Program-made: the position numbers and the translations under genes
In this document: positions 1 through 64,000 of the stretch, one piece after another
How positions within the stretch are numbered: the stretch's first letter is position 1
How the letters are laid out: each line of letters begins with the position of its first letter
Source of the DNA: a phage
Length of the DNA stretch: 64,000 nt
Sequence record: PZ386948.1
Strand: one strand, 5' to 3'
Notes under the pieces: model-generated
The model's database searches: none
Told to the model about the DNA's origin: nothing
Seen by the model: only the letters and a program-made list of their open reading frames with translations

Positions 1-1457
1 ATTTTCTTTTTCCAATCTTTACGTTGGAAAAATACTTTAGCGATTTCCTTTGGAATGATACCTTCTTGATGCTTATCATACATCCATCCATTCGGAGAAC
101 AAGAATATTCATCACTTGGCTTAGGAGCTGTTCCTGCGATATATTCATGAATTGGATGAACTTTAAACTGACCACGAATAGTCTCAGGACTAATGTTAAC
201 CTGACGAATAATGCTAGGATACAGAGACGTCAAGTCAAAACTCATAATGTATCGACGAGCAATCGGTTTAGGTTCAAATACAAATGCACCTGGAAAACTT
301 TGTTTAACGTGCGAACCTTGTTGAGGAATAACCTTATGTTCACCTTTCAACGAGTTAAAAATAATAGCATCCCAAGTTTTAATAGGACTCATTACACCAG
401 AAAAAGGCATTTTAGCATAATAAGACATACTTAAAACTAGATCGATAAACCCACGAATTTTATCAATTGCTTGAACTGATTCTACGTCAATGATGTTATA
501 ACTAATGTATCGTTGATGATTAGTCTCACGAAGTTTATTAATAGGACCGTCGTATGGCAATTTACCTTTTTTGGTTTCATGTTGAGCAACTGATTCCAAA
601 GAGAATGATGGCAAATTAGTAAATGCGAATTTCTTGTACAAATCTAAATAATCAAGAATAGATACGCCATCAATAGAATAAATTTCTTTGCTACCGTACA
701 TATTTTGAATTAGTTTAGATTTTACTCGACCGATTGGAGAGAAGCGTTTCATACTGCGTTCGCCCAGAACCATTTTAACACGATTCATGATATACGGAAC
801 GTCAAATCCCTCAATATTCCAGCCGGTAAAAATAGCAGGTCTTTTCTGTTCCCAGAGATTAATATATTCCATGAGCATATCACGCTCATTATCAAATGGC
901 ATATAAATTACTCGGTCAAGAATTTCTTGAGGAACTTCATCACCACCTTCACAGTCAAGTTTAGCAGCTAACTTTGCATCCCATTTTGATACTGAACCGT
1001 ACATTGAATTCAACAAATCAAAGACGTAAAAACGGTCGTCAATTGAATCATAATGAGTGATAGCATCAATTTCATATTCTGCTTTCATTGGGTCAGGAAA
1101 TTTATCACCAGTAACCTCAATGTCACAGTTAGCTACACGAACAAATTTTCGGTCATAAACAATTTCTGAACCATATGTATCACTGATATAAGCGAGTTTA
1201 AAATCGTTCATACCGAGAGCTTCGAGACCGATGTCTTCCATTCGCTTCATCCAATCTCGAGCATCTTTCATTGATGGAAATTTTTGAGGAGCGCAGTTTT
1301 TACCATAGATGTCTTTGTATTTTGACTCTTCCTTACAATGCCTAAACATAGTTGGAAGATATTCTACTTCACGAGTACGTTCCTTTCCGTTTTCATCAAT
1401 ATAACGTTCAACAATGTTATTTCCGACTGTTTCAATAGAGATATAAAATTCTTTCAT
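1..1457 (-). CDS. 43: DNA polymerase (T4 gp43-like), N-terminal part; rest of gene lies beyond window start
   Basis: Minus-strand ATG at 1455-1457 reads MKEFYISIE...; N-terminus matches remembered T4 gp43; openness of the frame to position 1 is assumed (no complete minus ORF in the track here), not traced; lies upstream of regA as in T4. Confidence 0.85.
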   Translation of the reverse strand, partial: MKEFYISIETVGNNIVERYIDENGKERTREVEYLPTMFRHCKEESKYKDIYGKNCAPQKFPSMKDARDWMKRMEDIGLEALGMNDFKLAYISDTYGSEIVYDRKFVRVANCDIEVTGDKFPDPMKAEYEIDAITHYDSIDDRFYVFDLLNSMYGSVSKWDAKLAAKLDCEGGDEVPQEILDRVIYMPFDNERDMLMEYINLWEQKRPAIFTGWNIEGFDVPYIMNRVKMVLGERSMKRFSPIGRVKSKLIQNMYGSKEIYSIDGVSILDYLDLYKKFAFTNLPSFSLESVAQHETKKGKLPYDGPINKLRETNHQRYISYNIIDVESVQAIDKIRGFIDLVLSMSYYAKMPFSGVMSPIKTWDAIIFNSLKGEHKVIPQQGSHVKQSFPGAFVFEPKPIARRYIMSFDLTSLYPSIIRQVNISPETIRGQFKVHPIHEYIAGTAPKPSDEYSCSPNGWMYDKHQEGIIPKEIAKVFFQRKDWKKK

Positions 1458-1515
1458 AGATATTCCTTAGTTTATAGCCCGAGTTATTAGGCTCTTGATA
1501 TATTATACTCCAATT

Positions 1516-1533
1516 AAGGGGCCGAAGCCCCTT
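1516..1533 (-). terminator. UUCG-tetraloop hairpin (terminator or RNA-stability element) between regA and 43
   Basis: aaggggccgaagcccctt; minus-strand RNA forms GGGGC-UUCG-GCCCC. Confidence 0.5.
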
Positions 1534-1535
1534 GC

Positions 1536-1904
1536 TTAATTACCAATCGTATATTTAGGAACGAGTTTCCATTCATGTTTTTGTTTAAAAGAAATAACTC
1601 GGAAGTTATTAGTTAAATCTTTCATAAAAGTTCTTTGACCAGGAACGATTTCAATCAGTCCCCAATCTTCTAACAACCATGCAATCGAATCACGACGAAC
1701 TTCATCTTCTTCTGTCATTTCAACCTGGCGACCATCCATACGAAGCATTTCTTTAAAATGAACGATATAGTATAGTCCTTTTTTCTGAAGAATATGACAG
1801 GACTGATACAGAACTTTATCTTTATTATTAGCAATTCCCATACGAGTCAAAGTTTCTTTTACTTTCAGAAAATCTTCAGGTTTTTTAAGAGTAATTTCAA
1901 TCAT
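1536..1904 (-). CDS. regA: RegA translational repressor
   Basis: 122 aa ORF MIEITLKKPEDFLKVKETLTRMG... matches remembered T4 RegA in sequence and length. Confidence 0.9.
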   Translation of the reverse strand: MIEITLKKPEDFLKVKETLTRMGIANNKDKVLYQSCHILQKKGLYYIVHFKEMLRMDGRQVEMTEEDEVRRDSIAWLLEDWGLIEIVPGQRTFMKDLTNNFRVISFKQKHEWKLVPKYTIGN

Positions 1905-1905
1905 T

Positions 1906-2469
1906 TTACCATTCCAATGCTAGTTTTTTGAGTTGTTTCTGTTCTTTTACGTTCTTAGTCACTTCTTTCAAAAAATCATCCGTGACTAATCCTTTAAGTT
2001 CTTTTAATACTAAAGGTAGTTTTCCATTTTTAGTAAGAATTGATTTATAGTTAATTGCATCATTTGTATTAACTTGATAACGCTTAGCAAGTAACTTAAT
2101 AATCAATACTTCGGTGGAATCTTCAACTAGTTTTGCCCATTTACCATATCTTTTACCACGAGGAACTGCAGCCATTAGATAATTAAAATGAGCTTCATCA
2201 CTTAATCCAGAACCGATTAAATTCATAGCATATACAGCTGGCATGCACTCTGGAAATTGTGATAATGCATTTTCAACCATGAATTTTGAATAATCTTTTT
2301 GAGCAATAGAGCATTTAGTTTTATTATTAATAGCTCCAATTATTTCAAAAAACTCATTTTCAGCTTTTTCTTTAAAAGAATCAGCAGCGGATTGGACAGC
2401 CGTCCAATCTTTTGAATACCAAGCAACTTGATGCTCGTTTAATTGAATATCATCTTCAAATAAGCTCAT
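1906..2469 (-). CDS. 62: clamp-loader small subunit gp62
   Basis: ORF 1906-2490; start placed at internal Met (MSLFEDD...) to give the 187 aa of T4 gp62; position between regA and 44. Confidence 0.8.
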
Positions 2470-2470
2470 A

Positions 2471-3430
2471 TCACTTCCACTGCATTTCACATGCTAACTG
2501 AATGAAAAGATAAGCTAAATGCAATTCAGTATTAGCTGCAATACCATGATACTGATTATTTTCGCCGACAATTTCGTACATACGAATAATACTCTGTGGA
2601 GTTACACGTGAATAGATTTCTTCGGCAAGTTTACCCACGAACCACGAATAATCGGCTGCATATTTTGGTGCTAAAGCTCTGAGTTGTTTAACATCTTTAT
2701 TTTTGAGAGACTCAAGAACATCATCAATAGCACCACGATCGTTAGTAACCAGTGATAAAATACCAGCATCCAAAACACCTTTAGATGAATAACTATCGAG
2801 CTCGCCAATAGTTTTACGAAAATCAGGAAAATTCTTTTTAACCAAAGCTGCTACAACTTTCATATCAGCTATAGCAATTCCTTCATGCTTACAGATTTCA
2901 GTCAATCGACGAATCATCTGCTTCATCATTTCAATTTTATCTTCATCGGTCGGTTGACCGAACGTAATAACTCGGCAGCGTGACTGAAGTGGTTTAATAA
3001 TACCATCAATATTGTTAGCAGTAATAATAATACTACAGTTTGAACTATAAGCTTCCATAAAGGAACGAAGATGTCGCTGAGACTCTGCTAACCCTGAACG
3101 GTCAAATTCATCAATAACGATTACTTTTTGACGACCGTCAAATGAAGCTGCGCTGGCAAAATTAGTCAAAGGACCACGAACGAAATCAATTTTACAATCT
3201 GATCCATTCACAAACATCATATCAGCATTTACATCATGACACAATGCTTTCGCTACAGTTGTTTTACCTGTTCCTGGAGAAGGAGAATGAAGAATAATAT
3301 GTGGAATCTTACCTTTACTTGTAATAGATTTAAAGGTTTCTTTATCAAAGGCGGGAAGAATACATTCATCGATAGTAGATGGACGATATTTCTGTTCAAG
3401 AATGTGTTCTTTTTCATTTACGGTAATCAT
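2471..3430 (-). CDS. 44: clamp-loader ATPase gp44 (AAA+)
   Basis: Walker [11 protein letters not shown], Walker B VIVIDEFD; 319 aa from internal Met MITVNEK; T4 synteny. Confidence 0.9.
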
Positions 3431-3464
3431 AATTTCCTCATTCAAGTTTTAGTGTAAATTATAA

Positions 3465-3478
3465 AGGGCCGAAGCCCT
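3465..3478 (-). terminator. UUCG-tetraloop hairpin between 45 and 44
   Basis: agggccgaagccct. Confidence 0.5.
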
Positions 3479-3481
3479 CTA

Positions 3482-4168
3482 TTAAAAATCGTGGGTAGAA
3501 TCAGCTTCAAGAGCTACTACATAATTCGCATGTTCACCTTCAAATTTAGCAGCACCTTGTTTACCTTTTGCCCAGAGCAGAAGTTTATAATTTCCTGGTT
3601 GCATTTTCATATTTGCCATATTGATAATGAAATTAAATGTATTTTCACCATCATAATCACCAAGAGTCAAAGAATATTTAACACGGGTCAAAGCAGAATC
3701 TTCTACTTTATTAAAACCGTTAATTACGATTTTACCTTCTTTTACCGTGATAGCAATTGTATCAATTTGCAGACCACGAGATACACGCAACAGTTGTTGA
3801 AGGTCTTCAGCTTTAATTTCAGTAACAACAGATGCTACCGGGAATGGAATTGGTTTATTAGGAGCAACTACTGTACTCGGATCGGCTGCTGGCCAAAAAA
3901 TTGTTGAGCGGGCATCAGCAATTTTAATATTTCCATCTTCTGACTGGGAAATTTCTGCATCATCATTAACTAGCGACAGAATACCGAGAAAACCGTTCAA
4001 ATCGTAAATTGCTACATCAAAATCAATAACGTCAGAAATATTTGCTTCCGCATAAGTTGTACCATTAACTGCGCGAGTCATAATAAATTGACCGGATTTA
4101 AGCATAATACCGGAGTTAATAGTAGCGAAATTTTTAAGCAGAGCAGTAGTATCTTTAGACAGTTTCAT
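3482..4168 (-). CDS. 45: sliding clamp gp45
   Basis: 228 aa MKLSKDTTALLKNFATINSGIMLKSGQF... matches remembered T4 gp45. Confidence 0.93.
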   Translation of the reverse strand: MKLSKDTTALLKNFATINSGIMLKSGQFIMTRAVNGTTYAEANISDVIDFDVAIYDLNGFLGILSLVNDDAEISQSEDGNIKIADARSTIFWPAADPSTVVAPNKPIPFPVASVVTEIKAEDLQQLLRVSRGLQIDTIAITVKEGKIVINGFNKVEDSALTRVKYSLTLGDYDGENTFNFIINMANMKMQPGNYKLLLWAKGKQGAAKFEGEHANYVVALEADSTHDF

Positions 4169-4223
4169 GTAATTTCCTTCAATTCAAATGAGATTTAATT
4201 TTATAACTAATTTAATAAAGCAA

Positions 4224-4613
4224 TTAACGATTAAAATCAGCCGCAATTGTTTCCGCAACAATTTGAGCAGCAACAATTAGACGTTCATCTGCATTACCAC
4301 AATAATCATCTTCAAGGCGTTCACCACATGAAGTCATAATAAATTTAGCACCGGCGTTTAGGGATTCTGTAGTATGTTTGCGCATTAGTTCAATCCATTT
4401 ATTACTTACTTCACGATCGATAGCTTCATAATACGCATGACGAGCAGGTGCAGATTTAATTTTGTTCTGAATAACTTCCATTGCGTTATCAGAAAGAGAC
4501 AAAACCCATGCTCGACGAATTTTATTTTGATTTTGTGGATTTGATTCAGAACGCACGTGTTTTGGCTGAATATCTTTTACATCAACAGTATAATTCACAG
4601 TAATTTTAGTCAT
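4224..4613 (-). CDS. rpbA: RNA polymerase-binding protein RpbA
   Basis: 129 aa ORF immediately downstream (minus strand) of gene 45 as in T4; length matches. Confidence 0.7.
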
Positions 4614-4622
4614 AATACACCT

Positions 4623-4811
4623 TTAATCATAATAATCAGTAACAGTCCAAGCTTCATTTCTATTGGACATTATTTTTGTATATTCTGCTTTAAATGCATT
4701 CTTAAGCATAGATTCAGTAACTATATGCTCTTCATTAGAAAAATTATTTCTCAGAATATATCGTTTTATTTCAGGAATAGTTAATAGATGCTGTCCAGTT
4801 GAATATTCCAT
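4623..4811 (-). CDS. hypothetical protein (45.2-like)
   Basis: 62 aa ORF between rpbA and 46; position as T4 45.2. Confidence 0.5.
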   Translation of the reverse strand: MEYSTGQHLLTIPEIKRYILRNNFSNEEHIVTESMLKNAFKAEYTKIMSNRNEAWTVTDYYD

Positions 4812-4866
4812 GTTTTTCCTCCATAGAGATTATACTCTAATAAATTAAAGCATAATCTCTTATAAA

Positions 4867-6549
4867 TTAAACCATTACAGTAAATCGACCAACTTTCTTC
4901 ATTTGAAGATGCTGACCATATTCTTGCGGGTCATGGTCTTTATGTGAAATTATAAAAACATTAGTGTTTTTCATTGAATTTATAATATTAGCTACACCTT
5001 TAATACCTTCGGCATCAAATGACCCATCAAACACTTCATCGAGTATTAATGTACTAATACTAACACCAGATACAATAGAAGCAATATCACGCCAAGTAAA
5101 TAAAAGAGCAATATCAATTCGTGCTTTTTCACCTTCACTAAATGAAGCATAACTAAAATCTTCACGACCACGGGATTTAATTGTCTCATTAAATTCTTCA
5201 TCTAATGTAAACACATAATCCGCTTCCATTATTTTAAGATAATGGTTAATCTGCTTATTAAATAATGGAATGTACTTTTTAATAATAGCACCTTTAATAC
5301 CAGAATCTTTGAGCATATCAGTCAAAATTCCTCGGTGGTATTTTTCCATTACTAAATTAGTTTTTGTCTTAACAATTTTATCAAGTTCTTCTTGAAGCAG
5401 TGCTATTTCATCAGCATGGTCAATAAACTCAGAAGATGCTTTTTCTATAGCCGCTTTAACTTTTTTGGCTTTATCTACCGTCGTGATTAGAGATTGCTTT
5501 TTATTGCGAATATCATTTGCCAACGACTGTTGGGTTTTAATATTATCTCGGTATTCATCAACAAGAACTTTTAAATTATCACGATGTGTTGAAAGCTGTT
5601 CAAACGAATGCGTACATTCAGAAACTTTATCTTTAATTTTAGAAACAACTTTATCACCGGAACTCAATTGTGACAAACAGGTTGGACATAATCCACCTTC
5701 GTGATACATATTAATGACTTTATTATACGAGTCAATTTTTGATTTAATTAAAACTGCTTCTTGACCGATTTTATTAAATGCATCAGTCGGGTCTTCATCC
5801 AAAACAATATTAACTAATCTTTCGTTAGCTTCTTCTATTTCCGATTTTAGCGTTCTAGCTTCTTTTGCCAAATCATCATACATATTTTGCAGACGAGTAA
5901 GGTTGTCACCCGTTAATTTTTTCTGGCGTTCAACGTTATCATTATATATTTTAATTTGTTGGATAATACTATCTTTTTTAACATCAAGCACTTGGTTCTG
6001 CGAATTTAATTCACGTATTAGTGCTTTATTAAGCTTATCCATTTCAGCTAATGTTCCTACCTCAAGCAGGTCTTCCACAAGCTTTCTTCGCGCAGGGGTC
6101 GACAAACCCATGAAAGGGGTATACCCTGCTGTACCAAGGACAACAATCTGCTTGAAACTGGCATATGACATTCCGATAAGCTGTTCAAATTCTGCTTGGA
6201 AATCTTTACTGCTGGCAGATTCATTAAGACGTGTACCGTTAACGGTGATTTCGAAAACGTTTGGTTTTTGTCCTCTTTTGATATAGTACTTTTTCTCATC
6301 ATATTCCATCCACAGTTCAACTAAAAGTTCTTTCTTATTTGTGCTGTTTATTAATTGACCTTTCTTTACATCACGAAATGGTTTGCCAAAAAGCCCAAAT
6401 GTGATGGCTTCTAACATAGTAGACTTACCACCGCCATTTCGGCCAGTAATAAGAGTTTTTTGAACCTTATCTAATTGAATGTCAACTCCATTTTGACCAA
6501 CTGACATTATATTTTTATATTTTACTCTATTAAGTTTAAATGATTTCAT
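4867..6549 (-). CDS. 46: recombination endonuclease subunit gp46 (Rad50/SbcC-like ATPase)
   Basis: 560 aa; Walker A GRNGGGKST near N-terminus, long central coiled coil with CPTC zinc hook, C-terminal LILDEVFDGSFD signature region. Confidence 0.9.
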   Translation of the reverse strand: MKSFKLNRVKYKNIMSVGQNGVDIQLDKVQKTLITGRNGGGKSTMLEAITFGLFGKPFRDVKKGQLINSTNKKELLVELWMEYDEKKYYIKRGQKPNVFEITVNGTRLNESASSKDFQAEFEQLIGMSYASFKQIVVLGTAGYTPFMGLSTPARRKLVEDLLEVGTLAEMDKLNKALIRELNSQNQVLDVKKDSIIQQIKIYNDNVERQKKLTGDNLTRLQNMYDDLAKEARTLKSEIEEANERLVNIVLDEDPTDAFNKIGQEAVLIKSKIDSYNKVINMYHEGGLCPTCLSQLSSGDKVVSKIKDKVSECTHSFEQLSTHRDNLKVLVDEYRDNIKTQQSLANDIRNKKQSLITTVDKAKKVKAAIEKASSEFIDHADEIALLQEELDKIVKTKTNLVMEKYHRGILTDMLKDSGIKGAIIKKYIPLFNKQINHYLKIMEADYVFTLDEEFNETIKSRGREDFSYASFSEGEKARIDIALLFTWRDIASIVSGVSISTLILDEVFDGSFDAEGIKGVANIINSMKNTNVFIISHKDHDPQEYGQHLQMKKVGRFTVMV

Positions 6550-6564
6550 TTTGTATCCAATTGT

Positions 6565-7419
6565 TCACAATGAAGAAAATTCTTTAACTAAAGCCTGTAA
6601 TGAAGCCTCTATTGGATATCCATTCTTAACTAACATTTTCCTAAACATTACATGTTTAGGACGATTATATGATATCCACAATTCATACAATTTATCTTTA
6701 TTATCCCAATGATAGCCTTTTCGTCGAGATGCTATATGAGCTTTTCTAATCTCCGGATTTTTCCAACTAGCAGCTACTGAATTTGATATAGCTATTTTAT
6801 ATTCAGGTTTTGATAAAGCAGCACGAACAGCCTTTTGGTGTTTAATTTTATTTTCTTCGTTATTAAACCATTCCCTTGAAGCCATTGAAATTTTTTGTTT
6901 TGTTTTAAAATTATTTAATCTTTCTTTATTATCTTTCCTATTTTTTGCTACTGAAAAATATTTTAATGCCCTTTCTCTAGCAGCATTTCTATTTTGCGGA
7001 TTTGAATAATACTGTTGAAGCCTTTTTGATATTGTGTCACTTACATCTTGTTTTATAAAACTATATTCAGCAGCTATTAAATCAACTTCGGCTAAAGATA
7101 AATTTTTATATGTTTTTCCTGACATCATTCTATTTAAAGCATTTAGCATTTTTCCATTTTTACCTTTTGCTAATAAGAAGTGTGCTTTAAAATGATTAAA
7201 ATGACTTAAATTAACTAAATTCCATGTAGATTTTAAATATTCAGGAAATATTGATTTAGGAAGCACGTGGTGTGCTTCCGTTTTACCTGGAGTTTTAACA
7301 GTTGAATTCACAGAAATAAAATTAATGTAAGACTTGGCGTCTTCTTCACTCAACGCTAATTTTTCAACTAATTCCTTTATTAAAAATTCATCATTAATGT
7401 CAAGTTTAAAATTCTTCAC
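6565..7419 (-). CDS. HNH homing endonuclease (Mob-like)
   Basis: 284 aa; HNH motif EAHHVLPKS...NLVNLSHFNHFKAHFLL; C-terminal region resembles ORF 27295-28074; inserted between 46 and 47. Confidence 0.65.
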   Translation of the reverse strand: MKNFKLDINDEFLIKELVEKLALSEEDAKSYINFISVNSTVKTPGKTEAHHVLPKSIFPEYLKSTWNLVNLSHFNHFKAHFLLAKGKNGKMLNALNRMMSGKTYKNLSLAEVDLIAAEYSFIKQDVSDTISKRLQQYYSNPQNRNAARERALKYFSVAKNRKDNKERLNNFKTKQKISMASREWFNNEENKIKHQKAVRAALSKPEYKIAISNSVAASWKNPEIRKAHIASRRKGYHWDNKDKLYELWISYNRPKHVMFRKMLVKNGYPIEASLQALVKEFSSL

Positions 7420-7679
7420 AAAAGATTCCTTTTAATGTATCTTTTAGACCATTCTATCATATCATCATAATCTAAAAAGTATTCATCAAATTCAGCCATG
7501 CAAACAACGCCTTGTGCTGCTTTTGATGTGATATAAATTATTCCAACATATCTAGAATCTTCTTCGGTGTAATCAATATTTGCTATGAATTCATCATTAA
7601 TGTCAAATGTCGAAAACTTCACAGTATGCATCCTTAATACAAGATACAGCCATATCTCGTAATGATTTAGGTGTGTCAT
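7416..7679 (-). CDS. hypothetical protein
   Basis: 87 aa ORF, start overlaps next ORF; between 46 and 47. Confidence 0.4.
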   Translation of the reverse strand: MTHLNHYEIWLYLVLRMHTVKFSTFDINDEFIANIDYTEEDSRYVGIIYITSKAAQGVVCMAEFDEYFLDYDDMIEWSKRYIKRNLL

Positions 7680-7866
7680 TATCTAAAATGTTGAAGTTAA
7701 AAGATACAGCCCAGTCAGTGCAGACTGTAACCTTTTTAATACAATTATCTTCAACCTCTAGCGGTTCAAACCAATATTCAATAATTTCTTTATGACCAAT
7801 ATCATCTTTTACTTCGCATTCAAAATGCTGACTCATCATAACATTTTTAAATTCATCAAAAGTCAT
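7603..7866 (-). CDS. hypothetical protein
   Basis: 87 aa ORF whose stop overlaps gp47 start (ATGA-type coupling). Confidence 0.4.
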   Translation of the reverse strand: MTFDEFKNVMMSQHFECEVKDDIGHKEIIEYWFEPLEVEDNCIKKVTVCTDWAVSFNFNILDNDTPKSLRDMAVSCIKDAYCEVFDI

Positions 7867-8882
7867 TGTGTTGCCTCTACATATAGCTGATTCGCATATT
7901 GAATAAGTGCTTCACGGTCAGAATCAGTGATGTCTGGAATTGCATTAATGTATTCTTCCATCAACGTCTGAAGAGATTGAACTTCAACTTCTTCACTTTC
8001 ATCTGACTCGACAGAGTTATCAATTTTTGACACAACTCGTAATGAATGCACAACTTTTTCTAGTTCAGATTCGAACTTCGTCAGATTTTTGTCTACCTCA
8101 GTTACTATAACACGTACTGATAGATTTGTAAAATCTTTATAGTCAATTTTTCCTTTAAATGGATAATGAATTCTACGATGCCAGGTAGTATTGTTTGGAA
8201 TAAATTCCATTCGTTCTGTTTCTGTATCAAACATCCAGAACCCACGAGGGTCATTCTCGTCACCTGCAGTTAGTGTCCATGGTGTCCCAATATATCTGAC
8301 GTTAGCAGCCTCAGAGATAGTATGGAAGTGACCAGACCACACCTCTTTATAAGTCTTAAGGAAATCAGGTTCAAGACCGTGAGATTTCATTCCTTTATAA
8401 AAATAAAATCCATTCAGCTCCCAGTGACCAACACAAAAAGAAGCAGATGAAGTTTTGATGTGTTCAAGAATTTCACCAGTATTTTCTTCACACATCCAAG
8501 GAATTAAATCAATCAAACATCCGTCAAAATCTACTGTAGTAGGCTTATCATACACTTTAACATTAGGATATTTAGCCAAAAGCTCAGTAGAGGCATTTGG
8601 AGTTAAAGTATTTTTAAAGTGCATATCATGGTTTCCTACAACAGTATGTAGGGTAATACCAGCATCATCAAGCATTTGAACTATTTCACGAGCGAACTCC
8701 ATAGTTTTATGTGTGATTGCTTTTCGCACATCAAAAATATCACCATATTGAATCCATACAGTAATTCCATTTTTCTTAGAATATTCTATCGCTTGCTTAA
8801 TTCCATCAATTTGAATACCGCGAATCCACTCATCATCGGCTTTAACGCCTAAATGCCAATCACCTAAATTTAAAATTTTCAT
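7863..8882 (-). CDS. 47: recombination endonuclease subunit gp47 (Mre11/SbcD-like)
   Basis: 339 aa; calcineurin-like phosphoesterase motifs LGDWHLG, GDIFD, GNHD, GHWE, GHFH. Confidence 0.9.
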   Translation of the reverse strand: MKILNLGDWHLGVKADDEWIRGIQIDGIKQAIEYSKKNGITVWIQYGDIFDVRKAITHKTMEFAREIVQMLDDAGITLHTVVGNHDMHFKNTLTPNASTELLAKYPNVKVYDKPTTVDFDGCLIDLIPWMCEENTGEILEHIKTSSASFCVGHWELNGFYFYKGMKSHGLEPDFLKTYKEVWSGHFHTISEAANVRYIGTPWTLTAGDENDPRGFWMFDTETERMEFIPNNTTWHRRIHYPFKGKIDYKDFTNLSVRVIVTEVDKNLTKFESELEKVVHSLRVVSKIDNSVESDESEEVEVQSLQTLMEEYINAIPDITDSDREALIQYANQLYVEATQ

Positions 8883-9045
8883 ATATCAAGAACCGTCATT
8901 GAAATGCAAAATAAAATTATTGAAATAAACCCATCTGGTGTGCTAAAGAACCCAATCCAACATGCTCTAGTGAATAGATAAAATGCAAGAAAAAGTATCA
9001 CATATCCAAGAAATATCATTATATCAAACTCCGTATAAAGCTAAA

Positions 9046-9059
9046 GGGCCGAAGCCCTT
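9046..9059 (-). terminator. UUCG-tetraloop hairpin downstream of gene 47 region / upstream of a-gt stop
   Basis: agggccgaagccct flanked by A/T runs. Confidence 0.5.
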
Positions 9060-10261
9060 TATTTTGTAATAATGTCAAACTGTTCTTTAAAGCAGAAGCT
9101 TGAATCTTGATGCTGATACAAAAATTCATATGCTTTTTCTCGCTCACGGTCATAAAGAGCTCGGTCAGATGACAGTTCTTTAATACGTTCAAATGTTGAT
9201 TCCATATCATTTTCATCAAACCAAATGATACCGCTATCATGCGAGGTCAAAGGAGTATTATCAACACGGAATTTTAAATTTTCGCCAGTAGATTTCCAAA
9301 ATACCGGAATTGTTCCACATGCACCAAGCTCGAGATGAGTATATTCTAAAGAACGTTGTAGATATTTTTTATCCAACTTACTCAACTGATAACCAAATCC
9401 GGATTTACTCATACGTTCAAGCATTTCGCTATTTACATAACGGTCAAGAATTTGCGTTGGCAAATTAGGAGCAATTTTAATTTGGTCTACTTGATGAAGA
9501 CGATAATACTCGTATGGAATTCCTTTTTCTTTAATAGGAATGAACGCTGGAGAACGTTCCAGACCTTCCATAATAGTACTTAGTCCTGCAGGTTTAAGAT
9601 GTTTTTCGTGAAAATCAAACATCTGATAAAAACCTTTCCATGTAGTCGTACGACCAATCCAACGGTTGATATTCATGTTAATTTCAGAAACATCTTTCCA
9701 GTAGGTTGACCGAACCTTCGCAATATCCATAGGAGGCTGAAAGTTATATACTGTCGGTGCTTCTTCAATATCATCAAACAGAGAAACTGTTTCTGGATAC
9801 CATTCTTTCATCAGAACTTTATTAAAATCGCCATTATCAGAATGACTAAAAATAACATCAGCTCGACGAACAGTTTCTTCTAATCCCAAATTTCGGCGCA
9901 AAGAAAGAGAAGAATGGTCATGTTGATAAACTACAACACGAACAGAAGGTTTAATGTTATCAATAATTTTTTTATAGTTATTAATAGTGTCTTCTTCAAC
10001 CGAAGTAGCAGGAACTGAATTGATAATTAGAATATCACAATCATTTACCAGCTTAAGTGTTTTATCATATTCTTTTGCCAATAAAACCGGAATTGAAAAT
10101 GATTTATAATCATGCGCGCAATTACGAGTAAATGATTTATCTTTAGCATAAACCAAAGTTACTTCATGACCATTTTTAATAAACCAATCACGTTGCTCAA
10201 GAGAAAATTTAGTTACACCACAACCTTCAAGACCTCGAGCCATAAAAATACATACTTTCAT
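9059..10261 (-). CDS. a-gt: DNA alpha-glucosyltransferase
   Basis: 400 aa; MKVCIFMARGLEGCGVTKFSLEQRDWFIKNGHEV... closely matches remembered T4 alpha-gt. Confidence 0.85.
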   Translation of the reverse strand: MKVCIFMARGLEGCGVTKFSLEQRDWFIKNGHEVTLVYAKDKSFTRNCAHDYKSFSIPVLLAKEYDKTLKLVNDCDILIINSVPATSVEEDTINNYKKIIDNIKPSVRVVVYQHDHSSLSLRRNLGLEETVRRADVIFSHSDNGDFNKVLMKEWYPETVSLFDDIEEAPTVYNFQPPMDIAKVRSTYWKDVSEINMNINRWIGRTTTWKGFYQMFDFHEKHLKPAGLSTIMEGLERSPAFIPIKEKGIPYEYYRLHQVDQIKIAPNLPTQILDRYVNSEMLERMSKSGFGYQLSKLDKKYLQRSLEYTHLELGACGTIPVFWKSTGENLKFRVDNTPLTSHDSGIIWFDENDMESTFERIKELSSDRALYDREREKAYEFLYQHQDSSFCFKEQFDIITK

Positions 10262-10504
10262 TTAATATCCTCTTTGTTTTGGTTTATTTTACCAAAAATT
10301 TATAAAGCAATATAGGAGCCGAAGCTCCTATCCACATAATACGCCATACAGAGACTCGTTAGAACTTTTAAATTTTATGCGCTTATATGTTATAGTTCCT
10401 TCTGCTTTAGCTTTATCATGAGACTCTTTAAAGCGTCTCATCATTTCCTCTTTAGAGGAACGAATTTTATTATAATCTATTTCAGAAGTCTGGATGTTCA
10501 TCTT

Positions 10505-10711
10505 TCACAGTTGCCACCATTTTTTGACTTGATAAGAATCAACCCACACTTTCATATTAGGGTCTGCTCTTACAATAGGAGGATTAACTTCTTTAATTGA
10601 ACTATCATGGTATTCTTTTTCAGAAATTTTCACACAAAGATGACCATTCAAAGATTCAGTAAATCCTGCATTAATTTTAAGACGCTTGAATTTTACGTGT
10701 GTAAGCATCAA
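10505..10711 (-). CDS. hypothetical protein
   Basis: 68 aa ORF, overlaps neighbour. Confidence 0.35.
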   Translation of the reverse strand: MMLTHVKFKRLKINAGFTESLNGHLCVKISEKEYHDSSIKEVNPPIVRADPNMKVWVDSYQVKKWWQL

Positions 10712-10994
10712 TCATATCCTCAATTTGCGATCTAGTAGTCTTCCAAAGAATACTGATGAGTTCATCGTTATATGGCTGTTTTAGAATATCCCGACTTTTC
10801 TTGATAGCATATTCGTATTGAGCAAAATTATTGTTTTCAGCTGCGATCTGAGCGTGCTTATAAAGACGATTCAGTTCGCGTTTGTTTTTAGACAATAACT
10901 TATTTGCTTTTCTTTCTGCTTCAAGACGGTTCTTTTCTTCAATAGAAGAAATAAGCTTTTCCACTTCATCATTAATTTCGGGTTTATCAGTCAT
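10677..10994 (-). CDS. hypothetical protein
   Basis: 105 aa ORF, charged/helical. Confidence 0.45.
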   Translation of the reverse strand: MTDKPEINDEVEKLISSIEEKNRLEAERKANKLLSKNKRELNRLYKHAQIAAENNNFAQYEYAIKKSRDILKQPYNDELISILWKTTRSQIEDMIDAYTRKIQAS

Positions 10995-10995
10995 A

Positions 10996-11214
10996 TTATT
11001 TCTCTAATATAAAATAAAAATCATCATCTGTTAAATGATACCTGTAATTTAATTCTACACCATTAGATTTAAAAGCGGTATCATACGGATTTTCTGGATC
11101 AATATCAATGTCAAGAGCTAAAACTTCCCTGAGATACATTTTAAGTAAATAGGGAATAGCTTCAACTTCAGGTATTTCTTCCAAGAATCCGGAGAGGTTA
11201 ATCGTTAGCCTCAT
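10996..11214 (-). CDS. hypothetical protein
   Basis: 72 aa ORF immediately downstream of gene 55. Confidence 0.45.
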
Positions 11215-11755
11215 ATAAAAAATCCAAACTAGGAGAATCGTCTACAACACTTTTCTTTTCAGCCCCCGGTGTTCTATAGGTTGATTCTTCGTAATGCGTC
11301 ATTTTATCGTAAATGTCTTGAATAAAAGTTTCATCTACTAACGCAACCATATCGTCGTCACGGCTGTCATAGACATTGTGAACGAAGTAACTATATTTCT
11401 TTGCAACTTCCTTACGTTCTTTTTTAATACGTTGGACGAATGCATTAAAACAAGCTTGAGTTATATACGCATGTGGGTTTTTATATTTCGTTTCATCAAA
11501 ATTATGAAGCCCCTTAATAGAAGCTTCTATACCATCTGCAATCATTTCTTGTTTCCAAGACTGGGTGTATCCTGAAAAGTTGAAACGTTTAGATAAGCCT
11601 TCTGCAATAAGCATAATGGCTAATCCGATAGTATCATTCTGACGAACTACTTTATTTGGGTCTTTATTATTTGCTAATTCTGTTTTCCAATCAATAATAG
11701 CTTGTAAAAGCTCTTTATTGTTTACGTAATTATATTTAGGCTTAGTTTCTGACAT
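11198..11755 (-). CDS. 55: late-transcription sigma factor gp55
   Basis: 185 aa from [23 protein letters not shown]...; matches remembered T4 gp55. Confidence 0.9.
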
Positions 11756-11833
11756 TTTCACCTCTTAGCTCAATTCATAGATCTATTATATCATAATATT
11801 TGAAGATCTATCTTAAAGCATAGAGGATATCAG

Positions 11834-12103
11834 TTATCTAAGTAAACAGTATGCTTGGAACACTTTATCCATCATCTTTTTAAATTCATGAATATCTATA
11901 TAATGACTAGTTAGATCAGCATGATATAAAAAGTCTAAAAACTTTTCATGTGTACTAACATATTCACTTTCATTTAATTCAGAAACATGACTTTCCCAAT
12001 ATCCAACACCAGTCTTATTTGGGAAAAATGAAATTTTCATGTATTGGTCAACATAGAAAATGCCATAATTTTCAATAGTAATAGAAATATTAATAAATTT
12101 CAT
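11834..12103 (-). CDS. hypothetical protein (55.x region)
   Basis: 89 aa ORF. Confidence 0.45.
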   Translation of the reverse strand: MKFINISITIENYGIFYVDQYMKISFFPNKTGVGYWESHVSELNESEYVSTHEKFLDFLYHADLTSHYIDIHEFKKMMDKVFQAYCLLR

Positions 12104-12321
12104 ACATTCATCAACTTAGCCGCTTCAAGAGCTGCATCTAGTGAATCAAATTGATCAACATATTCAATCAATTCGCCGTAATTGGCATATAACCACCATT
12201 GGCTAAATTCATACTCAAGGATGAATCCGTTTCCTTCAATTTGAGTTAAACCAATGCCATTTGTATTTACTTCATATCCGGCAAGACGCAAATCGTTAAT
12301 AAGAGCTTCGTTCATATTCAT
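12100..12321 (-). CDS. hypothetical protein
   Basis: 73 aa ORF, translationally coupled. Confidence 0.45.
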   Translation of the reverse strand: MNMNEALINDLRLAGYEVNTNGIGLTQIEGNGFILEYEFSQWWLYANYGELIEYVDQFDSLDAALEAAKLMNV

Positions 12322-12644
12322 ACCTTAGCAATTTTCAGGTCTGCAAATTTTTTCTTGCGTTGATTTTTCATGCGACGAATAGTTTTATCGGAAATTTCAT
12401 GCTTTTGATAAGCTTTAGATTCTACGCCAAAAGCTTTAACATCAAATTCCGACAAGATATATTGAACCAGCAATTCACGGACAGTATTACGTCCAATCTT
12501 CTGATCATTCTGTTTCATCGTCTGATGAAGCTCTTTTTCCCATTTATCCAAAATTTGAGGAGTTACAATATCGCCTTTTTCTAACAAAGAAACTACTTTA
12601 TCATATGCGTAAGAATTGATGGCGTTTTTAATTTGAATAGTCAT
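12318..12644 (-). CDS. hypothetical protein
   Basis: 108 aa ORF. Confidence 0.45.
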   Translation of the reverse strand: MTIQIKNAINSYAYDKVVSLLEKGDIVTPQILDKWEKELHQTMKQNDQKIGRNTVRELLVQYILSEFDVKAFGVESKAYQKHEISDKTIRRMKNQRKKKFADLKIAKV

Positions 12645-12683
12645 ACATTATCCTCAATTACGTTAAAATTTTATTATCCAAAA

Positions 12684-12697
12684 AGGGCCGAAGCCCT
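12684..12697 (-). terminator. UUCG-tetraloop hairpin
   Basis: agggccgaagccct preceded by A-run on plus strand (T-run after hairpin on minus). Confidence 0.5.
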
Positions 12698-12897
12698 TAG
12701 CTAAACTTTTTGGCACCCTTCCAGCCTTCATACATCATTGCGGCTGATATTAATATTGCTCCTGAGCAACTTGAATATTTGTGATTCCAAAACCAGTTTA
12801 GAAAAACTTCATCATCAATACCTTGGGCTATCATATTTTCAAAGAACTGACGACGAGATTCGGCAATTCGTTGTGATAATTTAGATTCAGGATTCAT
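12697..12897 (-). CDS. hypothetical protein
   Basis: 66 aa ORF following a UUCG hairpin. Confidence 0.4.
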   Translation of the reverse strand: MNPESKLSQRIAESRRQFFENMIAQGIDDEVFLNWFWNHKYSSCSGAILISAAMMYEGWKGAKKFS

Positions 12898-13113
12898 TTA
12901 AATTTTCCAGTTACCGTTTTCATCAATAAATTTAATCCAGTCATTTACTGACCACTTAGTTGTATCGCCTTTTGGAGTAGCATTTAAAGTATATAGTCCT
13001 TGCTTAAAAAGCATTCGTTTGATATTCATATTTTCCTCAGCTATAACGATAACACTCGTTTGATTTACGTTTAGCAACTCGTTGAGAAGTATTATAATCA
13101 AAATCATCGTCAA
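12898..13113 (-). CDS. hypothetical protein
   Basis: 71 aa ORF. Confidence 0.4.
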   Translation of the reverse strand: MTMILIIILLNELLNVNQTSVIVIAEENMNIKRMLFKQGLYTLNATPKGDTTKWSVNDWIKFIDENGNWKI

Positions 13114-13375
13114 TGTAAACAGATTTTTTCAACTTTCTTACTTCGCCGCGTAATTGACGATTTAGCTCATCTTTAACTTCTGAATCAATACCTTTCATTC
13201 TACGCCATTTATCTGAGCGAAAAATGTTTTCAACCATATCTTTATGACTTACACCATCAGGAGCTTTACGCTTTCCGAAATAGTCATAATCACGCACTTT
13301 TAAGTCTTTACGACGATACGTTTTACCCATGGAGTTTAATTTCCTTAGCAACTGAACTAAATACAGCACGATCAC
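13037..13375 (-). CDS. hypothetical basic protein
   Basis: 112 aa ORF rich in K/R; real start may be internal Met (MGKTYRRK). Confidence 0.4.
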   Translation of the reverse strand: MIVLYLVQLLRKLNSMGKTYRRKDLKVRDYDYFGKRKAPDGVSHKDMVENIFRSDKWRRMKGIDSEVKDELNRQLRGEVRKLKKSVYIDDDFDYNTSQRVAKRKSNECYRYS

Positions 13376-13505
13376 AAATCATACGTTTATGTAACTTGAG
13401 TATAATATAGCAAACTTCAAAACTATTTACATGAGTAACACGAACAGCATTACCATTAATGAGATAATACTGTCCCTTTTTAATTTCTTTATCAACCACA
13501 ACCAT
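13323..13505 (-). CDS. hypothetical protein
   Basis: 60 aa ORF. Confidence 0.35.
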   Translation of the reverse strand: MVVVDKEIKKGQYYLINGNAVRVTHVNSFEVCYIILKLHKRMICDRAVFSSVAKEIKLHG

Positions 13506-13663
13506 ATCAATTCCTCAAAGGTAATTCATATGTTAATAATACCACGGTTTGAACTTGTTGTAAACAACTTTGTGAAAATTATTTTAGGGAATGATAAGAA
13601 AGGAACGATAGCTTAGAATGGTAATATACAGAATGTGAGAAAGAAAGGCCCAGAGGGCCCGTC

Positions 13664-13972
13664 TTAATCTTCTATGATATCTCTATCATATCCAAGTGAA
13701 ATGAGAGTTTCTTTGAAGTGTTTAATGTTCTTTTGTCTAGAATCATTAATGAAAATGACTGGATAACGAATGTTAAGAGATGTGAATCCAGCGCGTTTAG
13801 CAAGAGATACAATCAGTGGACGATCATACTCAATCTTACCGTTATTTGTAAGAACTTTATAGAAAGTAAAAGGAGCATTGAGCTCCTTTAGAAGTTTTGT
13901 AACTGATTGACATCCAGGACAACGACCTACTTCATCTGGAATTCCATAGACTTCAATCTTATTTTGTTTCAC
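13664..13972 (-). CDS. nrdH: glutaredoxin-like protein NrdH
   Basis: 102 aa; CPGC redox motif; next to nrdG/nrdD. Confidence 0.8.
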   Translation of the reverse strand: MKQNKIEVYGIPDEVGRCPGCQSVTKLLKELNAPFTFYKVLTNNGKIEYDRPLIVSLAKRAGFTSLNIRYPVIFINDSRQKNIKHFKETLISLGYDRDIIED

Positions 13973-13974
13973 AA

Positions 13975-14187
13975 CTATTCCTTACTAAGAGCAGCATTCA
14001 GCTTGTTAGTAATTTTATCCAGACGCTCATTGAACTCACTAGAAGATAAGCCTTTTTCTGGAGAAATTAAGCTAATCACGAAAAATACAACAATAAAAGG
14101 AATAAGGAAAATAGCTCCAACTGCCATAAACAGAAAGAATGTTACAGTTGTAAGAAAATCAGCTAAACCTTTACGAAATTTATACAT
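13975..14187 (-). CDS. small membrane protein
   Basis: 70 aa with long hydrophobic segment FLFMAVGAIFLIPFIVVFFVISLI. Confidence 0.45.
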   Translation of the reverse strand: MYKFRKGLADFLTTVTFFLFMAVGAIFLIPFIVVFFVISLISPEKGLSSSEFNERLDKITNKLNAALSKE

Positions 14188-14302
14188 ATTTTACCCTTAA
14201 TTGATTAACCAAGCATTGATAAGCACTAAACTATACTGCGAATAAAATTCTGGACCAAAATGAAAAATCATATCATTTATAGTATCCATAATGTAATTCA
14301 AT

Positions 14303-14773
14303 TTAATCATGTTTCCACACCCCATCGGTATTTGACCAAAGCCGCTGATTATCTGATCCTCTCCACAGCTTTTTGGTCGGAAGATTTTTCTCATACTTCC
14401 CATCAATAATAACATCAACATATTTAAGCATTTCTAGTTGTTTAATATCTTCAAACTTATATCCTGTCCACAACCAAATGCTTTTATTTGGATAAAGATT
14501 TTTTACTGTTTGAACAATGCAATGAATAACATCTCGATTATCAGGATAGAGAGGGTCTCCTCCAGTTATAGTTAATCCTTCTATATAATCATTATTCAAA
14601 CATTCAATTAATTGTTCTAGTGTTTCACCAGTAAATGGAATACCATTTCTAGCATTCCATGTTGATTTATTATAACACCCTTCGCATTTATGCAAACAAC
14701 CTGTAACGAAAAGAACGGCCCTGCATCCAGGGCCGTTCACAAAATCGCAAGGATAAAATCTATCATAATTCAT
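14303..14773 (-). CDS. nrdG: anaerobic ribonucleotide reductase activating protein NrdG (radical SAM)
   Basis: 156 aa; Cys cluster FVTGCLHKCEGCYN near N-terminus (radical-SAM 4Fe-4S motif); abuts nrdD. Confidence 0.88.
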   Translation of the reverse strand: MNYDRFYPCDFVNGPGCRAVLFVTGCLHKCEGCYNKSTWNARNGIPFTGETLEQLIECLNNDYIEGLTITGGDPLYPDNRDVIHCIVQTVKNLYPNKSIWLWTGYKFEDIKQLEMLKYVDVIIDGKYEKNLPTKKLWRGSDNQRLWSNTDGVWKHD

Positions 14774-16587
14774 TGGTGTTTAACCCTATGCATGATTTCT
14801 TTATTTTTACCGAGATTAAATCCGCGTTCGTTCGGATTTCCCAAATAACCACATGTTCTTCTTATTGTGTTCATCTTTTTAGGATCAGTTTCTCCACAAA
14901 TAGAACAAACAAATCCGTTTTCAGTAGGAGTCATTTCATGGGTACTTCCACATGTAAAACATTTATCTACTGGCATATTAACACCAAAATAATCTAAATG
15001 TTGTGCAGCATAATCCCATACGGCCTCAAGACCCTTTAAGTTATTTTTCATATCAGGAAGTTCAACATAAGAAATGTGACCACCTGTCGCAATGAAATGA
15101 TATGGCGCTTCACGAGAAATCTTTTCAAACGGAGTAATATTTTCTTCTACTGAAACGTGGAAACTGTTAGTGTACCAGCCTTTATCGGTAACATCTTTTA
15201 CACTTCCATATTTTTCTGTATCAAGTTTACAGAAGCGATAACAAAGGTTTTCAGCAGGAGTCGAATATAAACTAAAAGCAAATCCAGTTCTTTCAGTCCA
15301 CTGTTTAAGATGAGCATTCATTTTAGTTAAAATTTCTTGTCCAATATCACGACCGACAAGAATATTCAATTCGTGAATACCAATGTATCCTAGGGACACT
15401 GAACTTCTACCGTTTTTAAATAACTCAATTATGTCGTCATCAGGTTTAAGACGAACCCCGAATGCACCTTCTTGGTAAAGAATAGGAGCAACAGTAGCTT
15501 TAACTCCTTTTAAGGAACTAATTCTACACATCAATGCTTCAAAACATAAATCCATTCGTTCATTGAACAATTCAACAAATTTCTGTTCATTGAATTGTGT
15601 TCCAATATAAGAATCTAACGCGATGCGAGGAAGATTCAATGTTACAACACCAAGATTATTACGTCCATCAAGAATTTCATTGCCAGTCGAATCTTTCCAT
15701 ACGCTCAAGAAACTACGGCATCCCATCGGAGAAACAGGAACAGATGAACCAGTGATAGCTTTATTGTTCTTAGCCGAAATGATGTCAGGATACATTCTTT
15801 TGCTTGCGCACTCTAAAGCAAGCTGCTTAATATCATAGTTCGGGTCGTCTTTATAAAGATTAACACCTTCTTCAACGAACATAACAAGCTTAGGGAAAAT
15901 AGGAGTTATCCCATCACGACCAAGACCTTTAATACGATTTTTCAGAATTGCTTTCTGAATCATTCGTTCAGTCCAGTCAGTTCCCGTACCAAATGTAATT
16001 GTTACAAAAGGCGTTTGTCCGTTTGAACTAAAGAGAGTATTTACTTCATATTCATAAGCTTGGAATGCATCGTATACGTCTTTTTCTGTTTTAGATTGAG
16101 CATAATTTAACGCATCAGCGATTTGCCATTTTTCTGCATCCTCAATATGTTTTGCATAGGTGCGTTTAACATAAGGAGAAAGTACTTTATCTACATTAGC
16201 AAAAGTCGTTCCGCCGTATTGATGGGAAGCAACCTGTGCAGTAATTTGTGCCATAATTGCAGTAGCAACACCGATTGATTTAGGAGTTTCAATCTGTGCA
16301 TTACCAAGCTTAAATCCATTCTCAAGCATTCCTTTTAAATCTACTAAACAACAATTAGTAAATGGAAGAGCAGGGGAATAATCAATATCGTGGAAATGAA
16401 TAATTCCGCTTTCATGCGCTTTCATAATAAAAGACGGGACCATATTTTTGGCAATGTGTTTAGACACAATACCAGCCATAAGGTCCCGTTGAGTTGGAAA
16501 AACACGAGAATCTTTATTAGCATTCTCGTTTAAAAGGTCTTTATTAGTTTTATGAATCAATCCTTCAATTTCTTTTTCAATTGTCAT
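14770..16587 (-). CDS. nrdD: anaerobic ribonucleoside-triphosphate reductase NrdD, uninterrupted
   Basis: 605 aa continuous ORF; C-terminal CxxC...CxxC zinc site and glycyl-radical loop LGNPNERGFNLG; no intron. Confidence 0.9.
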   Translation of the reverse strand: MTIEKEIEGLIHKTNKDLLNENANKDSRVFPTQRDLMAGIVSKHIAKNMVPSFIMKAHESGIIHFHDIDYSPALPFTNCCLVDLKGMLENGFKLGNAQIETPKSIGVATAIMAQITAQVASHQYGGTTFANVDKVLSPYVKRTYAKHIEDAEKWQIADALNYAQSKTEKDVYDAFQAYEYEVNTLFSSNGQTPFVTITFGTGTDWTERMIQKAILKNRIKGLGRDGITPIFPKLVMFVEEGVNLYKDDPNYDIKQLALECASKRMYPDIISAKNNKAITGSSVPVSPMGCRSFLSVWKDSTGNEILDGRNNLGVVTLNLPRIALDSYIGTQFNEQKFVELFNERMDLCFEALMCRISSLKGVKATVAPILYQEGAFGVRLKPDDDIIELFKNGRSSVSLGYIGIHELNILVGRDIGQEILTKMNAHLKQWTERTGFAFSLYSTPAENLCYRFCKLDTEKYGSVKDVTDKGWYTNSFHVSVEENITPFEKISREAPYHFIATGGHISYVELPDMKNNLKGLEAVWDYAAQHLDYFGVNMPVDKCFTCGSTHEMTPTENGFVCSICGETDPKKMNTIRRTCGYLGNPNERGFNLGKNKEIMHRVKHQ

Positions 16588-17057
16588 TTTAAACTCTTTC
16601 TAAGCTGCTTCTTAAATGAAGCTATTAATTGTGTTTTGGTGTCAGATTCATTATATTCAAATCCTCTTTGAAGCATCTCGGCCATCATTTCCTCTTTTCC
16701 TAAACGAGAAAATTCCTTTGTTTTATCTCCAACAAAGTTAGGGTGAATATTATTTTGGGTGTAATCGGATTTTAAATAAGTAAGTAAATTTTCTAACCAT
16801 TCAAGATAATCAACACCTTGTCCCTTTAAGCCAGAACGATTAAATTTGTGCTTCATTTGACCTTCTGCGGCATTACAGAGATTACAAAGCAATCCACGTA
16901 CCTTTCCTGCTTTTGGTCCATTTAATTCATGGTCATGATCAAGATGATTAGCTTGAACATCAGGATTTAGTTCTCGTTGGCAAATTAAGCATTTACCGTT
17001 TTGTGCATCATAAAATTTCTGTTTTTCTTCTTTATATAATTTGCCAGTCAATAACAT
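16584..17057 (-). CDS. 49: endonuclease VII (Holliday junction resolvase)
   Basis: 157 aa MLLTGKLYKEEKQKFYDAQNGKCLICQRELN... matches remembered T4 gp49. Confidence 0.9.
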   Translation of the reverse strand: MLLTGKLYKEEKQKFYDAQNGKCLICQRELNPDVQANHLDHDHELNGPKAGKVRGLLCNLCNAAEGQMKHKFNRSGLKGQGVDYLEWLENLLTYLKSDYTQNNIHPNFVGDKTKEFSRLGKEEMMAEMLQRGFEYNESDTKTQLIASFKKQLRKSLK

Positions 17058-17098
17058 AATAAACCCTTACCTTAAATAGATAAGGGTATTTATTATTT

Positions 17099-17584
17099 TC
17101 AAGTATTGTAAAACATTTGATGCAATCGCTTATATTGCCGAATCTTTTGGTCAGAAAAAGAAATTTGGGTTTCAAGCCATTCAATATATTCTGCCGCAGC
17201 TTGCATCAAATTTCCTTCATAGCCATCGTTATTTTCTTGTGCAGCTAATTTAGCTAATGCGTATGAAATACGTTCACCCTGAAAATCGGCTTTAGGCTTC
17301 TGAACAACTTGATTAGTTCGCTCTACAACTTCTTCAATTTCGCCATTTTCGACTGATTCAGTATTCCACAAACACCAATACGTAATTGGCTTATCGTAGA
17401 TGTTAATAATCTTTCCATCAGAAAGTTCAATTTCAATAATTCCAGTATCAGGTTCTATATCATCTTCACATTCTTTTGCAAGTTCACGAACCTTAAAGAC
17501 AGTACCTGCACTAAGTTCCGGCCAGTAATTACACAGCCCTGTATCAGCACGATTAATTCTAAACCACTTATCTACTGTAATCAT
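17099..17584 (-). CDS. pin: PinA-like protein (Lon protease inhibitor), tentative
   Basis: 161 aa from internal Met; position after gene 49 as T4 pin; identity by synteny and length only. Confidence 0.45.
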   Translation of the reverse strand: MITVDKWFRINRADTGLCNYWPELSAGTVFKVRELAKECEDDIEPDTGIIEIELSDGKIINIYDKPITYWCLWNTESVENGEIEEVVERTNQVVQKPKADFQGERISYALAKLAAQENNDGYEGNLMQAAAEYIEWLETQISFSDQKIRQYKRLHQMFYNT

Positions 17585-17707
17585 GTCCCATCTCCATATC
17601 AATTAAGTCATTTATCGTTGGTTCATTATATACTGTTTCTTCATCAGTGTAAACCGGTTCTTCCGGCTCTGGCTCTACAGTTTCCCATCTAGCCGCCCAC
17701 CAAGGTT

Positions 17708-18028
17708 TTATAGCGTAATCCATTCTCGTACTGTCTGAGTTACTACACGTTCATGGGGCTCGACTAGTTCAACAGTCGGAACTGCATAATACCAGTCAGA
17801 ATGATAAGAACCTGACCGAGATTCATTTACCGCTACATGTACATTATGTTTTGGACTAAAGTAAACAAACTGACGATATTGGCATTTACCATCTTGCACC
17901 CAGTCTTCTATTTCGATAGGTTTAAGATAGTCGGAAAAATCGAAATCATAGTTTTCCGAAAATGCATCATGGTCTTCAATGATTTCGCTCAGAACTGCAT
18001 CAACATCTAATTTATTTTCAATAGTCAT
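17708..18028 (-). CDS. hypothetical protein
   Basis: 106 aa acidic ORF. Confidence 0.45.
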   Translation of the reverse strand: MTIENKLDVDAVLSEIIEDHDAFSENYDFDFSDYLKPIEIEDWVQDGKCQYRQFVYFSPKHNVHVAVNESRSGSYHSDWYYAVPTVELVEPHERVVTQTVREWITL

Positions 18029-18038
18029 TTTTCACCAA

Positions 18039-18248
18039 TTAATTTCGCAATTTATTAAGTTCTTCATAATCAATCCAGGATTCTAATCCTGATGGCAAAT
18101 CACATTCAATTTCCCAAAGAAGTTCTTCAATTTTATGAAGACGATCTAGTTCTTCAGCAGGAATAGTAACCATTGACGGAGCTCTTGCTACATTAATATC
18201 GTAAATCATATTTACACCAGTTTGACCATACAATCGCCGTATTTCCAC
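18039..18248 (-). CDS. hypothetical protein
   Basis: 69 aa ORF. Confidence 0.4.
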   Translation of the reverse strand: MEIRRLYGQTGVNMIYDINVARAPSMVTIPAEELDRLHKIEELLWEIECDLPSGLESWIDYEELNKLRN

Positions 18249-18427
18249 TTAGAAATAGACTTTTCACCATTAGAATAATAAACTTCAAGTTTAGCACGAT
18301 TATTTTTAATTTGAATAACCTTTGCTGTCATCAAAGTTCCATACCCATAATAAACTGCAACTTCATCACCTACATATACAGCGCTTCCGCGGTAATCGTG
18401 AATATAGTCAGTTCCTTCGAGCATCAT
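18212..18427 (-). CDS. hypothetical protein
   Basis: 71 aa ORF. Confidence 0.4.
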   Translation of the reverse strand: MMLEGTDYIHDYRGSAVYVGDEVAVYYGYGTLMTAKVIQIKNNRAKLEVYYSNGEKSISKWKYGDCMVKLV

Positions 18428-18687
18428 TTAAAATATTCTCGCAGTTGGTCAAATCCACCAATATGACTTCCATCAGGAGCAAATACCTGAGGCATTGTCA
18501 AGCCGATTTGAGTATCACGACCTAGTTTAGTCAGAAGCTCAGCGATTTTCTCATCATCAAAAACACCTTTTTCCGGCATAATGTTGATAAATTCAAACGG
18601 CTGTTTCTTCACGGTCAAAAGACGTTTTGCATTATCGCAATACACACATTTATGAATGTTGCTATCATAACCATATACTTTAAACAT
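18424..18687 (-). CDS. nrdC: thioredoxin/glutaredoxin NrdC
   Basis: 87 aa; CVYC active site; MFKVYGYDSNIHKCVYCDNAKRLL... matches remembered T4 NrdC. Confidence 0.9.
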   Translation of the reverse strand: MFKVYGYDSNIHKCVYCDNAKRLLTVKKQPFEFINIMPEKGVFDDEKIAELLTKLGRDTQIGLTMPQVFAPDGSHIGGFDQLREYFK

Positions 18688-18688
18688 A

Positions 18689-18931
18689 TTATTCCTTAAT
18701 TCCTAGTACTTGTTTAAAAGTCTCGTCGTAATCAAGACTTTGGCCCGTTTGTTCTTTATGTTTGTATATAATATCACTTACTTCTGATAGCATATTTTTA
18801 TATGAACGAGTTAAAGCAGATTTAAGCACGCTGTATCTATCAGGAAATTTACCATGTTCATTATAATAAGCTATTGCTAATTCATGGACTGCCTTTTCAG
18901 CAGCCTCCATATATTCTTTACGCTTGGTCAT
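18689..18931 (-). CDS. hypothetical protein
   Basis: 80 aa ORF. Confidence 0.45.
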
Positions 18932-18933
18932 TT

Positions 18934-19323
18934 TTAATCCAAAATATTATTAGGCATTGGTTGAACACTCACAAGTTCTTTAAAGAACTCAGTAGAGTCA
19001 GGCAATTTAACCATTTCCGGAGCATGCTTACTGAATTTATGTTTACATTGACGGCATTTATATTCAAGCTCTGGTTTACGCCAGTTAATCAATTGAACTT
19101 GTTCAGTACCGCATTCAGGGCAATTAGGAACGTTTTTAGAAGCTCTTTCACGTCGTTCAACCATAGCCATAATAGCATCCCATGCTGGAGGTTTAAAATC
19201 TAAATCGTCGCAGCCGTGAATCTTTCCACGCATTTCCATATCATCTTCCTCACCAGCCATAATAATTTTAATTAGACTAGAATTACTTGAAGCTGCAATA
19301 TCTTCTAATAAACGCTTTTTCAT
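18934..19323 (-). CDS. hypothetical zinc-ribbon protein
   Basis: 129 aa; CPECG...CRQCKH four-Cys arrangement. Confidence 0.45.
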
Positions 19324-20246
19324 TTCAGTACCTCAATAGCATCACGTAAACCATTTGCTTTGGCGGTTAAAGCCTTAAGAACTTTAGTATGCTCTTCAAT
19401 TTGTTTTTCAACTTCAATCAAACGAGCATTGAGATATTCGCGTTCTTCTTTCATAGTATCATTTCCATGATTAGATTTTGGTGTAGGTTTAAATTCACTA
19501 GGGTCCTTTAATTTAATAACAAATTTAGTTTCAAACAGTGAAAGACCATAATTCGTATTATCATCAAAGGATTTGACTACATCCATATCAGATAATAACA
19601 CGCGCAAATTATAAGCCAAAGAACTAATAGTTTCATTGTGTTTATTAGCTTCGCGTGGTTTCATATACGGAAGATTTTTATATATCTCATGCGGAGCGCA
19701 AACGATAATTGACAATTCAAATTGTCCATTCTGGGACGATGGAATGAATTTAGCCGTAACCCAGTCTTTTACATTCACATTAATAGTACGGTTATCACCA
19801 TGACAAAACAGTCTACGAGAATGCTTAAAAAGCATATTCACGTTATTATTGAATTCGTGTGAAAATTCACTAGCAAATTTTTCTTTACTATCTTTAGAAA
19901 ACCATTCTTCTAAATAAGTTCTTTTCACATCGTTAATAATATTAAATGTAACAACACTAGCATTTGATACATTAGTCTCAATGTAGCTTGGATACATAAA
20001 TTTTTTAACATTATTAACAGCTATCACAGAAGATAGTAATCGGGAACGTTTGAACCACTCGAGCAAAGAACCAAGAGAATGTGAATACGCATTTTGTGTA
20101 TCTTTACAAATATGGTTTTCCCATCCAATATAGTCTAAAAAATCACGAAGAATATTATTGATTACTGCTCTGTGTCCTATCTGATAATCACGATGTTTAG
20201 TAATAAGACTGTCAAAATAATCAATATAATGTTTACGAGTTTTCAT
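19320..20246 (-). CDS. hypothetical protein with C-terminal coiled coil
   Basis: 308 aa; C-terminal heptad-rich segment ...[33 protein letters not shown]. Confidence 0.5.
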   Translation of the reverse strand: MKTRKHYIDYFDSLITKHRDYQIGHRAVINNILRDFLDYIGWENHICKDTQNAYSHSLGSLLEWFKRSRLLSSVIAVNNVKKFMYPSYIETNVSNASVVTFNIINDVKRTYLEEWFSKDSKEKFASEFSHEFNNNVNMLFKHSRRLFCHGDNRTINVNVKDWVTAKFIPSSQNGQFELSIIVCAPHEIYKNLPYMKPREANKHNETISSLAYNLRVLLSDMDVVKSFDDNTNYGLSLFETKFVIKLKDPSEFKPTPKSNHGNDTMKEEREYLNARLIEVEKQIEEHTKVLKALTAKANGLRDAIEVLK

Positions 20247-20300
20247 GTTCTTCTCACTTGGTTAATGATTTATACTCCGAGCCATCCTTGGCTTTAAATT

Positions 20301-21299
20301 TTACTTAATTAACTGTAAAGCTTGTTCAAGACGATCCAAGCGATTGACAGATTCTTCCCAAATCCTTTTAGCCTGCTCATATTCTTTCTGCGCTTTATTA
20401 GAAATTTCTAGAACTTCTTTATAAGCTTTTTCTAATGCAATAACTTCTGGACGAATTTCTACCGGTTCAGGTGAATCATCAAGACATTCCATTAGTTCCT
20501 CAAGGGTAGTTTCTTCTTTAGGAGTATTCACAATTTCATCACATTTTTGTTGGTAAATTTCTTTACTAGTAGGTGAATAAGTACATTTCACTTCACGAAG
20601 ACTAACTACAATTTTATATCCTTCCCAACCGCATATATTCTTAAAAGGATATGTATGAATATTTTCTACTGTTTCCATACAGCCCAAAACCGCCTTTAAT
20701 TGATAAGTTATAGTGCTAGCAATTGAGAAAAATTTATTAATATTCTTTTGGTTAGCGTTTGGTGTAAAAAATCCATAATTCACAAAAATAGCTACTTTAT
20801 TTTCATCAAGCTCATATTCTTTTACGATAATCATATCAGAAGCCAAAGGATGAATTTGACGATAATCGCCATAACATAATTTAGAAGCTGATTTTAGAAT
20901 TTGTCCTTTGAAAAGTCTGAAATTACTAATCCAACGACGAGTAAAAATATTCTCAGGGGCTTCTTTATTAAGATGATAAGAATTAACATCACCGAACCAA
21001 TTATATCCTACTACATCTTTAGTTCGTTTAATTTCTTTCCCAAATTTACTAAGAATATCTCTGTTGACTAAGTATGAAAGAAGACGAGACCCTTTAAAGG
21101 TTTTCTTAATGTCATCTTTATCTACACGGCTAGAAATTTCACGAACTTCATGAATAAATTTGCCGGAAGAAACAATACTTGCATCAGTATTATTGAGCCA
21201 TTGATTGATAATAGAAATCACACTATTCTTACTAGACATAGGTTTAACTTTATCATCAATAACGCTATTGAATGATTTGATATATTCGTTACGAGTCAT
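20301..21299 (-). CDS. hypothetical protein with C-terminal coiled coil
   Basis: Start set at MTRNEYIKS (RBS GGAG and promoter-like TGGTATAAT upstream); C-terminal coiled coil. Confidence 0.5.
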   Translation of the reverse strand: MTRNEYIKSFNSVIDDKVKPMSSKNSVISIINQWLNNTDASIVSSGKFIHEVREISSRVDKDDIKKTFKGSRLLSYLVNRDILSKFGKEIKRTKDVVGYNWFGDVNSYHLNKEAPENIFTRRWISNFRLFKGQILKSASKLCYGDYRQIHPLASDMIIVKEYELDENKVAIFVNYGFFTPNANQKNINKFFSIASTITYQLKAVLGCMETVENIHTYPFKNICGWEGYKIVVSLREVKCTYSPTSKEIYQQKCDEIVNTPKEETTLEELMECLDDSPEPVEIRPEVIALEKAYKEVLEISNKAQKEYEQAKRIWEESVNRLDRLEQALQLIK

Positions 21300-21327
21300 A
21301 ATAATCTCCTCAGTAGAAAGTAAGAAC

Positions 21328-21358
21328 ATTATACCACATCCTTGTGGCAAAGTAAACT
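21328..21358 (-). promoter_or_regulatory. early-type promoter (GTTTAC ... TGGTATAAT)
   Basis: Minus-strand GTTTAC and extended -10 TGGTATAAT, then GGAG RBS and ATG at 21299. Confidence 0.5.
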
Positions 21359-22376
21359 AGTTCAGTGCATTTAGTGCATTGTTCAGTTTAGAACGTTGCT
21401 TCGTGAGATTTTTGACTTTTTCTTGAGCTTTTTCTAGCATCTTTTCAGCTTCTAGCACTTCATTGGTCGCTTTAACGAGTTCATCATCTACTGCCTTGAT
21501 AGACTTCTCAATCGCATCCGCGTGCCATTTTTCAACAGGTTTAAGACTCGGATTTTCAATAGGAAGAAAATTCACTTTATTGAATTTCCATGCATCTTTA
21601 TTACCTGAACTATACATCCAAAATTTAGGATCGTTTGATGAGTAATTAGATGAATTTAAGTTATCTTGCACTTCTTGCTTTTTCTCTTGCGGGACTTCGT
21701 CCTTTCTCAAAAAATCGTATTTAAATGAAACGATCATATCAAGTTCATATGTTGTTGTATGTTCCCAATTTCGCTCAAAACGAGGTAAAATCTTAGAATG
21801 AACAGCGGCAACAACATCCATATACTTAAATGCTTCTGTCAACTGCGATTTAAGGCATTCGCAAATTGAAAGAGAATTTTTTGTATTAGGTTTAAAGCTA
21901 ATTCGTGCAGTTCTATTATTTTCTTTTAATGGTCTTACTTCCATCTGAAGAGTATAACCATCAAATTTCAGGTTCTTTAAGTTAATATCAGAACCTTTTA
22001 ATCGACTAGCCGTCGACAAAATTTGCTTTAATTGTTTACGGAATAGAGCAATAAATCTCCATTCAATACGATAATGATTTGGATTGAAAAATCCAGATGA
22101 TAAATCGACCTTACTCTGACCAACACCTTGAACAAACAGAGGATTTTTATAATCAATAGTTTTACAGAAATCGGTGAGCTGCTCACGAGCAGTCATTTGT
22201 GTAATATATCCCGCTTTACTAAAATGACGTAACCATTCACTGCTATTCATATACTTAAAGTGAATGGAACTATTAACTCTATCAGGGTCTAAATTATTTT
22301 GGCACAAAAATGTCATAACATCACGAGTATAGCTGGCATTACGAACCATATCTTCAATTTGAGAACGAGTTTTCAT
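21357..22376 (-). CDS. hypothetical protein with C-terminal coiled coil
   Basis: 339 aa; C-terminus ...EAEKMLEKAQEKVKNLTKQRSKLNNALNALN. Confidence 0.5.
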   Translation of the reverse strand: MKTRSQIEDMVRNASYTRDVMTFLCQNNLDPDRVNSSIHFKYMNSSEWLRHFSKAGYITQMTAREQLTDFCKTIDYKNPLFVQGVGQSKVDLSSGFFNPNHYRIEWRFIALFRKQLKQILSTASRLKGSDINLKNLKFDGYTLQMEVRPLKENNRTARISFKPNTKNSLSICECLKSQLTEAFKYMDVVAAVHSKILPRFERNWEHTTTYELDMIVSFKYDFLRKDEVPQEKKQEVQDNLNSSNYSSNDPKFWMYSSGNKDAWKFNKVNFLPIENPSLKPVEKWHADAIEKSIKAVDDELVKATNEVLEAEKMLEKAQEKVKNLTKQRSKLNNALNALN

Positions 22377-22384
22377 AGTGTTCC

Positions 22385-23287
22385 TTAAGATTTAAGTAAA
22401 TCAACAATTTTAATTAATTTTTCACGCTCAGATTTAGCTTTACTACTCAATCCAGATAGTCTGAAAATTTCATCGTCATATTGTTGAATAGAAATATTCA
22501 GCTCTTCAATTTGCTTATTAAAATAATCAATTTGTTCAGAATGTTTTTCGTTACTACGAACTGGTACAGGTTTTGTAGGCAATTTAGTTGAACTGGATTC
22601 ATCCGGGCGATAAATTAAAATACAACTTGAACCAATAGGGCATTTAGCACCAGATGAATATTCTAACGTTCCAGCTTCTTTTAAAACTTCAAAAGCTAAA
22701 CAGAGATGATGCCCCATATTAACATAATCTGTAGAGCGAGCTCTGATATAATAATCATCGCCGCGAATACTAAATTTAAAGCATTTAAGGTCTTCTGTAT
22801 TATTGGTCTTAAAAATCATTTGTTTATCTAGACCTTTAGCTAATCGAGCGCCTAATGCTAATAATCGTCGTTGATTTTCCCACAAATCCGCAATCATTTG
22901 ATCGAATGATAATTTCGGCATTAGTCGACCATAAAGGTCATATCCTTTATTATAATTGCGAAGGATTTCACTCGCATTAATACGAGACAACGCTCCAATT
23001 TTATTAAGGGCTTTCATAATGCGATTAGATAAACCCATTCCAGACCCGTTTGTTCGTTGTAAATGTTTATCTAATCCAAACCCAATATCAACTTTAAATT
23101 TATCTAAAATTTCAGCATGAACATCTCTGTCAATAACATTCAAATCCAAAGTTGGGTTAAATCTATGAAAAAATTTATCTGGCTCTCCACGACGAAGTAC
23201 AGTCCATTCATTTAATTTTTTATTAACTAAAGATTTAATTACTGCATTGACATTATTAATTACTACTGACATATTTTTCTCACTCAA
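22385..23287 (-). CDS. hypothetical protein with C-terminal coiled coil
   Basis: 300 aa; C-terminus ...IEELNISIQQYDDEIFRLSGLSSKAKSEREKLIKIVDLLKS. Confidence 0.5.
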   Translation of the reverse strand: MSEKNMSVVINNVNAVIKSLVNKKLNEWTVLRRGEPDKFFHRFNPTLDLNVIDRDVHAEILDKFKVDIGFGLDKHLQRTNGSGMGLSNRIMKALNKIGALSRINASEILRNYNKGYDLYGRLMPKLSFDQMIADLWENQRRLLALGARLAKGLDKQMIFKTNNTEDLKCFKFSIRGDDYYIRARSTDYVNMGHHLCLAFEVLKEAGTLEYSSGAKCPIGSSCILIYRPDESSSTKLPTKPVPVRSNEKHSEQIDYFNKQIEELNISIQQYDDEIFRLSGLSSKAKSEREKLIKIVDLLKS

Positions 23288-23688
23288 TTTTCAATTTTAC
23301 TAAATACACAGAATATGATGGAAAAGACTATATAAGCACAACACACAGATTGAACTAATACCATTCCAAAGAACCAAACAATATTATCAAACAATGTCTG
23401 TTTTACGTCGAAAGGACGTAAACTTACAGTAATATTATCGCCTTTTTCTATTGATGAATACATCTCTGGTGAAATATATTCGCTAAATCTATAACCGTCA
23501 TTGAGTTCATATACGGCAATAAACGATAAACTAGACCCCTTTCCTTGAGTTCCTGTAAGGGTATTAACTACAGTAACATCATAATCTTTATAATGCATAT
23601 AATCATTAATTGCGTAATAACCATATGCAACTACTACACATAAACAACATATCAATAAATTCAATCTTTTAATTATCAACTGTTTCAT
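23284..23688 (-). CDS. membrane protein (two predicted TM segments)
   Basis: 134 aa; hydrophobic N- and C-terminal stretches. Confidence 0.45.
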   Translation of the reverse strand: MKQLIIKRLNLLICCLCVVVAYGYYAINDYMHYKDYDVTVVNTLTGTQGKGSSLSFIAVYELNDGYRFSEYISPEMYSSIEKGDNITVSLRPFDVKQTLFDNIVWFFGMVLVQSVCCAYIVFSIIFCVFSKIEN

Positions 23689-23743
23689 AATAATCTCAAT
23701 TAAAAGGGCTTAGAACCATTATACCATCCTTGGTATAAAGCGG

Positions 23744-24271
23744 TTATGCGAGTACCGTCTTTAACCGTTCTTCAAACTTCCGAAGAGTATTCTGGCGTTC
23801 AGCTCTTTGCTTTTTGTAAGTTTCAATACGCTCTGAAATGAGAGTGTATCGTTCATTTACTGATTCTTTCATAAAATCAGGAATTTCACGAGAAGCTTTA
23901 ATCTCATCAAATTTATCAATAACAGCTTGCTCTTCAGCAATTAAGTTATCATACATCAAAATATCTTTCTTGATGAACTCAATATCTTCTTGAGTTACAC
24001 GAGATAACTTAGATGCTTTATCCTTTTTGTACTGTTCGTTAGTATCACGAGACCAGTGTAATGTACGATTTTTATTCGTATTCTTGTAAATTTCTACAAT
24101 ACCAATCTCATCAATAATAACGATCCAATTCCAACGAGATTTGTAAATTTGTCCTCCGTCAACCGTGATTTCACCTCCGATTGAGATGTCATTAAAGAAC
24201 TTGCTTTGTGCTTCTGATTTAAATTTACCATCGTTGTAATTTACCAGGTTGAAAATATCTTTAGCGTTCAT
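23744..24271 (-). CDS. hypothetical protein
   Basis: Start set at MNAKDIF (GGAGG RBS); upstream ORF extension is read-through of promoter repeat. Confidence 0.45.
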   Translation of the reverse strand: MNAKDIFNLVNYNDGKFKSEAQSKFFNDISIGGEITVDGGQIYKSRWNWIVIIDEIGIVEIYKNTNKNRTLHWSRDTNEQYKKDKASKLSRVTQEDIEFIKKDILMYDNLIAEEQAVIDKFDEIKASREIPDFMKESVNERYTLISERIETYKKQRAERQNTLRKFEERLKTVLA

Positions 24272-24299
24272 TTTGTGTTCCTCCGTAGTTGATAGTTGT

Positions 24300-24328
24300 A
24301 TAGTACCACAGAGGAACGGTCTTGTAAA
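24300..24328 (-). promoter_or_regulatory. early-type promoter (GTTTACA-17-TGGTACTAT)
   Basis: Minus-strand motif followed by GGAGG RBS and ATG at 24271. Confidence 0.5.
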
Positions 24329-24331
24329 CAA

Positions 24332-24646
24332 CTAAAAGAAACTTCTTTCACAATTTTTTCCACTGAACCACGCACTCACTGCTTTCTTAGTCTCAGGAGC
24401 AGTGTTATCCATAAACCATTCAAAGGCAGCCTTTTTATGATTCTGGAGGTCTTCTCGGGCTTTAATCTGCTCACGGTCTATTAACACTAACATATGAGCC
24501 TTTCTTGTCACCATGGGCTTCTTATGATTTTTTGAATACTCCCAGTCATTTGTCCATCGCATTGTCGTTGCGAATTGAAATACAGCTTCTTTAATTTTAG
24601 TTTCGTAAATTTCACGAGCCTTTGAGTATAACATCATTACCTCCAT
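24332..24646 (-). CDS. hypothetical protein
   Basis: 104 aa ORF. Confidence 0.45.
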   Translation of the reverse strand: MEVMMLYSKAREIYETKIKEAVFQFATTMRWTNDWEYSKNHKKPMVTRKAHMLVLIDREQIKAREDLQNHKKAAFEWFMDNTAPETKKAVSAWFSGKNCERSFF

Positions 24647-24735
24647 TTACCAGTTTAATTCTAGTCATCTTTTTGATGGCAGTCCATATAATCTATTTCT
24701 GAACTGCCTTTTTATCTTAGAAGGCCTCTTATGAA

Positions 24736-25722
24736 TTATTTCAGAAGAGTAACCTCAGCGATTTCTTCCCAACCGTTTTTGTCGGTCATAATAAAGTCAG
24801 CAAGATAAAGAGCAGTACGCAGTGAAACATTGCGTAAACGATTAACATTGACTTTCATCCATGATAATGCTTTATAAGTTTCTTCATCAGAAAGACCGCG
24901 CTTTTGCATCATGTCAGTTGAAAGAATAACATCTTCAACCCTGACCATAATTTCTTCATTAGTGTGAACACCCAAATCTAAATAAACTGAGCGGGACACT
25001 AATGCTTGTAAATGTGGAGCAAGTTTAGTACCACGGTCTAATTCGCGGTCAATATCAACGTTTGTGATAAAAACAATCGTTCCTTTAAATTCAAACTCAC
25101 GCTCAATGCCTTTTTCTTCTAAGTAAGAAGATGCAGTGCTCCAGCAGACTTTACGGGTCTCTCCGGTGTCCAGAGCAGCTTTCAGAAGATTAAGAATGTC
25201 CATATCAGAGAAAACATCCACATCATCAATCAAAAGGACAGAATTCTCTTCACGATTATTCCAAAGCTGTTCATAAAGACCGATACCAGAGATTTTACCA
25301 TTAATGCTTTTATACTCAATGTATCCAATATCATTTGCTTTATTTAAAGCTTTATCTAAAGAATACGTTTTACCAATACCTGCTGCTCCCGAGATAATTA
25401 ATGAACGAATGTTTCCGTTAATAATACCATTCGTCATCATTCCCATAACATTAAATCTTTTATTAATGCGGGTTTTCATATCTTCATACGATTCTTTAAC
25501 TTCTTCAACTTTTACACCATCATATGAAATGTCTGATTTGTAAACCCAAACACCGCGACGTTTACCGTCAATTTCAACAAAAACTTTACCATCTCCTTGT
25601 GCATCTACCGGAGCATTATCTGGGAACCATTCGCCTAAGAGCTCAAAAGTTCCAGAGATTTCTTTACCGAAGTAGATACCCTTATTGATAGTTACAGTTT
25701 TCATTTTGTTCTCCAATTTCAC
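24736..25722 (-). CDS. P-loop NTPase (AAA-like)
   Basis: 328 aa; Walker A GAAGIGKT, Walker B VLLIDDVD. Confidence 0.6.
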   Translation of the reverse strand: MKLENKMKTVTINKGIYFGKEISGTFELLGEWFPDNAPVDAQGDGKVFVEIDGKRRGVWVYKSDISYDGVKVEEVKESYEDMKTRINKRFNVMGMMTNGIINGNIRSLIISGAAGIGKTYSLDKALNKANDIGYIEYKSINGKISGIGLYEQLWNNREENSVLLIDDVDVFSDMDILNLLKAALDTGETRKVCWSTASSYLEEKGIEREFEFKGTIVFITNVDIDRELDRGTKLAPHLQALVSRSVYLDLGVHTNEEIMVRVEDVILSTDMMQKRGLSDEETYKALSWMKVNVNRLRNVSLRTALYLADFIMTDKNGWEEIAEVTLLK

Positions 25723-25773
25723 ATTTGTTTTGATAGGGTAATAATATCACACTACTACCCTGCTGTAAACAAT

Positions 25774-26037
25774 TTATTTTAATGTTTGCCAAATTTTTAC
25801 TGCTTCACGACGAGATACTTCTACAGCTCCAAGTTCTACAGCTTTTTGGCGTCGCCGAGCGTGTAAGTCATAATGTTTAATGCGTTTATCTTGAAACCAA
25901 GAACGTTTCATTCCTATTGCTTCTGCCATTTCATGAAGCTCTTCAATATCTCCATCAGTGAACATATGACAATTTTTAGTTGGATGACCGCGAAGTTTCC
26001 ATCCATGATTCATTAAAACATCTACGTAAACTGTCAT
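25774..26037 (-). CDS. hypothetical protein (possibly DUF4031-like)
   Basis: 87 aa; family assignment from memory only. Confidence 0.4.
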   Translation of the reverse strand: MTVYVDVLMNHGWKLRGHPTKNCHMFTDGDIEELHEMAEAIGMKRSWFQDKRIKHYDLHARRRQKAVELGAVEVSRREAVKIWQTLK

Positions 26038-26220
26038 TGATTCTTCTCCAAATAAGTTTCGATAATTTTCTGAGCGAGATAAACTGCATTATCTTCAGTT
26101 GCATCTTCTAAGAAACTTTCAAAACACTCTGAAATTTCTTCTGTGTCAATCAACTTTTTTACTTCAATTGGTGTAATTTTCATTTTGTTTTTCCGTTTAA
26201 GTGTTTGTTTTGATAGTTGT

Positions 26221-26250
26221 ATAGTACCATAAAGCTTTATGCTTGTAAAC
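26221..26250 (-). promoter_or_regulatory. early-type promoter (GTTTACA-17-TGGTACTAT)
   Basis: Same motif family, upstream of small ORF start 26183. Confidence 0.5.
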
Positions 26251-26273
26251 AATTTTGTGAAAAATTTTTGAAA

Positions 26274-26297
26274 TAAAAAAGGGAGCCCGAAGGCTCC
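26274..26297 (-). terminator. intrinsic terminator (hairpin + U-tract on minus strand)
   Basis: gggagcccgaaggctccc preceded on plus strand by aaaaaa. Confidence 0.6.
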
Positions 26298-26300
26298 CTA

Positions 26301-27347
26301 TCATTTATAATAACTTCGGTGGTTTTCAAGATAAACCCTCTCAAGGAAGTCATCCCAAAAACCCATGTCTACTTTTTGCTGCATACCGTTCTTAGAAGCT
26401 TCAGTAGATGCTGCTTCTACTTGATCGACCACATCTTCCAAAAACTCTTGAACCGTTTTAAATGGATGTTTACCCAACTTCACGTCGAGAATAAATGGAG
26501 CATCTTGGAGTGGATAAACCAAGTCACCAGTTTTGTAAATTTCCAATAGTTGGAGTCCACCACGGCAAGCATGACTCATAGCTTTCCAGTCAATACCTTC
26601 ATTGGCTTCGGCCTTACGAGCACGTTCACCGTATTCAGCATCTAATTTGTTCAGTGACTGCTTAAGCTCAATAAGAGAAAGCGTTGTCTGATATTTACGA
26701 CCCAACACTGTGTAAAACGTCTGTGGGCCTGTTTTCTCATGATTATGGAACACCCATTCACAGAATTCGTTTTCTGGAAGACGATGCTTAATATCTTCAA
26801 CTTTAGTACGACGCTGCTTAATGGAACCGTCTTCTTGGTAATCAACCCATTGCTCAGGGATTTGATTAACTACTTTCAATACATCGCGTAATGCAGCCAA
26901 ACGAGAACCCTTAACGCCGTATTTAGAAGCTTGCTTACGGACATATCCTAAATAGGATTTCATGTTAGTCGTATAAAAACGAGAACGGTTGTCTTGAATA
27001 AACTTCCACACATCAGGCAAATCAGATTTAACCACTAACTCAGGTGGAGTGTGAAGCATATCTAACGCTACAGTTTCACCATCTGCTGCTAATTTAAAGA
27101 AATATTTAAGACTATACAATTCGTGGTCAATATCATCTTTAGTGTTTTTAGATGATGTGTTGTTAGTGTTTTTACTCATATGCTCTTTAACATTTCCGAT
27201 AAGAATATCGCGAGCAGGAGGAACAAAAATTTCTTTAAAATCTACATCAGATTCTGGAGTAGAAGTTCCATAAAGATGACTACCAAAATAAGACTTAACT
27301 ACAGTTTTCATTATTAGACCTTTCATAATCTTCATTAAATTGTACAA
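26301..27347 (-). CDS. nucleotidyltransferase-fold protein (predicted)
   Basis: GS...D.D signature FGSHLYGTSTPESDVDF near N-terminus; start codon ambiguous (27347, 27332 or 27311). Confidence 0.55.
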   Translation of the reverse strand: MYNLMKIMKGLIMKTVVKSYFGSHLYGTSTPESDVDFKEIFVPPARDILIGNVKEHMSKNTNNTSSKNTKDDIDHELYSLKYFFKLAADGETVALDMLHTPPELVVKSDLPDVWKFIQDNRSRFYTTNMKSYLGYVRKQASKYGVKGSRLAALRDVLKVVNQIPEQWVDYQEDGSIKQRRTKVEDIKHRLPENEFCEWVFHNHEKTGPQTFYTVLGRKYQTTLSLIELKQSLNKLDAEYGERARKAEANEGIDWKAMSHACRGGLQLLEIYKTGDLVYPLQDAPFILDVKLGKHPFKTVQEFLEDVVDQVEAASTEASKNGMQQKVDMGFWDDFLERVYLENHRSYYK

Positions 27348-28074
27348 TCAATCGATGATAATTAGATTTTGGATATCCTAATTTACTTATATAAGTTCCG
27401 AATGACCCACGTTTAGGTCTATTTAATTTAATCCATAACTTATAAAGTAAGTCATAGTCTTGCCAATGTTTACCAGTTCTTTGTCTAATTTTAGATGAAT
27501 TTGATTGTTTCTTTTTAGTTTCAAAATTATTCAAAGATTTTTTGACTGCAGCAGAGTGTTTTTCTTTAACTCCCGGTCGTTTAAAAGCAGCTTTCACCCC
27601 TTTAGATATTTTTTCTTTAACTTCCGGTTTGTTTTGTGCTTCTAACTGGGATTCTGAAATTTTAGCCCTTATTTCAGGAAGACTTAATGTTATCGAACGT
27701 TTTTCTCTGTATTCATTAGACTTCCACATTTCTTTCATTGTATTAGAATGTATTTTTGAAAATTTTTCTCTAACTAACTGATATCCTCTTGAAGTTAATT
27801 TGAGATTTCTTCCTAAAGAATCTTCTCCAAAATTATAAAATGACCACCATGCATAAATTAATCCAGGCGAATTATAATGAATTTTAGCTAAAAGCCAATG
27901 GGCTATAAAATGCTCTCTAGCTGTTAATAAAACTAGATTATCAGAATCATCATTACCACCAATACAAGATGGAATAATATGATGCTTTTCCGTATAAAAA
28001 TTTAATTTAGATTTATCTAATTTTCTGAGTTTTCCTTTCTTAATTAAATTATTATATACTTTAGTATAATTCAT
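27295..28074 (-). CDS. HNH homing endonuclease (MobD-like)
   Basis: 259 aa; HNH motif EKHHIIPSCIGG...NLVLLTAREHFIAHWLL; C-terminus resembles ORF 6565-7419. Confidence 0.7.
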   Translation of the reverse strand: MNYTKVYNNLIKKGKLRKLDKSKLNFYTEKHHIIPSCIGGNDDSDNLVLLTAREHFIAHWLLAKIHYNSPGLIYAWWSFYNFGEDSLGRNLKLTSRGYQLVREKFSKIHSNTMKEMWKSNEYREKRSITLSLPEIRAKISESQLEAQNKPEVKEKISKGVKAAFKRPGVKEKHSAAVKKSLNNFETKKKQSNSSKIRQRTGKHWQDYDLLYKLWIKLNRPKRGSFGTYISKLGYPKSNYHRLIVQFNEDYERSNNENCS

Positions 28075-28148
28075 TGGTTTTTCGTCTCATTTAATTTTGC
28101 TTTGCATTTATAACACATGTCTGTTCCACTTGAAATAAACATATTTCC

Positions 28149-28706
28149 TCACTTTGAAATCATAGTTGGAATGACAGAATCAAGATAAGTCTTTAGTGCA
28201 ATAGCTTCGTCTTTGGTAAATGTGACAATATGTGCTCGAAAATCATCAATTTGACGAATAGTTAAGACATCTCCATCTTCATAACATTTTGATACGTTTA
28301 AAACAGTTTCATCATTCTGATTGCAAGCGTTAGTAATAATAGCATTGCAATTTTTAAACCATTTTAAACTATGTTTTCTTTCATTAGAATAATAAAAATA
28401 TTTAATCTTATCTATAAAACTATCCCAATGGATAACTGATAAACACATTGACTCACTTTTAATATTAAATCCTGGGCATGAAGAATAAAAATGAATTTTG
28501 TGCTCATCATTGATGCTTACTATTTTATCAGTATAAGGATATTCAATTTGGGTTAAATGAATGATTTCACTAGGCGTAAAATATAGCATATCGTCTTCTT
28601 GTGTCAAACGATACATATTATTTACTTTTTCTATAGCTAATTCACCAAAAAGCGGACTAACTTCTAATACTAATCGTTTCATATTGATTCTCTTCGACTC
28701 ACTCAC
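28149..28706 (-). CDS. hypothetical protein
   Basis: 185 aa ORF. Confidence 0.45.
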   Translation of the reverse strand: MSESKRINMKRLVLEVSPLFGELAIEKVNNMYRLTQEDDMLYFTPSEIIHLTQIEYPYTDKIVSINDEHKIHFYSSCPGFNIKSESMCLSVIHWDSFIDKIKYFYYSNERKHSLKWFKNCNAIITNACNQNDETVLNVSKCYEDGDVLTIRQIDDFRAHIVTFTKDEAIALKTYLDSVIPTMISK

Positions 28707-29036
28707 AATTACATACTCCTTTGAATAATATCAATAATGTTGTTCACCAGATTATAAGTAAACATTGGATAATTATATTGAATCATCACATACACAACAA
28801 ACAAAACTTTCATTCTCTTCTCCTTGGAAGTTGACAAGATTACTATACCATAACCTTGCCAACTTGTAAACCATTAAATGGCGTTTTCAATAAAATTCTG
28901 AAGCTTTGTGTGAGCATCAACCATGATTTTCATTTCTTCTTTGGCGAAAGCTGTACCTCTTTCCCGAGAAGAACATTCATAGTCAGAAACTGCATTAGCA
29001 TATTCTTCAATTAGTTTCATTAAAAACATCTGCTTT

Positions 29037-29231
29037 TCAGTTTTCATTATTCCACCTAATCATTTCAAGATATTGAACTAACTTAGCTTTAGATTTATCC
29101 AAATCCTTTTTAGCTGCTTCTATACCATCGTATGAATATCCTTCACAATGCTCAACTGCTAATTGATATGAATCTATTTCAATATCACGTGCTAATTTAA
29201 TGATTTTTTCAAACTGTTCGCGTGTTAGCAT
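29037..29231 (-). CDS. hypothetical protein
   Basis: 64 aa ORF. Confidence 0.4.
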   Translation of the reverse strand: MLTREQFEKIIKLARDIEIDSYQLAVEHCEGYSYDGIEAAKKDLDKSKAKLVQYLEMIRWNNEN

Positions 29232-29233
29232 AC

Positions 29234-29473
29234 TTACACTCTCGTATTATGATCGATAATTTCATCAAGAAACATATCTAACGCTTCTATAGCATTATCC
29301 ACTTTAGTTTCAAAGTCTTTAATGCCTTTATTCGAAATACCCGATGAATACCAAGCAAAGTCAATCAGCTCTTCATCTGCTTTACGAATTGAAGCCACTA
29401 ATTCCTTGATTTTATCTGCTTGCTCTATACTAATCATTATTCCACCACATATGACAGAGAGAATATTGCACAC
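29234..29473 (-). CDS. hypothetical protein
   Basis: 79 aa ORF; probable internal start. Confidence 0.4.
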
Positions 29474-29670
29474 GCCATGTGAGTTGCAACTTCATCACAC
29501 ATATCATAACGTTTCTTAAGAAGTTCTACAAGTTCTTCACTAGTGACTTCATCCATGTCGACGAAAAAATCACCATTAATGATGACATAGATATTTCCTT
29601 CTTGATTAAGTGCTTCAATTTTCATGATGTTCTCCTCTTTATCCGATGGTTGTATAGTACCACAGCTCAA
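29437..29670 (-). CDS. hypothetical protein
   Basis: 77 aa ORF; 5' end overlaps promoter repeat, likely starts at MKIEALNQ. Confidence 0.4.
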
Positions 29671-29693
29671 ACGGAAAGTAAACCGGTAAAATG

Positions 29694-29718
29694 AAAAAAG
29701 TCTCCCGAAGGAGACTAA
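29694..29718 (-). terminator. intrinsic terminator
   Basis: agtctcccgaaggagact preceded on plus strand by aaaaaa. Confidence 0.6.
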
Positions 29719-29720
29719 TG

Positions 29721-30107
29721 TTATTCGAGGGAAAGAAGATACTTACTCTGGTAAAACATTCCAGTAATATCATCTATCGTGCTTTGGATGGCTGGAGGCA
29801 TTTCTTTATAAATGCTGTTAGATTGGTCTAGTATGTGATCAATCATTCTAATTGTGTCGGTAGGAAGTTTACTAGCATCTGGAATTGAAGGTGTGTATTT
29901 TCTACCAGAATACCCCAAATATTGCTCACCAAATTTATCAATCAAATCTGGCAACTCGGAGAAAATAAAATCGTATGCTTTGTGTCTAGCATAACTTTTA
30001 GTTTCAAAATGTGCAGAATGAAAATAAGCTTGTGCAGCCATTAATAAACCTAAGTATTCATCTGCCTTTGAAGGTTTTCCACTTTGTGAAAAGTCGCTGA
30101 ATTTCAT
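29721..30107 (-). CDS. hypothetical protein (rI.-1 position)
   Basis: 128 aa ORF directly upstream of rI. Confidence 0.5.
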
Positions 30108-30397
30108 TCAGTCTCCAATTTAATGTTCATAATTCTAGCGTATGATTGTGCCATCTCCGCGCCTCGCTCTATACATTCAAAATCGGAAGAGCACGGGTCA
30201 TTTTTATAAGTCGTTCGCATAAAACTATAGAACTGTTCAGATGATTCTACGCTTTTGTTTTCAAAAAGCATATAAACGTGTCTAATACCAGATTCCATAA
30301 ATTTATCAAAATGAGGATCGACATTCGCTTCAATTGGTGGAGATAAAGCAAACGCTAATCCTAGCATGGCAAATAGTGCCGTTGCTTTTAAGGCCAT
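30104..30397 (-). CDS. rI: lysis inhibition regulator RI
   Basis: 97 aa; signal-anchor N-terminus MALKATALFAMLGLAFALSPPIEA; close to remembered T4 RI. Confidence 0.85.
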   Translation of the reverse strand: MALKATALFAMLGLAFALSPPIEANVDPHFDKFMESGIRHVYMLFENKSVESSEQFYSFMRTTYKNDPCSSDFECIERGAEMAQSYARIMNIKLETE

Positions 30398-30409
30398 AAA
30401 GGCCTCCTA

Positions 30410-30622
30410 TCATTTTTGTCCTGTATTTACTTTATGCCGATGCACGGCCTTAACTTTATCAAGGTATTTTTCAAAATTTCGCAATCTAGTATAGTCTGCC
30501 GGAGATTGGTTGAGTGATACTTCTCGACGCAAAGCTGAAATGATATTTCCAACTTCCCTACGAATTTCATCTAATTGAAGAACAGTAAGATTGCGAAGTT
30601 GCTTTTCAGTTAATTGTAGCAT
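30410..30622 (-). CDS. hypothetical protein (rI.1 position)
   Basis: 70 aa ORF. Confidence 0.45.
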
Positions 30623-30664
30623 ATATACCCCTTTAGTTAGATAAACCTATTTATAACTTTTGCA

Positions 30665-31246
30665 CTAACCGAGCTTTTTAGTTAATTCATTCCAATGTTT
30701 TCTACACAAAGAAACATAAATTTCATCACCAATACAGATTTGATTACCTTCTTTAACTGGTGTTCCATCTTCCATTAATCGAGCTGTCATAATAGCTTTT
30801 TTACCACAATGACAAACTGCCTTTAGTTCAATAAGTTTATCTGCAATCGCCAAAAGTTCTTTAGAACCTTCAAATAATTTTCCAGCGAAATCAGTCCTTA
30901 GCCCATAAGCCATAACAGGAACATTATATGTATCAACAATTCGACTTAATTGATGCACCTGTTTAGTTTTTAAAAACTGAGCTTCATCTACAAATACACA
31001 ATGAATATCTTTTTGTGCTTCAGCCCATTTATAGAACTCAAAAATATCCATATCATCCGTAATAATATTCGCTTCCTGCTTAATTCCAATGCGAGAAACG
31101 ACTTCACAGACAGAATCACGAGTATCAATAGCAGGCTTAAGAACTAATACACCCATTCCGCGTTCTTTATAATTATGTGCAGCAGTCAAAAGAGAAGCAG
31201 ATTTTCCAGCATTCATTGCTGCGTAAGTAAAAATTAAACTCGCCAT
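30665..31246 (-). CDS. tk: thymidine kinase
   Basis: 193 aa; P-loop AAMNAGKSASLL; C-terminal zinc cysteines. Confidence 0.9.
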   Translation of the reverse strand: MASLIFTYAAMNAGKSASLLTAAHNYKERGMGVLVLKPAIDTRDSVCEVVSRIGIKQEANIITDDMDIFEFYKWAEAQKDIHCVFVDEAQFLKTKQVHQLSRIVDTYNVPVMAYGLRTDFAGKLFEGSKELLAIADKLIELKAVCHCGKKAIMTARLMEDGTPVKEGNQICIGDEIYVSLCRKHWNELTKKLG

Positions 31247-31255
31247 ATCACCTTC

Positions 31256-31441
31256 TTAAAGCGTATTCACATAAGCTATTAATTCGTTTTCTTTCTTATC
31301 AAACCGATCAGCAAATTCTTCTTGCTGATCGGGAGATAGCGGGCCGTATTCATCATAAAAGGTGTTTGCTTCTGTATGCTCATCTAGAAGTTCATGGATA
31401 AGCTCAAACAATTTATCTTTTTGTTCTTTACTCAGACTCAT
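31256..31441 (-). CDS. hypothetical protein
   Basis: 61 aa acidic ORF. Confidence 0.45.
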   Translation of the reverse strand: MSLSKEQKDKLFELIHELLDEHTEANTFYDEYGPLSPDQQEEFADRFDKKENELIAYVNTL

Positions 31442-31607
31442 ATATTAATTTCCAGGAGTTTTAAAATAATTCGCTTTTGCTTAAATATTTCCATAGTTAA
31501 ATGACCAGTATCTTTTTGACCGATTCCAATGGCAAAACCTTTATTGACAGCGAGTTCAATTAAATTATCAAGCTCACGTAACACTTCATATTGTAACTCA
31601 AAACTAT

Positions 31608-31835
31608 TCATTTCGGTTTACCTTCTTTAACGAAATCAGGATAAGGATAAAATCCTGAATAAAATCCTTCACCTTTATGATTGATGCATCCTTTATTAGA
31701 ACAATAGCACCAATAATCGAAATCACAAGCCATTTCATCATTACATAAAGCAAAAACAACTGGCCATTCACACTTTTCGCAGTGGGCATTTTTAAGAATA
31801 CTGGTTTGGCTCATAACCATGTAACCTTTAAACAA
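31608..31835 (-). CDS. hypothetical Cys-rich protein
   Basis: 75 aa; CEKCEW...CNDEMACDFDYWCYCSNKGCINHKGEG. Confidence 0.4.
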   Translation of the reverse strand: MFKGYMVMSQTSILKNAHCEKCEWPVVFALCNDEMACDFDYWCYCSNKGCINHKGEGFYSGFYPYPDFVKEGKPK

Positions 31836-32023
31836 TATTCTTCTACATGTTGTTTACGACCTTTCCTATCAATAAAGGTATATTCAACGAATGTTCCAAT
31901 ATAGTCTTTATCTACATCATGTGGACTATTAATTGGGCATTTAGTACGGCAAATGCGTTCCCATTGACGAATAATTTCCACTTTGTTTTTAGGATCAAAC
32001 GGATGCGGGTAATGTACTTTCAT
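31811..32023 (-). CDS. hypothetical protein
   Basis: 70 aa ORF. Confidence 0.4.
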   Translation of the reverse strand: MKVHYPHPFDPKNKVEIIRQWERICRTKCPINSPHDVDKDYIGTFVEYTFIDRKGRKQHVEEYCLKVTWL

Positions 32024-32474
32024 AATCCACCACTATTAAATCAATATCAGGAGTAAACATGTCGATTAATTTAGAAACCTTATCCCAATCGCCGCCAGCA
32101 ATACCGCAACCTATGCGTGGAATGTAAATTACTGGTTTAAACAAAAGGGTTTCTGCCTGTAGATTTAATTCTATCATGCAGTTTACTAAAGCACCATAAT
32201 CAAGATTAGGACCCGGTTCGTATTGTGTATACAGGTTATAGCATATACCAAATCCCGTAGGACTATGTTTAAAAACAATAGACATATCGCCTAATTTATC
32301 ACGAGAACCGTACTCGGTAGTGGTTTTATCTATTTCTAAAATTTTGGGATAGGCTCTTGCTAATTGACCCGCTACGCCAGAGCCCATTGTGTGGAAGCAA
32401 TTGCACCCGTGCGCAATAATATTACCTTGAAGAAATAGGGCGACAATATCGCCCTTGATATATTTTACAATCAT
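31995..32474 (-). CDS. macro-domain protein (putative ADP-ribose binding/hydrolase)
   Basis: 159 aa; macro-like motifs IAHGCNCFHTMGSGVAGQL and IPRIGCGIAGGDW. Confidence 0.55.
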   Translation of the reverse strand: MIVKYIKGDIVALFLQGNIIAHGCNCFHTMGSGVAGQLARAYPKILEIDKTTTEYGSRDKLGDMSIVFKHSPTGFGICYNLYTQYEPGPNLDYGALVNCMIELNLQAETLLFKPVIYIPRIGCGIAGGDWDKVSKLIDMFTPDIDLIVVDYESTLPASV

Positions 32475-32812
32475 CTAGTACTCAATCCTCGATTATAAGA
32501 ATCTACTAAACGGTCAACCATTGAATGACAAGCGGCTTTATCTTTCTCCTCCGCAACTGAACATTCTAAAGTATTCCACTTTTTAGCATATCGTTTTAAC
32601 AATGTATCATTTTTATATCTGCTTGATTTATCTCTTTCTCCGTCTTTATATGCATATATTAATTTCTGCGCAAATTCAGCTTGGCATGCTTTATTTTTCC
32701 CACAATAATCCGCGGCAGTACGGTTTACATACTCTCTAATTTCAGTATATGATGTATCTGCTAACGCAGAAAATGAAATTAATCCTATACATAAAACCAA
32801 AATTTTAGTCAT
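32471..32812 (-). CDS. secreted/periplasmic protein
   Basis: 113 aa; N-terminal signal peptide MTKILVLCIGLISFSALA; four Cys. Confidence 0.45.
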   Translation of the reverse strand: MTKILVLCIGLISFSALADTSYTEIREYVNRTAADYCGKNKACQAEFAQKLIYAYKDGERDKSSRYKNDTLLKRYAKKWNTLECSVAEEKDKAACHSMVDRLVDSYNRGLSTR

Positions 32813-33350
32813 TTACTATTTCCAAAAGTTTATTATTTTTAAGGTAATTAGCCTTTTCTAGGACTTCAGAAGCATATTTAGAACCAGCTTTAACATTCCA
32901 TCCCGAATTATAAGAGGATATTGCTTTTCTTATATCGCCCTTATGTATATTTAACCAATAAGAAAGTTCAATGTACGCCCAGGAAGCTGAATTGGATCGT
33001 TTATTCAACATTCTTTTTATTTCAGCATCGGTCATATTATAACCAAGTTCCTTAACTCTTGCTCGCATAGTAGGCAAATAATTTTGGAACATTCCATAAG
33101 CGTGATGCTTTGGTTTAGATTTTAAATTAACTCCGCCAGAGCTTTCTTGCCATAAAATAGCAGCCATTATATGACCTAATCCGCTCTTGTGGATATTTTT
33201 GTGTGTTTTATATTTTCCATCCTTAGAAAATTGTTCCCCGAATTGATACGCGTAACGCATGTTATCGAGTTGGACATTACTGAAAGTATGCTCGGAGCTA
33301 TGTGCCATCATTGAAATGGCCAATAGACCAGCGAGTAGTGCTTTTCTCAT
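32805..33350 (-). CDS. secreted protein, possible lytic transglycosylase-like
   Basis: 181 aa; signal peptide MRKALLAGLLAISMMAHS; QESSG and YNSG motifs reminiscent of SLT domain (weak). Confidence 0.4.
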   Translation of the reverse strand: MRKALLAGLLAISMMAHSSEHTFSNVQLDNMRYAYQFGEQFSKDGKYKTHKNIHKSGLGHIMAAILWQESSGGVNLKSKPKHHAYGMFQNYLPTMRARVKELGYNMTDAEIKRMLNKRSNSASWAYIELSYWLNIHKGDIRKAISSYNSGWNVKAGSKYASEVLEKANYLKNNKLLEIVND

Positions 33351-33357
33351 GCTTACC

Positions 33358-33819
33358 TCATTGAGTTTTAATTACTGCTTTAGAAGCCTTTCCTGGTAAA
33401 CGACGACTGTTAATAATTGCCATCCTACATTGAAGTGACGGGTCTTTGAACTTCGCATTAGGTTTACAAACTGTAAATCCAAGCCAAAGATTTCCATCTG
33501 TGATTTCTAAACGTCCAGGACGGTATTCAACCCCATCAATAAAATCCTCGTCAATGTCAGGACGCGGAGGCATACTCAGGAATTCATTAACTTCTAAAAC
33601 ATGGTCTTTTATTTTGTGGAATAATTCAAAAACATATGTCTCATCAATCTCCCGTTGAATTGCACGATCAAGAAGATGCTGAGAATATTTTAGATGAAAC
33701 GATGAGACCCCTGCTGCTTTTGATGCCTCACGAATCTCATTGTTAATTTGACGAAACTCCGACTCAAAGTGACGACGAAGCTTATTTCGACGGATAAAAA
33801 CTTCTGTGTTGATAGTCAT
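33358..33819 (-). CDS. regB: RegB site-specific endoribonuclease
   Basis: 153 aa; sequence and position match remembered T4 RegB. Confidence 0.75.
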   Translation of the reverse strand: MTINTEVFIRRNKLRRHFESEFRQINNEIREASKAAGVSSFHLKYSQHLLDRAIQREIDETYVFELFHKIKDHVLEVNEFLSMPPRPDIDEDFIDGVEYRPGRLEITDGNLWLGFTVCKPNAKFKDPSLQCRMAIINSRRLPGKASKAVIKTQ

Positions 33820-33878
33820 GTTATTCTCCTCTTAACTGATAGAAAAATTATACCACAGTCAAGAGGAAAAGTAAACAG

Positions 33879-34199
33879 TTATTCTTTAAATCTAATCAAT
33901 TTATTCATAGACTTTGAAACTTCTGCACGGACCTCATGAAGGTTTTTGAGCTGTTCAAGACGTTGCTCATAGTAAGCAATTTCATCTTCTTCAAGACAGT
34001 CCTGTGAATCTTCTTTAAGATAACGTGCATAGTCCTGAAAAGCTTTACGGACTACTTCCTGGAAGTCATCAAGACTTTGAATTTTCTTAGGAGCAGCAGA
34101 CACACGACGAGGGGCAGTATAATACTCATAACCAAACCCTGCGCTTAATTGAGCCATTAGTATTTTTCCTCTGGTTGGAACACAGCACGACAAGCCCAC
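33879..34199 (-). CDS. hypothetical protein
   Basis: 106 aa ORF. Confidence 0.4.
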
Positions 34200-34459
34200 A
34201 TACTGGCTTCTTTGAGTTTCGTTTTAGCAATAGCTAAATGATCGAGGCTTTCAGCGTAATTCTTCGCGAGTTCAAAGTCTTCGCAATTATCTAGTGCTTC
34301 CCAGAATTCATCATATAAAGCATCAAAGATAAGTCCTAAACGAACTTCAGCGTCTTTAATAGCATTTACTTTACCGATTTTTTCGTCGGTATGTGGCTTA
34401 TAACCTTTAATATCTTCAATCATATTTGACTTCCTCACCAGTACATAAATCGTATTCAA
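34157..34459 (-). CDS. hypothetical protein
   Basis: 100 aa ORF. Confidence 0.4.
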
Positions 34460-34637
34460 CTAAACGAATAGGTTCATGAATGCCATATCCTTGAACAGAA
34501 ATTTCTGTCGTAGGATAAATTCCATTAATATCACCCATGTTCCATGCTTCGTTAAATTGCTGTTCGCCTGAATTACTAAACCACTCGGCGAAAGCATTTA
34601 GCACATCTTCAGAACCTTCAATAATTATCTTTGCCAT
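34416..34637 (-). CDS. hypothetical protein
   Basis: 73 aa ORF. Confidence 0.4.
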   Translation of the reverse strand: MAKIIIEGSEDVLNAFAEWFSNSGEQQFNEAWNMGDINGIYPTTEISVQGYGIHEPIRLVEYDLCTGEEVKYD

Positions 34638-34999
34638 TACAAACTCTCGGTGAAGGTACGAGCGATAACGTCGCGCTGCTGTTCCGGAGTCAGAGAGTTA
34701 AAGCGAACTGCATAACCGGATACACGGATGGTCAGCTGCGGATATTTTTCCGGATGCTTAACTGCATCTTCCAGAGTTTCACGACGCAGAACGTTAACGT
34801 TCAGGTGTTGACCACCTTCAATTTTAACTGTAGGCTGTTGCTCAATTTCAATTTCACGGGCATGCAAACCATAGAAAATTTCTGGGTCTACAAAAGAGTC
34901 CTCTTTAAAGGTTTTAGAGACAATAATTCGTGCTTGAATACCATCTTCAAAATAAATAGTACCTTTATGTGTGCCTTCAAGAATTTGATATGCTTTCAT
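34637..34999 (-). CDS. autonomous glycyl-radical cofactor (GrcA/YfiD-like)
   Basis: 120 aa; C-terminal glycyl-radical motif [13 protein letters not shown]. Confidence 0.8.
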
Positions 35000-35005
35000 A
35001 TAACC

Positions 35006-35386
35006 TCAATTAGAAAATAAATTTATCCAAGATTGTTCTTTAATTAAAAATGGCTCAGAATCATATGCCATTAAACTCTGTGTGATTAGTCCTTTAAAAG
35101 GCCCATCAATAAATTCCATGGTAAAATATGGAATTTTATTCATTAGCCGTGCATTAGGAGCCGTGCACAAAACTCTGCATCCTTTGAATACGCCTTTTTG
35201 TAATTTGTATTGCTTGGGATAAAATTCGCTCAAAATGTTATTTTTTGCCAAAATTTCAAAATGATTCACCAATTTATTTTTAATAGTTTTTGGCGAAAAA
35301 TAAAGATATTCGAAAAGCTGAGTGTCTGTCATCATTGCATTCCGATTACGAAAAACTGTGGACGAGTAATACCACCAATGCAACAT
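35006..35386 (-). CDS. hypothetical protein
   Basis: 126 aa ORF. Confidence 0.4.
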   Translation of the reverse strand: MLHWWYYSSTVFRNRNAMMTDTQLFEYLYFSPKTIKNKLVNHFEILAKNNILSEFYPKQYKLQKGVFKGCRVLCTAPNARLMNKIPYFTMEFIDGPFKGLITQSLMAYDSEPFLIKEQSWINLFSN

Positions 35387-35871
35387 TTAATATTACAGCA
35401 GCAGTGTACAGTGTCAATATGGACACTATAAATCTTATCCATATCAGGAGATTTGACAGGCTCATCAATTATATACAAAATTCGCGAAAGCGATAAACCT
35501 CTGAACTTGCTTCCTTTATTACCAATAAAACTGCGCACAGAATCAGTAAATAAACGAAAACGTATATCATCATTAGAATAACGCGAAAATTCCTTTTTAA
35601 TATTATCTGCGGAAATTTTAGCGTAAGCTGAAGTATTAGAAAGAACAATAACTGTTCCACCGTCATACAACCAATTAGCGGCAAAATTAGTTACTGCAGT
35701 TGATTTACCAGATTGACGCCCACCATCTAGTCGAAGTGTACAATACTGTTTAAGTAAGTCTTCAAATGGCGGGATATATTCGTTTTTACAAATTTCTTCT
35801 ACTCTAGCATCAGAATGGTGTGTAAAAGCATTCATCAGGGATAGATAAGGACCAGTTAAAAATGTTCTCAT
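35332..35871 (-). CDS. P-loop protein with C-terminal Cys cluster
   Basis: Walker A-like GGRQSGKST; C-terminal CCCNIKCC; start set at MRTFLTG. Confidence 0.45.
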   Translation of the reverse strand: MRTFLTGPYLSLMNAFTHHSDARVEEICKNEYIPPFEDLLKQYCTLRLDGGRQSGKSTAVTNFAANWLYDGGTVIVLSNTSAYAKISADNIKKEFSRYSNDDIRFRLFTDSVRSFIGNKGSKFRGLSLSRILYIIDEPVKSPDMDKIYSVHIDTVHCCCNIKCCIGGITRPQFFVIGMQ

Positions 35872-36016
35872 TTTGTTCTCTCTAGGTTTGGGCCATTCCA
35901 TGGCGCATGAATTGTCCATTTCTGTATTTACCCATTACCGCACTTGGGCTCGACCTTATTACAGGTTGGCGGGAATCCCTCACAGAATCATGAGGTCCAG
36001 GTTATTCCCATGTTAT

Positions 36017-36433
36017 TTAAATGTAAATATTTTTGCCGTAATACTTATACCAGTGTGGCTTCATTAAAATTTTTTCATCGAGTCGTTGTTGACTCAACTT
36101 AATAGCTGATTTGCATGGATTATAATCATTTTTCCATTCTACTGGAATATCGCTGATGTCAGGAACTTCAGTATCTTTTATACTGAACCCGCGTTTTAAG
36201 CATTCCGTTATAATGTCCGATTGACGCTTTCGCAAAAATTCTAACTTATCGTAAAAGAAAGTAACATGACCAGAACCTAAAATAAATTTAGAAGATATTT
36301 TAAAATCTTTAACGCGCTTACCGTTTGCCACATGCTTACGAACTATACCAAAAACACGCGGCAATTCACGGTATTCTGCGATTAAATGTTGATCAGCAAG
36401 TTCAGATACTAAAGTCAAATTAATACGAGTCAT
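36017..36433 (-). CDS. denV: endonuclease V (pyrimidine-dimer DNA glycosylase)
   Basis: 138 aa [28 protein letters not shown]... matches remembered T4 DenV. Confidence 0.9.
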
Positions 36434-36492
36434 TTTATCCCTCCAAGTAACTGTGAATATACTATCACAATTCTAGGAGAAAGTAAACAACT

Positions 36493-37023
<531 letters not shown>

Positions 37024-37479
37024 TTAAAAGAGGCTGTTCATTATTCGGTAAAGTGAAGGACCCATCACATATTGCCACTGAGTACGAGGAATAAGGGCAA
37101 AAGCATCCATCTCTGGAATCATAACACCATCTTTATTTTCAAAATAAGACTCGCAATGGCAATTTCTGAACATCTCATGCTCTACTGGAATCGTATAATA
37201 AAATAACTGTAAGTCTTTATTACTAGAATATTTAAATACACCTAGGTCTTCTAGAAGGTCTGGATTATAATTGCTAAAACCGGTCTCTTCTAAGCATTCT
37301 CTTTTTGCAGCTTCCAGTGCATTCAAATCAGAACTTTCTACGCGGCCCTTTGGAATATCCCAGCGATGTGCCATCATTCCAGGCTTACGAGAACCAGTAA
37401 CCCGACCCATAAATAAATCTTTATCTTCTGTCATAAAGATAATACCAGCTGATAGTGTTTTCATTTTAATTTCCTGCAT
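37024..37479 (-). CDS. nudE: Nudix hydrolase (NudE-like)
   Basis: Nudix box GRVESSDLNALEAAKRECLEETG; position after e as T4 e.1. Confidence 0.8.
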   Translation of the reverse strand: MQEIKMKTLSAGIIFMTEDKDLFMGRVTGSRKPGMMAHRWDIPKGRVESSDLNALEAAKRECLEETGFSNYNPDLLEDLGVFKYSSNKDLQLFYYTIPVEHEMFRNCHCESYFENKDGVMIPEMDAFALIPRTQWQYVMGPSLYRIMNSLF

Positions 37480-37652
37480 TCAGTGATAAAGTTATTTAAA
37501 TTTTGAGTATATTTCTTTTCATCAAAAATCTTTTGTTGTCTGCGTAAACGCCATGGCATTTCAATGAACATACGCCATATTCCTGATAATACTGCTGCTG
37601 TAAAAATATTAACAAGTATAGTTAAAAGAACCCAATCTCCTATTCTGTCCAT
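37461..37652 (-). CDS. small membrane protein
   Basis: 63 aa with hydrophobic N-terminus. Confidence 0.4.
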   Translation of the reverse strand: MDRIGDWVLLTILVNIFTAAVLSGIWRMFIEMPWRLRRQQKIFDEKKYTQNLNNFITECRKLK

Positions 37653-37950
37653 TGGATTTTTTTATAAAAAAGTAAAATACGAACGATGATATAGGAAGAC
37701 TAATGATATACCACAGAAGAACCTTCTTATCTGTGAACCAATCAGCATTCGTTAACTTAGCGCGACCGTTTTGAATACATACGAACTTATCATCTGTTAC
37801 AGTAAATGGCTTAGCTGCTTGATATCCCATTCTAAACTCCCTAATCAACAAATTTTTCATATCTTCGGAACAACCATTCCAGTCAACTCTATCAACTGAA
37901 ATGCCATCATCCCCATCATCTAAATCATACCAGCGAGTTTTTAAAATCAT
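37609..37950 (-). CDS. membrane protein
   Basis: 113 aa; C-terminal TM segment. Confidence 0.4.
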   Translation of the reverse strand: MILKTRWYDLDDGDDGISVDRVDWNGCSEDMKNLLIREFRMGYQAAKPFTVTDDKFVCIQNGRAKLTNADWFTDKKVLLWYIISLPISSFVFYFFIKKSNGQNRRLGSFNYTC

Positions 37951-38309
37951 TTAATTTTCCTACAATCACTCACAAACTCTTTCATTGACTCATTTTCAAT
38001 ATAAGACATGTAGCTATTATATTCTTTTAATTGTATTTTGTAATCTTTTTTTCTTTGCCAATTTATTTTAAAATTATCATAATGAAAATATAAAATGATA
38101 CCAAAGAATGAAAACAATGAAATAATTTTAGTATAACAAAGCTCACTCCAAACTTCTGTTATATTTACTGTGCCGTCGATGTTTAAAATAAGACAGTCAA
38201 TTAACAATCCAAAAAGACTACCTGCAAGAGCTGCAGCCAACGCCACAGCAAAAATTAAAAATGACTCAGAAAACGAATATTTGACTTTATTTAGTTTTGG
38301 CTTTTGCAT
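37947..38309 (-). CDS. membrane protein
   Basis: 120 aa; two hydrophobic segments. Confidence 0.4.
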   Translation of the reverse strand: MQKPKLNKVKYSFSESFLIFAVALAAALAGSLFGLLIDCLILNIDGTVNITEVWSELCYTKIISLFSFFGIILYFHYDNFKINWQRKKDYKIQLKEYNSYMSYIENESMKEFVSDCRKIK

Positions 38310-38704
38310 CGTGATTCCTTAACAAATTTCATAATTTCATCAAATTCATACGCAGCAAGTTTAAGCTGATGTTCCTTTTTAATCTTTTTACACTGTGCTT
38401 TCCAATCACGCACGCGTTTACGATAATGCCTTCCTTGATACCAGTATCCTACCCAATTTACGGGTACTAATAAAAGTGGAACTATTAATGGAAGAATTAG
38501 CATTAACACAAGTATTTCGCCAGAATCAATATCAGTCATAACATCTAAAACACCTCCAATAATCAATAGAATTACAAATGATATGAGTATAACAGGACCT
38601 ATTAACACATCAGTAGAAATTATCTGACGCTTTAATTCATACTTCAACGGTTTACTTGGAAGGTATAGTGATGGCTTTGACATATTCTCTACATTCCTTA
38701 ACAA
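38291..38704 (-). CDS. membrane protein
   Basis: 137 aa; two TM segments. Confidence 0.4.
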   Translation of the reverse strand: MLRNVENMSKPSLYLPSKPLKYELKRQIISTDVLIGPVILISFVILLIIGGVLDVMTDIDSGEILVLMLILPLIVPLLLVPVNWVGYWYQGRHYRKRVRDWKAQCKKIKKEHQLKLAAYEFDEIMKFVKESRCKSQN

Positions 38705-39266
38705 ATTTTTCTAGTAATAAATCACTTTCAAAATTGGGATTTTCTACAAATTTATCAAAAAGATCATCAACAATAGTTAAGATATTCTTTTTACTAAGAA
38801 TACGTTTATTTTCATGCTTCGTTTCAGAATCAACTATAAGAGTAAAGAAATATTTCTTGCCCTGAAATTTTACAGTAGTATCAATATAAAATAAATTTGA
38901 CTTTTGTAAATTACGTTTAAACCATGCGTCACTTAAACTATAAACACCGAGATAATCAAAATCGTCGTTTAAATAACAAACCGTCCATTCAGGAGAAATG
39001 AAATCAGTAAATTCAACATCAAAATCACACGTCAATGAATGAATTGATTCAATACTGTTAATGAGTATTCCAGGACGTATTAAAGACTTTTTACCTCTAG
39101 AAAATCTTCCGGAAAGGCTTTCATCAGTTTCATATGAAGACCCCCAATAGTAATTACGTCCTTCTGCCATGCGTTTAAGAGCATTTAGTAATTGGTCTGG
39201 AACATCAACCTGTCTTTGGAACTCTTCAAACATTGAATTGAAATCACTTTGCATTTTCATTTTCAT
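38652..39266 (-). CDS. hypothetical protein
   Basis: 204 aa ORF. Confidence 0.45.
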   Translation of the reverse strand: MKMKMQSDFNSMFEEFQRQVDVPDQLLNALKRMAEGRNYYWGSSYETDESLSGRFSRGKKSLIRPGILINSIESIHSLTCDFDVEFTDFISPEWTVCYLNDDFDYLGVYSLSDAWFKRNLQKSNLFYIDTTVKFQGKKYFFTLIVDSETKHENKRILSKKNILTIVDDLFDKFVENPNFESDLLLEKFVKECREYVKAITIPSK

Positions 39267-39286
39267 TCCTATTTACTCCAAGTATA

Positions 39287-39304
39287 AGGGGCCGAAGCCC
39301 CTTA
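39287..39304 (-). terminator. UUCG-tetraloop hairpin
   Basis: aaggggccgaagcccctt. Confidence 0.45.
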
Positions 39305-39307
39305 TCA

Positions 39308-39901
39308 TTATTTCAGAGAATTAATGTATTCCTGAACATCGGCAGAGGTAGTTTCAACCCCAGAAATATTACCGTTAAAGGTTTCAACTCGAGCAAGGGT
39401 ATCTTCAATATCAACCTTAGTCAGTGCTGCAATTTCAACTACATCATCAGCAGTACTAATTCCAAGGGCATTTGCTGCACGAGTTTCACGGATATATTCC
39501 AATTTAACTGCAAGTTCTTGGCGAGCATCATCCAATTCAACTACTTTCTTGGCGATTTCAATTCGCATTTCAGCATAACCATCAGCTTTAGTAGTCAACT
39601 GTTCAGCTGTTCGACGATATAGCAAGCCGAGTTTAGCATGCATTGTTACATCTTGACTTTCAGAAAGAAGCTTGCGAATTTCACGCTCTTTTGATTCGGC
39701 CTGTCGATTCTTTTCGACAATAAGTTCACGAATACGTTTTTCTTCATTAATAGATTTAACAGAAGCAGTTTTTAGATCTTTAATTTTATCAAGTAGTTTT
39801 GCTGCTGCAGCAGTATACTGTTCTTCGACAGATAGATTTTTAGCCATAGCAGAACCAAGTTTAGTGCGAATAAACTCAACAATTTTCTTCAGTGTGTTCA
39901 T
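39308..39901 (-). CDS. coiled-coil protein, possibly PspA/IM30-like
   Basis: 197 aa, almost entirely heptad-like helical sequence; family guess weak. Confidence 0.4.
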
Positions 39902-40189
39902 AGTATTTCCTTAGGTTGATTAAGATTTAAAATCCGTGAGAGTATTATACTCCGGATAGTTTGTAAACTATTTCAACATCGCCTTTTGCTGCTTTATAAC
40001 CTTCAGCCCAAGATATAACCGAGTTTTTATCTGAAGATTCAAATTCTGGCATTGGGCTTTCGCCAATGTTCACGCAGTATGTTTCTTCATTTTCGTCGAA
40101 CCAAATAATTAAAGTAGTCATTTATTTCTCCGTTTCTGTATTTGTTTTGATAAGTCTATAATAACACCGTCCTTGGTGTTTGTACACAA

Positions 40190-40453
40190 TTATTTCATAT
40201 TATTGAAATATTCTTCTGCGATTTCGTCGTTATCATGGTAAACTTTAGAAGACAGTTTAACATAACCTTCAGCAGTGAACATGTTAATCACAACCTTTAC
40301 AGTATACCACTGACCATCTTCATTACCCATTACTGCGTAAGTTTCAAACATCGGATGGTCAGGACCGATAACTTTAATATCATTCACTGTACGACCGAAA
40401 TCTTCTGAAACACATTTCATAAAGAAGTTGAACAGCTCACCGTAATTATCCAT
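40190..40453 (-). CDS. hypothetical protein
   Basis: Start set at MDNYGELF with GGAG RBS; 5' ORF extension is promoter repeat. Confidence 0.4.
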   Translation of the reverse strand: MDNYGELFNFFMKCVSEDFGRTVNDIKVIGPDHPMFETYAVMGNEDGQWYTVKVVINMFTAEGYVKLSSKVYHDNDEIAEEYFNNMK

Positions 40454-40496
40454 TTCATTCTCCAAGTTGTTTTCTGTATCAGTAGTTGATAGTTGT

Positions 40497-40526
40497 ATAG
40501 TACCATGGAAGGACAAGGATGTAAAC
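40497..40526 (-). promoter_or_regulatory. early-type promoter (GTTTACA-17-TGGTACTAT)
   Basis: Same motif family, upstream of ORF start 40453. Confidence 0.5.
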
Positions 40527-40659
40527 CGTTTTGTGAAAAAATTTTTAAAAAGTTTTGGGGAATTCTAGGGCAGGAAGGGGAAATCAAAGGATAGGATAAT
40601 ATATTATAAAGGGTAGAAACTAAATGATGTCTAGAGAGGCCTGGAAAGGCCTAGATACC

Positions 40660-40687
40660 AAAAAGCCCCAACCTTTCGGTCGGGGCT
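40660..40687 (-). terminator. intrinsic terminator, copy 1 of repeated hairpin
   Basis: aaaaagccccaacctttcggtcggggct; GC stem plus U-tract on minus strand; identical copy at 41205-41232. Confidence 0.6.
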
Positions 40688-40694
40688 AAGAATG

Positions 40695-41168
40695 TTATTT
40701 GATTTGTTTAGCAGACCAAATGCGATCTTTAATAATTTTTTGGATGTCTTCAACATACACAAGAGAGTGAGCATGTGGATTATCTTTGAAACTATAAGCA
40801 CGAGCTAGTTTTTGGCCTTCAGTTTTGATTACTAAAAGCTCTTTAAGGATAGCTTCATATTTGGAGATAATTCCTTTAACAATATTTTTTTCTTGTGCAG
40901 CTTTAGGATCTGCTTTAGGAGCAGGTTTACCCGAAGCCTTTGCAAAAGCAGCGCCAGTAGCAACTAAACTTTTCCAGGCCATACTAACTGCATTTCCCGT
41001 AAATCCTTCCGCTTTCATGTCGCGTGCGAACTGGAATCGCGATTCATCAGAAGCATCTTTATAAGAATATTTACCCGCTGCAATGGCTGCTTTTGCGACA
41101 GCTTGAATTTCGGTGCTAGATGCTTCATTTAACACCGCTTCATTTAAAAATTGAGTATATGATTTCAT
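40695..41168 (-). CDS. internal-protein-like ORF with capsid-targeting-like N-terminus
   Basis: 157 aa; N-terminus MKSYTQFLNEA resembles T-even internal-protein targeting sequence MKTYQEFIAEA; Ala/Lys-rich. Confidence 0.45.
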   Translation of the reverse strand: MKSYTQFLNEAVLNEASSTEIQAVAKAAIAAGKYSYKDASDESRFQFARDMKAEGFTGNAVSMAWKSLVATGAAFAKASGKPAPKADPKAAQEKNIVKGIISKYEAILKELLVIKTEGQKLARAYSFKDNPHAHSLVYVEDIQKIIKDRIWSAKQIK

Positions 41169-41204
41169 CTTATTTCCTGTTTTAATTCGTGGTTTTAATA
41201 TACT

Positions 41205-41232
41205 TATTTATACTAAAAAGCCCCAACCTTTC
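41205..41232 (-). terminator. intrinsic terminator, copy 2 of repeated hairpin
   Basis: Identical 28-nt sequence to 40660-40687. Confidence 0.6.
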
Positions 41233-41251
41233 GGTCGGGGCTAAGCCTTGC

Positions 41252-41550
41252 GGCAACCTTGTCGGGGTTCCACCTGCTAAGGCAAGTGTTTGTACGAAAC
41301 GCCGGGATTCGAACCCGGTTATTAAGCAGTTGACGCTACTCAATATTTTTAAAAGGCCATATCTCGACCATATCCGAACGTTCCGTCAAAAACGCTACTC
41401 GGCTTACGGCAAAGATATTTCCTCGAATCGATAATTCGGTGCGCCGTTTCTGCTGTGATGTAAGAGGGCATCAATAAACGCAAAGATTATTAACGCAATT
41501 CCTTACTCAGGGAACATCAGTCCGACGACTTACCGGTAGCGACCCGGTTT
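41252..41550 (-). ncRNA. candidate structured small RNA
   Basis: ~300 nt without ORF; minus-strand perfect T-arm-like hairpin CCGGGUUCGAAUCCCGG; intrinsic terminator at 41205-41232. Confidence 0.35.
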
Positions 41551-41551
41551 C

Positions 41552-41902
41552 TTAATATTCTTTTAAAGCATCAATCTGTTTACGGCGTTCACGCCATAAA
41601 TCAATTGCTTCATACGCGGATTCAACATTTCGAATTGGACGGCATTTATATAAAGATTTGTGATTTTGATATTGCGTAGATAACGGAATTTTATCTAAAA
41701 GGTCTTTACGTTCAAAGTATTCGTAACCATCTAAGCCAAATGAACGATTTTTGAGAAATTGCCAATGACCAAATTCGTTTTGAATATAAATATAATCCGC
41801 ATGTTGATAAAGTAAATTAATTTCACGAAATGAGATATGTTTTTCATATTCATTGAAGTAAAATGTTAAATCATGAACTACTAAATAAACATTACCTTTC
41901 AT
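41552..41902 (-). CDS. hypothetical protein
   Basis: 116 aa ORF adjacent to tRNA-Arg. Confidence 0.45.
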   Translation of the reverse strand: MKGNVYLVVHDLTFYFNEYEKHISFREINLLYQHADYIYIQNEFGHWQFLKNRSFGLDGYEYFERKDLLDKIPLSTQYQNHKSLYKCRPIRNVESAYEAIDLWRERRKQIDALKEY

Positions 41903-41920
41903 ATTTTCCTCACTTATAAT

Positions 41921-41996
41921 TGGTCGAGGCAGTAGGGATCGAACCTACGACCTAGGACTTAGAAGGTCCTTGCTCTTCCTTCTGAGCTATGCCCCG
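41921..41996 (-). tRNA. tRNA-Arg (anticodon UCU)
   Basis: Minus-strand cloverleaf read by eye: anticodon arm AGGAC-CUUCUAA-GUCCU, T-arm GUAGG-UUCGAUC-CCUAC, encoded CCA. Confidence 0.8.
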
Positions 41997-42000
41997 TAAT

Positions 42001-42087
42001 TGGGGTGACCGATGGGAGTCGAACCACCCGAGTCGCAATGACAATGGATTTACAGTCCACACCGCTACCTCTACGGGATAACTCCCC
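42001..42087 (-). other. tRNA-like element, non-canonical (possible degenerate tRNA or small stable RNA)
   Basis: Has GGUUCGA T-loop-like motif, anticodon-like arm with GUA in loop and 3' CCA, but acceptor and T stems do not pair canonically by eye. Confidence 0.3.
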
Positions 42088-42100
42088 TTAATTCTTAATT

Positions 42101-42175
42101 TGGTGGCCCTGGGTGGAATTGAACCACCATCTGGCGATTATGAGTCGCTTGCTTGAACCTTCCAGCTACAGGGCC
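42101..42175 (-). tRNA. tRNA with CAU anticodon (Ile2-type or Met)
   Basis: Acceptor GGCCCUG/CAGGGCC, anticodon loop CUCAUAA, T-loop UUCAAUU, CCA encoded. Confidence 0.8.
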
Positions 42176-42176
42176 T

Positions 42177-42252
42177 TGGTGCTGATTGACGGAATCGAAC
42201 CGCCGACCTTCTCATTACAAGTGAGTTGCTCTACCTACTGAGCTAAATCAGC
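42177..42252 (-). tRNA. tRNA-Thr (anticodon UGU)
   Basis: Acceptor GCUGAUU/AAUCAGC, anticodon loop CUUGUAA, T-arm GGCGGUUCGAUUCCGUC. Confidence 0.8.
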
Positions 42253-42257
42253 AAAAC

Positions 42258-42347
42258 TGGCGGAGGCGATAGGATTTGAACCTATGAGTCGCCGGAGCGA
42301 CTGCCGGTTTTCAAGACCGGTGCATTAAACCACTCTGCCACGCCTCC
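42258..42347 (-). tRNA. tRNA-Ser (anticodon UGA)
   Basis: 90 nt type-II tRNA; reverse complement matches remembered T4 tRNA-Ser (GGAGGCGUGGCAGAGUGG...). Confidence 0.9.
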
Positions 42348-42353
42348 AAATAT

Positions 42354-43004
42354 TTATATATTGTTAATTTGATTTAGAATTCTTTTTGCTTGAGTATGAC
42401 TTACGCCAATATGCTTAGCATATTTAGACAATTCGCCACGTTTAGAAAAATCATATAATTTAGAAATTTCTATTCTTCTTTTTCTTTCATCCGCAGAAAC
42501 TTTTGCTTCGTTTGCTTTTGCTATTTTACGTTTAGCTTCTTGAGAATGAGTTTTACCAGCAAAGCCATTCTTCATTAATCCATTTGAAGACCATCCTTTT
42601 AATTTTCCGTTAGAATGTGCCTTTTTAACACCCAATGAAATTAATTCGCGTTGCTGATCTGTCATAGGATAATTATTTATATGATCCCATCCACCTTCAC
42701 CTCCAAGTTTTAAATTATACACATCTGGTCTATTTAAAAACTCTTCTGTGACAATATTTTTCTCGGCTTCAAGCATAGATTCTTTATCGTCAAAATACTC
42801 TAATATTTCTTTAGAAAAATTTTCTATACCATATTTATCTTGGGCTCTTTTTAATAATTTACCAGAACCCATATATCCATCATCTAAATTTTCGGTAGAA
42901 TGCACACCAATATAAATTTTATTATTAATTTTATTTGTTATTTTATAAAGATAAAAATGCATATCAGTCCCTAATAAAGAACTGAGCGTCTCACGACGAG
43001 TCAT
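42354..43004 (-). CDS. GIY-YIG homing endonuclease (SegB-like)
   Basis: 216 aa; GIY-YIG core YLYKITNKINNKIYIGV; C-terminal HTH-like tail; embedded between tRNA-Ser and tRNA-Gly. Confidence 0.75.
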   Translation of the reverse strand: MTRRETLSSLLGTDMHFYLYKITNKINNKIYIGVHSTENLDDGYMGSGKLLKRAQDKYGIENFSKEILEYFDDKESMLEAEKNIVTEEFLNRPDVYNLKLGGEGGWDHINNYPMTDQQRELISLGVKKAHSNGKLKGWSSNGLMKNGFAGKTHSQEAKRKIAKANEAKVSADERKRRIEISKLYDFSKRGELSKYAKHIGVSHTQAKRILNQINNI

Positions 43005-43008
43005 AAAT

Positions 43009-43082
<74 letters not shown>

Positions 43083-43087
43083 AAATT

Positions 43088-43174
43088 TGGTGCGAGAAGT
43101 GGGACTCGAACCCACAAGGAAATCATTCCGCAGCATTTTAAGTGCTGTGCCTTTACCAATTTGACCATTCTCGC
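43088..43174 (-). tRNA. tRNA-Leu (anticodon UAA)
   Basis: 87 nt type-II tRNA; reverse complement matches remembered T4 tRNA-Leu (GCGAGAAUGGUCAAAUUGG...). Confidence 0.9.
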
Positions 43175-43180
43175 GCTATA

Positions 43181-43813
43181 TTATTTATTACGTGAAAAAG
43201 ACTGTTCTATCAATTCTGGACACTTTCGTTCTATCCATTTTCTAGCTTTTTGTGGGCTTATACCTATTATTTTAGCAGCTTTACTAACCCATCCAAATTT
43301 AGAATAATCGATTTTAACTAATTCTTCGTAAATTTCATCAGTTAAAATCTTTTCATTAATATTTACCAGTAAATGATATAATTTATTATCATTAGCAATT
43401 TTAATGAATCTTTTATAGTTTCCGCCTTTACTTAAACCTAATGAAGTAATTGCAGATGATATAGTAGCCGAATTTAATAGTGCGTTTAAAATTTCTTCAT
43501 CACTAACATTATAACGCTTTTTATTATTTTTAATATTTTTACCAGCAAAAGTATCAGTTTGCGAATGGCAGTTTGGACATAATAATCTTAAATTTGATTT
43601 AAGATGATTTTTGTTATTTCCATCAATATGGTCTAATTGCAGAACAATATGCTTATTTTGCCATTTTGAAATTTTACAAATTGCACACTCATATGGAAAA
43701 ATATTTTCTTTTATTATTTTGTCTTTCAGCTTTCCTGTACTAAAATTTGGATGTTTTCCTTCAAAAATTTCAGCTAATTTAGTATCCATAATATGATTCC
43801 CAATTATTAACAA
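43181..43813 (-). CDS. HNH homing endonuclease with zinc-finger and C-terminal HTH-like tail
   Basis: 210 aa; CAIC...HIDGNNKNH...NLRLLCPNCH; abuts tRNA-Leu. Confidence 0.7.
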   Translation of the reverse strand: MLIIGNHIMDTKLAEIFEGKHPNFSTGKLKDKIIKENIFPYECAICKISKWQNKHIVLQLDHIDGNNKNHLKSNLRLLCPNCHSQTDTFAGKNIKNNKKRYNVSDEEILNALLNSATISSAITSLGLSKGGNYKRFIKIANDNKLYHLLVNINEKILTDEIYEELVKIDYSKFGWVSKAAKIIGISPQKARKWIERKCPELIEQSFSRNK

Positions 43814-43888
43814 AGGCTCTCTAACAAGAACCCTTGATGATAGAGGGTATTAATCAGTGCGGTATGAGTTAATAATAACAAATAATTC

Positions 43889-44404
43889 TTAAAGCAAATT
43901 AAACATTTTAACGGTCGGCAAAACAATTTCTTTTTCTATATAAGAGTATTTAACACTCTCAACTACACGCAAAAAATCATAATCATAATACTCAGAAGCA
44001 TTACCTAAAATATTAATAAGTCCTTCAAGCACTTTATTACCATTCACAAAGAATAAGTCAAATACGCGTTCTTCGTCTTCTTCGGATTTATTACCAAGGT
44101 CAACTTCTATATCAAAGACCTTTTTAATGAATTCTGGATAAAGTTGTTCTGAGAACAGTCCTTCAACCAAGTATTCATAAATAAAAAGCGATTGCTCGCT
44201 GAACAAGCCATTACCACAATAACGTTCAGCTTTAGTACTAGAATGTCTACTTTTAAACTTCTTTAAAAGATATTGAAATTGTAAGATTTCATGCTCTTCT
44301 ACGCCAAACAGTGTTTTAGTTTTATAGTTGTCACCATCATTTTCCCAGGTAGTGACATCAATTACGTAACCCTGTGGAATTGTAGTACCTAAACAAATAT
44401 TCAT
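43889..44404 (-). CDS. hypothetical protein
   Basis: 171 aa ORF. Confidence 0.45.
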   Translation of the reverse strand: MNICLGTTIPQGYVIDVTTWENDGDNYKTKTLFGVEEHEILQFQYLLKKFKSRHSSTKAERYCGNGLFSEQSLFIYEYLVEGLFSEQLYPEFIKKVFDIEVDLGNKSEEDEERVFDLFFVNGNKVLEGLINILGNASEYYDYDFLRVVESVKYSYIEKEIVLPTVKMFNLL

Positions 44405-44694
44405 TTGCTCACCATATTAATGTAAGTATATTCAATACATTCAAGACCCAAAGGATTCTTGAAAATATCATATTCAAGAGGACCTTTTTCTGTTTCAATA
44501 AAGAAATCAAAATTTACTGTATTAAATTTACGGTCTTCCTTCACTAATTTAACCTGAGAAGATGAACGGTCAATGTAAACCTTTTCAACTTCAAAACATG
44601 TTAAAACGCCATAATCATCAATCAAGGCTTTAGCCGCGTCTTGATCATATTTATATCCATTTTCAATTGACGATACTTTAGCATAAAGAATCAT
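44401..44694 (-). CDS. hypothetical protein
   Basis: 97 aa ORF. Confidence 0.4.
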   Translation of the reverse strand: MILYAKVSSIENGYKYDQDAAKALIDDYGVLTCFEVEKVYIDRSSSQVKLVKEDRKFNTVNFDFFIETEKGPLEYDIFKNPLGLECIEYTYINMVSK

Positions 44695-44696
44695 TA

Positions 44697-45116
44697 TCAG
44701 CCTTCATCAACAATAGTATGAGTGTGGGCATTTACAATTTGCCACCAATCAAAGCGATTAGAACCACACATCGGTTTGTTTTCATTTTCTTTGATAATAT
44801 CACGAAGTTCATCTTCGGTAGCGGCTTTCGCGATTAAATCAGCATATCCACCGCGAGGATAATAATTATCACCTGCAAAAAGTAAAAAGTTCGGTTTAAT
44901 ATTATTGAACTCTTCAAGAGTAATAACTTTTCCTGTCGGTTGAACAATCTCTACATATTTATATCCTAATTTTTGAGCAGCATCTACTGCTTCAAGCAAA
45001 GTATCATGAGCCCATCCAATTTGACAACCTGGCTTTTCAGATGGATTAGCCTGATAATCCGCGTACACTTTATACATTCTATTCACCTTTAGAAATTTTA
45101 TCCATAACGATAGCAA
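44697..45116 (-). CDS. hypothetical protein
   Basis: 139 aa ORF; probable internal start. Confidence 0.4.
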   Translation of the reverse strand: MLSLWIKFLKVNRMYKVYADYQANPSEKPGCQIGWAHDTLLEAVDAAQKLGYKYVEIVQPTGKVITLEEFNNIKPNFLLFAGDNYYPRGGYADLIAKAATEDELRDIIKENENKPMCGSNRFDWWQIVNAHTHTIVDEG

Positions 45117-45264
45117 TTAAACCAATTAAAAATGCTACTACAAGTGAAAAAACATTTTCTGCTGTAGTTAATAATCCGCATATAAATCCAACAAACATTG
45201 AAAAACTAAAAGCAGAAGCAGAAATTGCAATAGCAACATTTCGAATTAATTCACAACGTTTCAT
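45079..45264 (-). CDS. small membrane protein
   Basis: Start set at MKRCELI; hydrophobic; preceded by promoter repeat. Confidence 0.4.
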   Translation of the reverse strand: MKRCELIRNVAIAISASAFSFSMFVGFICGLLTTAENVFSLVVAFLIGLIAIVMDKISKGE

Positions 45265-45292
45265 TTTATTCTCCTCAGTAGCTGATAGGGTA

Positions 45293-45322
45293 ATAGTATC
45301 ACTACTAAAACCCAATGTAAAC
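45293..45322 (-). promoter_or_regulatory. early-type promoter repeat for small membrane ORF 45079-45264
   Basis: Same repeat unit. Confidence 0.5.
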
Positions 45323-45325
45323 AAT

Positions 45326-45550
45326 TTATTCAACGCCAGCGGCTTTCAAAAGTTTCTTAAGATTGGCAACACCTTGAGCAGAAAATGTGACCTTGCCACC
45401 TTTTTCACTGATAGAACCAACCAATTTAGCAAGTTTATCATTAGGAATTTTTTTAAAATCAGCCAATGTTCCATCAAAGGTTTTTGAAACAAAAGGCAGT
45501 TCGTCTTCGCGTCTTTTAGCTTCTACAATAAATTCTTGATATGTTTTCAT
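45326..45550 (-). CDS. internal-protein-like (capsid-targeting N-terminus)
   Basis: Start MKTYQEFIVEA... equals T-even IP targeting sequence consensus; preceded by promoter repeat. Confidence 0.65.
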   Translation of the reverse strand: MKTYQEFIVEAKRREDELPFVSKTFDGTLADFKKIPNDKLAKLVGSISEKGGKVTFSAQGVANLKKLLKAAGVE

Positions 45551-45586
45551 TTTAGTTTCCATTTGAGTGTTTGTTTTGATAGGGTA

Positions 45587-45616
45587 ATAGTATCACTACT
45601 AAAACCCAATGTAAAC
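45587..45616 (-). promoter_or_regulatory. early-type promoter repeat (GTTTACA-17-TACTAT) for IP-like gene 45326-45550
   Basis: Minus-strand GTTTAC/TTTACA then 17 nt then TGxTACTAT; same ~55-bp unit repeated at 45293, 45953, 46283. Confidence 0.55.
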
Positions 45617-45634
45617 AACTTTGTGAAAAATTTA

Positions 45635-45922
45635 TTACAAAAGATTTTTAGCAATAATCTTGAGATGTGCCGCAGAAATGTGTTTAGCTTTAAACAACGC
45701 AGTTTCTTCAGCAGGAGAGATAACGATTGTAGCACCATCCTTTTTAGCAGACCACCCATCGCCTAGGTAAACAGTACCTTTGATTTCTTCGCCATCAACC
45801 AGACTAATCATTGGTTTACCTTCTCGTCCTTTATTTGCTTTAATAACTTCAGAAGTAAGAGTAGCTTCGGTAATAGTAGAAACCGGGGTAGTTGTAGAAG
45901 TAAATTCTTTGAAAGTTTTCAT
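45635..45922 (-). CDS. internal-protein-like (capsid-targeting N-terminus)
   Basis: 95 aa; MKTFKEFTSTTTPVSTITEA...; preceded by promoter repeat. Confidence 0.6.
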   Translation of the reverse strand: MKTFKEFTSTTTPVSTITEATLTSEVIKANKGREGKPMISLVDGEEIKGTVYLGDGWSAKKDGATIVISPAEETALFKAKHISAAHLKIIAKNLL

Positions 45923-45952
45923 TTTATTTTCCTAATTAATTTTGATAGGGTA

Positions 45953-45982
45953 ATAGTATCACAACTAAAACCCTATGTAAAC
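45953..45982 (-). promoter_or_regulatory. early-type promoter repeat for IP-like gene 45635-45922
   Basis: Same repeat unit. Confidence 0.55.
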
Positions 45983-45994
45983 AACTTTGTGAAA

Positions 45995-46252
45995 TTATTT
46001 TAAATCTTCTAATCGTTTCTTCATCTTAGAACCGTTCTTAGCGATTTCGCCTGCATCAGAGCATAATGCTAAAAGCGCTTTAACTTTAGTTTGGTCTCCT
46101 TTAAAAGATGAAGGATCAACAGCAGCAGCAAGTTCTTTAATACGAGAGAAAAGACGCTCAGCTTCAGCTAAAGCCATTCCAAGCTTTACTTCCATACCGC
46201 GGGAAGATTCAGTAATAGTAGTTTTTGTAGCAAACTCTTTGAAAGTTTTCAT
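45995..46252 (-). CDS. internal-protein-like (capsid-targeting N-terminus)
   Basis: 85 aa; MKTFKEFATKTTITES...; preceded by promoter repeat. Confidence 0.6.
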   Translation of the reverse strand: MKTFKEFATKTTITESSRGMEVKLGMALAEAERLFSRIKELAAAVDPSSFKGDQTKVKALLALCSDAGEIAKNGSKMKKRLEDLK

Positions 46253-46282
46253 TTTATTTTCCTAATTAATTTTGATGAGGTA

Positions 46283-46312
46283 ATAGTATCACTACCTCAT
46301 CAGTATGTAAAC
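46283..46312 (-). promoter_or_regulatory. early-type promoter repeat for IP-like gene 45995-46252
   Basis: Same repeat unit. Confidence 0.55.
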
Positions 46313-46324
46313 AACTTTGTGAAA

Positions 46325-47009
<685 letters not shown>

Positions 47010-47010
<1 letters not shown>

Positions 47011-47735
47011 TATAGTACCTTTAGTGTATTTTTAATTTTAGAAAAAAGTTCTTCAAGAGAACCATCGTTTGTAATTACTAAATCGCCATCACGAATTGGC
47101 AATCCAGCTTCTGTAATATGTGTATCATTGGATTTTTGACCAGGACGAACTACATGAATTACTGTAGCACCCATCGCCCTAGCCGCATCCATTTCATGAT
47201 CTTGACGGGTATCAGGAACGATATAATAATCATAACCTGAGTTAAATTTATCAAGATAATCTAAAGCAAATAATTTTACCCAGTACATGCGGTCGAAGTT
47301 ATTAACAATCAAATCCGTACCTAGGGCTTGCATCAGACGACGGACTGACCATTGATCTTCAATATTATTTATAACGTCAATAATCTTGTTAAATGCTACG
47401 GAATTAACTGATTCTTGTCCTTCGTCATCAAAAACAAACACACCCTTAATTGGGCTTTTACCGTTAAGATAGCAAAATGCTTGTTCCATAATCGTGATTA
47501 CTTCTGATTTAGTCAGATTTAAATTAGTCTCACGATCATAGTCAATTCCTTCAAACTCTTTACGAGTTAAGCAAGGATAGTCAGTGTTTGCTGCAAATAC
47601 TCCCCATGCATAAGCCAATGCATCCTTAATAGGACCAGCAAGTTGGTATTTAACTGCAGAATAATTGCTCATGATAAAATCAGCAGTAGTATCTTTTCCA
47701 CTACGCTTTACACCGCTTAAAAAGATTAGTTTCAT
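47010..47735 (-). CDS. 1: deoxynucleoside monophosphate kinase gp1
   Basis: Start set at MKLIFLSGVKRSGKDT (P-loop) giving 241 aa as T4 gp1. Confidence 0.85.
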
Positions 47736-47784
47736 GTGTTTCTCCTCAAATTTAATTAAGATTATAACACACAAAACTGAAGCA

Positions 47785-48315
47785 TTAAACTTCTGCTATA
47801 ATTTTACCATCTTTTTCTACTTGAAAATACGTATAAGGAATCGTAGCTGTACATACTAAAGCCGGGTCTGAATCTTCTGTGTAGCTAAATTCTACTTCAG
47901 ATAGGTCAGAAACCCAAGGCTTATAAAAATTTATTGACATCACGATTTCAGTTTTGCTATTATCTAAGATGTAAAGCGTAATGTACTCAGGACCTGTTTT
48001 TTGGGCAGTATTTTCACCTGTAAGATAGTTGCTAGTTCCTAGCATCCATTCATACATTCCTATCCACGACTTAAGTTCTTCATCAACTATAAATCTCACA
48101 ATGAGTGGATCATACTCAAATGTAACACCTGGACGTTGTGCTCTACCCAGTCCAAACGGCCCAGTCACGGTATCAGTAACAGGTATTCTAATTCCTGGAA
48201 TAGGAACTGACTGAGCATTTAAAGTAAAAGCAGATGTAGTATTACTATGTGGTATTGATACTACAAAGTTAGTTGTATTTGCTTGGTTAAAAATTTGTTG
48301 CAGAGCTTGCGACAT
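47785..48315 (-). CDS. 3: tail completion / sheath stabiliser gp3
   Basis: Start set at internal Met MSQALQQIF giving 176 aa; synteny 1-3-2-4. Confidence 0.7.
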   Translation of the reverse strand: MSQALQQIFNQANTTNFVVSIPHSNTTSAFTLNAQSVPIPGIRIPVTDTVTGPFGLGRAQRPGVTFEYDPLIVRFIVDEELKSWIGMYEWMLGTSNYLTGENTAQKTGPEYITLYILDNSKTEIVMSINFYKPWVSDLSEVEFSYTEDSDPALVCTATIPYTYFQVEKDGKIIAEV

Positions 48316-48421
48316 ATATTCCTCATAATGCTTTATAACTGTTGGTGGTATAATGGGTCTAAGTCCCTTCCATTCAATTCCATTTAGAACAAACAACAGA
48401 AAAGAATGGAAGATAATAGAA

Positions 48422-49246
48422 TTAGATATTTGACCAGACTTTGTTTGCAGAGAAACGTTTTCCTTTTGAAACGAACTGCTGAAGTGGCATCAACACAACG
48501 TTCGCCCAGTCTTTCGGGGCGATTTCAACAAGGCTACCCATAATATTACCAGGTATATATGCCTTAATCATTTGGTCTGCACCCCTAAATCCTTTCACTT
48601 GACTCCAATCAATTTTTAATTTCGTTTTATTAGTAATAGTAGGTGTATTTGCATATTGCTTTAAAAGCTCTTCTAGGAATTGCTGACGAGCTTTAGGTGG
48701 AATATAGTGCAAGTTTAATCCGTACATTAAATTATGCTTACCTAAACCAAGGTAAATTATCAAAGGAAATTTATCCCAGTAAGGAAGAGTTTCCTTGTGT
48801 TTAGCATCATAAGCAAAAGCATATATTCGTCCCGGCTGCGGGCGAACAACTTTATGTCCTTTTACTTGCTTAATAGTTTCAGCAAACCATTTTCTGGTTT
48901 TATTATTAATTGCTGCACCTTCATTACGAATTTTATCACGCAATGTTTGTCTGAATGAATTTATCATAAGCAGTTGTCTTTCTTGCTTATTGAGCTTATT
49001 CATTGGTTTTGATTCAAGCTTTTGAATCTTTTCAGCCGTTTTAATTCCTGAAGCATATTTTGACATTGCCGAAGTAAACGTAGAGTATTTGATTCCTCTT
49101 TCTTCAGCAAATTGCTTTCCTGTCATTCCTTTTGCTTTGGCCTTTTTATATTCAAGACCTATCTGAATCCATTTCTTTTCGTTTAATGATTGCTTAACCT
49201 TTGGAACTTGGGGAGTGCTTTCATTAATTATTTGAAAAATAGCCAT
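48422..49246 (-). CDS. 2: DNA end-protector protein gp2
   Basis: 274 aa; synteny and length as T4 gp2. Confidence 0.8.
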
Positions 49247-49698
49247 TATGCCCCCTTAAAGCCAAGAGCTCGTAATCCATCTTCTGTTAAAATTCTAAAT
49301 TTTATTCCACGCTTTTCAGCTAAAGATTGTGCTGCTTTCCATTTGTCGGTGTTAACAGACCAGGTATAAATTTCATTCATAAATCTTTTCTTCGCTGCGG
49401 TTGTTAGATGCGCCGGTTTAACTGGTGGTTGTGTTTCTTTTTTAGGTTTTATTTCAATAAAAAATTCTTGTCCAGAAGAATCTTTCATCCAAATATCCAT
49501 GAAGTATCTACGTTTTTTCCCTTCTGCATTACAAAAATAAGGAATTACTGCTGTTTCACTACCCCATGCAATAATTTCTGGATTTTTATCTAACCATTCA
49601 AAAAAGAATTTTTCCCAATTTGATCTATACGTAATTTTTTTAGGGTCACCTCTATACTTTGATATATTTTTAGGAACCCATTTTCCAGAATATGCCAT
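49246..49698 (-). CDS. 4: head completion protein gp4
   Basis: 150 aa; synteny and length; late promoter upstream. Confidence 0.8.
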
Positions 49699-49709
49699 TG
49701 GATTCTCCT

Positions 49710-49717
49710 TATAAATA
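49710..49717 (+). promoter_or_regulatory. late promoter (TATAAATA) for gene 53
   Basis: Exact TATAAATA about 29 nt upstream of gene 53 ATG. Confidence 0.6.
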
Positions 49718-49724
49718 GATAATA

Positions 49725-49732
49725 TATTTATA
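49725..49732 (-). promoter_or_regulatory. late promoter (TATAAATA) for gene 4 operon
   Basis: Minus-strand TATAAATA about 27 nt upstream of gene 4 ATG; divergent with gene 53 promoter. Confidence 0.55.
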
Positions 49733-49745
49733 AACAGGAGGGCCC

Positions 49746-50336
49746 ATGCTCTTTACATTTTTTGATCCGATTGAATATGCGGCCAAAACGGTGAATAAAA
49801 ACGCGCCGACTATTCCTATGACAGATATTTTTAGAAACTATAAAGACTATTTTAAACGCGCTCTTGCGGGATACCGCTTACGTACTTATTATATCAAAGG
49901 TTCACCACGCCCGGAAGAATTAGCAAATACTATATATGGAAATCCACAGTTGTATTGGGTTTTATTGATGTGTAATGATAATTATGACCCGTATTATGGA
50001 TGGATTACTTCACAAGAAGCAGCTTATCAAGCATCTATACAAAAATACAAAAATGTAGGTGGAGACCAAATAGTATATCATGTGAATGAGAACGGTGAAA
50101 AATTTTATAATTTAATATCATACGATGATAATCCATATGTTTGGTATGATAAAGGCGATAAAGCTAGAAAATATCCTCAATATGAAGGAGCACTTGCTGC
50201 GGTCGATACGTATGAAGCTGCTGTTCTTGAAAATGAAAAACTTCGTCAAATAAAAATAATAGCAAAATCAGACATCAATTCATTTATGAACGACCTTATA
50301 CGTATAATGGAGAAATCTTATGGAAATGATAAGTAA
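49746..50336 (+). CDS. 53: baseplate wedge protein gp53
   Basis: 196 aa; first plus-strand gene after divergent late promoters; T4 synteny. Confidence 0.8.
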   Translation: MLFTFFDPIEYAAKTVNKNAPTIPMTDIFRNYKDYFKRALAGYRLRTYYIKGSPRPEELANTIYGNPQLYWVLLMCNDNYDPYYGWITSQEAAYQASIQKYKNVGGDQIVYHVNENGEKFYNLISYDDNPYVWYDKGDKARKYPQYEGALAAVDTYEAAVLENEKLRQIKIIAKSDINSFMNDLIRIMEKSYGNDK

Positions 50337-52047
50337 TAACCTTAATTGGTTTGTTGGTGTTGTTGAAGATAGAATGGACCCATTAAAATTAGGTCGTGTT
50401 CGTGTTCGTGTGGTTGGTCTGCATCCACCTCAAAGAGCACAAGGCGATGTAATGGGTATTCCAACTGAAAAATTACCATGGATGTCAGTTATTCAACCTA
50501 TAACTTCTGCAGCAATGTCTGGAATTGGAGGTTCTGTTACTGGTCCGGTAGAAGGAACTAGAGTCTATGGTCATTTTTTAGACAAATGGAAAACTAACGG
50601 AATTGTCCTTGGCACGTATGGTGGAATAGTTCGCGAAAAACCTAATAGACTTGAAGGATTTTCTGATCCGACTGGACAGTATCCTAGACGTCTAGGAAAT
50701 GATACTAACGTATTAAACCAAGGCGGAGAAGTAGGATATGATTCGTCTTCTAATATTATCCAAGATAGCAATCTAGACACTGCGATAAATCCTGATGATA
50801 GACCACTATCAGAGATTCCAACTGATGATAATCCAAATATGTCAATGGCTGAAATGCTTCGCCGCGATGAAGGATTAAGACTAAAAGTTTATTGGGATAC
50901 TGAAGGATATCCGACAATTGGTATTGGTCATCTTATCATGAAGCAGCCAGTTCGTGATATGACTCAAATTAATAAAGTTTTATCAAAACAGGTTGGTCGT
51001 GAAATTACCGGAAATCCAGGTTCTATTACAATGGAAGAAGCGGTAACTTTATTTGAACGTGATTTGGCTGATATGCAAAGGGATATTAAATCACATTCTA
51101 AAGTAGGACCAGTCTGGCAAGCTGTCAACCGTTCTCGTCAAATGGCATTAGAAAATATGGCGTTTCAGATGGGTGTTGGCGGTGTAGCTAAATTTAACAC
51201 AATGTTAACTGCTATGTTAGCCGGAGATTGGGAAAAAGCATATAAAGCCGGTCGTGATTCATTGTGGTATCAACAAACAAAAGGCCGTGCATCCCGTGTT
51301 ACCATGATTATTCTTACGGGGAATTTGGAATCATATGGTGTTGAAGTGAAAACCCCAGCTAGGTCTCTATCAGCAATGGCTGCTACTGTAGCTAAATCTT
51401 CTGACCCGGCTGACCCTCCTATTCCAAATGACTCGAGAATTTTATTCAAAGAACCAGTTTCTTCATATAAAGGTGAATATCCTTATGTGCATACAATGGA
51501 AACTGAAAGCGGACATATTCAGGAATTTGATGATACTCCTGGGCAAGAACGATACAGATTAGTTCATCCGACTGGAACTTATGAAGAAGTATCACCGTCA
51601 GGAAGAAGAACAAGAAAAACTGTCGATAATTTGTATGATATAACCAACGCTGATGGTAATTTTTTGATAGCCGGTGATAAAAAGACTAACGTCGGTGGAT
51701 CAGAAATTTATTACAACATGGATAATCGTCTTCACCAAATAGATGGAAGCAATACAATATTTGTACGTGGCGATGAAACTAAGACGGTTGAAGGTAATGG
51801 AACTATCCTAGTTAAAGGTAATGTTACTATTGTAGTTGAAGGTAATGCTGACATCACAGTTAAAGGAGATGCTACCACTTTAGTTGAAGGTAATCAAACT
51901 AATACAGTAAATGGAAATCTTTCTTGGAAAGTTGCTGGGACAGTTGATTGGGACGTTGGTGGTGATTGGACAGAAAAAATGGCATCTATGAGTTCTATTT
52001 CATCCGGTCAATACACAATTGATGGATCGAGGATTGACATTGGCTAA
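50320..52047 (+). CDS. 5: baseplate hub / tail lysozyme gp5
   Basis: 575 aa; internal lysozyme domain DEGLRLKVYWDTEGYPTIGIGHL; C-terminal VEGN/VKGN beta-helix repeats. Confidence 0.92.
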   Translation: MEMISNNLNWFVGVVEDRMDPLKLGRVRVRVVGLHPPQRAQGDVMGIPTEKLPWMSVIQPITSAAMSGIGGSVTGPVEGTRVYGHFLDKWKTNGIVLGTYGGIVREKPNRLEGFSDPTGQYPRRLGNDTNVLNQGGEVGYDSSSNIIQDSNLDTAINPDDRPLSEIPTDDNPNMSMAEMLRRDEGLRLKVYWDTEGYPTIGIGHLIMKQPVRDMTQINKVLSKQVGREITGNPGSITMEEAVTLFERDLADMQRDIKSHSKVGPVWQAVNRSRQMALENMAFQMGVGGVAKFNTMLTAMLAGDWEKAYKAGRDSLWYQQTKGRASRVTMIILTGNLESYGVEVKTPARSLSAMAATVAKSSDPADPPIPNDSRILFKEPVSSYKGEYPYVHTMETESGHIQEFDDTPGQERYRLVHPTGTYEEVSPSGRRTRKTVDNLYDITNADGNFLIAGDKKTNVGGSEIYYNMDNRLHQIDGSNTIFVRGDETKTVEGNGTILVKGNVTIVVEGNADITVKGDATTLVEGNQTNTVNGNLSWKVAGTVDWDVGGDWTEKMASMSSISSGQYTIDGSRIDIG

Positions 52048-52576
52048 TATACTTCCAATGAGCGCTGATTTAGGAGAATCCATGGAAGGTTCTTCTATCG
52101 ACGTCACCTTTACCGCTCAATTAGAAACAGGTGAAACGTTAGTATCTATAAATATAACTAGTTACGAAGAAACTCCTGGGGTTTTAGTAGAAGAAAATCG
52201 CTTATATGGAACATATGAATCTGTGTTTGGATTTGGAAATGACGCGTTGAAATATCGTTTAGGCGATGAATTTAAAACTGCTGCTTCATGGGAAGAACTT
52301 CCTACTGATTCTGATACTCAGTTGTATTTGTGGAAAGCTCCTCAAAATCTCCAGAAGACATTCACTTACGAAGTAACATTAATATATGACTACCAAGAAC
52401 AAAGTGAATCTGGAGGTTCTGGCAGTAATTCTAGGTCATCTTCTGATACTACTGAACCGACGGATCCTCCTGCTCCAGTAAGAAAAACTCTCGTTAAAAA
52501 TTATACTAAAACTATAGTTGGAAATTGGAGTCGTTGGGCTAATAAATTAAGAAGCTATGTGTATGAGAGGTCATAG
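52019..52576 (+). CDS. hypothetical protein (5.1 position)
   Basis: 185 aa ORF between 5 and 5.4; start uncertain. Confidence 0.5.
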
Positions 52577-52870
52577 ATGTCAGGATTAAGTTATGATAAA
52601 TGTGTTACTGCTGGTCATGAAGCATGGCCTCCAACAGTTGTGAATGCTACACAAAGTAAAGTATTCACTGGAGGAATTGCTGTTCTCGTAGCAGGTGATC
52701 CAATTACAGAACATACAGAAATTAAAAAGCCATATGAAACACATGGCGGAGTGACACAACCCAGAACTTCTAAGGTATATGTCACTGGAAAGAAAGCTGT
52801 TCAAATGGCTGATCCAATATCATGCGGTGATACTGTGGCTCAGGCATCATCTAAAGTATTCATTAAATAG
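52577..52870 (+). CDS. 5.4: PAAR-repeat spike tip protein gp5.4
   Basis: 97 aa; position and length as T4 gp5.4. Confidence 0.75.
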
Positions 52871-52878
52871 GATTTAAA

Positions 52879-54861
52879 ATGGCAAATACCCCTGTAAATT
52901 ATCAATTAACAAGAACAGCAAATGCTATTCCCGAGATATTCGTCGGGGGTACGTTTGCTGAAATAAAACAAAATCTCATTGAATGGCTTAATGGCCAAAA
53001 TGAATTTTTGGATTATGATTTTGAAGGCTCAAGATTAAACGTTCTGTGTGACCTTTTAGCTTATAATACATTGTACATTCAACAGTTTGGTAATGCTGCT
53101 GTGTATGAAAGCTTTATGCGTACTGCTAACTTACGAAGTTCAGTTGTTCAAGCTGCACAAGATAACGGATATTTACCTACTTCAAAATCCGCTGCGCAGA
53201 CCGAAATTATGTTAACATGCACCGACGCATTGAATAGGAATTACATTACTATTCCTCGCGGAACTCGCTTTTTAGCATATGCAAAAGATACTTCTGTTAA
53301 TCCATATAACTTCGTTTCTACCGAAGACGTTATTGCTATTCGTGATAAAAATAACCAATATTTTCCGCGTTTAAAATTGGCCCAGGGACGTATAGTAAGA
53401 ACTGAAATCATTTATGATAAATTAACACCTATTATCATTTATGATAAAAATATTGATAGAAACCAGGTTAAATTATACGTTGATGGAGCAGAATGGATTA
53501 ACTGGACAAGAAAGTCAATGGTTCATGCTGGTTCTACATCGACAATTTACTACATGCGTGAAACTATTGATGGAAATACTGAATTCTATTTTGGTGAAGG
53601 TGAAATTTCTGTTAATGCTTCTGAAGGAGCTTTGACCGCTAATTATATCGGAGGTCTTAAACCTACTCAGAACTCTACGATTGTTATTGAGTACATCAGT
53701 ACTAATGGTGCTGACGCGAACGGAGCAGTCGGATTTTCATACGCAGATACATTAACAAATATAACTGTCATCAATATTAATGAAAATCCAAACGATGACC
53801 CAGATTTTGTTGGGGCAGATGGCGGCGGTGATCCAGAAGATATTGAGCGTATCCGCGAATTGGGTACTATTAAACGCGAAACCCAGCAACGCTGCGTAAC
53901 TGCGACTGACTATGATACATTCGTTTCAGAGAGATTTGGTTCTATTATTCAAGCAGTTCAGACTTTCACTGATTCTACTAAACCTGGTTATGCATTTATT
54001 GCTGCTAAACCTAAATCAGGTCTGTATTTAACTACCGTACAGCGTGAAGATATTAAAAATTATCTCAAAGACTATAATTTAGCTCCTATTACGCCATCAA
54101 TTATTTCTCCTAATTATCTTTTTATTAAGACTAATTTAAAAGTCACATATGCTTTAAATAAACTGCAAGAATCCGAGCAGTGGCTTGAAGGTCAAATAAT
54201 TGATAAAATTGATCGCTATTATACCGAAGATGTAGAAATTTTTAACTCGTCTTTCGCTAAATCTAAGATGTTGACATATGTAGATGATGCAGATCATTCT
54301 GTCATTGGTTCATCAGCGACTATTCAAATGGTTCGTGAAGTACAAAACTTCTATAAAACGCCTGAAGCGGGTATTAAATATAATAATCAAATAAAAGATC
54401 GTTCTATGGAATCTAATACGTTTTCATTTAATTCTGGACGAAAGGTTGTAAATCCTGATACTGGTTTAGAAGAAGATGTATTATATGATGTTCGTATAGT
54501 ATCAACAGACCGAGATTCTAAAGGAATTGGTAAAGTTATTATTGGTCCATTTGCTTCTGGCGATGTTACAGAAAATGAAAACATTCAGCCGTATACAGGC
54601 AATGATTTTAATAAATTAGCAAATTCTGATGGACGTGACAAATATTATGTTATCGGTGAAATAAATTATCCAGCTGACATGATTTATTGGAATATCGCTA
54701 AAATTAATTTAACATCTGAAAAATTTGAAGTTCAGACTATTGAATTATATTCTGACCCAACCGATGATGTTATCTTTACTCGCGATGGTTCACTGATTGT
54801 ATTTGAAAATGATTTACGTCCGCAATACTTAACTATCGATTTGGAGCCTATATCACAATGA
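52879..54861 (+). CDS. 6: baseplate wedge protein gp6
   Basis: 660 aa; T4 synteny and length. Confidence 0.88.
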   Translation: MANTPVNYQLTRTANAIPEIFVGGTFAEIKQNLIEWLNGQNEFLDYDFEGSRLNVLCDLLAYNTLYIQQFGNAAVYESFMRTANLRSSVVQAAQDNGYLPTSKSAAQTEIMLTCTDALNRNYITIPRGTRFLAYAKDTSVNPYNFVSTEDVIAIRDKNNQYFPRLKLAQGRIVRTEIIYDKLTPIIIYDKNIDRNQVKLYVDGAEWINWTRKSMVHAGSTSTIYYMRETIDGNTEFYFGEGEISVNASEGALTANYIGGLKPTQNSTIVIEYISTNGADANGAVGFSYADTLTNITVININENPNDDPDFVGADGGGDPEDIERIRELGTIKRETQQRCVTATDYDTFVSERFGSIIQAVQTFTDSTKPGYAFIAAKPKSGLYLTTVQREDIKNYLKDYNLAPITPSIISPNYLFIKTNLKVTYALNKLQESEQWLEGQIIDKIDRYYTEDVEIFNSSFAKSKMLTYVDDADHSVIGSSATIQMVREVQNFYKTPEAGIKYNNQIKDRSMESNTFSFNSGRKVVNPDTGLEEDVLYDVRIVSTDRDSKGIGKVIIGPFASGDVTENENIQPYTGNDFNKLANSDGRDKYYVIGEINYPADMIYWNIAKINLTSEKFEVQTIELYSDPTDDVIFTRDGSLIVFENDLRPQYLTIDLEPISQ

Positions 54862-57800
54862 CAGTAAAAGCACCTTCAGTCACTAGTCTCAGAATTTCCA
54901 AGTTATCCGCAAATCAGGTGCAAGTACGCTGGGATGACGTTGGTGCTAATTTCTACTATTTTGTAGAAATCGCTGAGACAAAAACAGACTCGGGGGAAAA
55001 TCTCCCGAGTGATCAATATCGTTGGATTAATTTAGGATATACAGCAAACAATAGTTTCTTTTTTGATGATGCTGATCCACTAACATCATACATCATTAGA
55101 GTAGCTACAGCTGCACAAGATTTTGAGCAATCTGATTGGGTTTATACGGAAGAGTTTGAAACTTTTGCTACGAATGCTTACACATTTCAAAACATGATTG
55201 AAATGCAATTAGCCAATAAATTCATTCAGGAAAAGTTTACTCTTAACAATTCTAATTATGTCAATTTTAATAATGACACTATAATGGCTGCATTGATGAA
55301 TGAATCGTTCCAATTCAGCCCATCATATGTTGATGTTTCATCAATCAGTAATTTTATTATTGGTGAAAATGAGTATCATGAAATACAAGGTTCCATTCAG
55401 CAAGTATGTAAGGATATTAACCGAGTTTATTTAATGGAATCAGAAGGGATTCTATATCTTTTTGAGCGTTATCAACCCGTGGTTAAAGTATCTAATGATA
55501 AAGGACAAACCTGGAAAGCTGTAAAGCTCTTCAATGACCGTGTAGGATATCCTTTATCTAAGACAGTATATTACCAATCTGCGAACACTACATACGTTCT
55601 AGGATACGACAAGATTTTCTATGGCCGCAAATCTACTGATGTTAGATGGTCAGCCGATGATGTCAGATTTAGTTCACAGGATATAACATTCGCTAAACTT
55701 GGCGACCAATTACATCTAGGATTTGATGTAGAAATTTTTGCCACTTACGCGACTTTACCAGCGAATGTATATCGTATAGCTGAAGCCATTACTTGTACGG
55801 ATGATTATATCTATGTTGTCGCCAGAGACAAAGTTAGATACATAAAAACGAGTAATGCACCTATAGATTCTGATCCATTATCTCCAACATATTCGGAAAG
55901 ACTTTTTGAACCTGATACCATGACTATAACCGGAAATCCTAAAGCAGTATGCTATAAAATGGATTCTATTGGTGATAAAGTTTTTGCTCTTATTATCGGT
56001 GAAGTTGAAACATTAAATGCTAATCCTAGAACGTCAAAAATAATTGATTCTACTGATAAAGGAATATATGTTTTAAATCATGACACAAAAACGTGGAAAA
56101 GAGTTTTTGGCAACACTGAAGAAGAAAGAAGACGTATTCAACCTGGGTATGCGAATATGTCAACTGATGGTAAATTAGTTTCTCTATCTTCGAGTAATTT
56201 TAAATTTTTAAATGATAACGTTGTTAATGACCCTGAAACTGTAGCAAAATATCAGTTAATCGGTGCCGTTAAATATGAATTTCCTCGTGAATGGTTAGCT
56301 GATAAGCATTATCATATGATGGCATTTATAGCAGATGAAAAGTCTGATTGGGAAACTTTTACGCCTCAGCCAATGAAATACTACGCAGAACCGTTCTTTA
56401 ATTGGTCTAAAAAATCTAACACACGCTGTTGGATAAACAACTCTAATAGAGCTGTAGTAGTTTATGCTGATTTAAAATACACTAAAGTTATAGAAAATAT
56501 TCCGGAAACATCACCAGATAGATTAGTTCATGAATACTGGGATGATGGTGATTGTACGATAGTAATGCCAAATGTTAAATTCACGGGATTTAAAAAATAT
56601 GCGTCTGGGATGCTTTTTTATAAATCTTCTGGTGAAATAATTTCTTATTATGATTTTAACTATCGTGTGAGAGATACAGTAGAAATTATTTGGAAGCCGA
56701 CTGGAGTATTTTTAAAAGCATTTTTACAAAACCAAGAGCATGAGACTCCTTGGTCGCCAGAAGAAGAGCATGGATTAGCTGACCCTGATTTAAGACCATT
56801 AATTGGCACAATGATGCCTGATTCTTATTTGTTGCAGGATTCGAATTTTGAGGCATTTTGTGAAGCATATATTCAATATCTTTCTGACGGATACGGAACT
56901 CAGTATAATAATTTACGAAATTTAATTCGTAATCAGTATCCACGAGAAGAGCATGCGTGGGAATATTTGTGGTCAGAGATATATAAAAGAAACATTTATT
57001 TAAATGCTGACAAACGTGATGCTGTTGCAAGATTTTTTGAATCACGTAGTTATGATTTTTATTCTACTAAAGGAATTGAAGCATCATACAAATTTCTTTT
57101 TAAAGTTCTTTATAATGAAGAAGTTGAAATTGAAATTGAATCTGGAGCTGGTACTGAATATGATATAATCGTTCAATCTGATTCTTTGACTGAGGATTTA
57201 GTAGGACAAACGATTTATACAGCTACAGGAAGATGTAATGTTACTTATATAGAAAGAAGTTATTCTAACGGTAAATTGCAATGGACCGTGACTATACATA
57301 ATCTTTTGGGGCGTTTAATAGCAGGGCAAGAAGTTAAAGCAGAAAGACTTCCTAGTTTTGAAGGCGAAATTATTCGTGGGGTTAAAGGAAAGGATTTGCT
57401 TCAAAATAATATAGACTATATTAATAGAAGTCGATCATATTATGTAATGAAAATTAAATCCAATTTACCTTCTTCTCGTTGGAAATCTGACGTTATTCGT
57501 TTTGTTCATCCAGTAGGATTTGGATTTATAGCAATCACGCTTTTAACTATGTTTATTAATGTCGGTTTAACTCTTAAACACACAGAGACAATAATTAATA
57601 AATATAAAAACTACAAATGGGATTCTGGATTGCCTACTGAATATGCTGATAGAGTAGCTAAATTAACTCCAACTGGCGAAATTGAACATGATTCAGTAAC
57701 AGGAGAAGCAATTTATGAACCTGGCCCAATGGCTGGTGTAAAATATCCTCTTCCTGATGACTATAATGCTGAAAATAATAATTCAATATTTCAAGGTCAA

Positions 57801-57956
57801 TTGCCTTCTGAACGACGCAAGTTAATGAGTCCTCTATTTGACGCATCTGGAACAACATTTGCACAATTTAGGGATTTAGTTAATAAACGTCTAAAAGATA
57901 ATATAGGAAATCCAAGAGACCCTGAAAATCCAACACAGGTTAAAATAGATGAATGA
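54858..57956 (+). CDS. 7: baseplate wedge protein gp7
   Basis: 1032 aa; T4 synteny and length. Confidence 0.88.
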   Translation: MTVKAPSVTSLRISKLSANQVQVRWDDVGANFYYFVEIAETKTDSGENLPSDQYRWINLGYTANNSFFFDDADPLTSYIIRVATAAQDFEQSDWVYTEEFETFATNAYTFQNMIEMQLANKFIQEKFTLNNSNYVNFNNDTIMAALMNESFQFSPSYVDVSSISNFIIGENEYHEIQGSIQQVCKDINRVYLMESEGILYLFERYQPVVKVSNDKGQTWKAVKLFNDRVGYPLSKTVYYQSANTTYVLGYDKIFYGRKSTDVRWSADDVRFSSQDITFAKLGDQLHLGFDVEIFATYATLPANVYRIAEAITCTDDYIYVVARDKVRYIKTSNAPIDSDPLSPTYSERLFEPDTMTITGNPKAVCYKMDSIGDKVFALIIGEVETLNANPRTSKIIDSTDKGIYVLNHDTKTWKRVFGNTEEERRRIQPGYANMSTDGKLVSLSSSNFKFLNDNVVNDPETVAKYQLIGAVKYEFPREWLADKHYHMMAFIADEKSDWETFTPQPMKYYAEPFFNWSKKSNTRCWINNSNRAVVVYADLKYTKVIENIPETSPDRLVHEYWDDGDCTIVMPNVKFTGFKKYASGMLFYKSSGEIISYYDFNYRVRDTVEIIWKPTGVFLKAFLQNQEHETPWSPEEEHGLADPDLRPLIGTMMPDSYLLQDSNFEAFCEAYIQYLSDGYGTQYNNLRNLIRNQYPREEHAWEYLWSEIYKRNIYLNADKRDAVARFFESRSYDFYSTKGIEASYKFLFKVLYNEEVEIEIESGAGTEYDIIVQSDSLTEDLVGQTIYTATGRCNVTYIERSYSNGKLQWTVTIHNLLGRLIAGQEVKAERLPSFEGEIIRGVKGKDLLQNNIDYINRSRSYYVMKIKSNLPSSRWKSDVIRFVHPVGFGFIAITLLTMFINVGLTLKHTETIINKYKNYKWDSGLPTEYADRVAKLTPTGEIEHDSVTGEAIYEPGPMAGVKYPLPDDYNAENNNSIFQGQLPSERRKLMSPLFDASGTTFAQFRDLVNKRLKDNIGNPRDPENPTQVKIDE

Positions 57957-58953
57957 TTCAAGTGTTATCTATCGTGCGATAGTTACTTCAAAATTTAGAA
58001 CAGAAAAAATGTTGAATTTTTATAATTCAATTGGGAGTGGTCCGGATAAAAACACTATCTTTATCACATTTGGAAGATCAGAACCGTGGTCATCAAATGA
58101 AAATGAGGTGGGCTTTGCCCCACCTTATCCAACCGATTCTGTATTAGGCGTAACTGACATGTGGACGCATATGATGGGAACAGTAAAAGTTCTTCCATCA
58201 ATGCTTGACGCTGTTATTCCTCGCAGAGATTGGGGAGATACTAGATATCCGGATCCATACACATTTAGAATTAACGATATTGTAGTGTGTAACTCAGCTC
58301 CTTACAACGCTACTGAATCAGGCGCAGGCTGGTTAGTATATCGTTGTTTAGATGTTCCTGATACCGGAATGTGTTCAATAGCATCTTTAACTAATAAGGA
58401 TGAATGCCTCAAATTAGGCGGAAAATGGACTCCTTCTGTTAGGTCAATGACTCCTCCTGAAGGTCGAGGAGATGCGGAAGGAACAATCGAACCTGGAGAC
58501 GGATATGTTTGGGAATATCTTTTTGAGATTCCGCCCGATGTATCTATAAATAGATGCACAAATGAATATATCGTAGTTCCTTGGCCTGAGGAATTAAAAG
58601 AAGATCCAACTAGATGGGGGTATGAAGATAATCTCACTTGGCAACAAGATGATTTTGGATTAATTTACCGGGTTAAGGCAAATACTATCCGTTTTAAAGC
58701 ATATTTAGATTCAGTTTACTTTCCTGATGCTGCATTGCCAGGAAATAAAGGATTTAGACAAATATCAATAATCACAAATCCTCTTGAAGCTAAAGCTCAT
58801 CCAAATGACCCAAATGTTAAAGCTGAAAAGGATTATTATGATCCAGAAGATTTAATGAGGCATTCGGGCGAAATGATTTATATGGAAAATAGGCCACCTA
58901 TTATCATGGCAATGGATCAGACAGAAGAAATCAATATTCTGTTTACATTTTAA
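57949..58953 (+). CDS. 8: baseplate wedge protein gp8
   Basis: 334 aa; followed by intrinsic terminator. Confidence 0.88.
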   Translation: MNDSSVIYRAIVTSKFRTEKMLNFYNSIGSGPDKNTIFITFGRSEPWSSNENEVGFAPPYPTDSVLGVTDMWTHMMGTVKVLPSMLDAVIPRRDWGDTRYPDPYTFRINDIVVCNSAPYNATESGAGWLVYRCLDVPDTGMCSIASLTNKDECLKLGGKWTPSVRSMTPPEGRGDAEGTIEPGDGYVWEYLFEIPPDVSINRCTNEYIVVPWPEELKEDPTRWGYEDNLTWQQDDFGLIYRVKANTIRFKAYLDSVYFPDAALPGNKGFRQISIITNPLEAKAHPNDPNVKAEKDYYDPEDLMRHSGEMIYMENRPPIIMAMDQTEEINILFTF

Positions 58954-58958
58954 ATTAA

Positions 58959-58982
58959 GGGAGCCCATGGGCTCCCTTTTTC
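58959..58982 (+). terminator. intrinsic terminator after gene 8
   Basis: gggagcccatgggctccc followed by ttttt. Confidence 0.7.
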
Positions 58983-58984
58983 TT

Positions 58985-58992
58985 TATAAATA
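58985..58992 (+). promoter_or_regulatory. late promoter (TATAAATA) for gene 9
   Basis: Exact TATAAATA 25 nt upstream of gene 9 ATG, just after gene 8 terminator. Confidence 0.65.
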
Positions 58993-59016
58993 CTATAAAC
59001 TCATAAGGAAACCGCT

Positions 59017-59883
59017 ATGTTCATTCAAGAACCAAAGAAATTGATTGATACCGGCGAAATTGGTAACGCTTCTACTGGTGATATCTTATTCGACGGTGGT
59101 AATAAAATTAATAGTGATTTTAACGCAATTTATAATGCGTTTGGCGATCAGCGTAAAATGGCAGTAGCAAATGGCACTGGAGCAGATGGTCAAATTATCC
59201 ATGCTACTGGATATTATCAAAAACACTCTATTGCTGAGTATGCAACTCCAGTAAAAGTTGGCACTAGACATGATATTGATACCTCTACTGTAGGTGTTAA
59301 AGTTATCATTGAAAGAGGAGAACTTGGCGATTGTGTTGAATTCATTAATTCTAATGGATCAATATCAGTTACTAATCCTTTAACGATTCAGGCTATTGAT
59401 TCAATTAAAGGTGTTTCAGGTAATTTGGTAGTAACTACTCCATATAGTAAAGTTACTTTACGCTGTATTTCATCTGATAATTCTACGTCGATTTGGAATT
59501 ATTCTATTGAAAGCATGTTTGGTCAAAAGGAATCACCAGTTGAAGGTACGTGGAATATTTCTACATCTGGATTAGTTGACATTCCATTGTTTCATCGCAC
59601 TGAATATAACATGGCTAAATTGTTAGTTACATGCCAGTCAGCAGATGGAAGAAAAATTAAAACAGCAGAAATAAATATTCTTGTGGATATTGTTAATTCA
59701 GAGGTCATTTCTTCTGAATATGCTGTCATGCGAGTTGGGAATGAAACCGAAGAAGACGAAATCGCTAATATTGCATTTAGTATTAAAGAAAATTATGTAA
59801 CGGCGACTATAAGTTCTTCAACTGTCGGTATGAGAGCAGCAGTTAAAGTTATCGCTACGCAGAAAATCGGGGTGGCTCAATAA
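59017..59883 (+). CDS. 9: baseplate wedge / long-tail-fibre socket protein gp9
   Basis: 288 aa; late promoter TATAAATA upstream. Confidence 0.88.
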   Translation: MFIQEPKKLIDTGEIGNASTGDILFDGGNKINSDFNAIYNAFGDQRKMAVANGTGADGQIIHATGYYQKHSIAEYATPVKVGTRHDIDTSTVGVKVIIERGELGDCVEFINSNGSISVTNPLTIQAIDSIKGVSGNLVVTTPYSKVTLRCISSDNSTSIWNYSIESMFGQKESPVEGTWNISTSGLVDIPLFHRTEYNMAKLLVTCQSADGRKIKTAEINILVDIVNSEVISSEYAVMRVGNETEEDEIANIAFSIKENYVTATISSSTVGMRAAVKVIATQKIGVAQ

Positions 59884-61688
59884 TGAAACAAAATATTAAT
59901 ATCGGTAATGTTGTAGATGATGGTACCGGTGACTACCTGCGTAAAGGTGGTATAAAAATAAATGAAAACTTTGATGAGCTTTATTACGAGCTTGGTGACG
60001 GTGATGTTCCATATTCAGCTGGTGCCTGGAAAACTTATAATGCTTCATCAGGACAAACATTAACAGCAGAATGGGGAAAATCATATGCCATTAACACTTC
60101 ATCTGGAAGAGTAACTCTACAACTTCCTAAAGGAACCGTTAATGATTATAATAAAGTAATTAAAGCTAGGGATGTATTTGCAACATGGAATGTTAATCCA
60201 GTTACTCTAGTAGCCGCTTCTGGTGATACTATTAAAGGATCATCGTCATCAGTTGAAATTAATGTTCAATTTAGCGATTTAGAATTAGTTTATTGTGCTC
60301 CAGGACGTTGGGAATATGTCAAAAACAAACAAATTGACAAAATTATTAGTTCAGATATTAGTAATGTAGCACGTAAAGAATTTTTAGTCGAAGTTCAAGG
60401 ACAAACAGACTTTTTAGATGTTTTCCGTGGAACTAGCTATAATGTTAATAACATCCGAGTAAAACACCGCGGTAATGAATTATATTATGGCGATGTATTT
60501 AGTGAAAACAGTGACTTTGGCTCTCCTGGGGAAAATGAAGGAGAATTGATTCCTCTTGATGGATTTAATATTAGGTTAAGACAGCCTTGTAATATTGGTG
60601 ACACTGTTCAAATTGAAACATTTATGGATGGTGTATCACAATGGAGAAGTTCATATACAAGACGCCAAATAAAAGTACTGGATTCAAAACTAACATCAAA
60701 GACTTCTTTAGAAGGAAGCATTTATGTTACTGATTTATCAGCGATGAAATCAATTCCATTTTCTGCATTTGGATTAATTCCTGGTGAACCCATTAATCCT
60801 AACTCTCTTGAGGTTCGTTTTAATGGAATTTTACAACAACAAGCTGGAACAGCCGGATATCCTCTGTTTTTGTGTGAAGGTGCTAATTCAGATACGCAAG
60901 AAGGATGTATATCTCTTGGTGGTGAATGGAAGGAATCGAATACAGATTATTCTATAGAATATGAAGATGGAAAACCTGTCAGTCTTTTATTTGATAGAAA
61001 ATTTGAATCCGGTGATATAATCGTTATAACATGGTTCAATAATGATTTAGGAACTCTTTTAGAAAAAGATGACATTATTGAATTAACTGATGACCGTTAT
61101 GTTAGTAAAGGATCATCTACTGAAGTTACTGGTGATGTAGCCTTAACAGATTTTGATAAAATCGGTTGGCCAAATGTTGAAAAAGTTGATTCTTATACTA
61201 GAACGTATAATTCAATATCATCTATTTTCGACAGCATTTATCCTGTTGGTTCAATTTATGAAAATGCTATAAATCCAAATAATCCAGTGACTTATATGGG
61301 ATTTGGTTCATGGAAATTATTTGGTAAAGGGCAGGTTTTAGTAGGATGGAATGATGATGTTACAGATCCAAACTTTGCATTAAACAATAATGATTTAGAT
61401 TCTAGCGGAAATCCTTCACATACCGCCGGTGGAACAGTTGGTACAACATCAGTAACGCTTGAAAACGCAAATCTTCCTGCGACTAAAACTGATGAAAGAG
61501 TTTTAATTGAAGACGAAAATGGATCAGTTATTATTGGAGGATGTCAATATGACCCAGACGAAACTGGTCCTATATATACAAAATATCGTGAAGACTACGC
61601 AACAACAAACTCTTCACATACTCCTCCTACTAATATTAGTAATATTCAACCGTCTATTACTGTATACCGTTGGATAAGGATTGCATAA
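59883..61688 (+). CDS. 10: baseplate wedge / tail pin protein gp10
   Basis: 601 aa; T4 synteny and length. Confidence 0.88.
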
Positions 61689-62347
61689 TGAGTTTACTTA
61701 ATAATAAAGCGGGAGTTATTTCCCGCTTAGCAGATTTTCTTGGTTTTAGAACTAAGAAAAATGATATTTCGGTTATGAATAATCAGCCGGTAGGCGCTGT
61801 AACAATTTCACAAATAGCAAAAGGTTTTTATGACCCAAATGTAGAATCTGCTATCAATGATGTTAGAAATATGGCAGAGCAACAGGTTGGAGCTGTATTA
61901 ATTAATATAAGCGGCGTATCTCCTACTGGAGTGCAACAAACAGACTATTGGTCATTTGAAGGAACTGTTACTGATACTTCAGCCAAACCAGGTGACCCAG
62001 TTATTGTTAACATGTTTGGTATTCCAGTTAAAGCTACTAACGGAATGACTTCAATTGAATTTACCAGTGCCGTTAGAATAGCTCTACAGGAAATGGTTGC
62101 AAAATTTATTGCAATTGATTCATTTGAAGACCATCCTACCATAGGAAATAAAATACAAGTTAAGTATTTAGATAACCAAGAACATATCTTAGAGCAATAC
62201 TCTGATAAAGGAATTACTTTCAAGCAAGAAATAATTTCTCCTTCTAAACCTGGATATGGAACTTGGCAATTATTAGGTGCGCAAACTGTCACGTTAGATA
62301 GTCACACACAACCTACAGTATTTTATTATTTTGAGAGAATAGCATGA
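61688..62347 (+). CDS. 11: baseplate wedge / tail pin protein gp11
   Basis: Start set at [17 protein letters not shown] (219 aa), overlapping gp10 stop. Confidence 0.85.
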
Positions 62348-63927
62348 GTAATAATACATATCAACACGTTTCTAATGAATCTCGTTATGTAAAATTTGAT
62401 CCAACTGGTACAAATTTTCCGGAAGAGATTACTGATGTTCAGGCTGCTATAGCAGCCATTTCTCCTGCTGGCGTAAATGGAGTTCCTGATGCATCGTCAA
62501 CAACAAAGGGAATTTTATTTCTTGCCACTGAACAGGAAGTTATAGATGGAACTAATAATACCAAAGCAGTTACACCAGCAACGTTGGCAACAAGATTATC
62601 ATATCCAAATGCTACCGAAGAAGTTTATGGACTTACACGTTATTCAACAGACGATGAAGCTGTAGCTGGTGTTAATAATGAATCATCTATAACTCCGGCT
62701 AAATTTACTACAGCAATTAATCACATTTTTGATACACGAATTTCTTCTGAAAGTTCACTTGGCGTTATTAAGTTATCATCTCTACCGCAAGCATTAGCTG
62801 GTGCAGATGATACTACTGCAATGACTCCATTAAAAACGCAGCAGTTAGCTATTAAATTAATTGCGCAAATTGCTCCTTCTGAAACCACAGCTACCGAATC
62901 GGACCAAGGTGTTGTTCAATTAGCAACAGTAGCGCAGGTTCGTCAGGGAACTTTAAGAGAAGGCTATGCAATTTCTCCTTATACGTTTATGAATTCATCT
63001 GCTACTGAAGAATATAAAGGCGTAATTAAATTAGGAACACAATCAGAAGTTAACTCGAATAATGCTTCTGTTGCTGTTACTGGTGCAACTCTTAATGGTC
63101 GTGGTTCTACAACGTCAATGAGAGGCGTAGTTAAATTAACTACAACTGCCGGCTCACAGAGTGGAGGTGATGCTTCATCAGCACTAGCTTGGAATGCTGA
63201 CGTTATCCATCAAAGAGGCGGTCAAACTATTAATGGAACACTCCGCATTAATAACACGCTTACAATAGCTTCAGGTGGAGCAAATATTACCGGAACAGTT
63301 AACATGACCGGTGGTTATATTCAAGGTAAGCGTGTCGTAACACAAAATGAAATTGATAGAACTATTCCTGTCGGAGCTATTATGATGTGGGCCGCTGATA
63401 GTCTTCCTAGTGATGCTTGGCGTTTTTGTCATGGCGGAACTGTTTCAGCATCAGATTGTCCATTATATGCTTCTAGAATTGGAACAAGATACGGCGGAAG
63501 TTCATCAAATCCTGGATTACCTGATATGCGCGGTCTTTTTGTTCGCGGCTCTGGTCGCGGCTCTCACTTAACAAATCCAAATGTTAATGGTAATGACCAG
63601 TTTGGTAAGCCTAGATTAGGTGTAGGTTGTACTGGTGGATATGTTGGTGAAGTACAGAAACAACAGATGTCTTATCATAAACATGCTGGCGGATTTGGTG
63701 AGCATGATGATTCTGGAGCATTCGGTAATACCCGTAGATCAAATTTTGTTGGTACACGTAAAGGACTTGACTGGGATAACCGTTCATACTTCACCAATGA
63801 CGGATATGAAATTGACCCGGCATCACAACGAAATTCCAAATATACATTAAATCGTCCTGAATTAATTGGAAATGAAACACGTCCATGGAACATTTCTTTA
63901 AACTACATAATTAAGGTAAAAGAATGA
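62344..63927 (+). CDS. 12: short tail fibre gp12
   Basis: 527 aa; T4 synteny and length. Confidence 0.88.
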
Positions 63928-63936
63928 GGATTACAA

Positions 63937-64000
63937 ATGATTGAATTAAAAGAGTTACCTTTTGTTGATAGCGTTCCTGACGAAGGTCAGGAACGTATTT
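63937..64000 (+). CDS. wac: fibritin (wac) N-terminus, runs off window end
   Basis: MIELKELPFVDSVPDEGQERI resembles remembered T4 fibritin N-terminus; follows gene 12. Confidence 0.55.
   Translation, partial: MIELKELPFVDSVPDEGQERI

Follow-up and report, generated by a model that had tools for sequence, protein, structure and literature searches.

The 64-kb stretch of phage DNA analysed here (the window) has its lysozyme gene e and its denV gene side by side. T-even phages have two internal-protein (IP) loci, and with a probability of about 0.85 we read the joint between e and denV as the empty allele of the second one, holding a single promoter/stem-loop cassette. The adjacency is a fact of gene content, not a statistical signal. 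The empty slot is real, ordinary and already known: the locus is documented as hyperplastic, this allele of it is frequent, and the genome is published. Polymorphism of the IP loci and their promoter/stem-loop borders were described in 1994 (Repoila) and 2010 (Arbiol), and the layout is common to hundreds of sequenced phages, adding no new biology.

The e–denV junction

The locus and its flanks comprise the following features, in order of transcription.

37024-37479, minus: nudE, NUDIX (Pfam), the gene adjoining e
36493-36987, minus: gene e (T4 lysozyme/endolysin), 164 aa; Pfam Phage_lysozyme PF00959, E 1.4e-13
36434-36492, minus: e–denV spacer, exactly 59 nt, the entire 'empty' IP slot
36017-36433, minus: denV, 138 aa, endonuclease V (pyrimidine-dimer glycosylase); Pfam Pyr_excise PF03013, E 1.4e-13
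35872-36016, minus: denV-to-vs.8 spacer, with a conserved block of about 135 nt (35872-36010) within it
35332-35871, minus: vs.8 homologue, phrog_1488, 97% amino acid identity to T4 vs.8; right flank of the locus

All genes lie on the minus strand, so transcription runs nudE, e, spacer, denV, vs.8. The spacer holds no open reading frame (ORF) of 30 aa or more, judged by both the ORF listing and the raw sequence, and the e–denV joint is repeated base for base in independent genome records. In T4 (NC_000866, all minus), by comparison, denV (64939-65355) is separated from e (66503-66997) by ipII (65416-65718) and ipIII (65834-66415). A preliminary description of the window had placed the two genes about 60 nt apart and had assigned ipII and ipIII to this interval in T4; the measured gap bears out the first point, and the T4 reference the second.

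The spacer consists of one early-promoter/stem-loop cassette and the denV ribosome-binding site, reading TAA-AGTT-GTTTAC-TTTCTCCTAGAATTG-TGA-TAGTAT-ATTCACAGTTACTT-GGAGGG-ATAAA-ATG in coding sense.

36459-36488, minus: T4-type early promoter motif; GTTTAC 36488-36483, 15 nt, TGA 36467-36465, TAGTAT 36464-36459

The string GTTTAC-N15-TGATAGTAT (36488-36459) has the early-promoter layout, and the spacer fits the A/T-rich UP, -35, TGn and -10 arrangement of T4 early promoters (PMC2988021). By prediction, the cassette gives denV an early promoter of its own, with transcription starting near 36452. With one mismatch allowed, the window has 11 matches to GTTTAC-N15-TGATAnTAT where 0.07 would be expected, always on the minus (early-gene) strand; among them are the e–denV site and one at each edge of the three ipI-locus IP genes. 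Yersinia phage fPS-2 has a homologous cassette, which its annotation labels 'predicted early promoter'. Detection takes a T4-specific motif search: the spacer promoter, at 8/12 against TTGACA/TATAAT, was missed by a generic sigma-70 scan of 35900-37100. No terminator was found after e in a scan of the same interval, and Rfam (E <= 10) and ARAGORN gave only chance-level matches on the spacer.

On the far side of denV, the block of about 135 nt is almost base for base the same in T4, T2, RB3, ime09, VIPECOOM02 and the relative L014, whether denV or Ip4 lies upstream, and is the fixed right-hand border of the variable region. T4 annotates the block as an N-terminal extension of vs.8 (219 aa), a frame that is broken in the window (33-aa ORF, 35882-35983). 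A structured RNA was considered for the block and rejected (z = +0.46; Rfam (E <= 10) and ARAGORN at chance level).

Occupancy among relatives and origin of the empty slot

Contiguity across the joint was assessed with a 259-nt junction probe, short enough that the search could not span a 1-kb insert. The probe matched 540 phage records and was contiguous in 245 of them, a lower bound that puts e–denV adjacency in at least 245 records. A longer query returned 421 records at 80% coverage or more; this figure was not used as an adjacency count, because pieces up to 1.6 kb apart were joined and it would take in T4-like layouts. Homologues of IpIII and IpII (tblastn, T4 queries) appear in 261 and 198 records, respectively, many of them from Klebsiella phages. 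Set against the 245 joint records, these counts show that the T4 layout is not the norm; with so many of the IpII/IpIII records contributed by Klebsiella phages, the IP-free joint is at least as frequent as the T4 layout among sequenced relatives.

The closest relatives share the joint exactly. Shigella phage CM8 (MK962750 / NC_054939; a Tequatrovirus from chicken meat) and ESh29 match the window at 100% identity over 2.2 kb around e–denV, about 20 further isolates reach at least 99.5%, and Pinarejo, JK08, HP3 and other Tequatroviruses show 99.7-100% with the same e - 59 nt - denV - vs.8 arrangement. The annotated order in CM8 (vs.8-like, denV, lysozyme, nudix) is that of the window, and the two are 99.9% identical across window positions 40198-53224, save for a 974-bp tandem copy at the CM8 ipI locus.

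Across annotated regions and IMG/VR loci, the e-to-vs.8 interval shows at least eight occupancy states.

T4, VIPECOOM02: e - ipIII - ipII - denV
Window, CM8, L028: e - denV
L014: e - denV - Ip4
T2, RB3, fPS-2: e - Ip4, with denV absent altogether and Ip4 in its place
ime09: e - ORF127c-like IP - denV - Ip4
Mosigviruses MM02, AV110: e - IP - denV - two or three IPs
IME08: e - ipII - denV - IP
ECO07P3: truncated denV and an ipIII fragment

Relatives thus carry from none to about four capsid-targeting genes in this interval, on either side of denV; the window is empty on both sides.

Early-promoter stem-loops resembling the PeSL elements of phages RB49 and phi1 occur at two T-even IP loci, according to Repoila et al. 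1994 as relayed by Arbiol et al. 2010 (PMC2839356). The latter count more than 30 known IP variants and suggest that IP shuffling may be due to such elements, which would also restrict it to the two loci; terminator/attenuator activity and mini-circle formation were shown experimentally for RB49/phi1 only (PMC2839356). The window cassette shares the PeSL order of stop codon, A/T-rich stretch, -35, stem-loop lying between the promoter boxes or overlapping them, -10, Shine-Dalgarno and start codon, with a predicted stable stem-loop that is associated with the promoter boxes and sits after the stop codon, ahead of the next Shine-Dalgarno/ATG. Copies of it, like those of PeSLs, mark the edges of variable, non-essential genes, where the elements are proposed to mediate modular shuffling. 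The two differ in sequence: the window cassette has a T4 early-promoter sequence with an A/T-rich stem, whereas the RB49 PeSL is of a sigma-70-consensus/polyG-polyC type. Arbiol et al. regard the RB49 and T-even elements as analogues, not homologues (PMC2839356).

Cassette copies recur at the IP loci. Besides bracketing every IP gene at the window's ipI locus, they stand on both sides of ipIII-ipII in VIPECOOM02, downstream of ipII in AV110 and MM02, and after e in T4, RB3 and fPS-2. Escherichia phage vB_VIPECOOM02 (OQ721910; VIPECOOM02) is among the closest known comparisons. Its e and denV proteins are 100% and 97% identical to those of the window, and the cassette upstream of its denV is nearly identical to the window spacer, yet its layout is e - R - ipIII - ipII - R - denV (R, the cassette repeat) where the window has e - R - denV. 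The cassette of about 45 nt stands there as two direct repeats, one on each side of ipIII-ipII, which agree at 39 of 48 positions and lie 1059 bp apart. Both flanks align to the window, and the 43-nt overlap of the two alignments (36446-36488) falls exactly on the repeat. Because near-identical cassettes flank the VIPECOOM02 module, one repeat-by-repeat exchange would interconvert both layouts: homologous exchange between the repeats would remove or install the IP module of about 1.06 kb and leave the window's joint. We infer from these alignments that the window layout arose by such an exchange between flanking repeats.

T4 itself resembles the window in its flanking genes. Its e is 97% identical to the window protein, nudE and vs.8 likewise 95-97%, the same promoter/stem-loop cassette stands directly after e, and the window spacer matches the T4 e–ipIII intergenic region almost base for base up to the denV leader. 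T4 differs in having ipIII and ipII between this cassette and denV, in its divergent denV allele, and in an ipII–denV cassette of other sequence and the same design (CUCCUGUAG...CUACAGGAG). A simple deletion from T4 was therefore rejected: the denV allele (78% amino acid identity) and the ipII–denV cassette are too different. denV is mosaic in this respect, the window allele being 97% identical to VIPECOOM02 and 78% to T4 while its neighbours e, nudE and vs.8 are 95-97% identical to T4.

Which way the exchange ran is a matter of weighing. Loss, in which a VIPECOOM02-like ancestor dropped the 1.06-kb IP module by recombination between the flanking repeats, is a serious candidate that we would put a little below even odds. 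The window joint falls inside the VIPECOOM02 repeats, and the flanks are nearly identical to that phage. Three of five T4 populations evolved in the laboratory acquired spontaneous ipIII deletions (PMC9391042), and Arbiol et al. described deletions and mini-circles in RB49/phi1 via promoter stem-loops of this kind. Against these stands the symmetry of the event: the reverse exchange yields the same joint, and no scar tells the two apart.

Gain elsewhere would make e - R - denV the older state, with IP cassettes, each carrying its own leader and capsid-targeting sequence, inserted at R in T4-, T2- and RB3-type phages. In IP-bearing phages the copy next to e resembles a decayed denV leader (RB3 CTTGAAGAGATAAATTA and T4 CTTGAATAGACAATTA versus CTTGGAGGGATAAAATG in the window), followed by the shared IP leader TAATTAAAATATTTAAAGGAAACA-ATG; the likeness of the 3' arm to a Shine-Dalgarno sequence may, however, simply follow from pairing with a 5' arm that contains CUCC. 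Direct adjacency is also seen in L014 and in a different lineage (L028, denV 78% identical), and AV110 has an ipII-R-denV' fragment downstream of its own denV, so cassettes do travel with their flanks. Most of the non-Tequatrovirus relatives sampled, on the other hand, have an IP gene between e and denV, and on balance we regard this direction as possible but somewhat doubtful.

The AV110 fragment deserves description in its own right. This Mosigvirus (L010, about 2500-2655; coding-sense extract 2248-2400) carries ipII, a Tequatrovirus-type cassette and the first 100 nt or so of a second denV, which is broken by a stop codon (ATGACTTATATTAATTTGACTTTAGTATCTAAA) and lies downstream of the phage's own denV and several IP genes. 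The ipII-cassette-denV' segment is the footprint of a cassette that moved along with its flank.

The ipI locus and predicted anti-restriction content

The preliminary description had also stated that no IP gene lies between denV and e and that a three-gene array occupies the ipI locus. Both statements hold. A six-frame motif scan of the window found capsid-targeting sequences (MKT[YF][KQ]EF...) only at 45326-46252 and none in the denV–e interval; the array comprises exactly three such ORFs, all matching PHROG internal head/virion families (E 1e-48 to 2e-25 across the locus).

46283-46312, minus: early-promoter cassette copy
45995-46252, minus: Ip5-like internal protein, 85 aa, starting MKTFKEF, with an ITE/S cleavage-type motif; phrog_3499, E 1e-48; CM8 note 'Ip5'
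45953-45982, minus: early-promoter cassette copy
45635-45922, minus: ipI, 95 aa, 100% identical to T4 IpI; phrog_4363
45587-45616, minus: early-promoter cassette copy
45326-45550, minus: Ip8-like internal protein, 74 aa counted from MKTYQEFIVE/A; phrog_8765, E 2e-25; CM8 note 'Ip8'
45293-45322, minus: early-promoter cassette copy

The four cassette copies bracket the three genes in the order 57B - Pe - Ip5 - Pe - IpI - Pe - Ip8 - Pe - trna.4 (45293-46312, minus; Pe, early promoter). The genes begin MKTFKEFATKTTITE/S, MKTFKEFTSTTTPVSTITE/A and MKTYQEFIVE/A, each with a capsid-targeting sequence followed by an (I/L)-x-E motif, which we take, from established gp21 sites, to be the prohead-protease cleavage motif. 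Repeats accompany the array: copies of an early-promoter repeat of about 45 nt lie on both sides of each gene, and a repeat of about 123 nt runs from the promoter through the leader into the capsid-targeting sequence. Among other phage records, T4_ev240 alone is colinear over the three genes, and the Ip5/IpI/Ip8 combination is therefore uncommon. A literature search on Ip4, Ip5 and Ip8 returned only inositol-phosphate papers.

With two more IP genes here than in T4, one may ask whether the functions of ipII and ipIII were relocated, either encoded elsewhere or represented by divergent equivalents in the Ip5-like and Ip8-like proteins. We consider this very unlikely. Searching the window with T4 IpII and IpIII (tblastn, E <= 1) returned only capsid-targeting matches of about 10-15 residues (E 0.009-0.46), and tblastn of the remaining 103 kb or so of the near-identical CM8 again gave capsid-targeting matches only. 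The Ip5-like and Ip8-like proteins belong to PHROG families 3499 and 8765, as against 7857 for IpII and 5341 for IpIII, and Silas et al. found a strict one-inhibitor-one-GmrSD relation, with no new interactions for ten other ip genes. A 54-aa ORF by the CM8 primase gene, outside the window, does have a capsid-targeting-like start (MKTYKEFIKE). On family assignment, the genes at the ipI locus are IpI and members of two unrelated IP families, not displaced ipII and ipIII. The preliminary interpretation is supported as a whole. Its further claim that the IP repertoire has been 'reorganised' holds relative to T4 only, with two qualifications: T4 is not the norm, given at least 245 adjacency records, and nothing has moved.

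An empty allele remains the preferred reading, and an assembly collapse across repeated promoter cassettes in a phage that really has ipII and ipIII is a negligible prospect: repeats of the collapse-prone kind do flank the locus, and the 974-bp tandem repeat by which the CM8 record departs from the window at the ipI locus shows that repeat-related assembly differences occur here, but the identical contiguous joint stands in 245 records, sequenced independently by many laboratories and from many hosts, it keeps an intact promoter, Shine-Dalgarno and ATG for denV, and ipII/ipIII sequence is found nowhere in the CM8 genome.

Two features of CM8 are worth recording. The tandem copy (L003, 71366-73313, versus window 45564-46537) presents truncated 57B' - Ip5 - IpI twice, in both the GenBank and RefSeq versions; the choice lies between a genuine amplification of this segment of anti-restriction genes and a difference in assembly over the promoter repeats. 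The 54-aa ORF (L088, 17090-17254, minus) lies outside both IP loci and has a near-perfect capsid-targeting sequence; it may encode a packaged peptide that has gone unrecognised, or the match may be a relic or due to chance.

GmrSD is a Type IV nuclease that attacks glucosyl-HMC DNA, and internal proteins are injected anti-restriction factors (PMC12373910). Ip1, Ip2 and Ip3 each block a distinct GmrSD, those of strains CT596, ECOR21 and ECOR17, respectively, without cross-protection; T2 and T6 are without Ip2 (Silas et al. 2025, PMC12373910). IPIII decides T4 growth on Escherichia coli ECOR17 and is easily lost in the laboratory (PMC9391042). Judged by the genes, the virion is predicted to contain IpI together with one Ip5-like and one Ip8-like protein and to lack Ip2 and Ip3. 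With IpI present it should resist the GmrSD of CT596, and with Ip2 and Ip3 absent it should be restricted by ECOR21-type and ECOR17-type enzymes. We would therefore expect protection of the CT596 type and none against the ECOR21 and ECOR17 types, alongside two further IPs. Since IPs disable GmrSD subtypes, IP content is a direct, readable predictor of part of T-even host range, which matters for choosing therapeutic or biocontrol phages. Outside the window, CM8 has an annotated beta-glucosyl-HMC-alpha-glucosyltransferase (L088, 21763-22605), so its DNA sugar pattern may differ from that of T4; this would affect which GmrSD enzymes attack.

A predicted hairpin over the denV ribosome-binding site

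The cassette is predicted to fold into a stable RNA hairpin that encloses the denV Shine-Dalgarno sequence.

36438-36482, minus: predicted RNA hairpin; 5' arm between -35 and -10, -10 in the loop, 3' arm holding the denV Shine-Dalgarno
36470-36482, minus: 5' arm of the hairpin
36439-36444, minus: denV Shine-Dalgarno GGAGGG, fully paired in the predicted hairpin (P = 1.00)

Its folding energy is -24.1 kcal/mol (z -4.27), and none of 200 shuffles is as stable. Among the 23 GGAG-led leaders in the window that of denV is the most stable, although pairing of the Shine-Dalgarno at P >= 0.95 is also seen in 35% of these leaders. When folded one by one, 25 of 25 distinct denV leaders of T4 relatives have the Shine-Dalgarno paired (P 0.73-1.0, mostly 1.0), and they do so with at least six stem sequences, among them CUCCUAG/CUUGGAG, CUCCUGUAG/CUACAGGAG, CCUCCAAG/CUUGGAGG, UCUCCGUUUG/CAAACGGAGA and GUCCUCC/GGAGGAC. 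RNAalifold on a MAFFT alignment of 16 denV leaders returned an empty consensus, loop indels putting the stems out of register; the covariation argument consequently rests on per-sequence folds, which are weaker evidence.

Position gives the hairpin its potential meaning. The -10 lies in the loop and the predicted start, near 36452, is 3' of the 5' arm, so the promoter's own transcript would lack that arm. In read-through transcripts from e, the predicted effect of the hairpin is to hide the denV ribosome-binding site or to cause attenuation; transcripts starting inside the hairpin, being without the 5' arm, would be translatable, by analogy with T4 e, soc and gene 49. In T4 e, soc, gene 49 and I-TevI, a hairpin sequesters the ribosome-binding site on long transcripts, and an internal promoter yields a shorter, translatable mRNA. 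Such gating was reportedly described for these genes by McPheeters in 1986, Macdonald in 1984, Barth in 1988 and Gott in 1988. The denV leader resembles the e/soc type in having its predicted promoter inside the hairpin, and the window's own e leader likewise has a fully paired Shine-Dalgarno. It differs in timing: the known gated genes are late genes with a late (or middle) internal promoter, whereas denV would be an early gene with an early promoter, gated against read-through.

We propose, tentatively and with less than even confidence, that the denV leader is a conserved translational gate across T4 relatives. Its stem would be kept by compensatory changes in at least six variants, denV would be translated only from its own early transcripts and stay silent on abundant e/IP read-through, and the same element would serve as the recombination joint for IP cassettes. 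The folds are suggestive of a regulatory role only; if the proposal is true, the denV gate would add a new case to the known e/soc/49 kind of control. Within the literature searched, hairpin gating is apparently undescribed for denV.

T4 denV mRNA has a documented GGAG site that is resistant to RegB, a resistance set by the 7 nt after GGAG (PMC1702504). After GGAG (36434-36444), the window has GGAGGGAUAAA where T4 has GGAGAACACUA, and the window also departs from the RegB/S1 consensus GGAGRAYARAA.

Very stable hairpins with fully paired Shine-Dalgarno sequences are predicted in two other early-gene leaders of the window: that of a regB-region ORF starting at 33819 (minus; hairpin -23.1 kcal/mol) and that of an ORF starting at 24271 (minus; -19.4 kcal/mol). 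These predicted folds suggest that the promoter/stem-loop design recurs in the region.

Follow-up and report, generated by a model that had tools for sequence, protein, structure and literature searches.

Gene layout of the e.2–e.6 locus

The stretch of phage DNA analysed here (64,000 nucleotides, hereafter the window) matches Shigella phage CM8, a T4-like Tequatrovirus, with 100% identity. The cluster under study contains six ORFs corresponding to T4 genes e.2–e.6, all located on the minus strand. In PHROG searches every ORF of the cluster matches its own family, with E-values from 1e-28 to 1e-110, and the six are genuine genes rather than chance ORFs. The features of the locus are as follows.

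39308–39901, minus strand: e.6, 197 aa; very probably a PspA/IM30/Vipp1-like protein of the ESCRT-III superfamily
39284–39305, minus strand: stem-loop AAGGGGCUUCGGCCCCUU (GC-rich, UUCG in the loop) separating e.6 from e.5; read from the sequence
38652–39266, minus strand: e.5, 204 aa; soluble α/β protein with the tail FVKECR (residues 188–193, nt 38688–38705)
38291–38683, minus strand: e.4, 130 aa when started at the annotated ATG (38683); predicted inner-membrane protein with two transmembrane segments (2-TM)
37947–38309, minus strand: e.3, 120 aa; predicted 2-TM inner-membrane protein
37609–37950, minus strand: N-terminal fragment of e.2, 113 aa; acidic soluble domain, TM1, then out-of-frame residues
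37657–37663, minus strand: homopolymer run A7, at which a +1 frameshift splits e.2; from a three-way DNA alignment and from A-run lengths and indel positions in ten genomes
37461–37652, minus strand: C-terminal fragment of e.2, a 63-aa ORF; TM2 and cytoplasmic tail, its end overlapping the start of nudE

The original prediction placed six ORFs at these positions, which is correct, and described four of them as small membrane proteins, which are in fact three genes, one of them frameshifted. The hydrophobic helices that it assigned to the small ORFs are present, with Kyte–Doolittle peaks (19-residue windows) of 1.96–3.04 in all four. The same windows reveal no strong hydrophobic segment in the 204-aa or the 197-aa protein. 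The two peaks reach 2.85 and 3.04 in e.4 (phrog_2604, E 5e-71) and 2.47 and 1.78 in e.3 (phrog_2330, E 1e-58). In addition, e.3 weakly matches the e.4 family phrog_2604 over its full length (E 0.0011), and the tails of the two proteins resemble each other (hhalign 89%, 40 columns). No support was obtained for e.2 being a paralog of e.3 and e.4 over its full length; the match is confined to the last ~14 residues. An alternative, TTG-initiated ORF of 137 aa (38291–38704) exists for e.4.

Both e.2 ORFs match phrog_2203 (166 aa, category 'moron/host takeover') in successive segments, 1–107 and 106–166. The two ORFs therefore represent one gene, and the cluster contains three 2-TM genes (e.2, e.3 and e.4), not four. 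The 44-nt overlap between the fragments arises from the A7 run. At this site the intact allele of Yersinia phage PYPS2T carries A6 and encodes a single 162-aa 2-TM protein, and T4 and phage F1 carry A5. The C-terminal fragment has a Kyte–Doolittle peak of 2.14, and no obvious Shine–Dalgarno sequence is located upstream of its ATG. A scan of IMG/VR for the A5, A6 and A7 alleles returned two A6 contigs only, too few for allele frequencies. Across ten genomes e.6, e.5 and e.4 are intact in all ten and e.3 is frameshifted in one. In five of the ten e.2 is broken or deleted, and at least this gene is therefore dispensable.

The genes e.5, e.4, e.3, e.2 and nudE overlap one another, and a strong hairpin parts e.6 from e.5. 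This stem-loop may act as a partial terminator or as an RNA-stabilising hairpin. The terminator scan picks it up solely on the opposite strand, since the coding strand lacks a T-run after it; the equivalent site of phage PhAPEC2 is annotated as a putative terminator. A scan for sigma-70 promoters gave no enrichment (22, compared with 16.4 ± 4.1 in shuffles). The T4 orthologs of e.2–e.6 have been detected as RNA and protein, and the RNA is early (supplements of PMC9697503). Such early transcription is evidence against a purely late role in lysis. Knockdowns of T4 e.2–e.6 caused no fitness defect in the laboratory, and genome-wide studies from 2022–2025 still give e.6 as "unknown function".

Relationship of e.6 to the PspA/IM30/Vipp1 family

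The e.6 gene occurs once per genome in about 1,100 sequenced Straboviridae phages and has less divergent relatives in Ackermannviridae, for example gp064 of Klebsiella phage May. A likeness of the 197-aa protein to PspA had been offered as a guess. It is now supported by profile searches, hhalign, a bridge through Pfam, BLASTP and Foldseek, and e.6 is very probably a true, highly divergent PspA/IM30 homolog that has so far not been annotated as such. The part of the literature covered does not describe a PspA-like protein for T4-like phages.

The relationship becomes apparent through divergent members of the family. Direct scans of e.2–e.6 against Pfam, NCBIfam and PADLOC gave nothing significant, and neither CM8 e.6 nor its 29 closest relatives (alignment A1, n = 30) match PF04012 (PspA_IM30) at E-values up to 10. 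Two other members of the e.6 family, P0066 (39.0 bits) and P0065 (35.1 bits), score above the 33.9-bit gathering cutoff of PF04012, and both match the e.6 profile over their full length with E about 1e-20. Moreover, BLASTP aligns CM8 e.6 directly with P0066 (E 2e-12, 24% identity over 194 aa, one gap). Searched against the PDB, the diverse e.6 profile (A2) finds solved Vipp1 at E 7.5e-5 (residues 1–146 against 1–147), and eight of its nine top matches are chains of the Vipp1/PspA family, all of these HMMER matches carrying a high compositional-bias term. The same profile aligns residues 1–137 with residues 1–138 of E. coli PspA, and a PspA/Vipp1 HMM run over the T4 ORFs ranks e.6 at the top. 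Sequence identity between e.6 and PspA/Vipp1 is about 14–17% (about 14% to E. coli PspA).

Comparison of profiles by hhalign gave 92.9% probability (score 49.9, 169 columns) between A2 and a set of nine PspA plus Vipp1, and 84.5% (170 columns) when the five closest bridging members were removed. Profiles built from close members of the e.6 family reached only 6–8%, so the link to PspA depends on the divergent members. In line with this, A1 finds Vipp1 in the PDB only below threshold (E 1.7–3.9) and scores 0.5% against a single PspA sequence, and phmmer of e.6 against PDB sequences returned no match. The profile on the PspA side is narrow, because the homolog search yielded only enterobacterial PspAs with at least 86% identity.

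Alternatively, e.6 might be a generic coiled coil or helical hairpin (BAR-like, SMC-like or a scaffold) whose likeness to PspA/Vipp1 stems from composition. Reversal of the profile lowered the hhalign score to 19.1 and 40 column shuffles gave 12.3 ± 2.5, with control probabilities of about 1–2.5%, and rotated profiles always recovered the register from N-terminus to N-terminus. The match depends on register and order, it starts at residue 1 of both proteins, and the full-length family members that pass the Pfam PspA_IM30 threshold are tied to e.6 by BLASTP. Together with an amphipathic N-terminal helix in the position seen in PspA, these observations make an explanation by composition very unlikely.

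The protein had also been described as almost fully helical, in agreement with its AF2 model, which is nearly all helix. The model consists of an N-terminal helix (residues 2–21), a coiled-coil hairpin formed by residues 25–80 and 86–145, and three short C-terminal helices. Thus e.6 is predicted to have the helix alpha0 and an ESCRT-III-type hairpin followed by short helices, and its C-terminus carries a conserved Y-[LI]-x-S-L-K. With this model Foldseek places Vipp1 at ranks 1–8 (probability 0.98–1.0), and the hairpin superposes on 6zvs_A at 3.2 Å over 123 columns. CdvB2 and Snf7 are also found among the structural matches, and e.6 gives no Pfam match to Snf7 (PF03357). The N-terminal 18-mer is amphipathic, with a muH of 0.45, compared with 0.49 for PspA and 0.61 for Vipp1; averaged over the e.6 family, muH is 0.42 at the N-terminus and 0.26 in other windows.

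Some GenBank records of e.6 bear the labels 'host specificity protein' or 'tail completion protein', and these automated labels are all that speaks for e.6 as a component of the virion or of host range. Searches of Pfam, PHROGs and NCBIfam show no similarity of e.6 to any tail or fibre family, the gene is located in the early region and transcribed early, and both fold and sequence are PspA-like, which leaves such a role scarcely credible.

The C-terminal tail common to the e.6 neighbours

The products of e.2, e.3 and e.5 end in a common tail, F-[IV]-x-x-C-R-[KR], which e.4 carries in a relaxed form. The tail reads FITECRK in e.2 (nt 37473–37490) and FVSDCRK in e.3 (nt 37959–37976), and the basic tail of e.4 reads FVKESRC (nt 38309–38326). 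This common tail on e.2–e.5 is a new observation. The strict motif occurs three times among the 166 ORFs of the window, each time at a C-terminus (e.2, e.3 and e.5), with 0.028 occurrences expected, and in the whole T4 genome it is confined to the e.2–e.5 cluster. The tail set was defined by a cytoplasmic F-[IV]-x-x-C-R-[KRGE] that lies no more than ~20 residues from the C-terminus. From the positive-inside rule we infer that the tail faces the cytoplasm.

The tail might be a mere by-product of an embedded Shine–Dalgarno sequence serving translational coupling. This was rejected as a full explanation, because the Shine–Dalgarno sequence occupies different codons in different genes, because the Arg codons of the tail vary (AGA, CGA and AGG), and because the motif is kept in distant phages in which the next gene starts 30–70 nt downstream. 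The tail is retained on the proteins at the e.5 position and on 2-TM proteins in Mosigvirus and in Klebsiella, Cronobacter and Aeromonas phages, also at sites free of any overlap with the ribosome-binding site of a downstream gene.

The genomic arrangement bears on whether the tailed proteins belong with e.6 at all. While e.6 would still be a true PspA/IM30 homolog, e.2–e.5 could be unrelated accessory genes for superinfection exclusion, anti-defence or host takeover, adjacent to it only through the tight packing of non-essential early genes, with the tail directed at another partner such as a host factor, a protease, a chaperone or a phage enzyme. The hairpin that sets e.6 apart from the overlapping series e.5 to nudE fits this view, as do the frequent breakage of e.2 alongside an e.6 that is never broken in the ten genomes and the 'moron/host takeover' category of the e.2 family. 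Moreover, e.6 occurs without tailed neighbours: no tail-bearing neighbour lies beside it in Enterobacter phage EC-F1 or Morganella phage Mm5, and the tail is absent from the neighbours of PspA_IM30 genes in Ackermannviridae. Against it, e.6 is followed by a tail-bearing gene at the e.5 position in four divergent genera, although the proteins concerned are only 15–17% identical, and no other part of the T4 genome contains the motif. PspA-family genes are also classically paired with small membrane partners. Weighing both sides, we give mere adjacency a substantial chance, somewhat short of even.

Proposed role and comparison with known systems

Predicted TM segments and PspA similarity, on whose presence the original prediction hinged, were both found, and the membrane-associated module that it envisaged is plausible. 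The 197-aa protein has 2-TM neighbours, these share their tail with e.5, and in a second phage family, the Ackermannviridae, a PspA_IM30 gene is likewise followed by a gene for a membrane protein. The reading that we favour, and consider fairly probable, is that e.6 is a PspA-family protein for phage-encoded maintenance of the inner membrane, with its tailed neighbours serving as adaptors or anchors. By analogy with PspA and Vipp1, e.6 would on balance form a polymer that stabilises or remodels membrane in the infected cell. The helix at its N-terminus, cationic and amphipathic, would attach to the host inner membrane from the cytoplasmic side, and the hairpin would assemble into polymeric carpets, rings or rods. 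These would seal membrane that is leaky or under stress and so maintain the proton-motive force. Because T4-type phages turn off transcription of the host, the inducible, sigma-54/PspF-dependent psp response of the host should be unavailable, and the early-expressed e.6 may replace it. The membrane could be at risk from genome injection, superinfection, holin accumulation together with lysis inhibition, and abortive-infection systems that depolarise it.

The part given to the neighbours is more tentative. The products of e.5, e.4, e.3 and e.2 could be interchangeable adaptors or membrane anchors that dock through the tail to one common partner. The most economical partner would be e.6 itself, in the manner of PspB/PspC or LiaI with PspA/LiaH; a partnership of e.2–e.5 with e.6 is a possible but doubtful proposal that draws on this analogy. 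Taken to its full extent, it would give T4-like phages a self-contained ESCRT-III-type remodelling system, in which an e.6 polymer steered by e.2–e.5 through the tail as a docking peptide keeps the membrane energised when abortive-infection defences would depolarise it, superinfection damage it or holins fire prematurely. We consider this unlikely; if true, the phages would possess a counter-defence or lysis-timing device of a new class.

Of the possible functions put forward in the original prediction (superinfection exclusion, lysis timing and envelope-stress mimicry), mimicry would make e.6 not a repair protein but an antagonist or mimic that co-polymerises with or caps host PspA, or binds PspF, PspB or PspC. 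The PspA-like fold and N-terminal region of e.6 and its early expression are compatible with such a role, and in E. coli PspA the N-terminal region mediates both membrane and PspF contacts. However, the e.6 family is conserved in phages of diverse hosts, and manipulation of a transcriptional response would be of little obvious value since host transcription is rapidly shut off. Co-polymerisation is also less likely given the identity of only about 14% to E. coli PspA, and mimicry is on the whole improbable.

T4 is the best-studied phage, yet the function of e.6 has stayed unassigned and its GenBank labels are mistaken. A PspA/Vipp1-type identity offers a concrete, testable function for a gene of about 1,100 Straboviridae genomes and gives the evolutionary history of the ESCRT-III superfamily a viral branch. 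It prompts the idea that large virulent phages supply a membrane-repair effector of their own since they silence the inducible one of the host, and bears on how T4 keeps the membrane energised during lysis inhibition and copes with membrane-targeting defences. The tail of e.2–e.5 provides a new, easily mutable handle on a common partner. Together, e.6 and the tailed small membrane proteins suggest that T4-like phages come equipped to look after the host inner membrane themselves.

In its predicted architecture e.6 resembles PspA and Vipp1, its elements following in the same order and at matching residue positions: first an amphipathic N-terminal helix of ~20 residues, next a turn, then a ~120-residue hairpin whose tip lies near residues 80–86. 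The length is similar (197 vs 222 aa). In the alignment its most conserved block falls on LAREALARKK, where helix 2 starts, and a short helix with 'ARVETF' falls on 'ARFESF'. Unlike them, CM8 e.6 falls under the Pfam threshold, is carried by a virulent phage without PspF, PspB or PspC partners, has a more cationic alpha0 (+4) and ends in its own Y-[LI]-x-S-L-K; the C-terminal extension of Vipp1 is absent. With the ESCRT-III proteins (Snf7/CHMP and CdvB) it shares the helical-hairpin core. Its match to the eukaryotic and archaeal members is at the level of the fold only, whereas alpha0 is typical of the bacterial branch, and a Vps4-type ATPase or MIT-domain gene was not detected near e.6.

As in LiaH–LiaI of Bacillus and PspA–PspB/PspC of E. 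coli, a PspA-family gene adjoins small inner-membrane proteins with cytoplasmic tails. Unlike these systems, e.2–e.5 lack sequence similarity to LiaI, PspB and PspC (no match to the PspB, PspC, PspF or LiaI/LiaF families in Pfam, NCBIfam or PADLOC), and the phage set has its unique tail, one bearer of which, e.5, is soluble. Among T4 proteins, no sequence relationship was found with Imm, Sp, RI, RIII or RIIA/RIIB, none of which has the tail motif. These proteins are small and expressed early or middle, and the cluster is like them early, non-essential and, as proposed here, likely to act at the inner membrane. The PspA_IM30 proteins of Ackermannviridae differ from e.6 in passing the Pfam threshold, lying among replication genes and having neighbours without the FIxxCRK tail. 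They are nevertheless true e.6 homologs, phage-encoded and about 200 aa long, with a C-terminal YLASL and 24% identity over the full length.

Gene content of the e.2-e.6 cluster

The region 36000-42000 of the window matches Shigella phage CM8 (Tequatrovirus) at 100% identity, and more than 800 T4-like records match it as well. The six ORFs of the original prediction are present, all on the minus strand, and correspond by position and similarity to T4 e.2, e.3, e.4, e.5 and e.6, upstream of nudE, e (lysozyme) and denV. Each falls into a PHROG family of its own, with unknown function (E 1e-28 to 1e-110), and a Pfam scan of the cluster ORFs gave no significant match for any. Kyte-Doolittle analysis (windows of 19 residues) finds one strong hydrophobic segment apiece in the 63-aa and 113-aa ORFs, two apiece in the 120-aa and 130/137-aa proteins, and none in the 204-aa (e.5) and 197-aa (e.6) proteins, confirming the predicted hydrophobic helices in the small ORFs. 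The genes e.5, e.4, e.3, e.2 and nudE overlap one another, which implies translational coupling, and a strong UUCG hairpin sets e.6 apart from e.5.

Features of the locus and its surroundings
37657-37663, minus strand: A7 homopolymer run in e.2, located by DNA alignment
40664-40687 and 41219-41242, minus strand: two identical terminator-like hairpins (AGCCCCGACCGAAAGGTTGGGGCT then TTTT)
9355-10790 of the compared CM8 locus L001 (CM8 record 68156-69591): interrupted tRNA cluster, upstream of the e.2-e.6 cluster

The 113-aa and 63-aa ORFs match the 166-aa phrog_2203 in successive segments (1-107 and 106-166). In the DNA alignment, the A-run of e.2 is A7 in CM8 and A6 in Yersinia phage PYPS2T, which has a single intact 162-aa e.2; e.2 is split in CM8 because of this difference. 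In intact e.2, a soluble N-terminal domain precedes two TM helices and a basic tail; e.3 and e.4 share this membrane architecture. The phrog_2203 segments and the intact allele thus indicate three two-TM genes, one broken in CM8, rather than the four small membrane proteins proposed; save for this count, the original prediction was essentially right.

The A-run is a hotspot where frameshifts recur. Among sampled genomes with intact e.2, the five in which it could be located have A6; it is A5 in vB_EcoM_F1 and in T4, where a second 1-nt insertion compensates, leaving a stop between the two compensating indels. FL34 has e.2 broken at another site, and PP01 and T2 lack it. Overall, five of ten Tequatrovirus genomes have e.2 frameshifted or deleted and one has e.3 frameshifted, while e.4, e.5 and e.6 are intact in all ten.

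Several neighboring features were also observed. The e.2 tail codons (GAATGCAGGAAATTAAAATGA, 37461-37490) hold two alternative nudE start codons, of which the upstream ATG is annotated in T4 (151 aa) and the downstream one, overlapping the e.2 stop (ATGA), in CM8 (146 aa). The e.6-e.8 interval is a variable slot among Tequatroviruses, occupied in CM8 by a 58-aa minus-strand ORF (39945-40121, phrog_5461) and in T4 by the unrelated 111-aa e.7. The paired hairpins flank a 157-aa ORF (40695-41168; phrog_2280, unknown function) with no T4 gene at that position, which could be an inserted cassette with its own terminator, or the terminator could be duplicated. The CM8 tRNA cluster is broken by two endonuclease genes of 609 nt each, SegB-like GIY-YIG and HNH; T4 has only segB there.

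Relationship of e.6 to the PspA/IM30/Vipp1 family

The suggestion that the 197-aa helical protein is PspA-like is borne out by diverse profiles, although direct tests failed or were weak. PF04012 matches neither CM8 e.6 nor any of 30 family members at ≥47% identity, phmmer of e.6 found nothing among PDB sequences, and the close-member profile reaches Vipp1 weakly (E 1.7-3.9), co-linearly over 4-143 versus 4-145. When 1.84 billion representative proteins were searched with the e.6 profile, just 45 relatives emerged, all co-linear and about 195-209 aa long. Adding distant relatives gave an alignment of 40 sequences with identity down to 17%. By hmmsearch against PDB sequences, this wider profile matches Synechocystis Vipp1 at E 7.5e-5 (1-146 versus 1-147), with Vipp1/PspA-family chains making up 8 of the 9 top matches and E. 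coli PspA aligned over 1-137 versus 1-138. The most conserved block of e.6 aligns with LAREALARKK, at the beginning of helix 2.

When the wider profile is compared by hhalign with a set of nine enterobacterial PspAs and Vipp1, the probability is 92.9% (score 49.9, 169 columns, e.6 1-175 versus PspA 1-170). The reversed profile scores 19.1 (1.2%) and forty column shuffles 12.3 ± 2.5 (maximum 21.2; probability at most 2.5%), and each circular rotation recovers the true N-terminus-to-N-terminus register. Omitting the five closest bridging members leaves 84.5% over 170 columns, and restriction to members at ≥30% identity lowers it to 6-8%, so the signal depends on profile diversity. Moreover, two distant e.6 family members exceed the curated Pfam PspA_IM30 gathering threshold of 33.9 bits (P0066, 39.0; P0065, 35.1), with P0067 and P0068 at 22 bits. 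A BLASTP alignment of P0066 with CM8 e.6 spans 194 residues with a single gap, at 24% identity (E 2e-12); P0066 and P0065 are the decisive bridge. These controls and this bridge largely exclude a generic coiled coil. In addition, the e.6 N-terminus is cationic and amphipathic (muH 0.45, versus 0.49 in PspA and 0.61 in Vipp1), and among all 566 T4 ORFs a PspA/Vipp1 HMM ranks e.6 first (E 0.087) and aligns it alone over more than 100 columns. We are therefore highly confident that e.6 truly belongs to the PspA/IM30/Vipp1 family, as a very divergent member.

By tblastn, e.6 is single-copy in each of 1,105 phage records, spanning Tequatrovirus, Mosigvirus, Karamvirus, Biquartavirus, Pseudotevenvirus, several Klebsiella-phage genera and a Morganella phage (24% identity). 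Both close and wider alignments, Ackermannviridae included, show a conserved C-terminal [EQ]-Y-[LI]-x-S-L-K (39308-39330) with Y192 nearly invariant, past a low-confidence linker; by analogy with ESCRT-III MIM tails, it may serve as a docking motif.

The bridging proteins belong to Ackermannviridae phages such as Klebsiella phage May (Taipeivirus). They already carry a PF04012 tag in their source collection and are hypothetical or "tail completion protein" in GenBank, where T4-type e.6 is hypothetical or "host specificity protein" (RAST-derived). Such labels occur on e.6 homologs at 2208-2801 of compared locus L004 and in Klebsiella phage UPM 2146; no family library backs either, so they look like propagated errors.

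Pfam-positive PspA_IM30 loci
L026 4151-4881: Klebsiella phage May
L024 5650-6383: second compared locus

The Ackermannviridae gene is set among replication genes (DnaB-type helicase, DNA ligase). In May, the genes after it encode a TM-anchored protein of 186 aa and a small hydrophobic one (about 186 and 60 aa in Ackermannviridae), both lacking the tail motif described below. This locus is a second, independent phage PspA-plus-membrane-protein arrangement.

The shared C-terminal tail and a possible membrane module

The C-termini of e.2 (NFITECRKLK), e.3 (EFVSDCRKIK), e.4 (KFVKESRCKSQN) and e.5 (KFVKECREYV...) are alike. Strict F[IV]..CR occurs three times among 166 ORFs of at least 50 aa in the 64-kb window, versus 0.028 expected, each time at a C-terminus within the cluster. 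Among the 566 ORFs of the complete T4 genome, the strict motif is confined to e.3 and e.5; relaxing it brings in e.4 plus one incidental match in tk, and the frameshifted e.2 remnant has the tail too. The e.3 and e.4 tails are alike over about 40 residues (hhalign 89%), and e.2 resembles them only in its last ~14. The tail also ends the gene after e.6, and several nearby two-TM or small soluble proteins, in Mosigvirus, Klebsiella phage Roth68, Cronobacter phage Pet-CM3-4 and Aeromonas phage avDM5. Across e.5-position proteins at 15-17% identity, one Asn and F188, C192 and R193 are invariant.

In CM8 the tail overlaps the next gene's ribosome-binding site. That the motif is purely a by-product of an embedded Shine-Dalgarno sequence was rejected: this sequence occupies different codons from gene to gene, Arg appears as AGA, CGA or AGG, and the motif persists where the next gene begins 30-70 nt downstream. 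The tail thus appears to be a real protein-level motif, predicted by the positive-inside rule to face the cytoplasm, the compartment of e.5 and e.6.

T4 turns off transcription of the host, the inducible psp response included, so the phage would supply its own e.6. Its N-terminal amphipathic helix would bind the inner membrane, and e.6 would polymerise via its hairpin in the PspA/Vipp1 manner, keeping the membrane tight and energised. On grounds of homology we favor this membrane-sealing role; one main rival has e.6 manipulating host Psp proteins. The tailed e.2-e.5 are candidate adaptors or anchors docking to a common partner, possibly e.6, as adjacency and the shared tail suggest. Another main rival takes them as accessory genes unrelated to e.6; no tailed protein adjoins e.6 in Enterobacter phage EC-F1 and Morganella phage Mm5. 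In T4, e.2-e.8 all yield early RNA, with e.4 and e.5 classed as early proteins, e.2 and e.6 as middle and e.3 as late (PMC9697503 supplements). CRISPRi-ART entered them as unknown function and scored their knockdowns "Not Fit", i.e. no laboratory fitness effect (PMC11879866 supplements).

The literature searched, whose coverage is incomplete, contained no report of a PspA-like protein in T4-like phages, and two reference papers on the family do not mention phage-encoded members. Since Pfam already includes less divergent phage homologs, e.6 counts as a new member of a known family, highly divergent and so far unrecognised, and comes with a newly noticed tail motif. That e.2-e.6 form a functional membrane module is our hypothesis, in which the tailed proteins may act as partners of a PspA-family protein, by analogy with PspBC and LiaI.

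Follow-up and report, generated by a model that had tools for sequence, protein, structure and literature searches.

The rnaC-e.8 interval

The DNA analysed here is a 64-kb stretch of a phage genome (the window), which matches the Tequatrovirus Shigella phage CM8 at ~99.9% identity over the 1.2 kb that were queried. All genes of the region lie on the minus strand, and the order of transcription runs from the ipI locus through trna.4-trna.2 and a set of tRNA genes, interrupted by homing-endonuclease genes, to rnaD and rnaC, after which come an open reading frame (ORF) of 157 amino acids, e.8, e.7-type ORFs, nudE, e and denV. The order rnaD-rnaC-ORF-e.8 was taken from the annotations of CM8, RB68 and T4. 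The rnaC homologue, with which the tRNA/small-RNA transcription unit ends, lies upstream of the cassette that is the subject of this analysis; its stretch is 100% identical to that of RB27, and its coordinates, transferred from the T4 annotation, are approximate. A search of Rfam returned tRNAs only, and no match for the hairpins, rnaC or rnaD. The features of the interval, in the direction of transcription, are:

41293..41431, minus strand: rnaC (species 1 RNA) homologue, by alignment to T4 and RB68, in which rnaC is annotated
41210..41245, minus strand: upstream repeat copy (U), with a terminator hairpin at 41242-41219 followed by UUUUU
41205..41212, minus strand: late promoter TATAAATA, the T4 late-promoter consensus as read from the sequence
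41175..41178, minus strand: Shine-Dalgarno AGGA, 6 nt 5' of the start codon
40695..41168, minus strand: 157-aa ORF of PHROG 2280, a candidate internal head protein (from its translation, dN/dS, pI and fD1 ortholog)
41124..41168, minus strand: propeptide resembling a capsid targeting sequence (CTS), codons 1-15, MKSYTQFLNE/AVLNE/A with slashes at the candidate cuts, by comparison with T4 IPII/IPIII
40655..40690, minus strand: downstream repeat copy (D), with a terminator hairpin at 40687-40664 and UUUUU
40497..40525, minus strand: sigma-70-type early promoter of e.8, TTTACA-N17-TACTAT, extended TG
40190..40453, minus strand: e.8 homologue, the conserved downstream neighbour of the cassette site, by the CM8, RB68 and T4 annotations

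The reading frame that the initial annotation had described at 40695-41168, with the start MKSYTQFLNEA and a body rich in alanine and lysine, is confirmed as a minus-strand ORF of 157 codons. Read from 41168 to 40695, it starts MKSYTQFLNEAVLNEA, and 27 of its 157 residues are Ala and 21 are Lys. The early promoter of e.8 lies outside the repeat, ~140 nt downstream of hairpin D, and its region resembles other early-promoter regions elsewhere in the window. The extra matches that the region yields elsewhere in each genome (4-6 places) were traced to this early-promoter region, and belong to neither the hairpin nor the ORF.

Repeat hairpins and the predicted late expression unit

The ORF is bracketed by two copies of a 28-mer, AAAAAGCCCCAACCTTTCGGTCGGGGCT. 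A search of the 64-kb window that tolerated up to 3 mismatches found these two copies and no others, against a chance expectation of 0 (100 shuffles). The initial annotation had noted both of these identical flanks and had placed the first correctly at 40660-40687; the second lies at 41215-41242, and not at 41205-41232, which is 10 nt too low. The full repeat is 36 nt rather than 28 nt long, and the late promoter straddles its edge. Its two copies (40655-40690 and 41210-41245) are direct repeats, identical at 35 of 36 positions and spaced 555 nt from start to start, and copy D begins 4 nt past the stop codon of the ORF.

Each copy, read on the minus strand as the initial annotation had it, encodes a G+C-rich hairpin and a U-tract: a 10-bp stem with 7 G-C pairs and a GAAA loop (AGCCCCGACC-GAAA-GGTTGGGGCT), then UUUUU. 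Hairpins U and D are the two top-ranked terminator-like sites in a 10-kb scan, and the local RNA folds of the two copies have energies of -27.4 and -22.5 kcal/mol, which no shuffle equalled. At the sequence level, both copies thus have the make-up of an intrinsic terminator, that is, a G+C-rich hairpin with a U-tract directly after it on the transcribed strand, and two deposited genomes label the upstream hairpin "terminator". Stem variants found in relatives retain pairing through wobble or Watson-Crick changes (G-U, A-U), which speaks for selection acting on the RNA hairpin. The single copy in T4 sits at the same position, ~50 nt after rnaC, with a stem identical to that of both CM8 copies. 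The T4 tRNA/species 1 RNA transcription unit presumably terminates at this single hairpin after rnaC. We infer from this arrangement that hairpin U would terminate the tRNA-rnaD-rnaC transcript, and that hairpin D would end a late monocistronic mRNA and insulate e.8. The tRNA-unit terminator is single in T4, whereas it is duplicated in CM8 and ~470 other genomes, where the second copy appears to serve a different gene.

A search of phage records placed the 36-mer at 1287 places in 815 of them, with a genome rarely holding more than two copies. In the loci sampled, all inspected copies fall in the gap that follows rnaC and precedes the next conserved gene. This distribution is not that of a common terminator scattered through these genomes, and the occurrence at many unrelated sites that the initial annotation had named as evidence against its reading was not found. 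The 472 extra hairpin copies (1287 places against 815 records) are close in number to the 468 records that contain a full-length homologue of the ORF. Within a lineage, the arms of the two hairpin copies vary in the same way (CTTCC in Mosigvirus, GACC or AGCC in Tequatrovirus), and RB68 is mixed; in this small sample, the pattern suggests either concerted evolution or repeated exchange of the hairpin copies.

Directly behind hairpin U, the octamer TATAAATA at 41212-41205 is a perfect match to the T4 late-promoter consensus, 36 nt 5' of the ATG and with its first three bases inside the repeat; the initial annotation had passed it over. It occurs 10 times on the minus strand of the 64-kb window. 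The exact octamer is present in RB68, RB27, GRNsp7, KP1, A2, LF82-33 and six IMG/VR loci, and thus at the matching position in 12 of 16 other filled loci with hairpin context, from the three genera Tequatrovirus, Mosigvirus and Jiaodavirus. The remaining 4 of these 16 have a variant that matches at 7 of 8 bases (three Mosigvirus-type loci) or the more degenerate ATAAATA (one locus). The Shine-Dalgarno context, "caggaaataag ATG", is also conserved in relatives. At the motif level, the ORF therefore has the signal of a late gene, conserved across genera. The octamer is absent at the empty sites of T4 and ACG-C40, because the crossover that would produce an empty site removes the late promoter together with the ORF.

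A candidate internal head protein

The internal proteins of T4-like phages are a cargo that is injected with the DNA. A capsid targeting sequence brings them into the head, and gp21 processes them; IPI, the internal protein of understood function, disarms a host restriction system. The N-terminus of the ORF product, MKSYTQFLNE/A, resembles this targeting sequence, as the initial annotation had observed, and agrees with it at all four experimentally mapped positions (Y4, F7, L8 and E10), the reference propeptide being MKTYQEFIAE/A of T4 IPII/IPIII. In mutational work, targeting was found to depend on residues 4 and 7 and processing on residues 8 and 10; the motif of the gp21 prohead protease is L/I-X-E (PMC9026906). 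The two targeting residues are thus represented by Y4 and F7, and the sequence offers two candidate gp21 sites, L8-N9-E10/A11 and L13-N14-E15/A16. When every ORF of 40 aa or more in the 64-kb window was scanned, the targeting pattern appeared in 4 ORFs, the 157-aa ORF and three known internal protein genes of the ipI locus. Homologues retain the pattern while the length of the propeptide varies (MKTYNEFLMTE/A, MKFKEFLAE/A and MLEYSEFLKELFCE/A), and the mature start "ASS(S/T)(D/E)" is conserved; certain homologues are less canonical around the cut, with M-T-E before it or E/Q across it.

The ORF belongs to PHROG 2280, a family of unknown function with members in 512 phage records, and it is labelled "hypothetical" in ~500 phage genomes. 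One Klebsiella homologue has a UniRef entry named "Internal head protein"; the other names read were "hypothetical" or "uncharacterized". Protein identity is ~97% in Tequatrovirus, 73% in Mosigvirus and 55% in Jiaodavirus, and dN/dS values of 0.07-0.17, at a dS that reaches 1.7, indicate strong purifying selection. The mature form would have 142-147 aa and a pI of 9.6, as compared to 9.0-9.65 for the T4 internal proteins, and is thus small and basic as they are.

Homology searches did not assign a function. A Pfam search with the ORF and five neighbouring proteins returned no families, a search of PHROGs returned "unknown function" families only, and P0013, for which a precomputed PF26894 label existed, had no Pfam match on rescan. 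BLASTP against T4 IPI, IPII and IPIII, RB68 Ip4 and the CM8 ipI-locus proteins gave no match past the propeptide. The named internal proteins are likewise unlike one another past the propeptide. With BLASTP similarity confined to the propeptide, an origin of the ORF as a relocated ipII or ipIII was rejected, and the idea that it substitutes for a missing ipII or ipIII was dropped for want of a clean anti-correlation: T6 lacks both ipII and ipIII, and RB68, RB27 and fD1 carry Ip4 in addition to the ORF. A literature search on RB32ORF132c found nothing, and the paper comparing PST with T4 does not cover the locus, because the PST site is empty. The fPS-2 paper contains no proteome, and a paper that names rnaC and rnaD was set aside, as it deals with an unrelated SNP.

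The AlphaFold model (pLDDT 76.5) is all-helical, and a linker rich in Ala, Lys and Pro, modelled at low confidence, connects its two domains. The N-terminal three-helix domain (~residues 18-71) corresponds to the part that is conserved across genera, and the C-terminal domain, a helical hairpin, is replaced by another domain in Klebsiella and Yersinia homologues. Foldseek against the PDB and viral structures returned matches to the same family or insignificant helical matches only, and gave no functional lead.

Virion proteomics of phage fD1 (phiD1) bears on whether this protein is part of the particle. Its g140 is an ortholog that is 98.7% identical to the 157-aa ORF, and reached the strict threshold for particle association in LC-MS/MS of purified virions, as did g129 and g146, which occupy recognised internal protein positions (PMC8309999 Table S3). 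Absence of the protein from virions, the second observation that the initial annotation had named as speaking against its reading, is thus not what was found in this dataset of low specificity, which holds no N-terminal mapping of g140. The detection of g140 therefore lends weak support to the reading as an internal protein, and is no proof of it.

It could be argued that the ORF encodes an ordinary intracellular phage protein, the CTS likeness being an inherited or chance relic and the mass-spectrometry signal a contamination of the virion preparation. The fD1 dataset is indeed permissive, with 113-137 of 277 gene products, about half of the proteome, classed as particle-associated, and among them are proteins that are plainly not structural, such as denV, NudE and dNMP kinase (PMC8309999). 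The end of homology to named internal proteins after the first 10-15 residues would also fit, as would the "hypothetical" label chosen by the depositors of so many genomes. Against it, the four mapped CTS positions have been kept across genera despite a propeptide of variable length and a diverged body, the CTS pattern is otherwise confined in the window to known internal protein genes, the late promoter is conserved, as expected for a head component, and the mature form has the basic pI of the T4 internal proteins. On balance, we regard an ordinary intracellular protein as quite unlikely, and return to the reading of an internal head protein.

By this reading, the ORF product shares with the T4 internal proteins a propeptide of the form MK(T/S)Y.(E/Q)F(I/L).E/A with its key residues 4, 7, 8 and 10, and a body that is unrelated to that of other internal proteins. 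It is also small, basic, non-core and variably present, and appears to have its own short expression unit. It differs from the T4 internal proteins in its location at a third site (rnaC to e.8) rather than at the ipI locus (57B to trna.4) or the denV-e locus, in its tandem second cleavage motif (EAVLNEA), in its predicted two helical domains with an Ala/Lys/Pro-rich linker, and in being annotated as an internal protein in almost no genome. The ORF product thus appears to agree with the T4 internal-protein class on every sequence-level criterion.

Proposed gain, loss and exchange of the cassette

A three-way alignment of CM8, T4 and RB68 showed that both flanks of the cassette are collinear, and that T4 lacks exactly 555 bp, that is, one repeat unit and the ORF. 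T4 has one hairpin copy and no ORF, with the difference bounded exactly by the repeat. The comparison across T-even genomes that the initial annotation had proposed thus distinguishes filled sites (CM8, RB68) from empty ones, as T6, PST and ACG-C40 also have one copy and no ORF. Overall, the 555-bp unit is present in ~60% of related genomes, and is missing from the others, T4 included. The suggestion that the identical flanks mark a duplicated terminator, or a cassette that moved as a unit, therefore stands as far as a gain or loss of 555 bp bounded by the repeat is concerned, but such movement is limited to one fixed locus.

An insert flanked by direct repeats also looks like a target-site duplication, and homing endonuclease genes are found ~1.2 kb away in the tRNA cluster, which could indicate that the 36-nt repeats are a target-site duplication or the attachment-site footprint of a site-specific mobile element, and not functional terminators. 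Yet the 157-aa ORF is all that the 555-bp unit encodes, and a gene for a transposase, integrase or endonuclease is missing from it. The repeat has the canonical form of an intrinsic terminator, with a stem that is retained by pairing-preserving changes, and in genomes that lack the insert it is already present as the terminator of rnaC. The hairpins that bound other cassettes at the site are related but differ in sequence, which is not what a fixed target-site duplication would leave. Taken together, these observations make a mobile-element footprint highly improbable, and favour duplicated terminators.

Homologues of the ORF are found right after the tRNA/rnaC cluster in Tequatrovirus (RB27, RB68, GRNsp7), Mosigvirus (APCEc01, JK45) and Jiaodavirus (Klebsiella phage KP1), and one divergent homologue was sampled elsewhere, in a different upstream context (L025). 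Since homologues occupy one position in three genera, with identity falling roughly with genus, the occupation of the rnaC-e.8 site by this ORF family appears to be old. That the T4 lineage lost the unit when one direct repeat recombined with the other would then be more parsimonious than an insertion, and re-acquisition from a co-infecting phage via repeat homology is equally possible. The converse history, in which the empty T4-type site is ancestral and a cassette with its own terminator copy recombined into the rnaC terminator and spread horizontally among T-even phages, is compatible with the near identity of the CM8 copies, as expected of a recent duplication or insertion, and gain via flanking regulatory motifs has been proposed for PeSL cassettes (PMC2839356). 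In the same direction, the ORF alleles are far more diverged at silent sites (dS 0.8-1.7) than their nearly identical flanks, which indicates cassette exchange between lineages. This history has to contend with the shared position of homologues in three genera, a protein phylogeny that roughly tracks genus, and the lineage-specific variants common to both hairpins (TTCC in Mosigvirus, GACC/AGCC in Tequatrovirus), which favour long residence and concerted evolution. An ancestrally empty site is, therefore, rather unlikely, and long residence with loss in the T4 lineage is preferred.

Long residence would not preclude traffic through the site. CM8 and RB27 are 100% identical across rnaC as far as hairpin U, and immediately past this hairpin their identity is down to 55-68%; it recovers within the 3' half of the ORF, before hairpin D is reached. 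As this downstream breakpoint falls inside the ORF, the hairpins are not the sole exchange points. The divergence of the alleles at silent sites, the CM8-RB27 breakpoints and the shared hairpin variants all point to ongoing exchange at the locus. The length of the repeat is a counterpoint to recombination between repeats, as 36 nt is short for efficient T4 homologous recombination.

Several states of the site were found besides the empty and the single-ORF ones. Shigella phage A2 and three IMG/VR contigs have a second cassette downstream, which encodes a 187-aa protein (A2 gp137 type) with a targeting-like start, MKTYAEFLTE/AAKL, and an ATAAATA motif upstream. In GRNsp7 and two contigs, a 184-aa membrane-like ORF is present instead of a second targeting-like cassette. 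The Mosigvirus LF82-33 has a different, 208-aa ORF with the start MYTFNEFLAE/T, behind the same hairpin and TATAAATA. Each of the inspected cassettes is followed by a terminator-like hairpin, some related to the 36-mer and others different. The rnaC-e.8 interval thus appears to be a small variable locus with zero, one or two terminator-bounded cassettes.

Promoter-early stem-loop (PeSL) cassettes of the hyperplastic regions of T4-type phages offer a precedent (Arbiol et al. 2010, PMC2839356; Comeau et al. 2014, PMC4122927). In RB49, an ORF lies between two regulatory motifs where phage phi1 has a single motif, and recombination circles were detected (PMC2839356). The cassette resembles the PeSLs in that a conserved motif with a terminator stem-loop stands on either side of a non-essential ORF, that close relatives have a single copy and no ORF (here CM8 and RB68 versus T4, T6, PST and ACG-C40), and that homologous recombination between the motifs is the proposed mechanism. 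Unlike in PeSLs, the 36-nt repeat is terminator-only and lacks a sigma-70 early promoter: no promoter-like site was called on the minus strand between 41169 and 41245, and the repeat consists of the stem-loop and U-tract only. The adjoining promoter is of the late type and lies mostly outside the repeat, and a genome has one or two copies of the motif, confined to one locus, rather than a dispersed family. The cassette is therefore no PeSL in the strict sense, and is better described as flanked by a duplicated, locus-specific terminator that would serve as recombination homology. Lambdoid morons are likewise units of promoter, ORF and terminator, set between conserved neighbours and found in some relatives but not in others. 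Their arrival is attributed to illegitimate recombination, with no conserved repeats on their flanks (PMC2839356), whereas the cassette has homologous repeats as its boundaries, is predicted to be expressed late in the lytic cycle, and probably encodes a virion component.

Based on these considerations, we find it probable that the ORF is a late-expressed gene for a T4-type internal head protein, and that the duplicated rnaC terminator serves as recombination homology for its cassette. Prereplicative minus-strand transcription of the tRNA-rnaD-rnaC unit would halt at hairpin U, and the late promoter behind it, partly within the repeat, would drive a ~0.55 kb monocistronic mRNA that ends at hairpin D, and e.8 would therefore keep its own early promoter. 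The capsid targeting sequence MKSYTQFLNE would take the pre-protein into the scaffolding core of the prohead, where the prohead protease gp21 would cut off the propeptide after Glu10 and/or Glu15, yielding processed peptides that start AVLNEASSTEIQAVAK or ASSTEIQAVAK. The product in the head would be a basic, all-helical protein of ~15.5 kDa, which presumably leaves the head together with the DNA on ejection; a role in the host, against its defences or in association with DNA, is a guess made by analogy to IPI. Both 36-nt repeats would be copies of the terminator after rnaC, and because they are direct repeats, homologous recombination of one with the other, or with the single copy of a co-infecting relative, could remove or add the 555-bp unit of late promoter, ORF and one terminator while sparing the neighbouring genes.

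A broader proposition is that the rnaC-e.8 interval is a third, unrecognised T-even internal-protein locus, at which late CTS proteins (the PHROG 2280, A2 gp137 and LF82-33 types) are swapped that would be packaged and act as injected, host-specific counter-defence. We advance this tentatively, at slightly less than an even chance. If true, the duplicated rnaC terminator would be a portable homology for swapping effectors between co-infecting phages. What is new here is most likely an internal-protein candidate at a third, unannotated site, and the kinds to which it belongs, T4 internal proteins and terminator-flanked cassettes exchanged by recombination, are known. The locus would be a natural example of a terminator that is used twice, as a hinge for gene gain and loss, and would carry the concept of the PeSL over to a simpler repeat that consists of a terminator only. 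A practical consequence for annotation is that the ORFs of T4-like phages should be screened by N-terminal targeting motif and late promoter. The family is present in ~500 sequenced phages, many of them candidates for therapy, and is called "hypothetical" and yet appears to have every sequence hallmark of injected cargo, which makes it an effector candidate that would be cheap to test.

Targeting-like proteins at the rnaC-e.8 locus

In relatives of the phage, the locus between rnaC and e.8 harbors two more unannotated protein families with N-termini that resemble the capsid targeting sequence, the propeptide of T4 internal proteins. Members of the first are 187 aa long and start MKTYAEFLTE|A (the bar marks the expected gp21 cut), and those of the second are 208 aa long, start MYTFNEFLAE|T and contain a long linker rich in Pro, Lys and Ala. 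These additional targeting-like ORFs are located as follows, in coordinates of each locus:

L012 (Shigella phage A2), 594-1157
L017 (a further relative), 1800-2363
L015 (phage LF82-33), 1834-2460

Internal protein genes at the denV-e and ipI sites

Internal protein genes are also found at the denV-e site: ipII and ipIII in T4, ipIV and ipIII in PST, and Ip4 in both RB68 and RB27. In CM8, denV and the lysozyme gene e are immediate neighbours, and there is no internal protein gene between them or next to them (window 36017-36987):

36017-36433, denV
36493-36987, lysozyme gene e

T6, like CM8, has no internal protein genes at this site and, consequently, there is no simple trade-off between the denV-e genes and the 157-aa candidate internal head protein ORF. 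At the ipI locus, three ORFs that carry a capsid targeting sequence follow one another. They encode 85, 95 and 74 aa, and the 95-aa product has the same sequence as T4 IPI. A near-identical early promoter stands before each of the three ORFs, and the e.8 promoter at 40525 also belongs to this type:

45326-46252, minus strand, three ORFs in a row
45981, 45615 and 45321, early promoters, TTTACA-N17-TACTAT with TG

Small RNAs, tRNA genes and homing endonucleases beside the cassette

The surroundings of the 555-bp cassette that holds the 157-aa ORF include the following features:

39284-39305, perfect 9-bp GC-rich hairpin, ATAAGGGGCC-GAAG-CCCCTTAT, between the e.6-like and e.5-like ORFs
about 41293-41555, minus strand, homologues of the stable small RNAs rnaC and rnaD
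41552-41902, minus strand, 116-aa ORF (phrog_3355) between tRNA-Arg and rnaD
41997-42100, 104-nt gap from tRNA-Arg to tRNA-Met
42354-43004 and about 43181-43789, minus strand, homing-endonuclease-type genes

No clear U-tract accompanies the hairpin on the scanned strand, and neither small RNA homologue matched Rfam at gathering thresholds. Between CM8 and RB27, rnaC is 100% identical, yet the neighbouring ORF drops to 55-68% identity. The stop codon of the 116-aa ORF and the predicted 5' end of rnaD overlap. Conservation of this ORF extends to RB68, GRNsp7, APCEc01 and ACG-C40; it is missing from T4, where tRNA-Arg abuts rnaD. RB68 and RB27 carry tRNA-Asn and tRNA-Tyr in place of the 104-nt gap, and the gap may be what is left of tRNA genes that were deleted. 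The two homing-endonuclease-type genes, a GIY-YIG-like ORF of 216 aa and a gene that the CM8 annotation calls an HNH endonuclease, interrupt the tRNA cluster 1.2-2 kb from the cassette, and it can be speculated that homing co-conversion could aid the spread of the neighbouring cassette-locus state.

Follow-up and report, generated by a model that had tools for sequence, protein, structure and literature searches.

The small RNAs rnaC and rnaD of bacteriophage T4 have long been known, and both were sequenced as RNAs in the 1970s. The T4 reference annotation gives rnaC a length of 139 nt ("small, stable RNA; species 1 RNA") and rnaD one of 119 nt ("species 2 RNA"), and it places the pair right after tRNA-Arg. 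In T4, the eight tRNAs and the species I and II RNAs all derive from one primary transcript of ~1.75 kb, which begins upstream of the tRNA genes, and transcription of the cluster stops behind the gene for species I RNA (PMC2330249). RNAC and RNAD are late RNAs in T4, seen by RNA-seq and Northern blot as discrete stable species (PMC9697503), and the roles of both are stated to be unknown (PMC3014915, PMC9697503, PMC12685909). Moreover, when a T4-like phage was adapted to the E. coli host ECOR34, a convergent SNP in rnaD was reported from three lines, and with it virulence on ECOR34 rose from 0.17 to 0.98 (PMC12685909). Here, we analyze the interval 41252-41550 of a 64,000-nt stretch of phage DNA (the window; sequence record PZ386948.1), which a preliminary description had put forward as a possible gene for a T4-like stable small RNA, equipped with a tRNA T-arm-like hairpin and a terminator of its own.

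Identity and layout of the locus

The resemblance to the T4 small stable RNAs near the tRNA genes is borne out both by alignment to T4 rnaC and rnaD and by the annotation of phage Aplg8. However, the preliminary description had envisaged a single RNA gene, whereas the interval holds two adjacent genes on the minus strand, with rnaC directly downstream of rnaD. The comparison with T4 that it had recommended gives base-for-base alignments to both RNAs: T4 rnaD (NC_000866 71053-71171) matches window positions 41438-41556 at 117 of 120 positions (97.5%), and T4 rnaC (NC_000866 70908-71046) matches 41293-41431 at 137 of 139 (98.6%), while the 50-nt trailer and the terminator that follow are identical to T4 at 79 of 83 positions. 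The features of the locus, in the direction of the minus strand, are as follows.

41438-41556, minus strand: rnaD (species 2 RNA), 119 nt; ends transferred from the T4/Aplg8 annotation
41432-41437, minus strand: A/U-rich spacer GAAUUA, 6 nt, between rnaD and rnaC
41293-41431, minus strand: rnaC (species 1 RNA), 139 nt; assigned by homology to T4, ends transferred from T4
41243-41292, minus strand: conserved 3' trailer, ~50 nt, between the mature rnaC 3' end and the terminator
41215-41242, minus strand: predicted intrinsic terminator, with stem 41219-41242 and U-run 41215-41219

This layout shifts the boundaries that had been proposed. Drawn at 41550, the upper edge leaves out the last 6 nt of rnaD as annotated from T4 (up to 41556); at the lower end, the interval had been taken to run up to the terminator, but the conserved trailer of ~50 nt (41243-41292) separates mature rnaC from it. 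An intrinsic terminator does close the minus-strand unit, as had been claimed, although it is located at 41215-41242 and not at 41205-41232, a placement about 10 bases too low. The predicted structure consists of a 10-bp stem with seven G-C pairs, a GAAA loop and a UUUUU run, it lies 50 nt beyond rnaC, and Aplg8 has a terminator annotated in the corresponding position. The fold of trailer plus terminator comprises small hairpins (z = -4.8).

A megablast search with 41170-41560 retrieved 761 phage records, nearly all of them T4-like phages of enterobacteria, and the 100% matches include Aplg8, in which the identical stretch is annotated as "rnaC", "rnaD" and "terminator". Covariance model R1 scores the rnaC of the window at 169.8 bits. 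Judged by sequence and context, the two genes are members of the T4 rnaC and rnaD families, and it is very likely that the interval represents T4-type rnaD and rnaC as the last two products of a minus-strand tRNA operon, excised from a read-through precursor.

Database records treat this locus unevenly. The record of Shigella phage CM8 (NC_054939.1) is 100% identical to the window over 4.6 kb and is blank over the stretch, with no CDS, and most other matched records among those listed show a "hypothetical protein" or nothing there, rnaC or rnaD being named in a few (Aplg8, RB3, Kha5h and ATK47).

Coding potential

The earlier statement that the interval lacks ORFs of at least 60 aa is correct for ATG starts, but an 81-aa ORF with a GTG start overlaps it on the plus strand (41189-41434), running antisense through the terminator and the RNA genes and bearing no coding signature. 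A small protein encoded in the interval would have in its favor the presence of this ORF, along with the fact that nearly all listed phage records carry a "hypothetical protein" or no feature here and few name rnaC or rnaD. Nevertheless, we regard such a protein as extremely improbable, since the ORF lacks an ATG start and lies opposite a terminator and two known RNA genes, and since the frame that is open in the window is interrupted in T4, VR25 and other relatives. Moreover, the variable columns show no preference for any codon position of this ORF (16/17/18), the homologous copies differ by 1-nt indels, the variation is instead compensatory in RNA helices, and the identical CM8 RefSeq record has no CDS there. 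No reading frame is kept open across the 17 rnaC and 15 rnaD homologues, and a conserved short coding frame, which the preliminary description had set against an RNA gene, is hence absent among them. The stretch is non-coding.

rnaC folds as a tRNA-like four-way junction

The minimum free energy (MFE) of rnaC is -50.2 kcal/mol (z = -4.55; matched by 0 of 200 shuffles), and the corresponding fold is a four-way junction made of a terminal stem, a 60-nt arm entered through a 3-bp helix, a 10-bp hairpin and a T-arm. Its elements, together with the evidence for each, are listed here.

41424-41430, minus strand: 5' strand CGAUUCG of the acceptor-like stem (rnaC positions 2-8), pairing with 41295-41301
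41359-41418, minus strand: long arm (positions 14-73), 60 nt, with apical loop UUGACG at 41384-41389; covariation
41320-41345, minus strand: hairpin 2, 10 bp, with loop CGUCAA at 41330-41335; covariation
41302-41318, minus strand: T-arm mimic CCGGG-UUCGAAU-CCCGG; unique match in the window and one compensatory pair
41295-41301, minus strand: 3' strand CGUUUCG of the acceptor-like stem (positions 131-137), followed by the tail UACAA; comparative alignment

The T-arm-like hairpin reported in the preliminary description (CCGGGTTCGAATCCCGG; 41302-41318, minus strand) is real: it is not a chance occurrence and constitutes the 3' domain of rnaC. The element CCGGGUUCGAAUCCCGG combines a perfect 5-bp stem with the consensus of the tRNA T-loop (7-nt UUCRANY), and this motif has no other match in the 64-kb window even when two mismatches are allowed, 0.01 matches being expected from shuffles. 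As in tRNA, the acceptor-like stem abuts the T-stem with zero intervening bases, so that it stacks on the T-arm.

Comparative analysis was carried out on rnaC homologues from GenBank (Gaprivervirus VR25, Winklervirus Kc304 and Karamvirus myPSH1140) and IMG/VR. When 17 distinct sequences were aligned with MAFFT, a structure-blind procedure, RNAalifold returned the same structure as the MFE prediction, with 99.4% of the alignment cells paired (~40% for slid controls) and 12 compensatory pairs, a level of covariation reached by 0 of 500 shuffles. A covariance model then recovered a divergent copy, L068 (90.6 bits), whose long arm is unrelated in sequence yet has the same shape. With L068 included, the set comprises 21 distinct sequences and compensatory change appears at 23 of the 50 pairs, in an alignment that was fitted to the model and hence leans towards it. 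These changes affect 11 of the 16 outer-helix and 3 of the 7 apical-helix pairs of the long arm, again with L068 counted, and 7 of the 10 pairs of hairpin 2. In the acceptor-like stem, pair 4:135 changes from A-U to G-C in 9 of the 21 sequences and the tandem U.U is invariant, and the middle pair of the T-stem changes from G-C to U-A in seven of the 21. The loops and the 3' tail of rnaC are invariant over four genera, and the UACAA tail is retained regardless of the downstream sequence. The T-loop is canonical in most homologues and reads UGCAUUC or UGCAUGC in the Winklervirus-type copies. The secondary structure of rnaC is a tRNA-like four-way junction.

Two of the loops are of particular relevance to the overall shape of the molecule. 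The apical loop of the long arm (UUGACG) and the loop of hairpin 2 (CGUCAA) are exact complements, and both are invariant in the 21 distinct sequences; L068 keeps the UUGACG loop on a completely different stem. Given this complementarity, the two loops probably form a kissing contact that would pack the two long arms together. Since neither loop varies, covariation cannot confirm the contact, and the invariance could equally reflect a protein or RNA partner shared by both loops. Pattern scans of IMG/VR and a metagenome scan for divergent rnaC returned, apart from L068, near-identical T4-like copies or chance matches, and a 31-nt degenerate rnaC pattern had no match in 185,579 GTDB species genomes.

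rnaD carries a hypervariable hairpin in an almost invariant scaffold

The predicted fold of rnaD consists of a 5' hairpin, a G/C-rich closing helix and a long irregular hairpin, and its folding energy is weakly better than that of shuffles (z from -0.4 to -2.3). Two of its elements are needed below.

41532-41548, minus strand: 5' hairpin ACCGG-GUCGCUA-CCGGU, 5 bp with a 7-nt loop; predicted in all four alleles
41456-41508, minus strand: central hairpin, hypervariable between phages; allele comparison and folding

In 15 distinct sequences, the 5' ~48 nt and the 3' ~20 nt are almost invariant, and because the scaffold is so nearly constant in this sample it gives no covariation. Inserted into it, the distal long hairpin occurs as at least four mutually unalignable alleles, each of which folds as a hairpin. 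The 3' end reads ACCA in T4, ACCG in the window and ACCU or ACAG elsewhere. We also considered rnaD as a tRNA mimic and rejected this assignment: no acceptor/T-arm arrangement was found, no T-loop is present in the 5' hairpin (loop GUCGCUA), and the 3' ACCA of T4 varies between phages.

The exchange of the central hairpin between phages would suit a reading in which rnaC and rnaD are regulatory sRNAs that base-pair with phage or host mRNAs, with the variable hairpin as the specificity region, and the literature does loosely term them "small regulatory RNAs" (PMC9697503). We find this quite unlikely. The longest complementarity of rnaC or rnaD within the 64-kb window is 12-13 nt, inside the range of 10-14 nt seen for shuffled rnaD, and no antisense target above chance was found in the rest of the window; moreover, the variable part of rnaD is predicted to be mostly double-stranded. 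A blastn search of 5,426 E. coli genomes revealed no rnaC or rnaD homologue, although short seed pairings are below the reach of BLAST. On the basis of this search and of the GTDB pattern scan above, derivation of the RNAs from the host was rejected.

The 5' flank of rnaD differs from that in T4. There, rnaD starts 1 nt after tRNA-Arg, whereas in the window a 116-aa ORF (phrog_3355; 41552-41902) is located between tRNA-Arg and rnaD, and the first 5 nt of rnaD overlap its stop codon. Since this ORF replaces the abutting tRNA-Arg, the 5' end of rnaD cannot match that of T4 here, and the way in which it is made probably differs too.

Operon context and distribution

Upstream of rnaD and rnaC, between 41921 and 43174, ARAGORN predicts six minus-strand tRNA genes (Arg, Met, Thr, Ser, Gly and Leu). 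The cluster also includes an obvious pseudo-tRNA. The anatomy of the locus fits the T4 picture, as the genes share one strand, tRNA-like spacing, A/U-rich spacers and one terminator. The spacer on the 5' side of rnaC is 5-6 nt long and A-rich in all contexts, being AAAUUA in T4, UAAUUA in VR25 and AACAA or AAACAA in Kc304 and myPSH1140, where a tRNA precedes it.

The two RNAs do not always travel together. rnaD occurs without rnaC in Dhakavirus IME08 and several IMG/VR contigs, with the trailer and terminator directly following, and the trailer is conserved in this position, right after rnaD, in each of the rnaC-less phages IME08, L034, L038, L039, L043 and L047. Conversely, rnaC occurs without rnaD in Karamvirus and Winklervirus-type phages, where it is embedded in the tRNA array and flanked on either side by spacers of 5-8 nt (between Ile and Trp, directly preceding the latter, in Kc304, and in the order Trp-rnaC-Gly in myPSH1140, L007 and L024), while in L068 it follows a protein gene. 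As each RNA occurs alone in some genera, neither is indispensable to the operon.

This distribution bears on the possibility that the region is a cis-acting module which serves the tRNA operon in 3' processing, stability or termination (e.g., by admitting an endonuclease or by blocking 3' exonucleases). In Tequatrovirus, Gaprivervirus and Dhakavirus, the RNAs invariably occupy the end position before the terminator, trailer and terminator travel along even in the absence of rnaC, and the region contains A/U-rich spacers and stable hairpins, all of which such a module would explain. However, rnaC stands in the middle of the array, with more tRNAs after it, in Karamvirus and Winklervirus-type phages, and after a protein gene in L068; moreover, the RNAs are excised in T4 as discrete stable species (PMC9697503), which a pure cis element would not need. 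Hence, we hold a role purely in cis to be doubtful.

Proposed biogenesis and function

Co-transcription, processing from a single precursor and late accumulation are taken from the T4 literature, and in the window they would translate into the following course. Transcription would pass through the tRNA genes, rnaD and rnaC and stop at the hairpin and U-run at 41215-41242, and the two RNAs would be cut from the precursor at the short A/U-rich spacers, like the neighboring tRNAs. The GAAUUA spacer is the presumed site of endonucleolytic processing, for which we infer a nuclease. Both RNAs would then accumulate because they are compactly folded, and in the case of rnaC the acceptor/T-arm minihelix, together with the compact fold, may give access to tRNA-type end processing and confer stability. 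We consider the identity and biogenesis of rnaC and rnaD near certain. The presence of the two genes at the end of a T4-type phage tRNA operon is, as such, already known and an ordinary find.

What the RNAs do once released is a matter for more cautious proposals. Possibly they do nothing: they could be functionless by-products, that is, decayed tRNA genes that are still excised and persist through tight folding alone. T4 remains viable on laboratory hosts when the tRNA region is deleted, the cluster in the window has an obvious pseudo-tRNA, each of the two RNAs is missing in some genera, and rnaC retains the acceptor/T-arm module within a cloverleaf-like topology, to the extent that ARAGORN calls the 3' 95 nt of two homologues tRNAs. 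Nonetheless, this seems improbable to us, given that conservation is far above that of the flanks (98-100% across phages with differing neighbor genes), that the loops and the 3' tail are held constant over four genera while 23 pairs show compensatory change, and that L068 swapped a whole arm and kept its loop. The adaptive, convergent rnaD SNP (PMC12685909) also speaks against decay.

We tentatively propose that rnaC may instead act in trans, as a partial tRNA mimic, on a factor that recognizes tRNA shape. Because the T-loop of the Winklervirus-type copies is not canonical, models that need T-loop-specific recognition are weakened. More speculatively, and with considerable doubt, rnaC might be a decoy or cofactor that offers just the acceptor/T-arm half of a tRNA to a shape-reading host factor (e.g., a tRNA-cleaving immune nuclease), with the central hairpin of rnaD as a host-specificity module under diversifying selection. 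In the part of the literature available to us, the one hint at function concerns rnaD. Several tRNA-cleaving defense systems and phage tRNA countermeasures to them are documented, which makes a decoy role of rnaC conceivable, and a host-specificity role of rnaD would explain the convergent SNP selected on ECOR34. If this reading were true, RNAs that have been orphans for 50 years would turn out to be RNA-based counter-defense or host-range determinants.

Two consequences follow for practical work. First, both RNA genes are without annotation in the CM8 RefSeq record and are covered by spurious "hypothetical protein" CDSs in most of the related GenBank records listed. Second, the comparative structure is a source of concrete mutants for functional studies, namely in the four-way junction, the complementary loops, the UACAA tail and the hairpin alleles of rnaD.

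Comparison with tRNA, tmRNA and other tRNA mimics

The structure-based search that had been suggested for this interval gave chance-level matches only: with Rfam 15 at E <= 10 over 40500-44000, the interval was hit by isrK (16.5 bits, E = 2.4) and anti-hemB (14.3 bits, E = 7.7), and no curated family reached its gathering threshold there. Rfam 15 appears to have no model for rnaC or rnaD. The tRNA model itself (RF00005) has no match to the interval at E <= 10, and ARAGORN makes zero tRNA or tmRNA calls in it.

With tRNA, rnaC shares the junction of four helices, the 7-bp terminal stem that runs directly into a stem of 5 bp with the 7-nt loop UUCGAAU, and a place in the tRNA array with tRNA-like spacers. 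It differs from tRNA in its length of 139 nt and in lacking an encoded CCA, a D-arm and an anticodon arm of 5 bp and 7 nt; the 60-nt arm and the 10-bp hairpin with its 6-nt loop stand in place of these two arms. Moreover, the acceptor-like stem of seven positions contains two invariant U.U mismatches and one covarying pair, and the tail is UACAA, not NCCA. Without an anticodon loop and an encoded CCA, rnaC is not a decoding tRNA; it is a tRNA mimic in shape only.

In L007 and L024, ARAGORN calls the last 95 nt of rnaC "tRNA-Phe" and "tRNA-Met", and the fold behind these calls (acceptor 46-52/132-138, internal strand ACGGAAC) was examined as an alternative. Its helix does pair in the T4-like copies, but the fold was rejected because changes across the family are anti-correlated with pairing: A.C stands in 8 of the 21 sequences, and 500 of 500 shuffles do at least as well. 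The two anticodons also conflict. These calls show the tRNA-likeness of rnaC, not tRNA identity.

The tRNA-like domain of tmRNA likewise joins an acceptor stem to a T-arm, with a large insertion between the acceptor strands in place of the remaining tRNA body, as in rnaC. Unlike tmRNA, rnaC ends without CCA, contains neither a tag reading frame nor a series of pseudoknots, and has A-U or G-C at pair 3:70 instead of G3.U70. Identity as a tmRNA was rejected, since neither ARAGORN nor Rfam places a tmRNA in the interval and no frame is conserved. The single match to the tmRNA family is at chance level and falls outside the interval, at 42050-42128 among the tRNA genes.

Partial likeness to tRNA without a decoding role is also a feature of the bacterial and phage YrlA (Y-RNA-like) mimics and of viral tRNA-like structures. 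The corresponding Rfam families had no match in the interval at E <= 10, and rnaC is without the long Ro-binding terminal stem of the YrlA type.

The closest known counterparts of the two RNAs are those of T4 itself. The rnaD of the window has the same central-hairpin allele as T4 rnaD and the same spacer length of 6 nt to rnaC, and its rnaC shares with T4 rnaC the strand, the place before the operon terminator, the T-arm and the acceptor-like stem. The two rnaC sequences differ by two substitutions; one affects an unpaired base, and through the other a U-A pair becomes U.G.

Annotation of rnaC and rnaD and tRNA-like candidates in other phages

The database records of rnaC and rnaD, the small stable RNAs at the end of the tRNA operon, are an annotation problem. 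Among the matches listed, most GenBank records of related phages have a 'hypothetical protein' CDS over the two genes, only a few (T4, Aplg8, RB3, Kha5h and ATK47) name them, and in the record of Shigella phage CM8 the stretch identical to the window (NC_054939.1, 67000-67350) is left without any annotation. Rfam 15 apparently has no model for either RNA. Further tRNA-like candidates were found next to rnaC homologues:

L003 (Kosakonia phage Kc304), 1345-1500: ~155-nt stretch between tRNA-Ile and the rnaC homologue, recognized by eye
L068 (IMG/VR contig, 177,643 bp), 5010-5135, minus strand: ~130-nt stretch just downstream of a divergent rnaC homologue

At the 3' end of the Kc304 stretch, visual inspection shows the T-arm-like hairpin GUUGG-AUCGUUA-CCAAC, followed by a 7-nt acceptor-like strand and ACCA, and the strand GGGAGUU upstream, on the 5' side, matches the acceptor-like 3' strand; a degenerate tRNA that went uncalled is one possible reading, and a different tRNA-like RNA in the position of rnaD is the other. 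The stretch in the IMG/VR contig, which starts with AUUUGUG, ends with GUAGGUUCGAGCCCUAUGACAAAUCA and possesses a T-arm and an acceptor-like 3' strand, resembles either a tRNA carrying a long insertion or a further tRNA mimic, and ARAGORN made no call at 5010-5135.

Internal repeat, trailer and possible late transcription

The following elements lie on the minus strand of the window:

41243-41292, minus: 50-nt trailer that separates rnaC from the terminator, kept across genera
42351-42358, minus: late-promoter-like TATAAATA directly upstream of tRNA-Ser, just past the stop codon of a GIY-YIG ORF

Within rnaC, the 9-mer AGUAGCGU(U/C) occurs twice on the minus strand, at 41391-41399 and 41333-41341 (rnaC positions 33-41 and 92-100), each copy running into a loop: in one case the apical loop of the long arm, in the other the hairpin 2 loop. 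The pair may represent an internal duplication or a two-copy binding motif. The trailer folds as small hairpins and, in phages devoid of rnaC (the Dhakavirus phage IME08 and several IMG/VR contigs), comes straight after rnaD; it could be a site of processing or contribute to stability. From the TATAAATA motif at 42351-42358, the distal tRNAs could be transcribed late together with rnaD and rnaC, a possibility consistent with the late accumulation of the two RNAs reported in T4; such motifs are not enriched in the window (15 found, versus 10.8 +/- 3.1 by chance).

Probable gene gain and loss in the tRNA operon

The operon and its downstream flank carry several features that distinguish them from T4, from the annotated phage Aplg8 or from both:

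43181-43813, minus: HNH ORF, 210 aa, upstream of tRNA-Leu
42354-43004, minus: GIY-YIG SegB-like ORF, 216 aa, between tRNA-Gly and tRNA-Ser
41997-42100, minus: chimeric pseudo-tRNA between tRNA-Arg and tRNA-Met
41552-41902, minus: 116-aa ORF (phrog_3355; RefSeq note 'trna.2 protein') between tRNA-Arg and rnaD
41205-41212, minus: late-promoter-like TATAAATA of the 157-aa ORF, a motif match
40695-41168, minus: 157-aa ORF (phrog_2280), flanked by both copies of AGCCCCGACCGAAAGGTTGGGGCT

The tRNA cluster contains two free-standing homing-endonuclease genes; where the window has the HNH ORF, T4 and Aplg8 have tRNA-Gln, and where it has the SegB-like ORF, they have tRNA-Pro. The 5' three-quarters of the pseudo-tRNA are identical to Aplg8 tRNA-Tyr and its 3' end to Aplg8 tRNA-His. 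Since the Tyr/His junction falls within the common T-loop sequence GGTTCGACTCC, sequence comparison indicates that ~270 bp were deleted via recombination between T-loop repeats, which would have removed the 3' end of tRNA-Tyr, tRNA-Asn, a spacer and the 5' part of tRNA-His. ARAGORN did not call a tRNA at 41997-42100, and the Rfam tRNA model scored 22.7 bits there, below threshold. The T-loop motif is the reported cutting site of SegB-type endonucleases (PMC2330249).

Whereas a single nucleotide separates tRNA-Arg from rnaD in T4, this gap accommodates the 116-aa ORF in the window. The ORF's stop codon and the first bases of rnaD, as annotated after T4, overlap; hence, the rnaD 5' end must presumably be formed otherwise than in T4.

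Downstream, the 24-nt terminator hairpin AGCCCCGACCGAAAGGTTGGGGCT is present in two identical copies on the minus strand (41219-41242 and 40664-40687), and 40664-41242 has the appearance of a cassette of promoter, gene and terminator that was inserted through duplication of the terminator. In contrast to the window, with its two copies and the intervening ORF, T4 has one terminator and lacks the 157-aa ORF, and the sequence past the second copy in the window matches that past the lone copy of T4.
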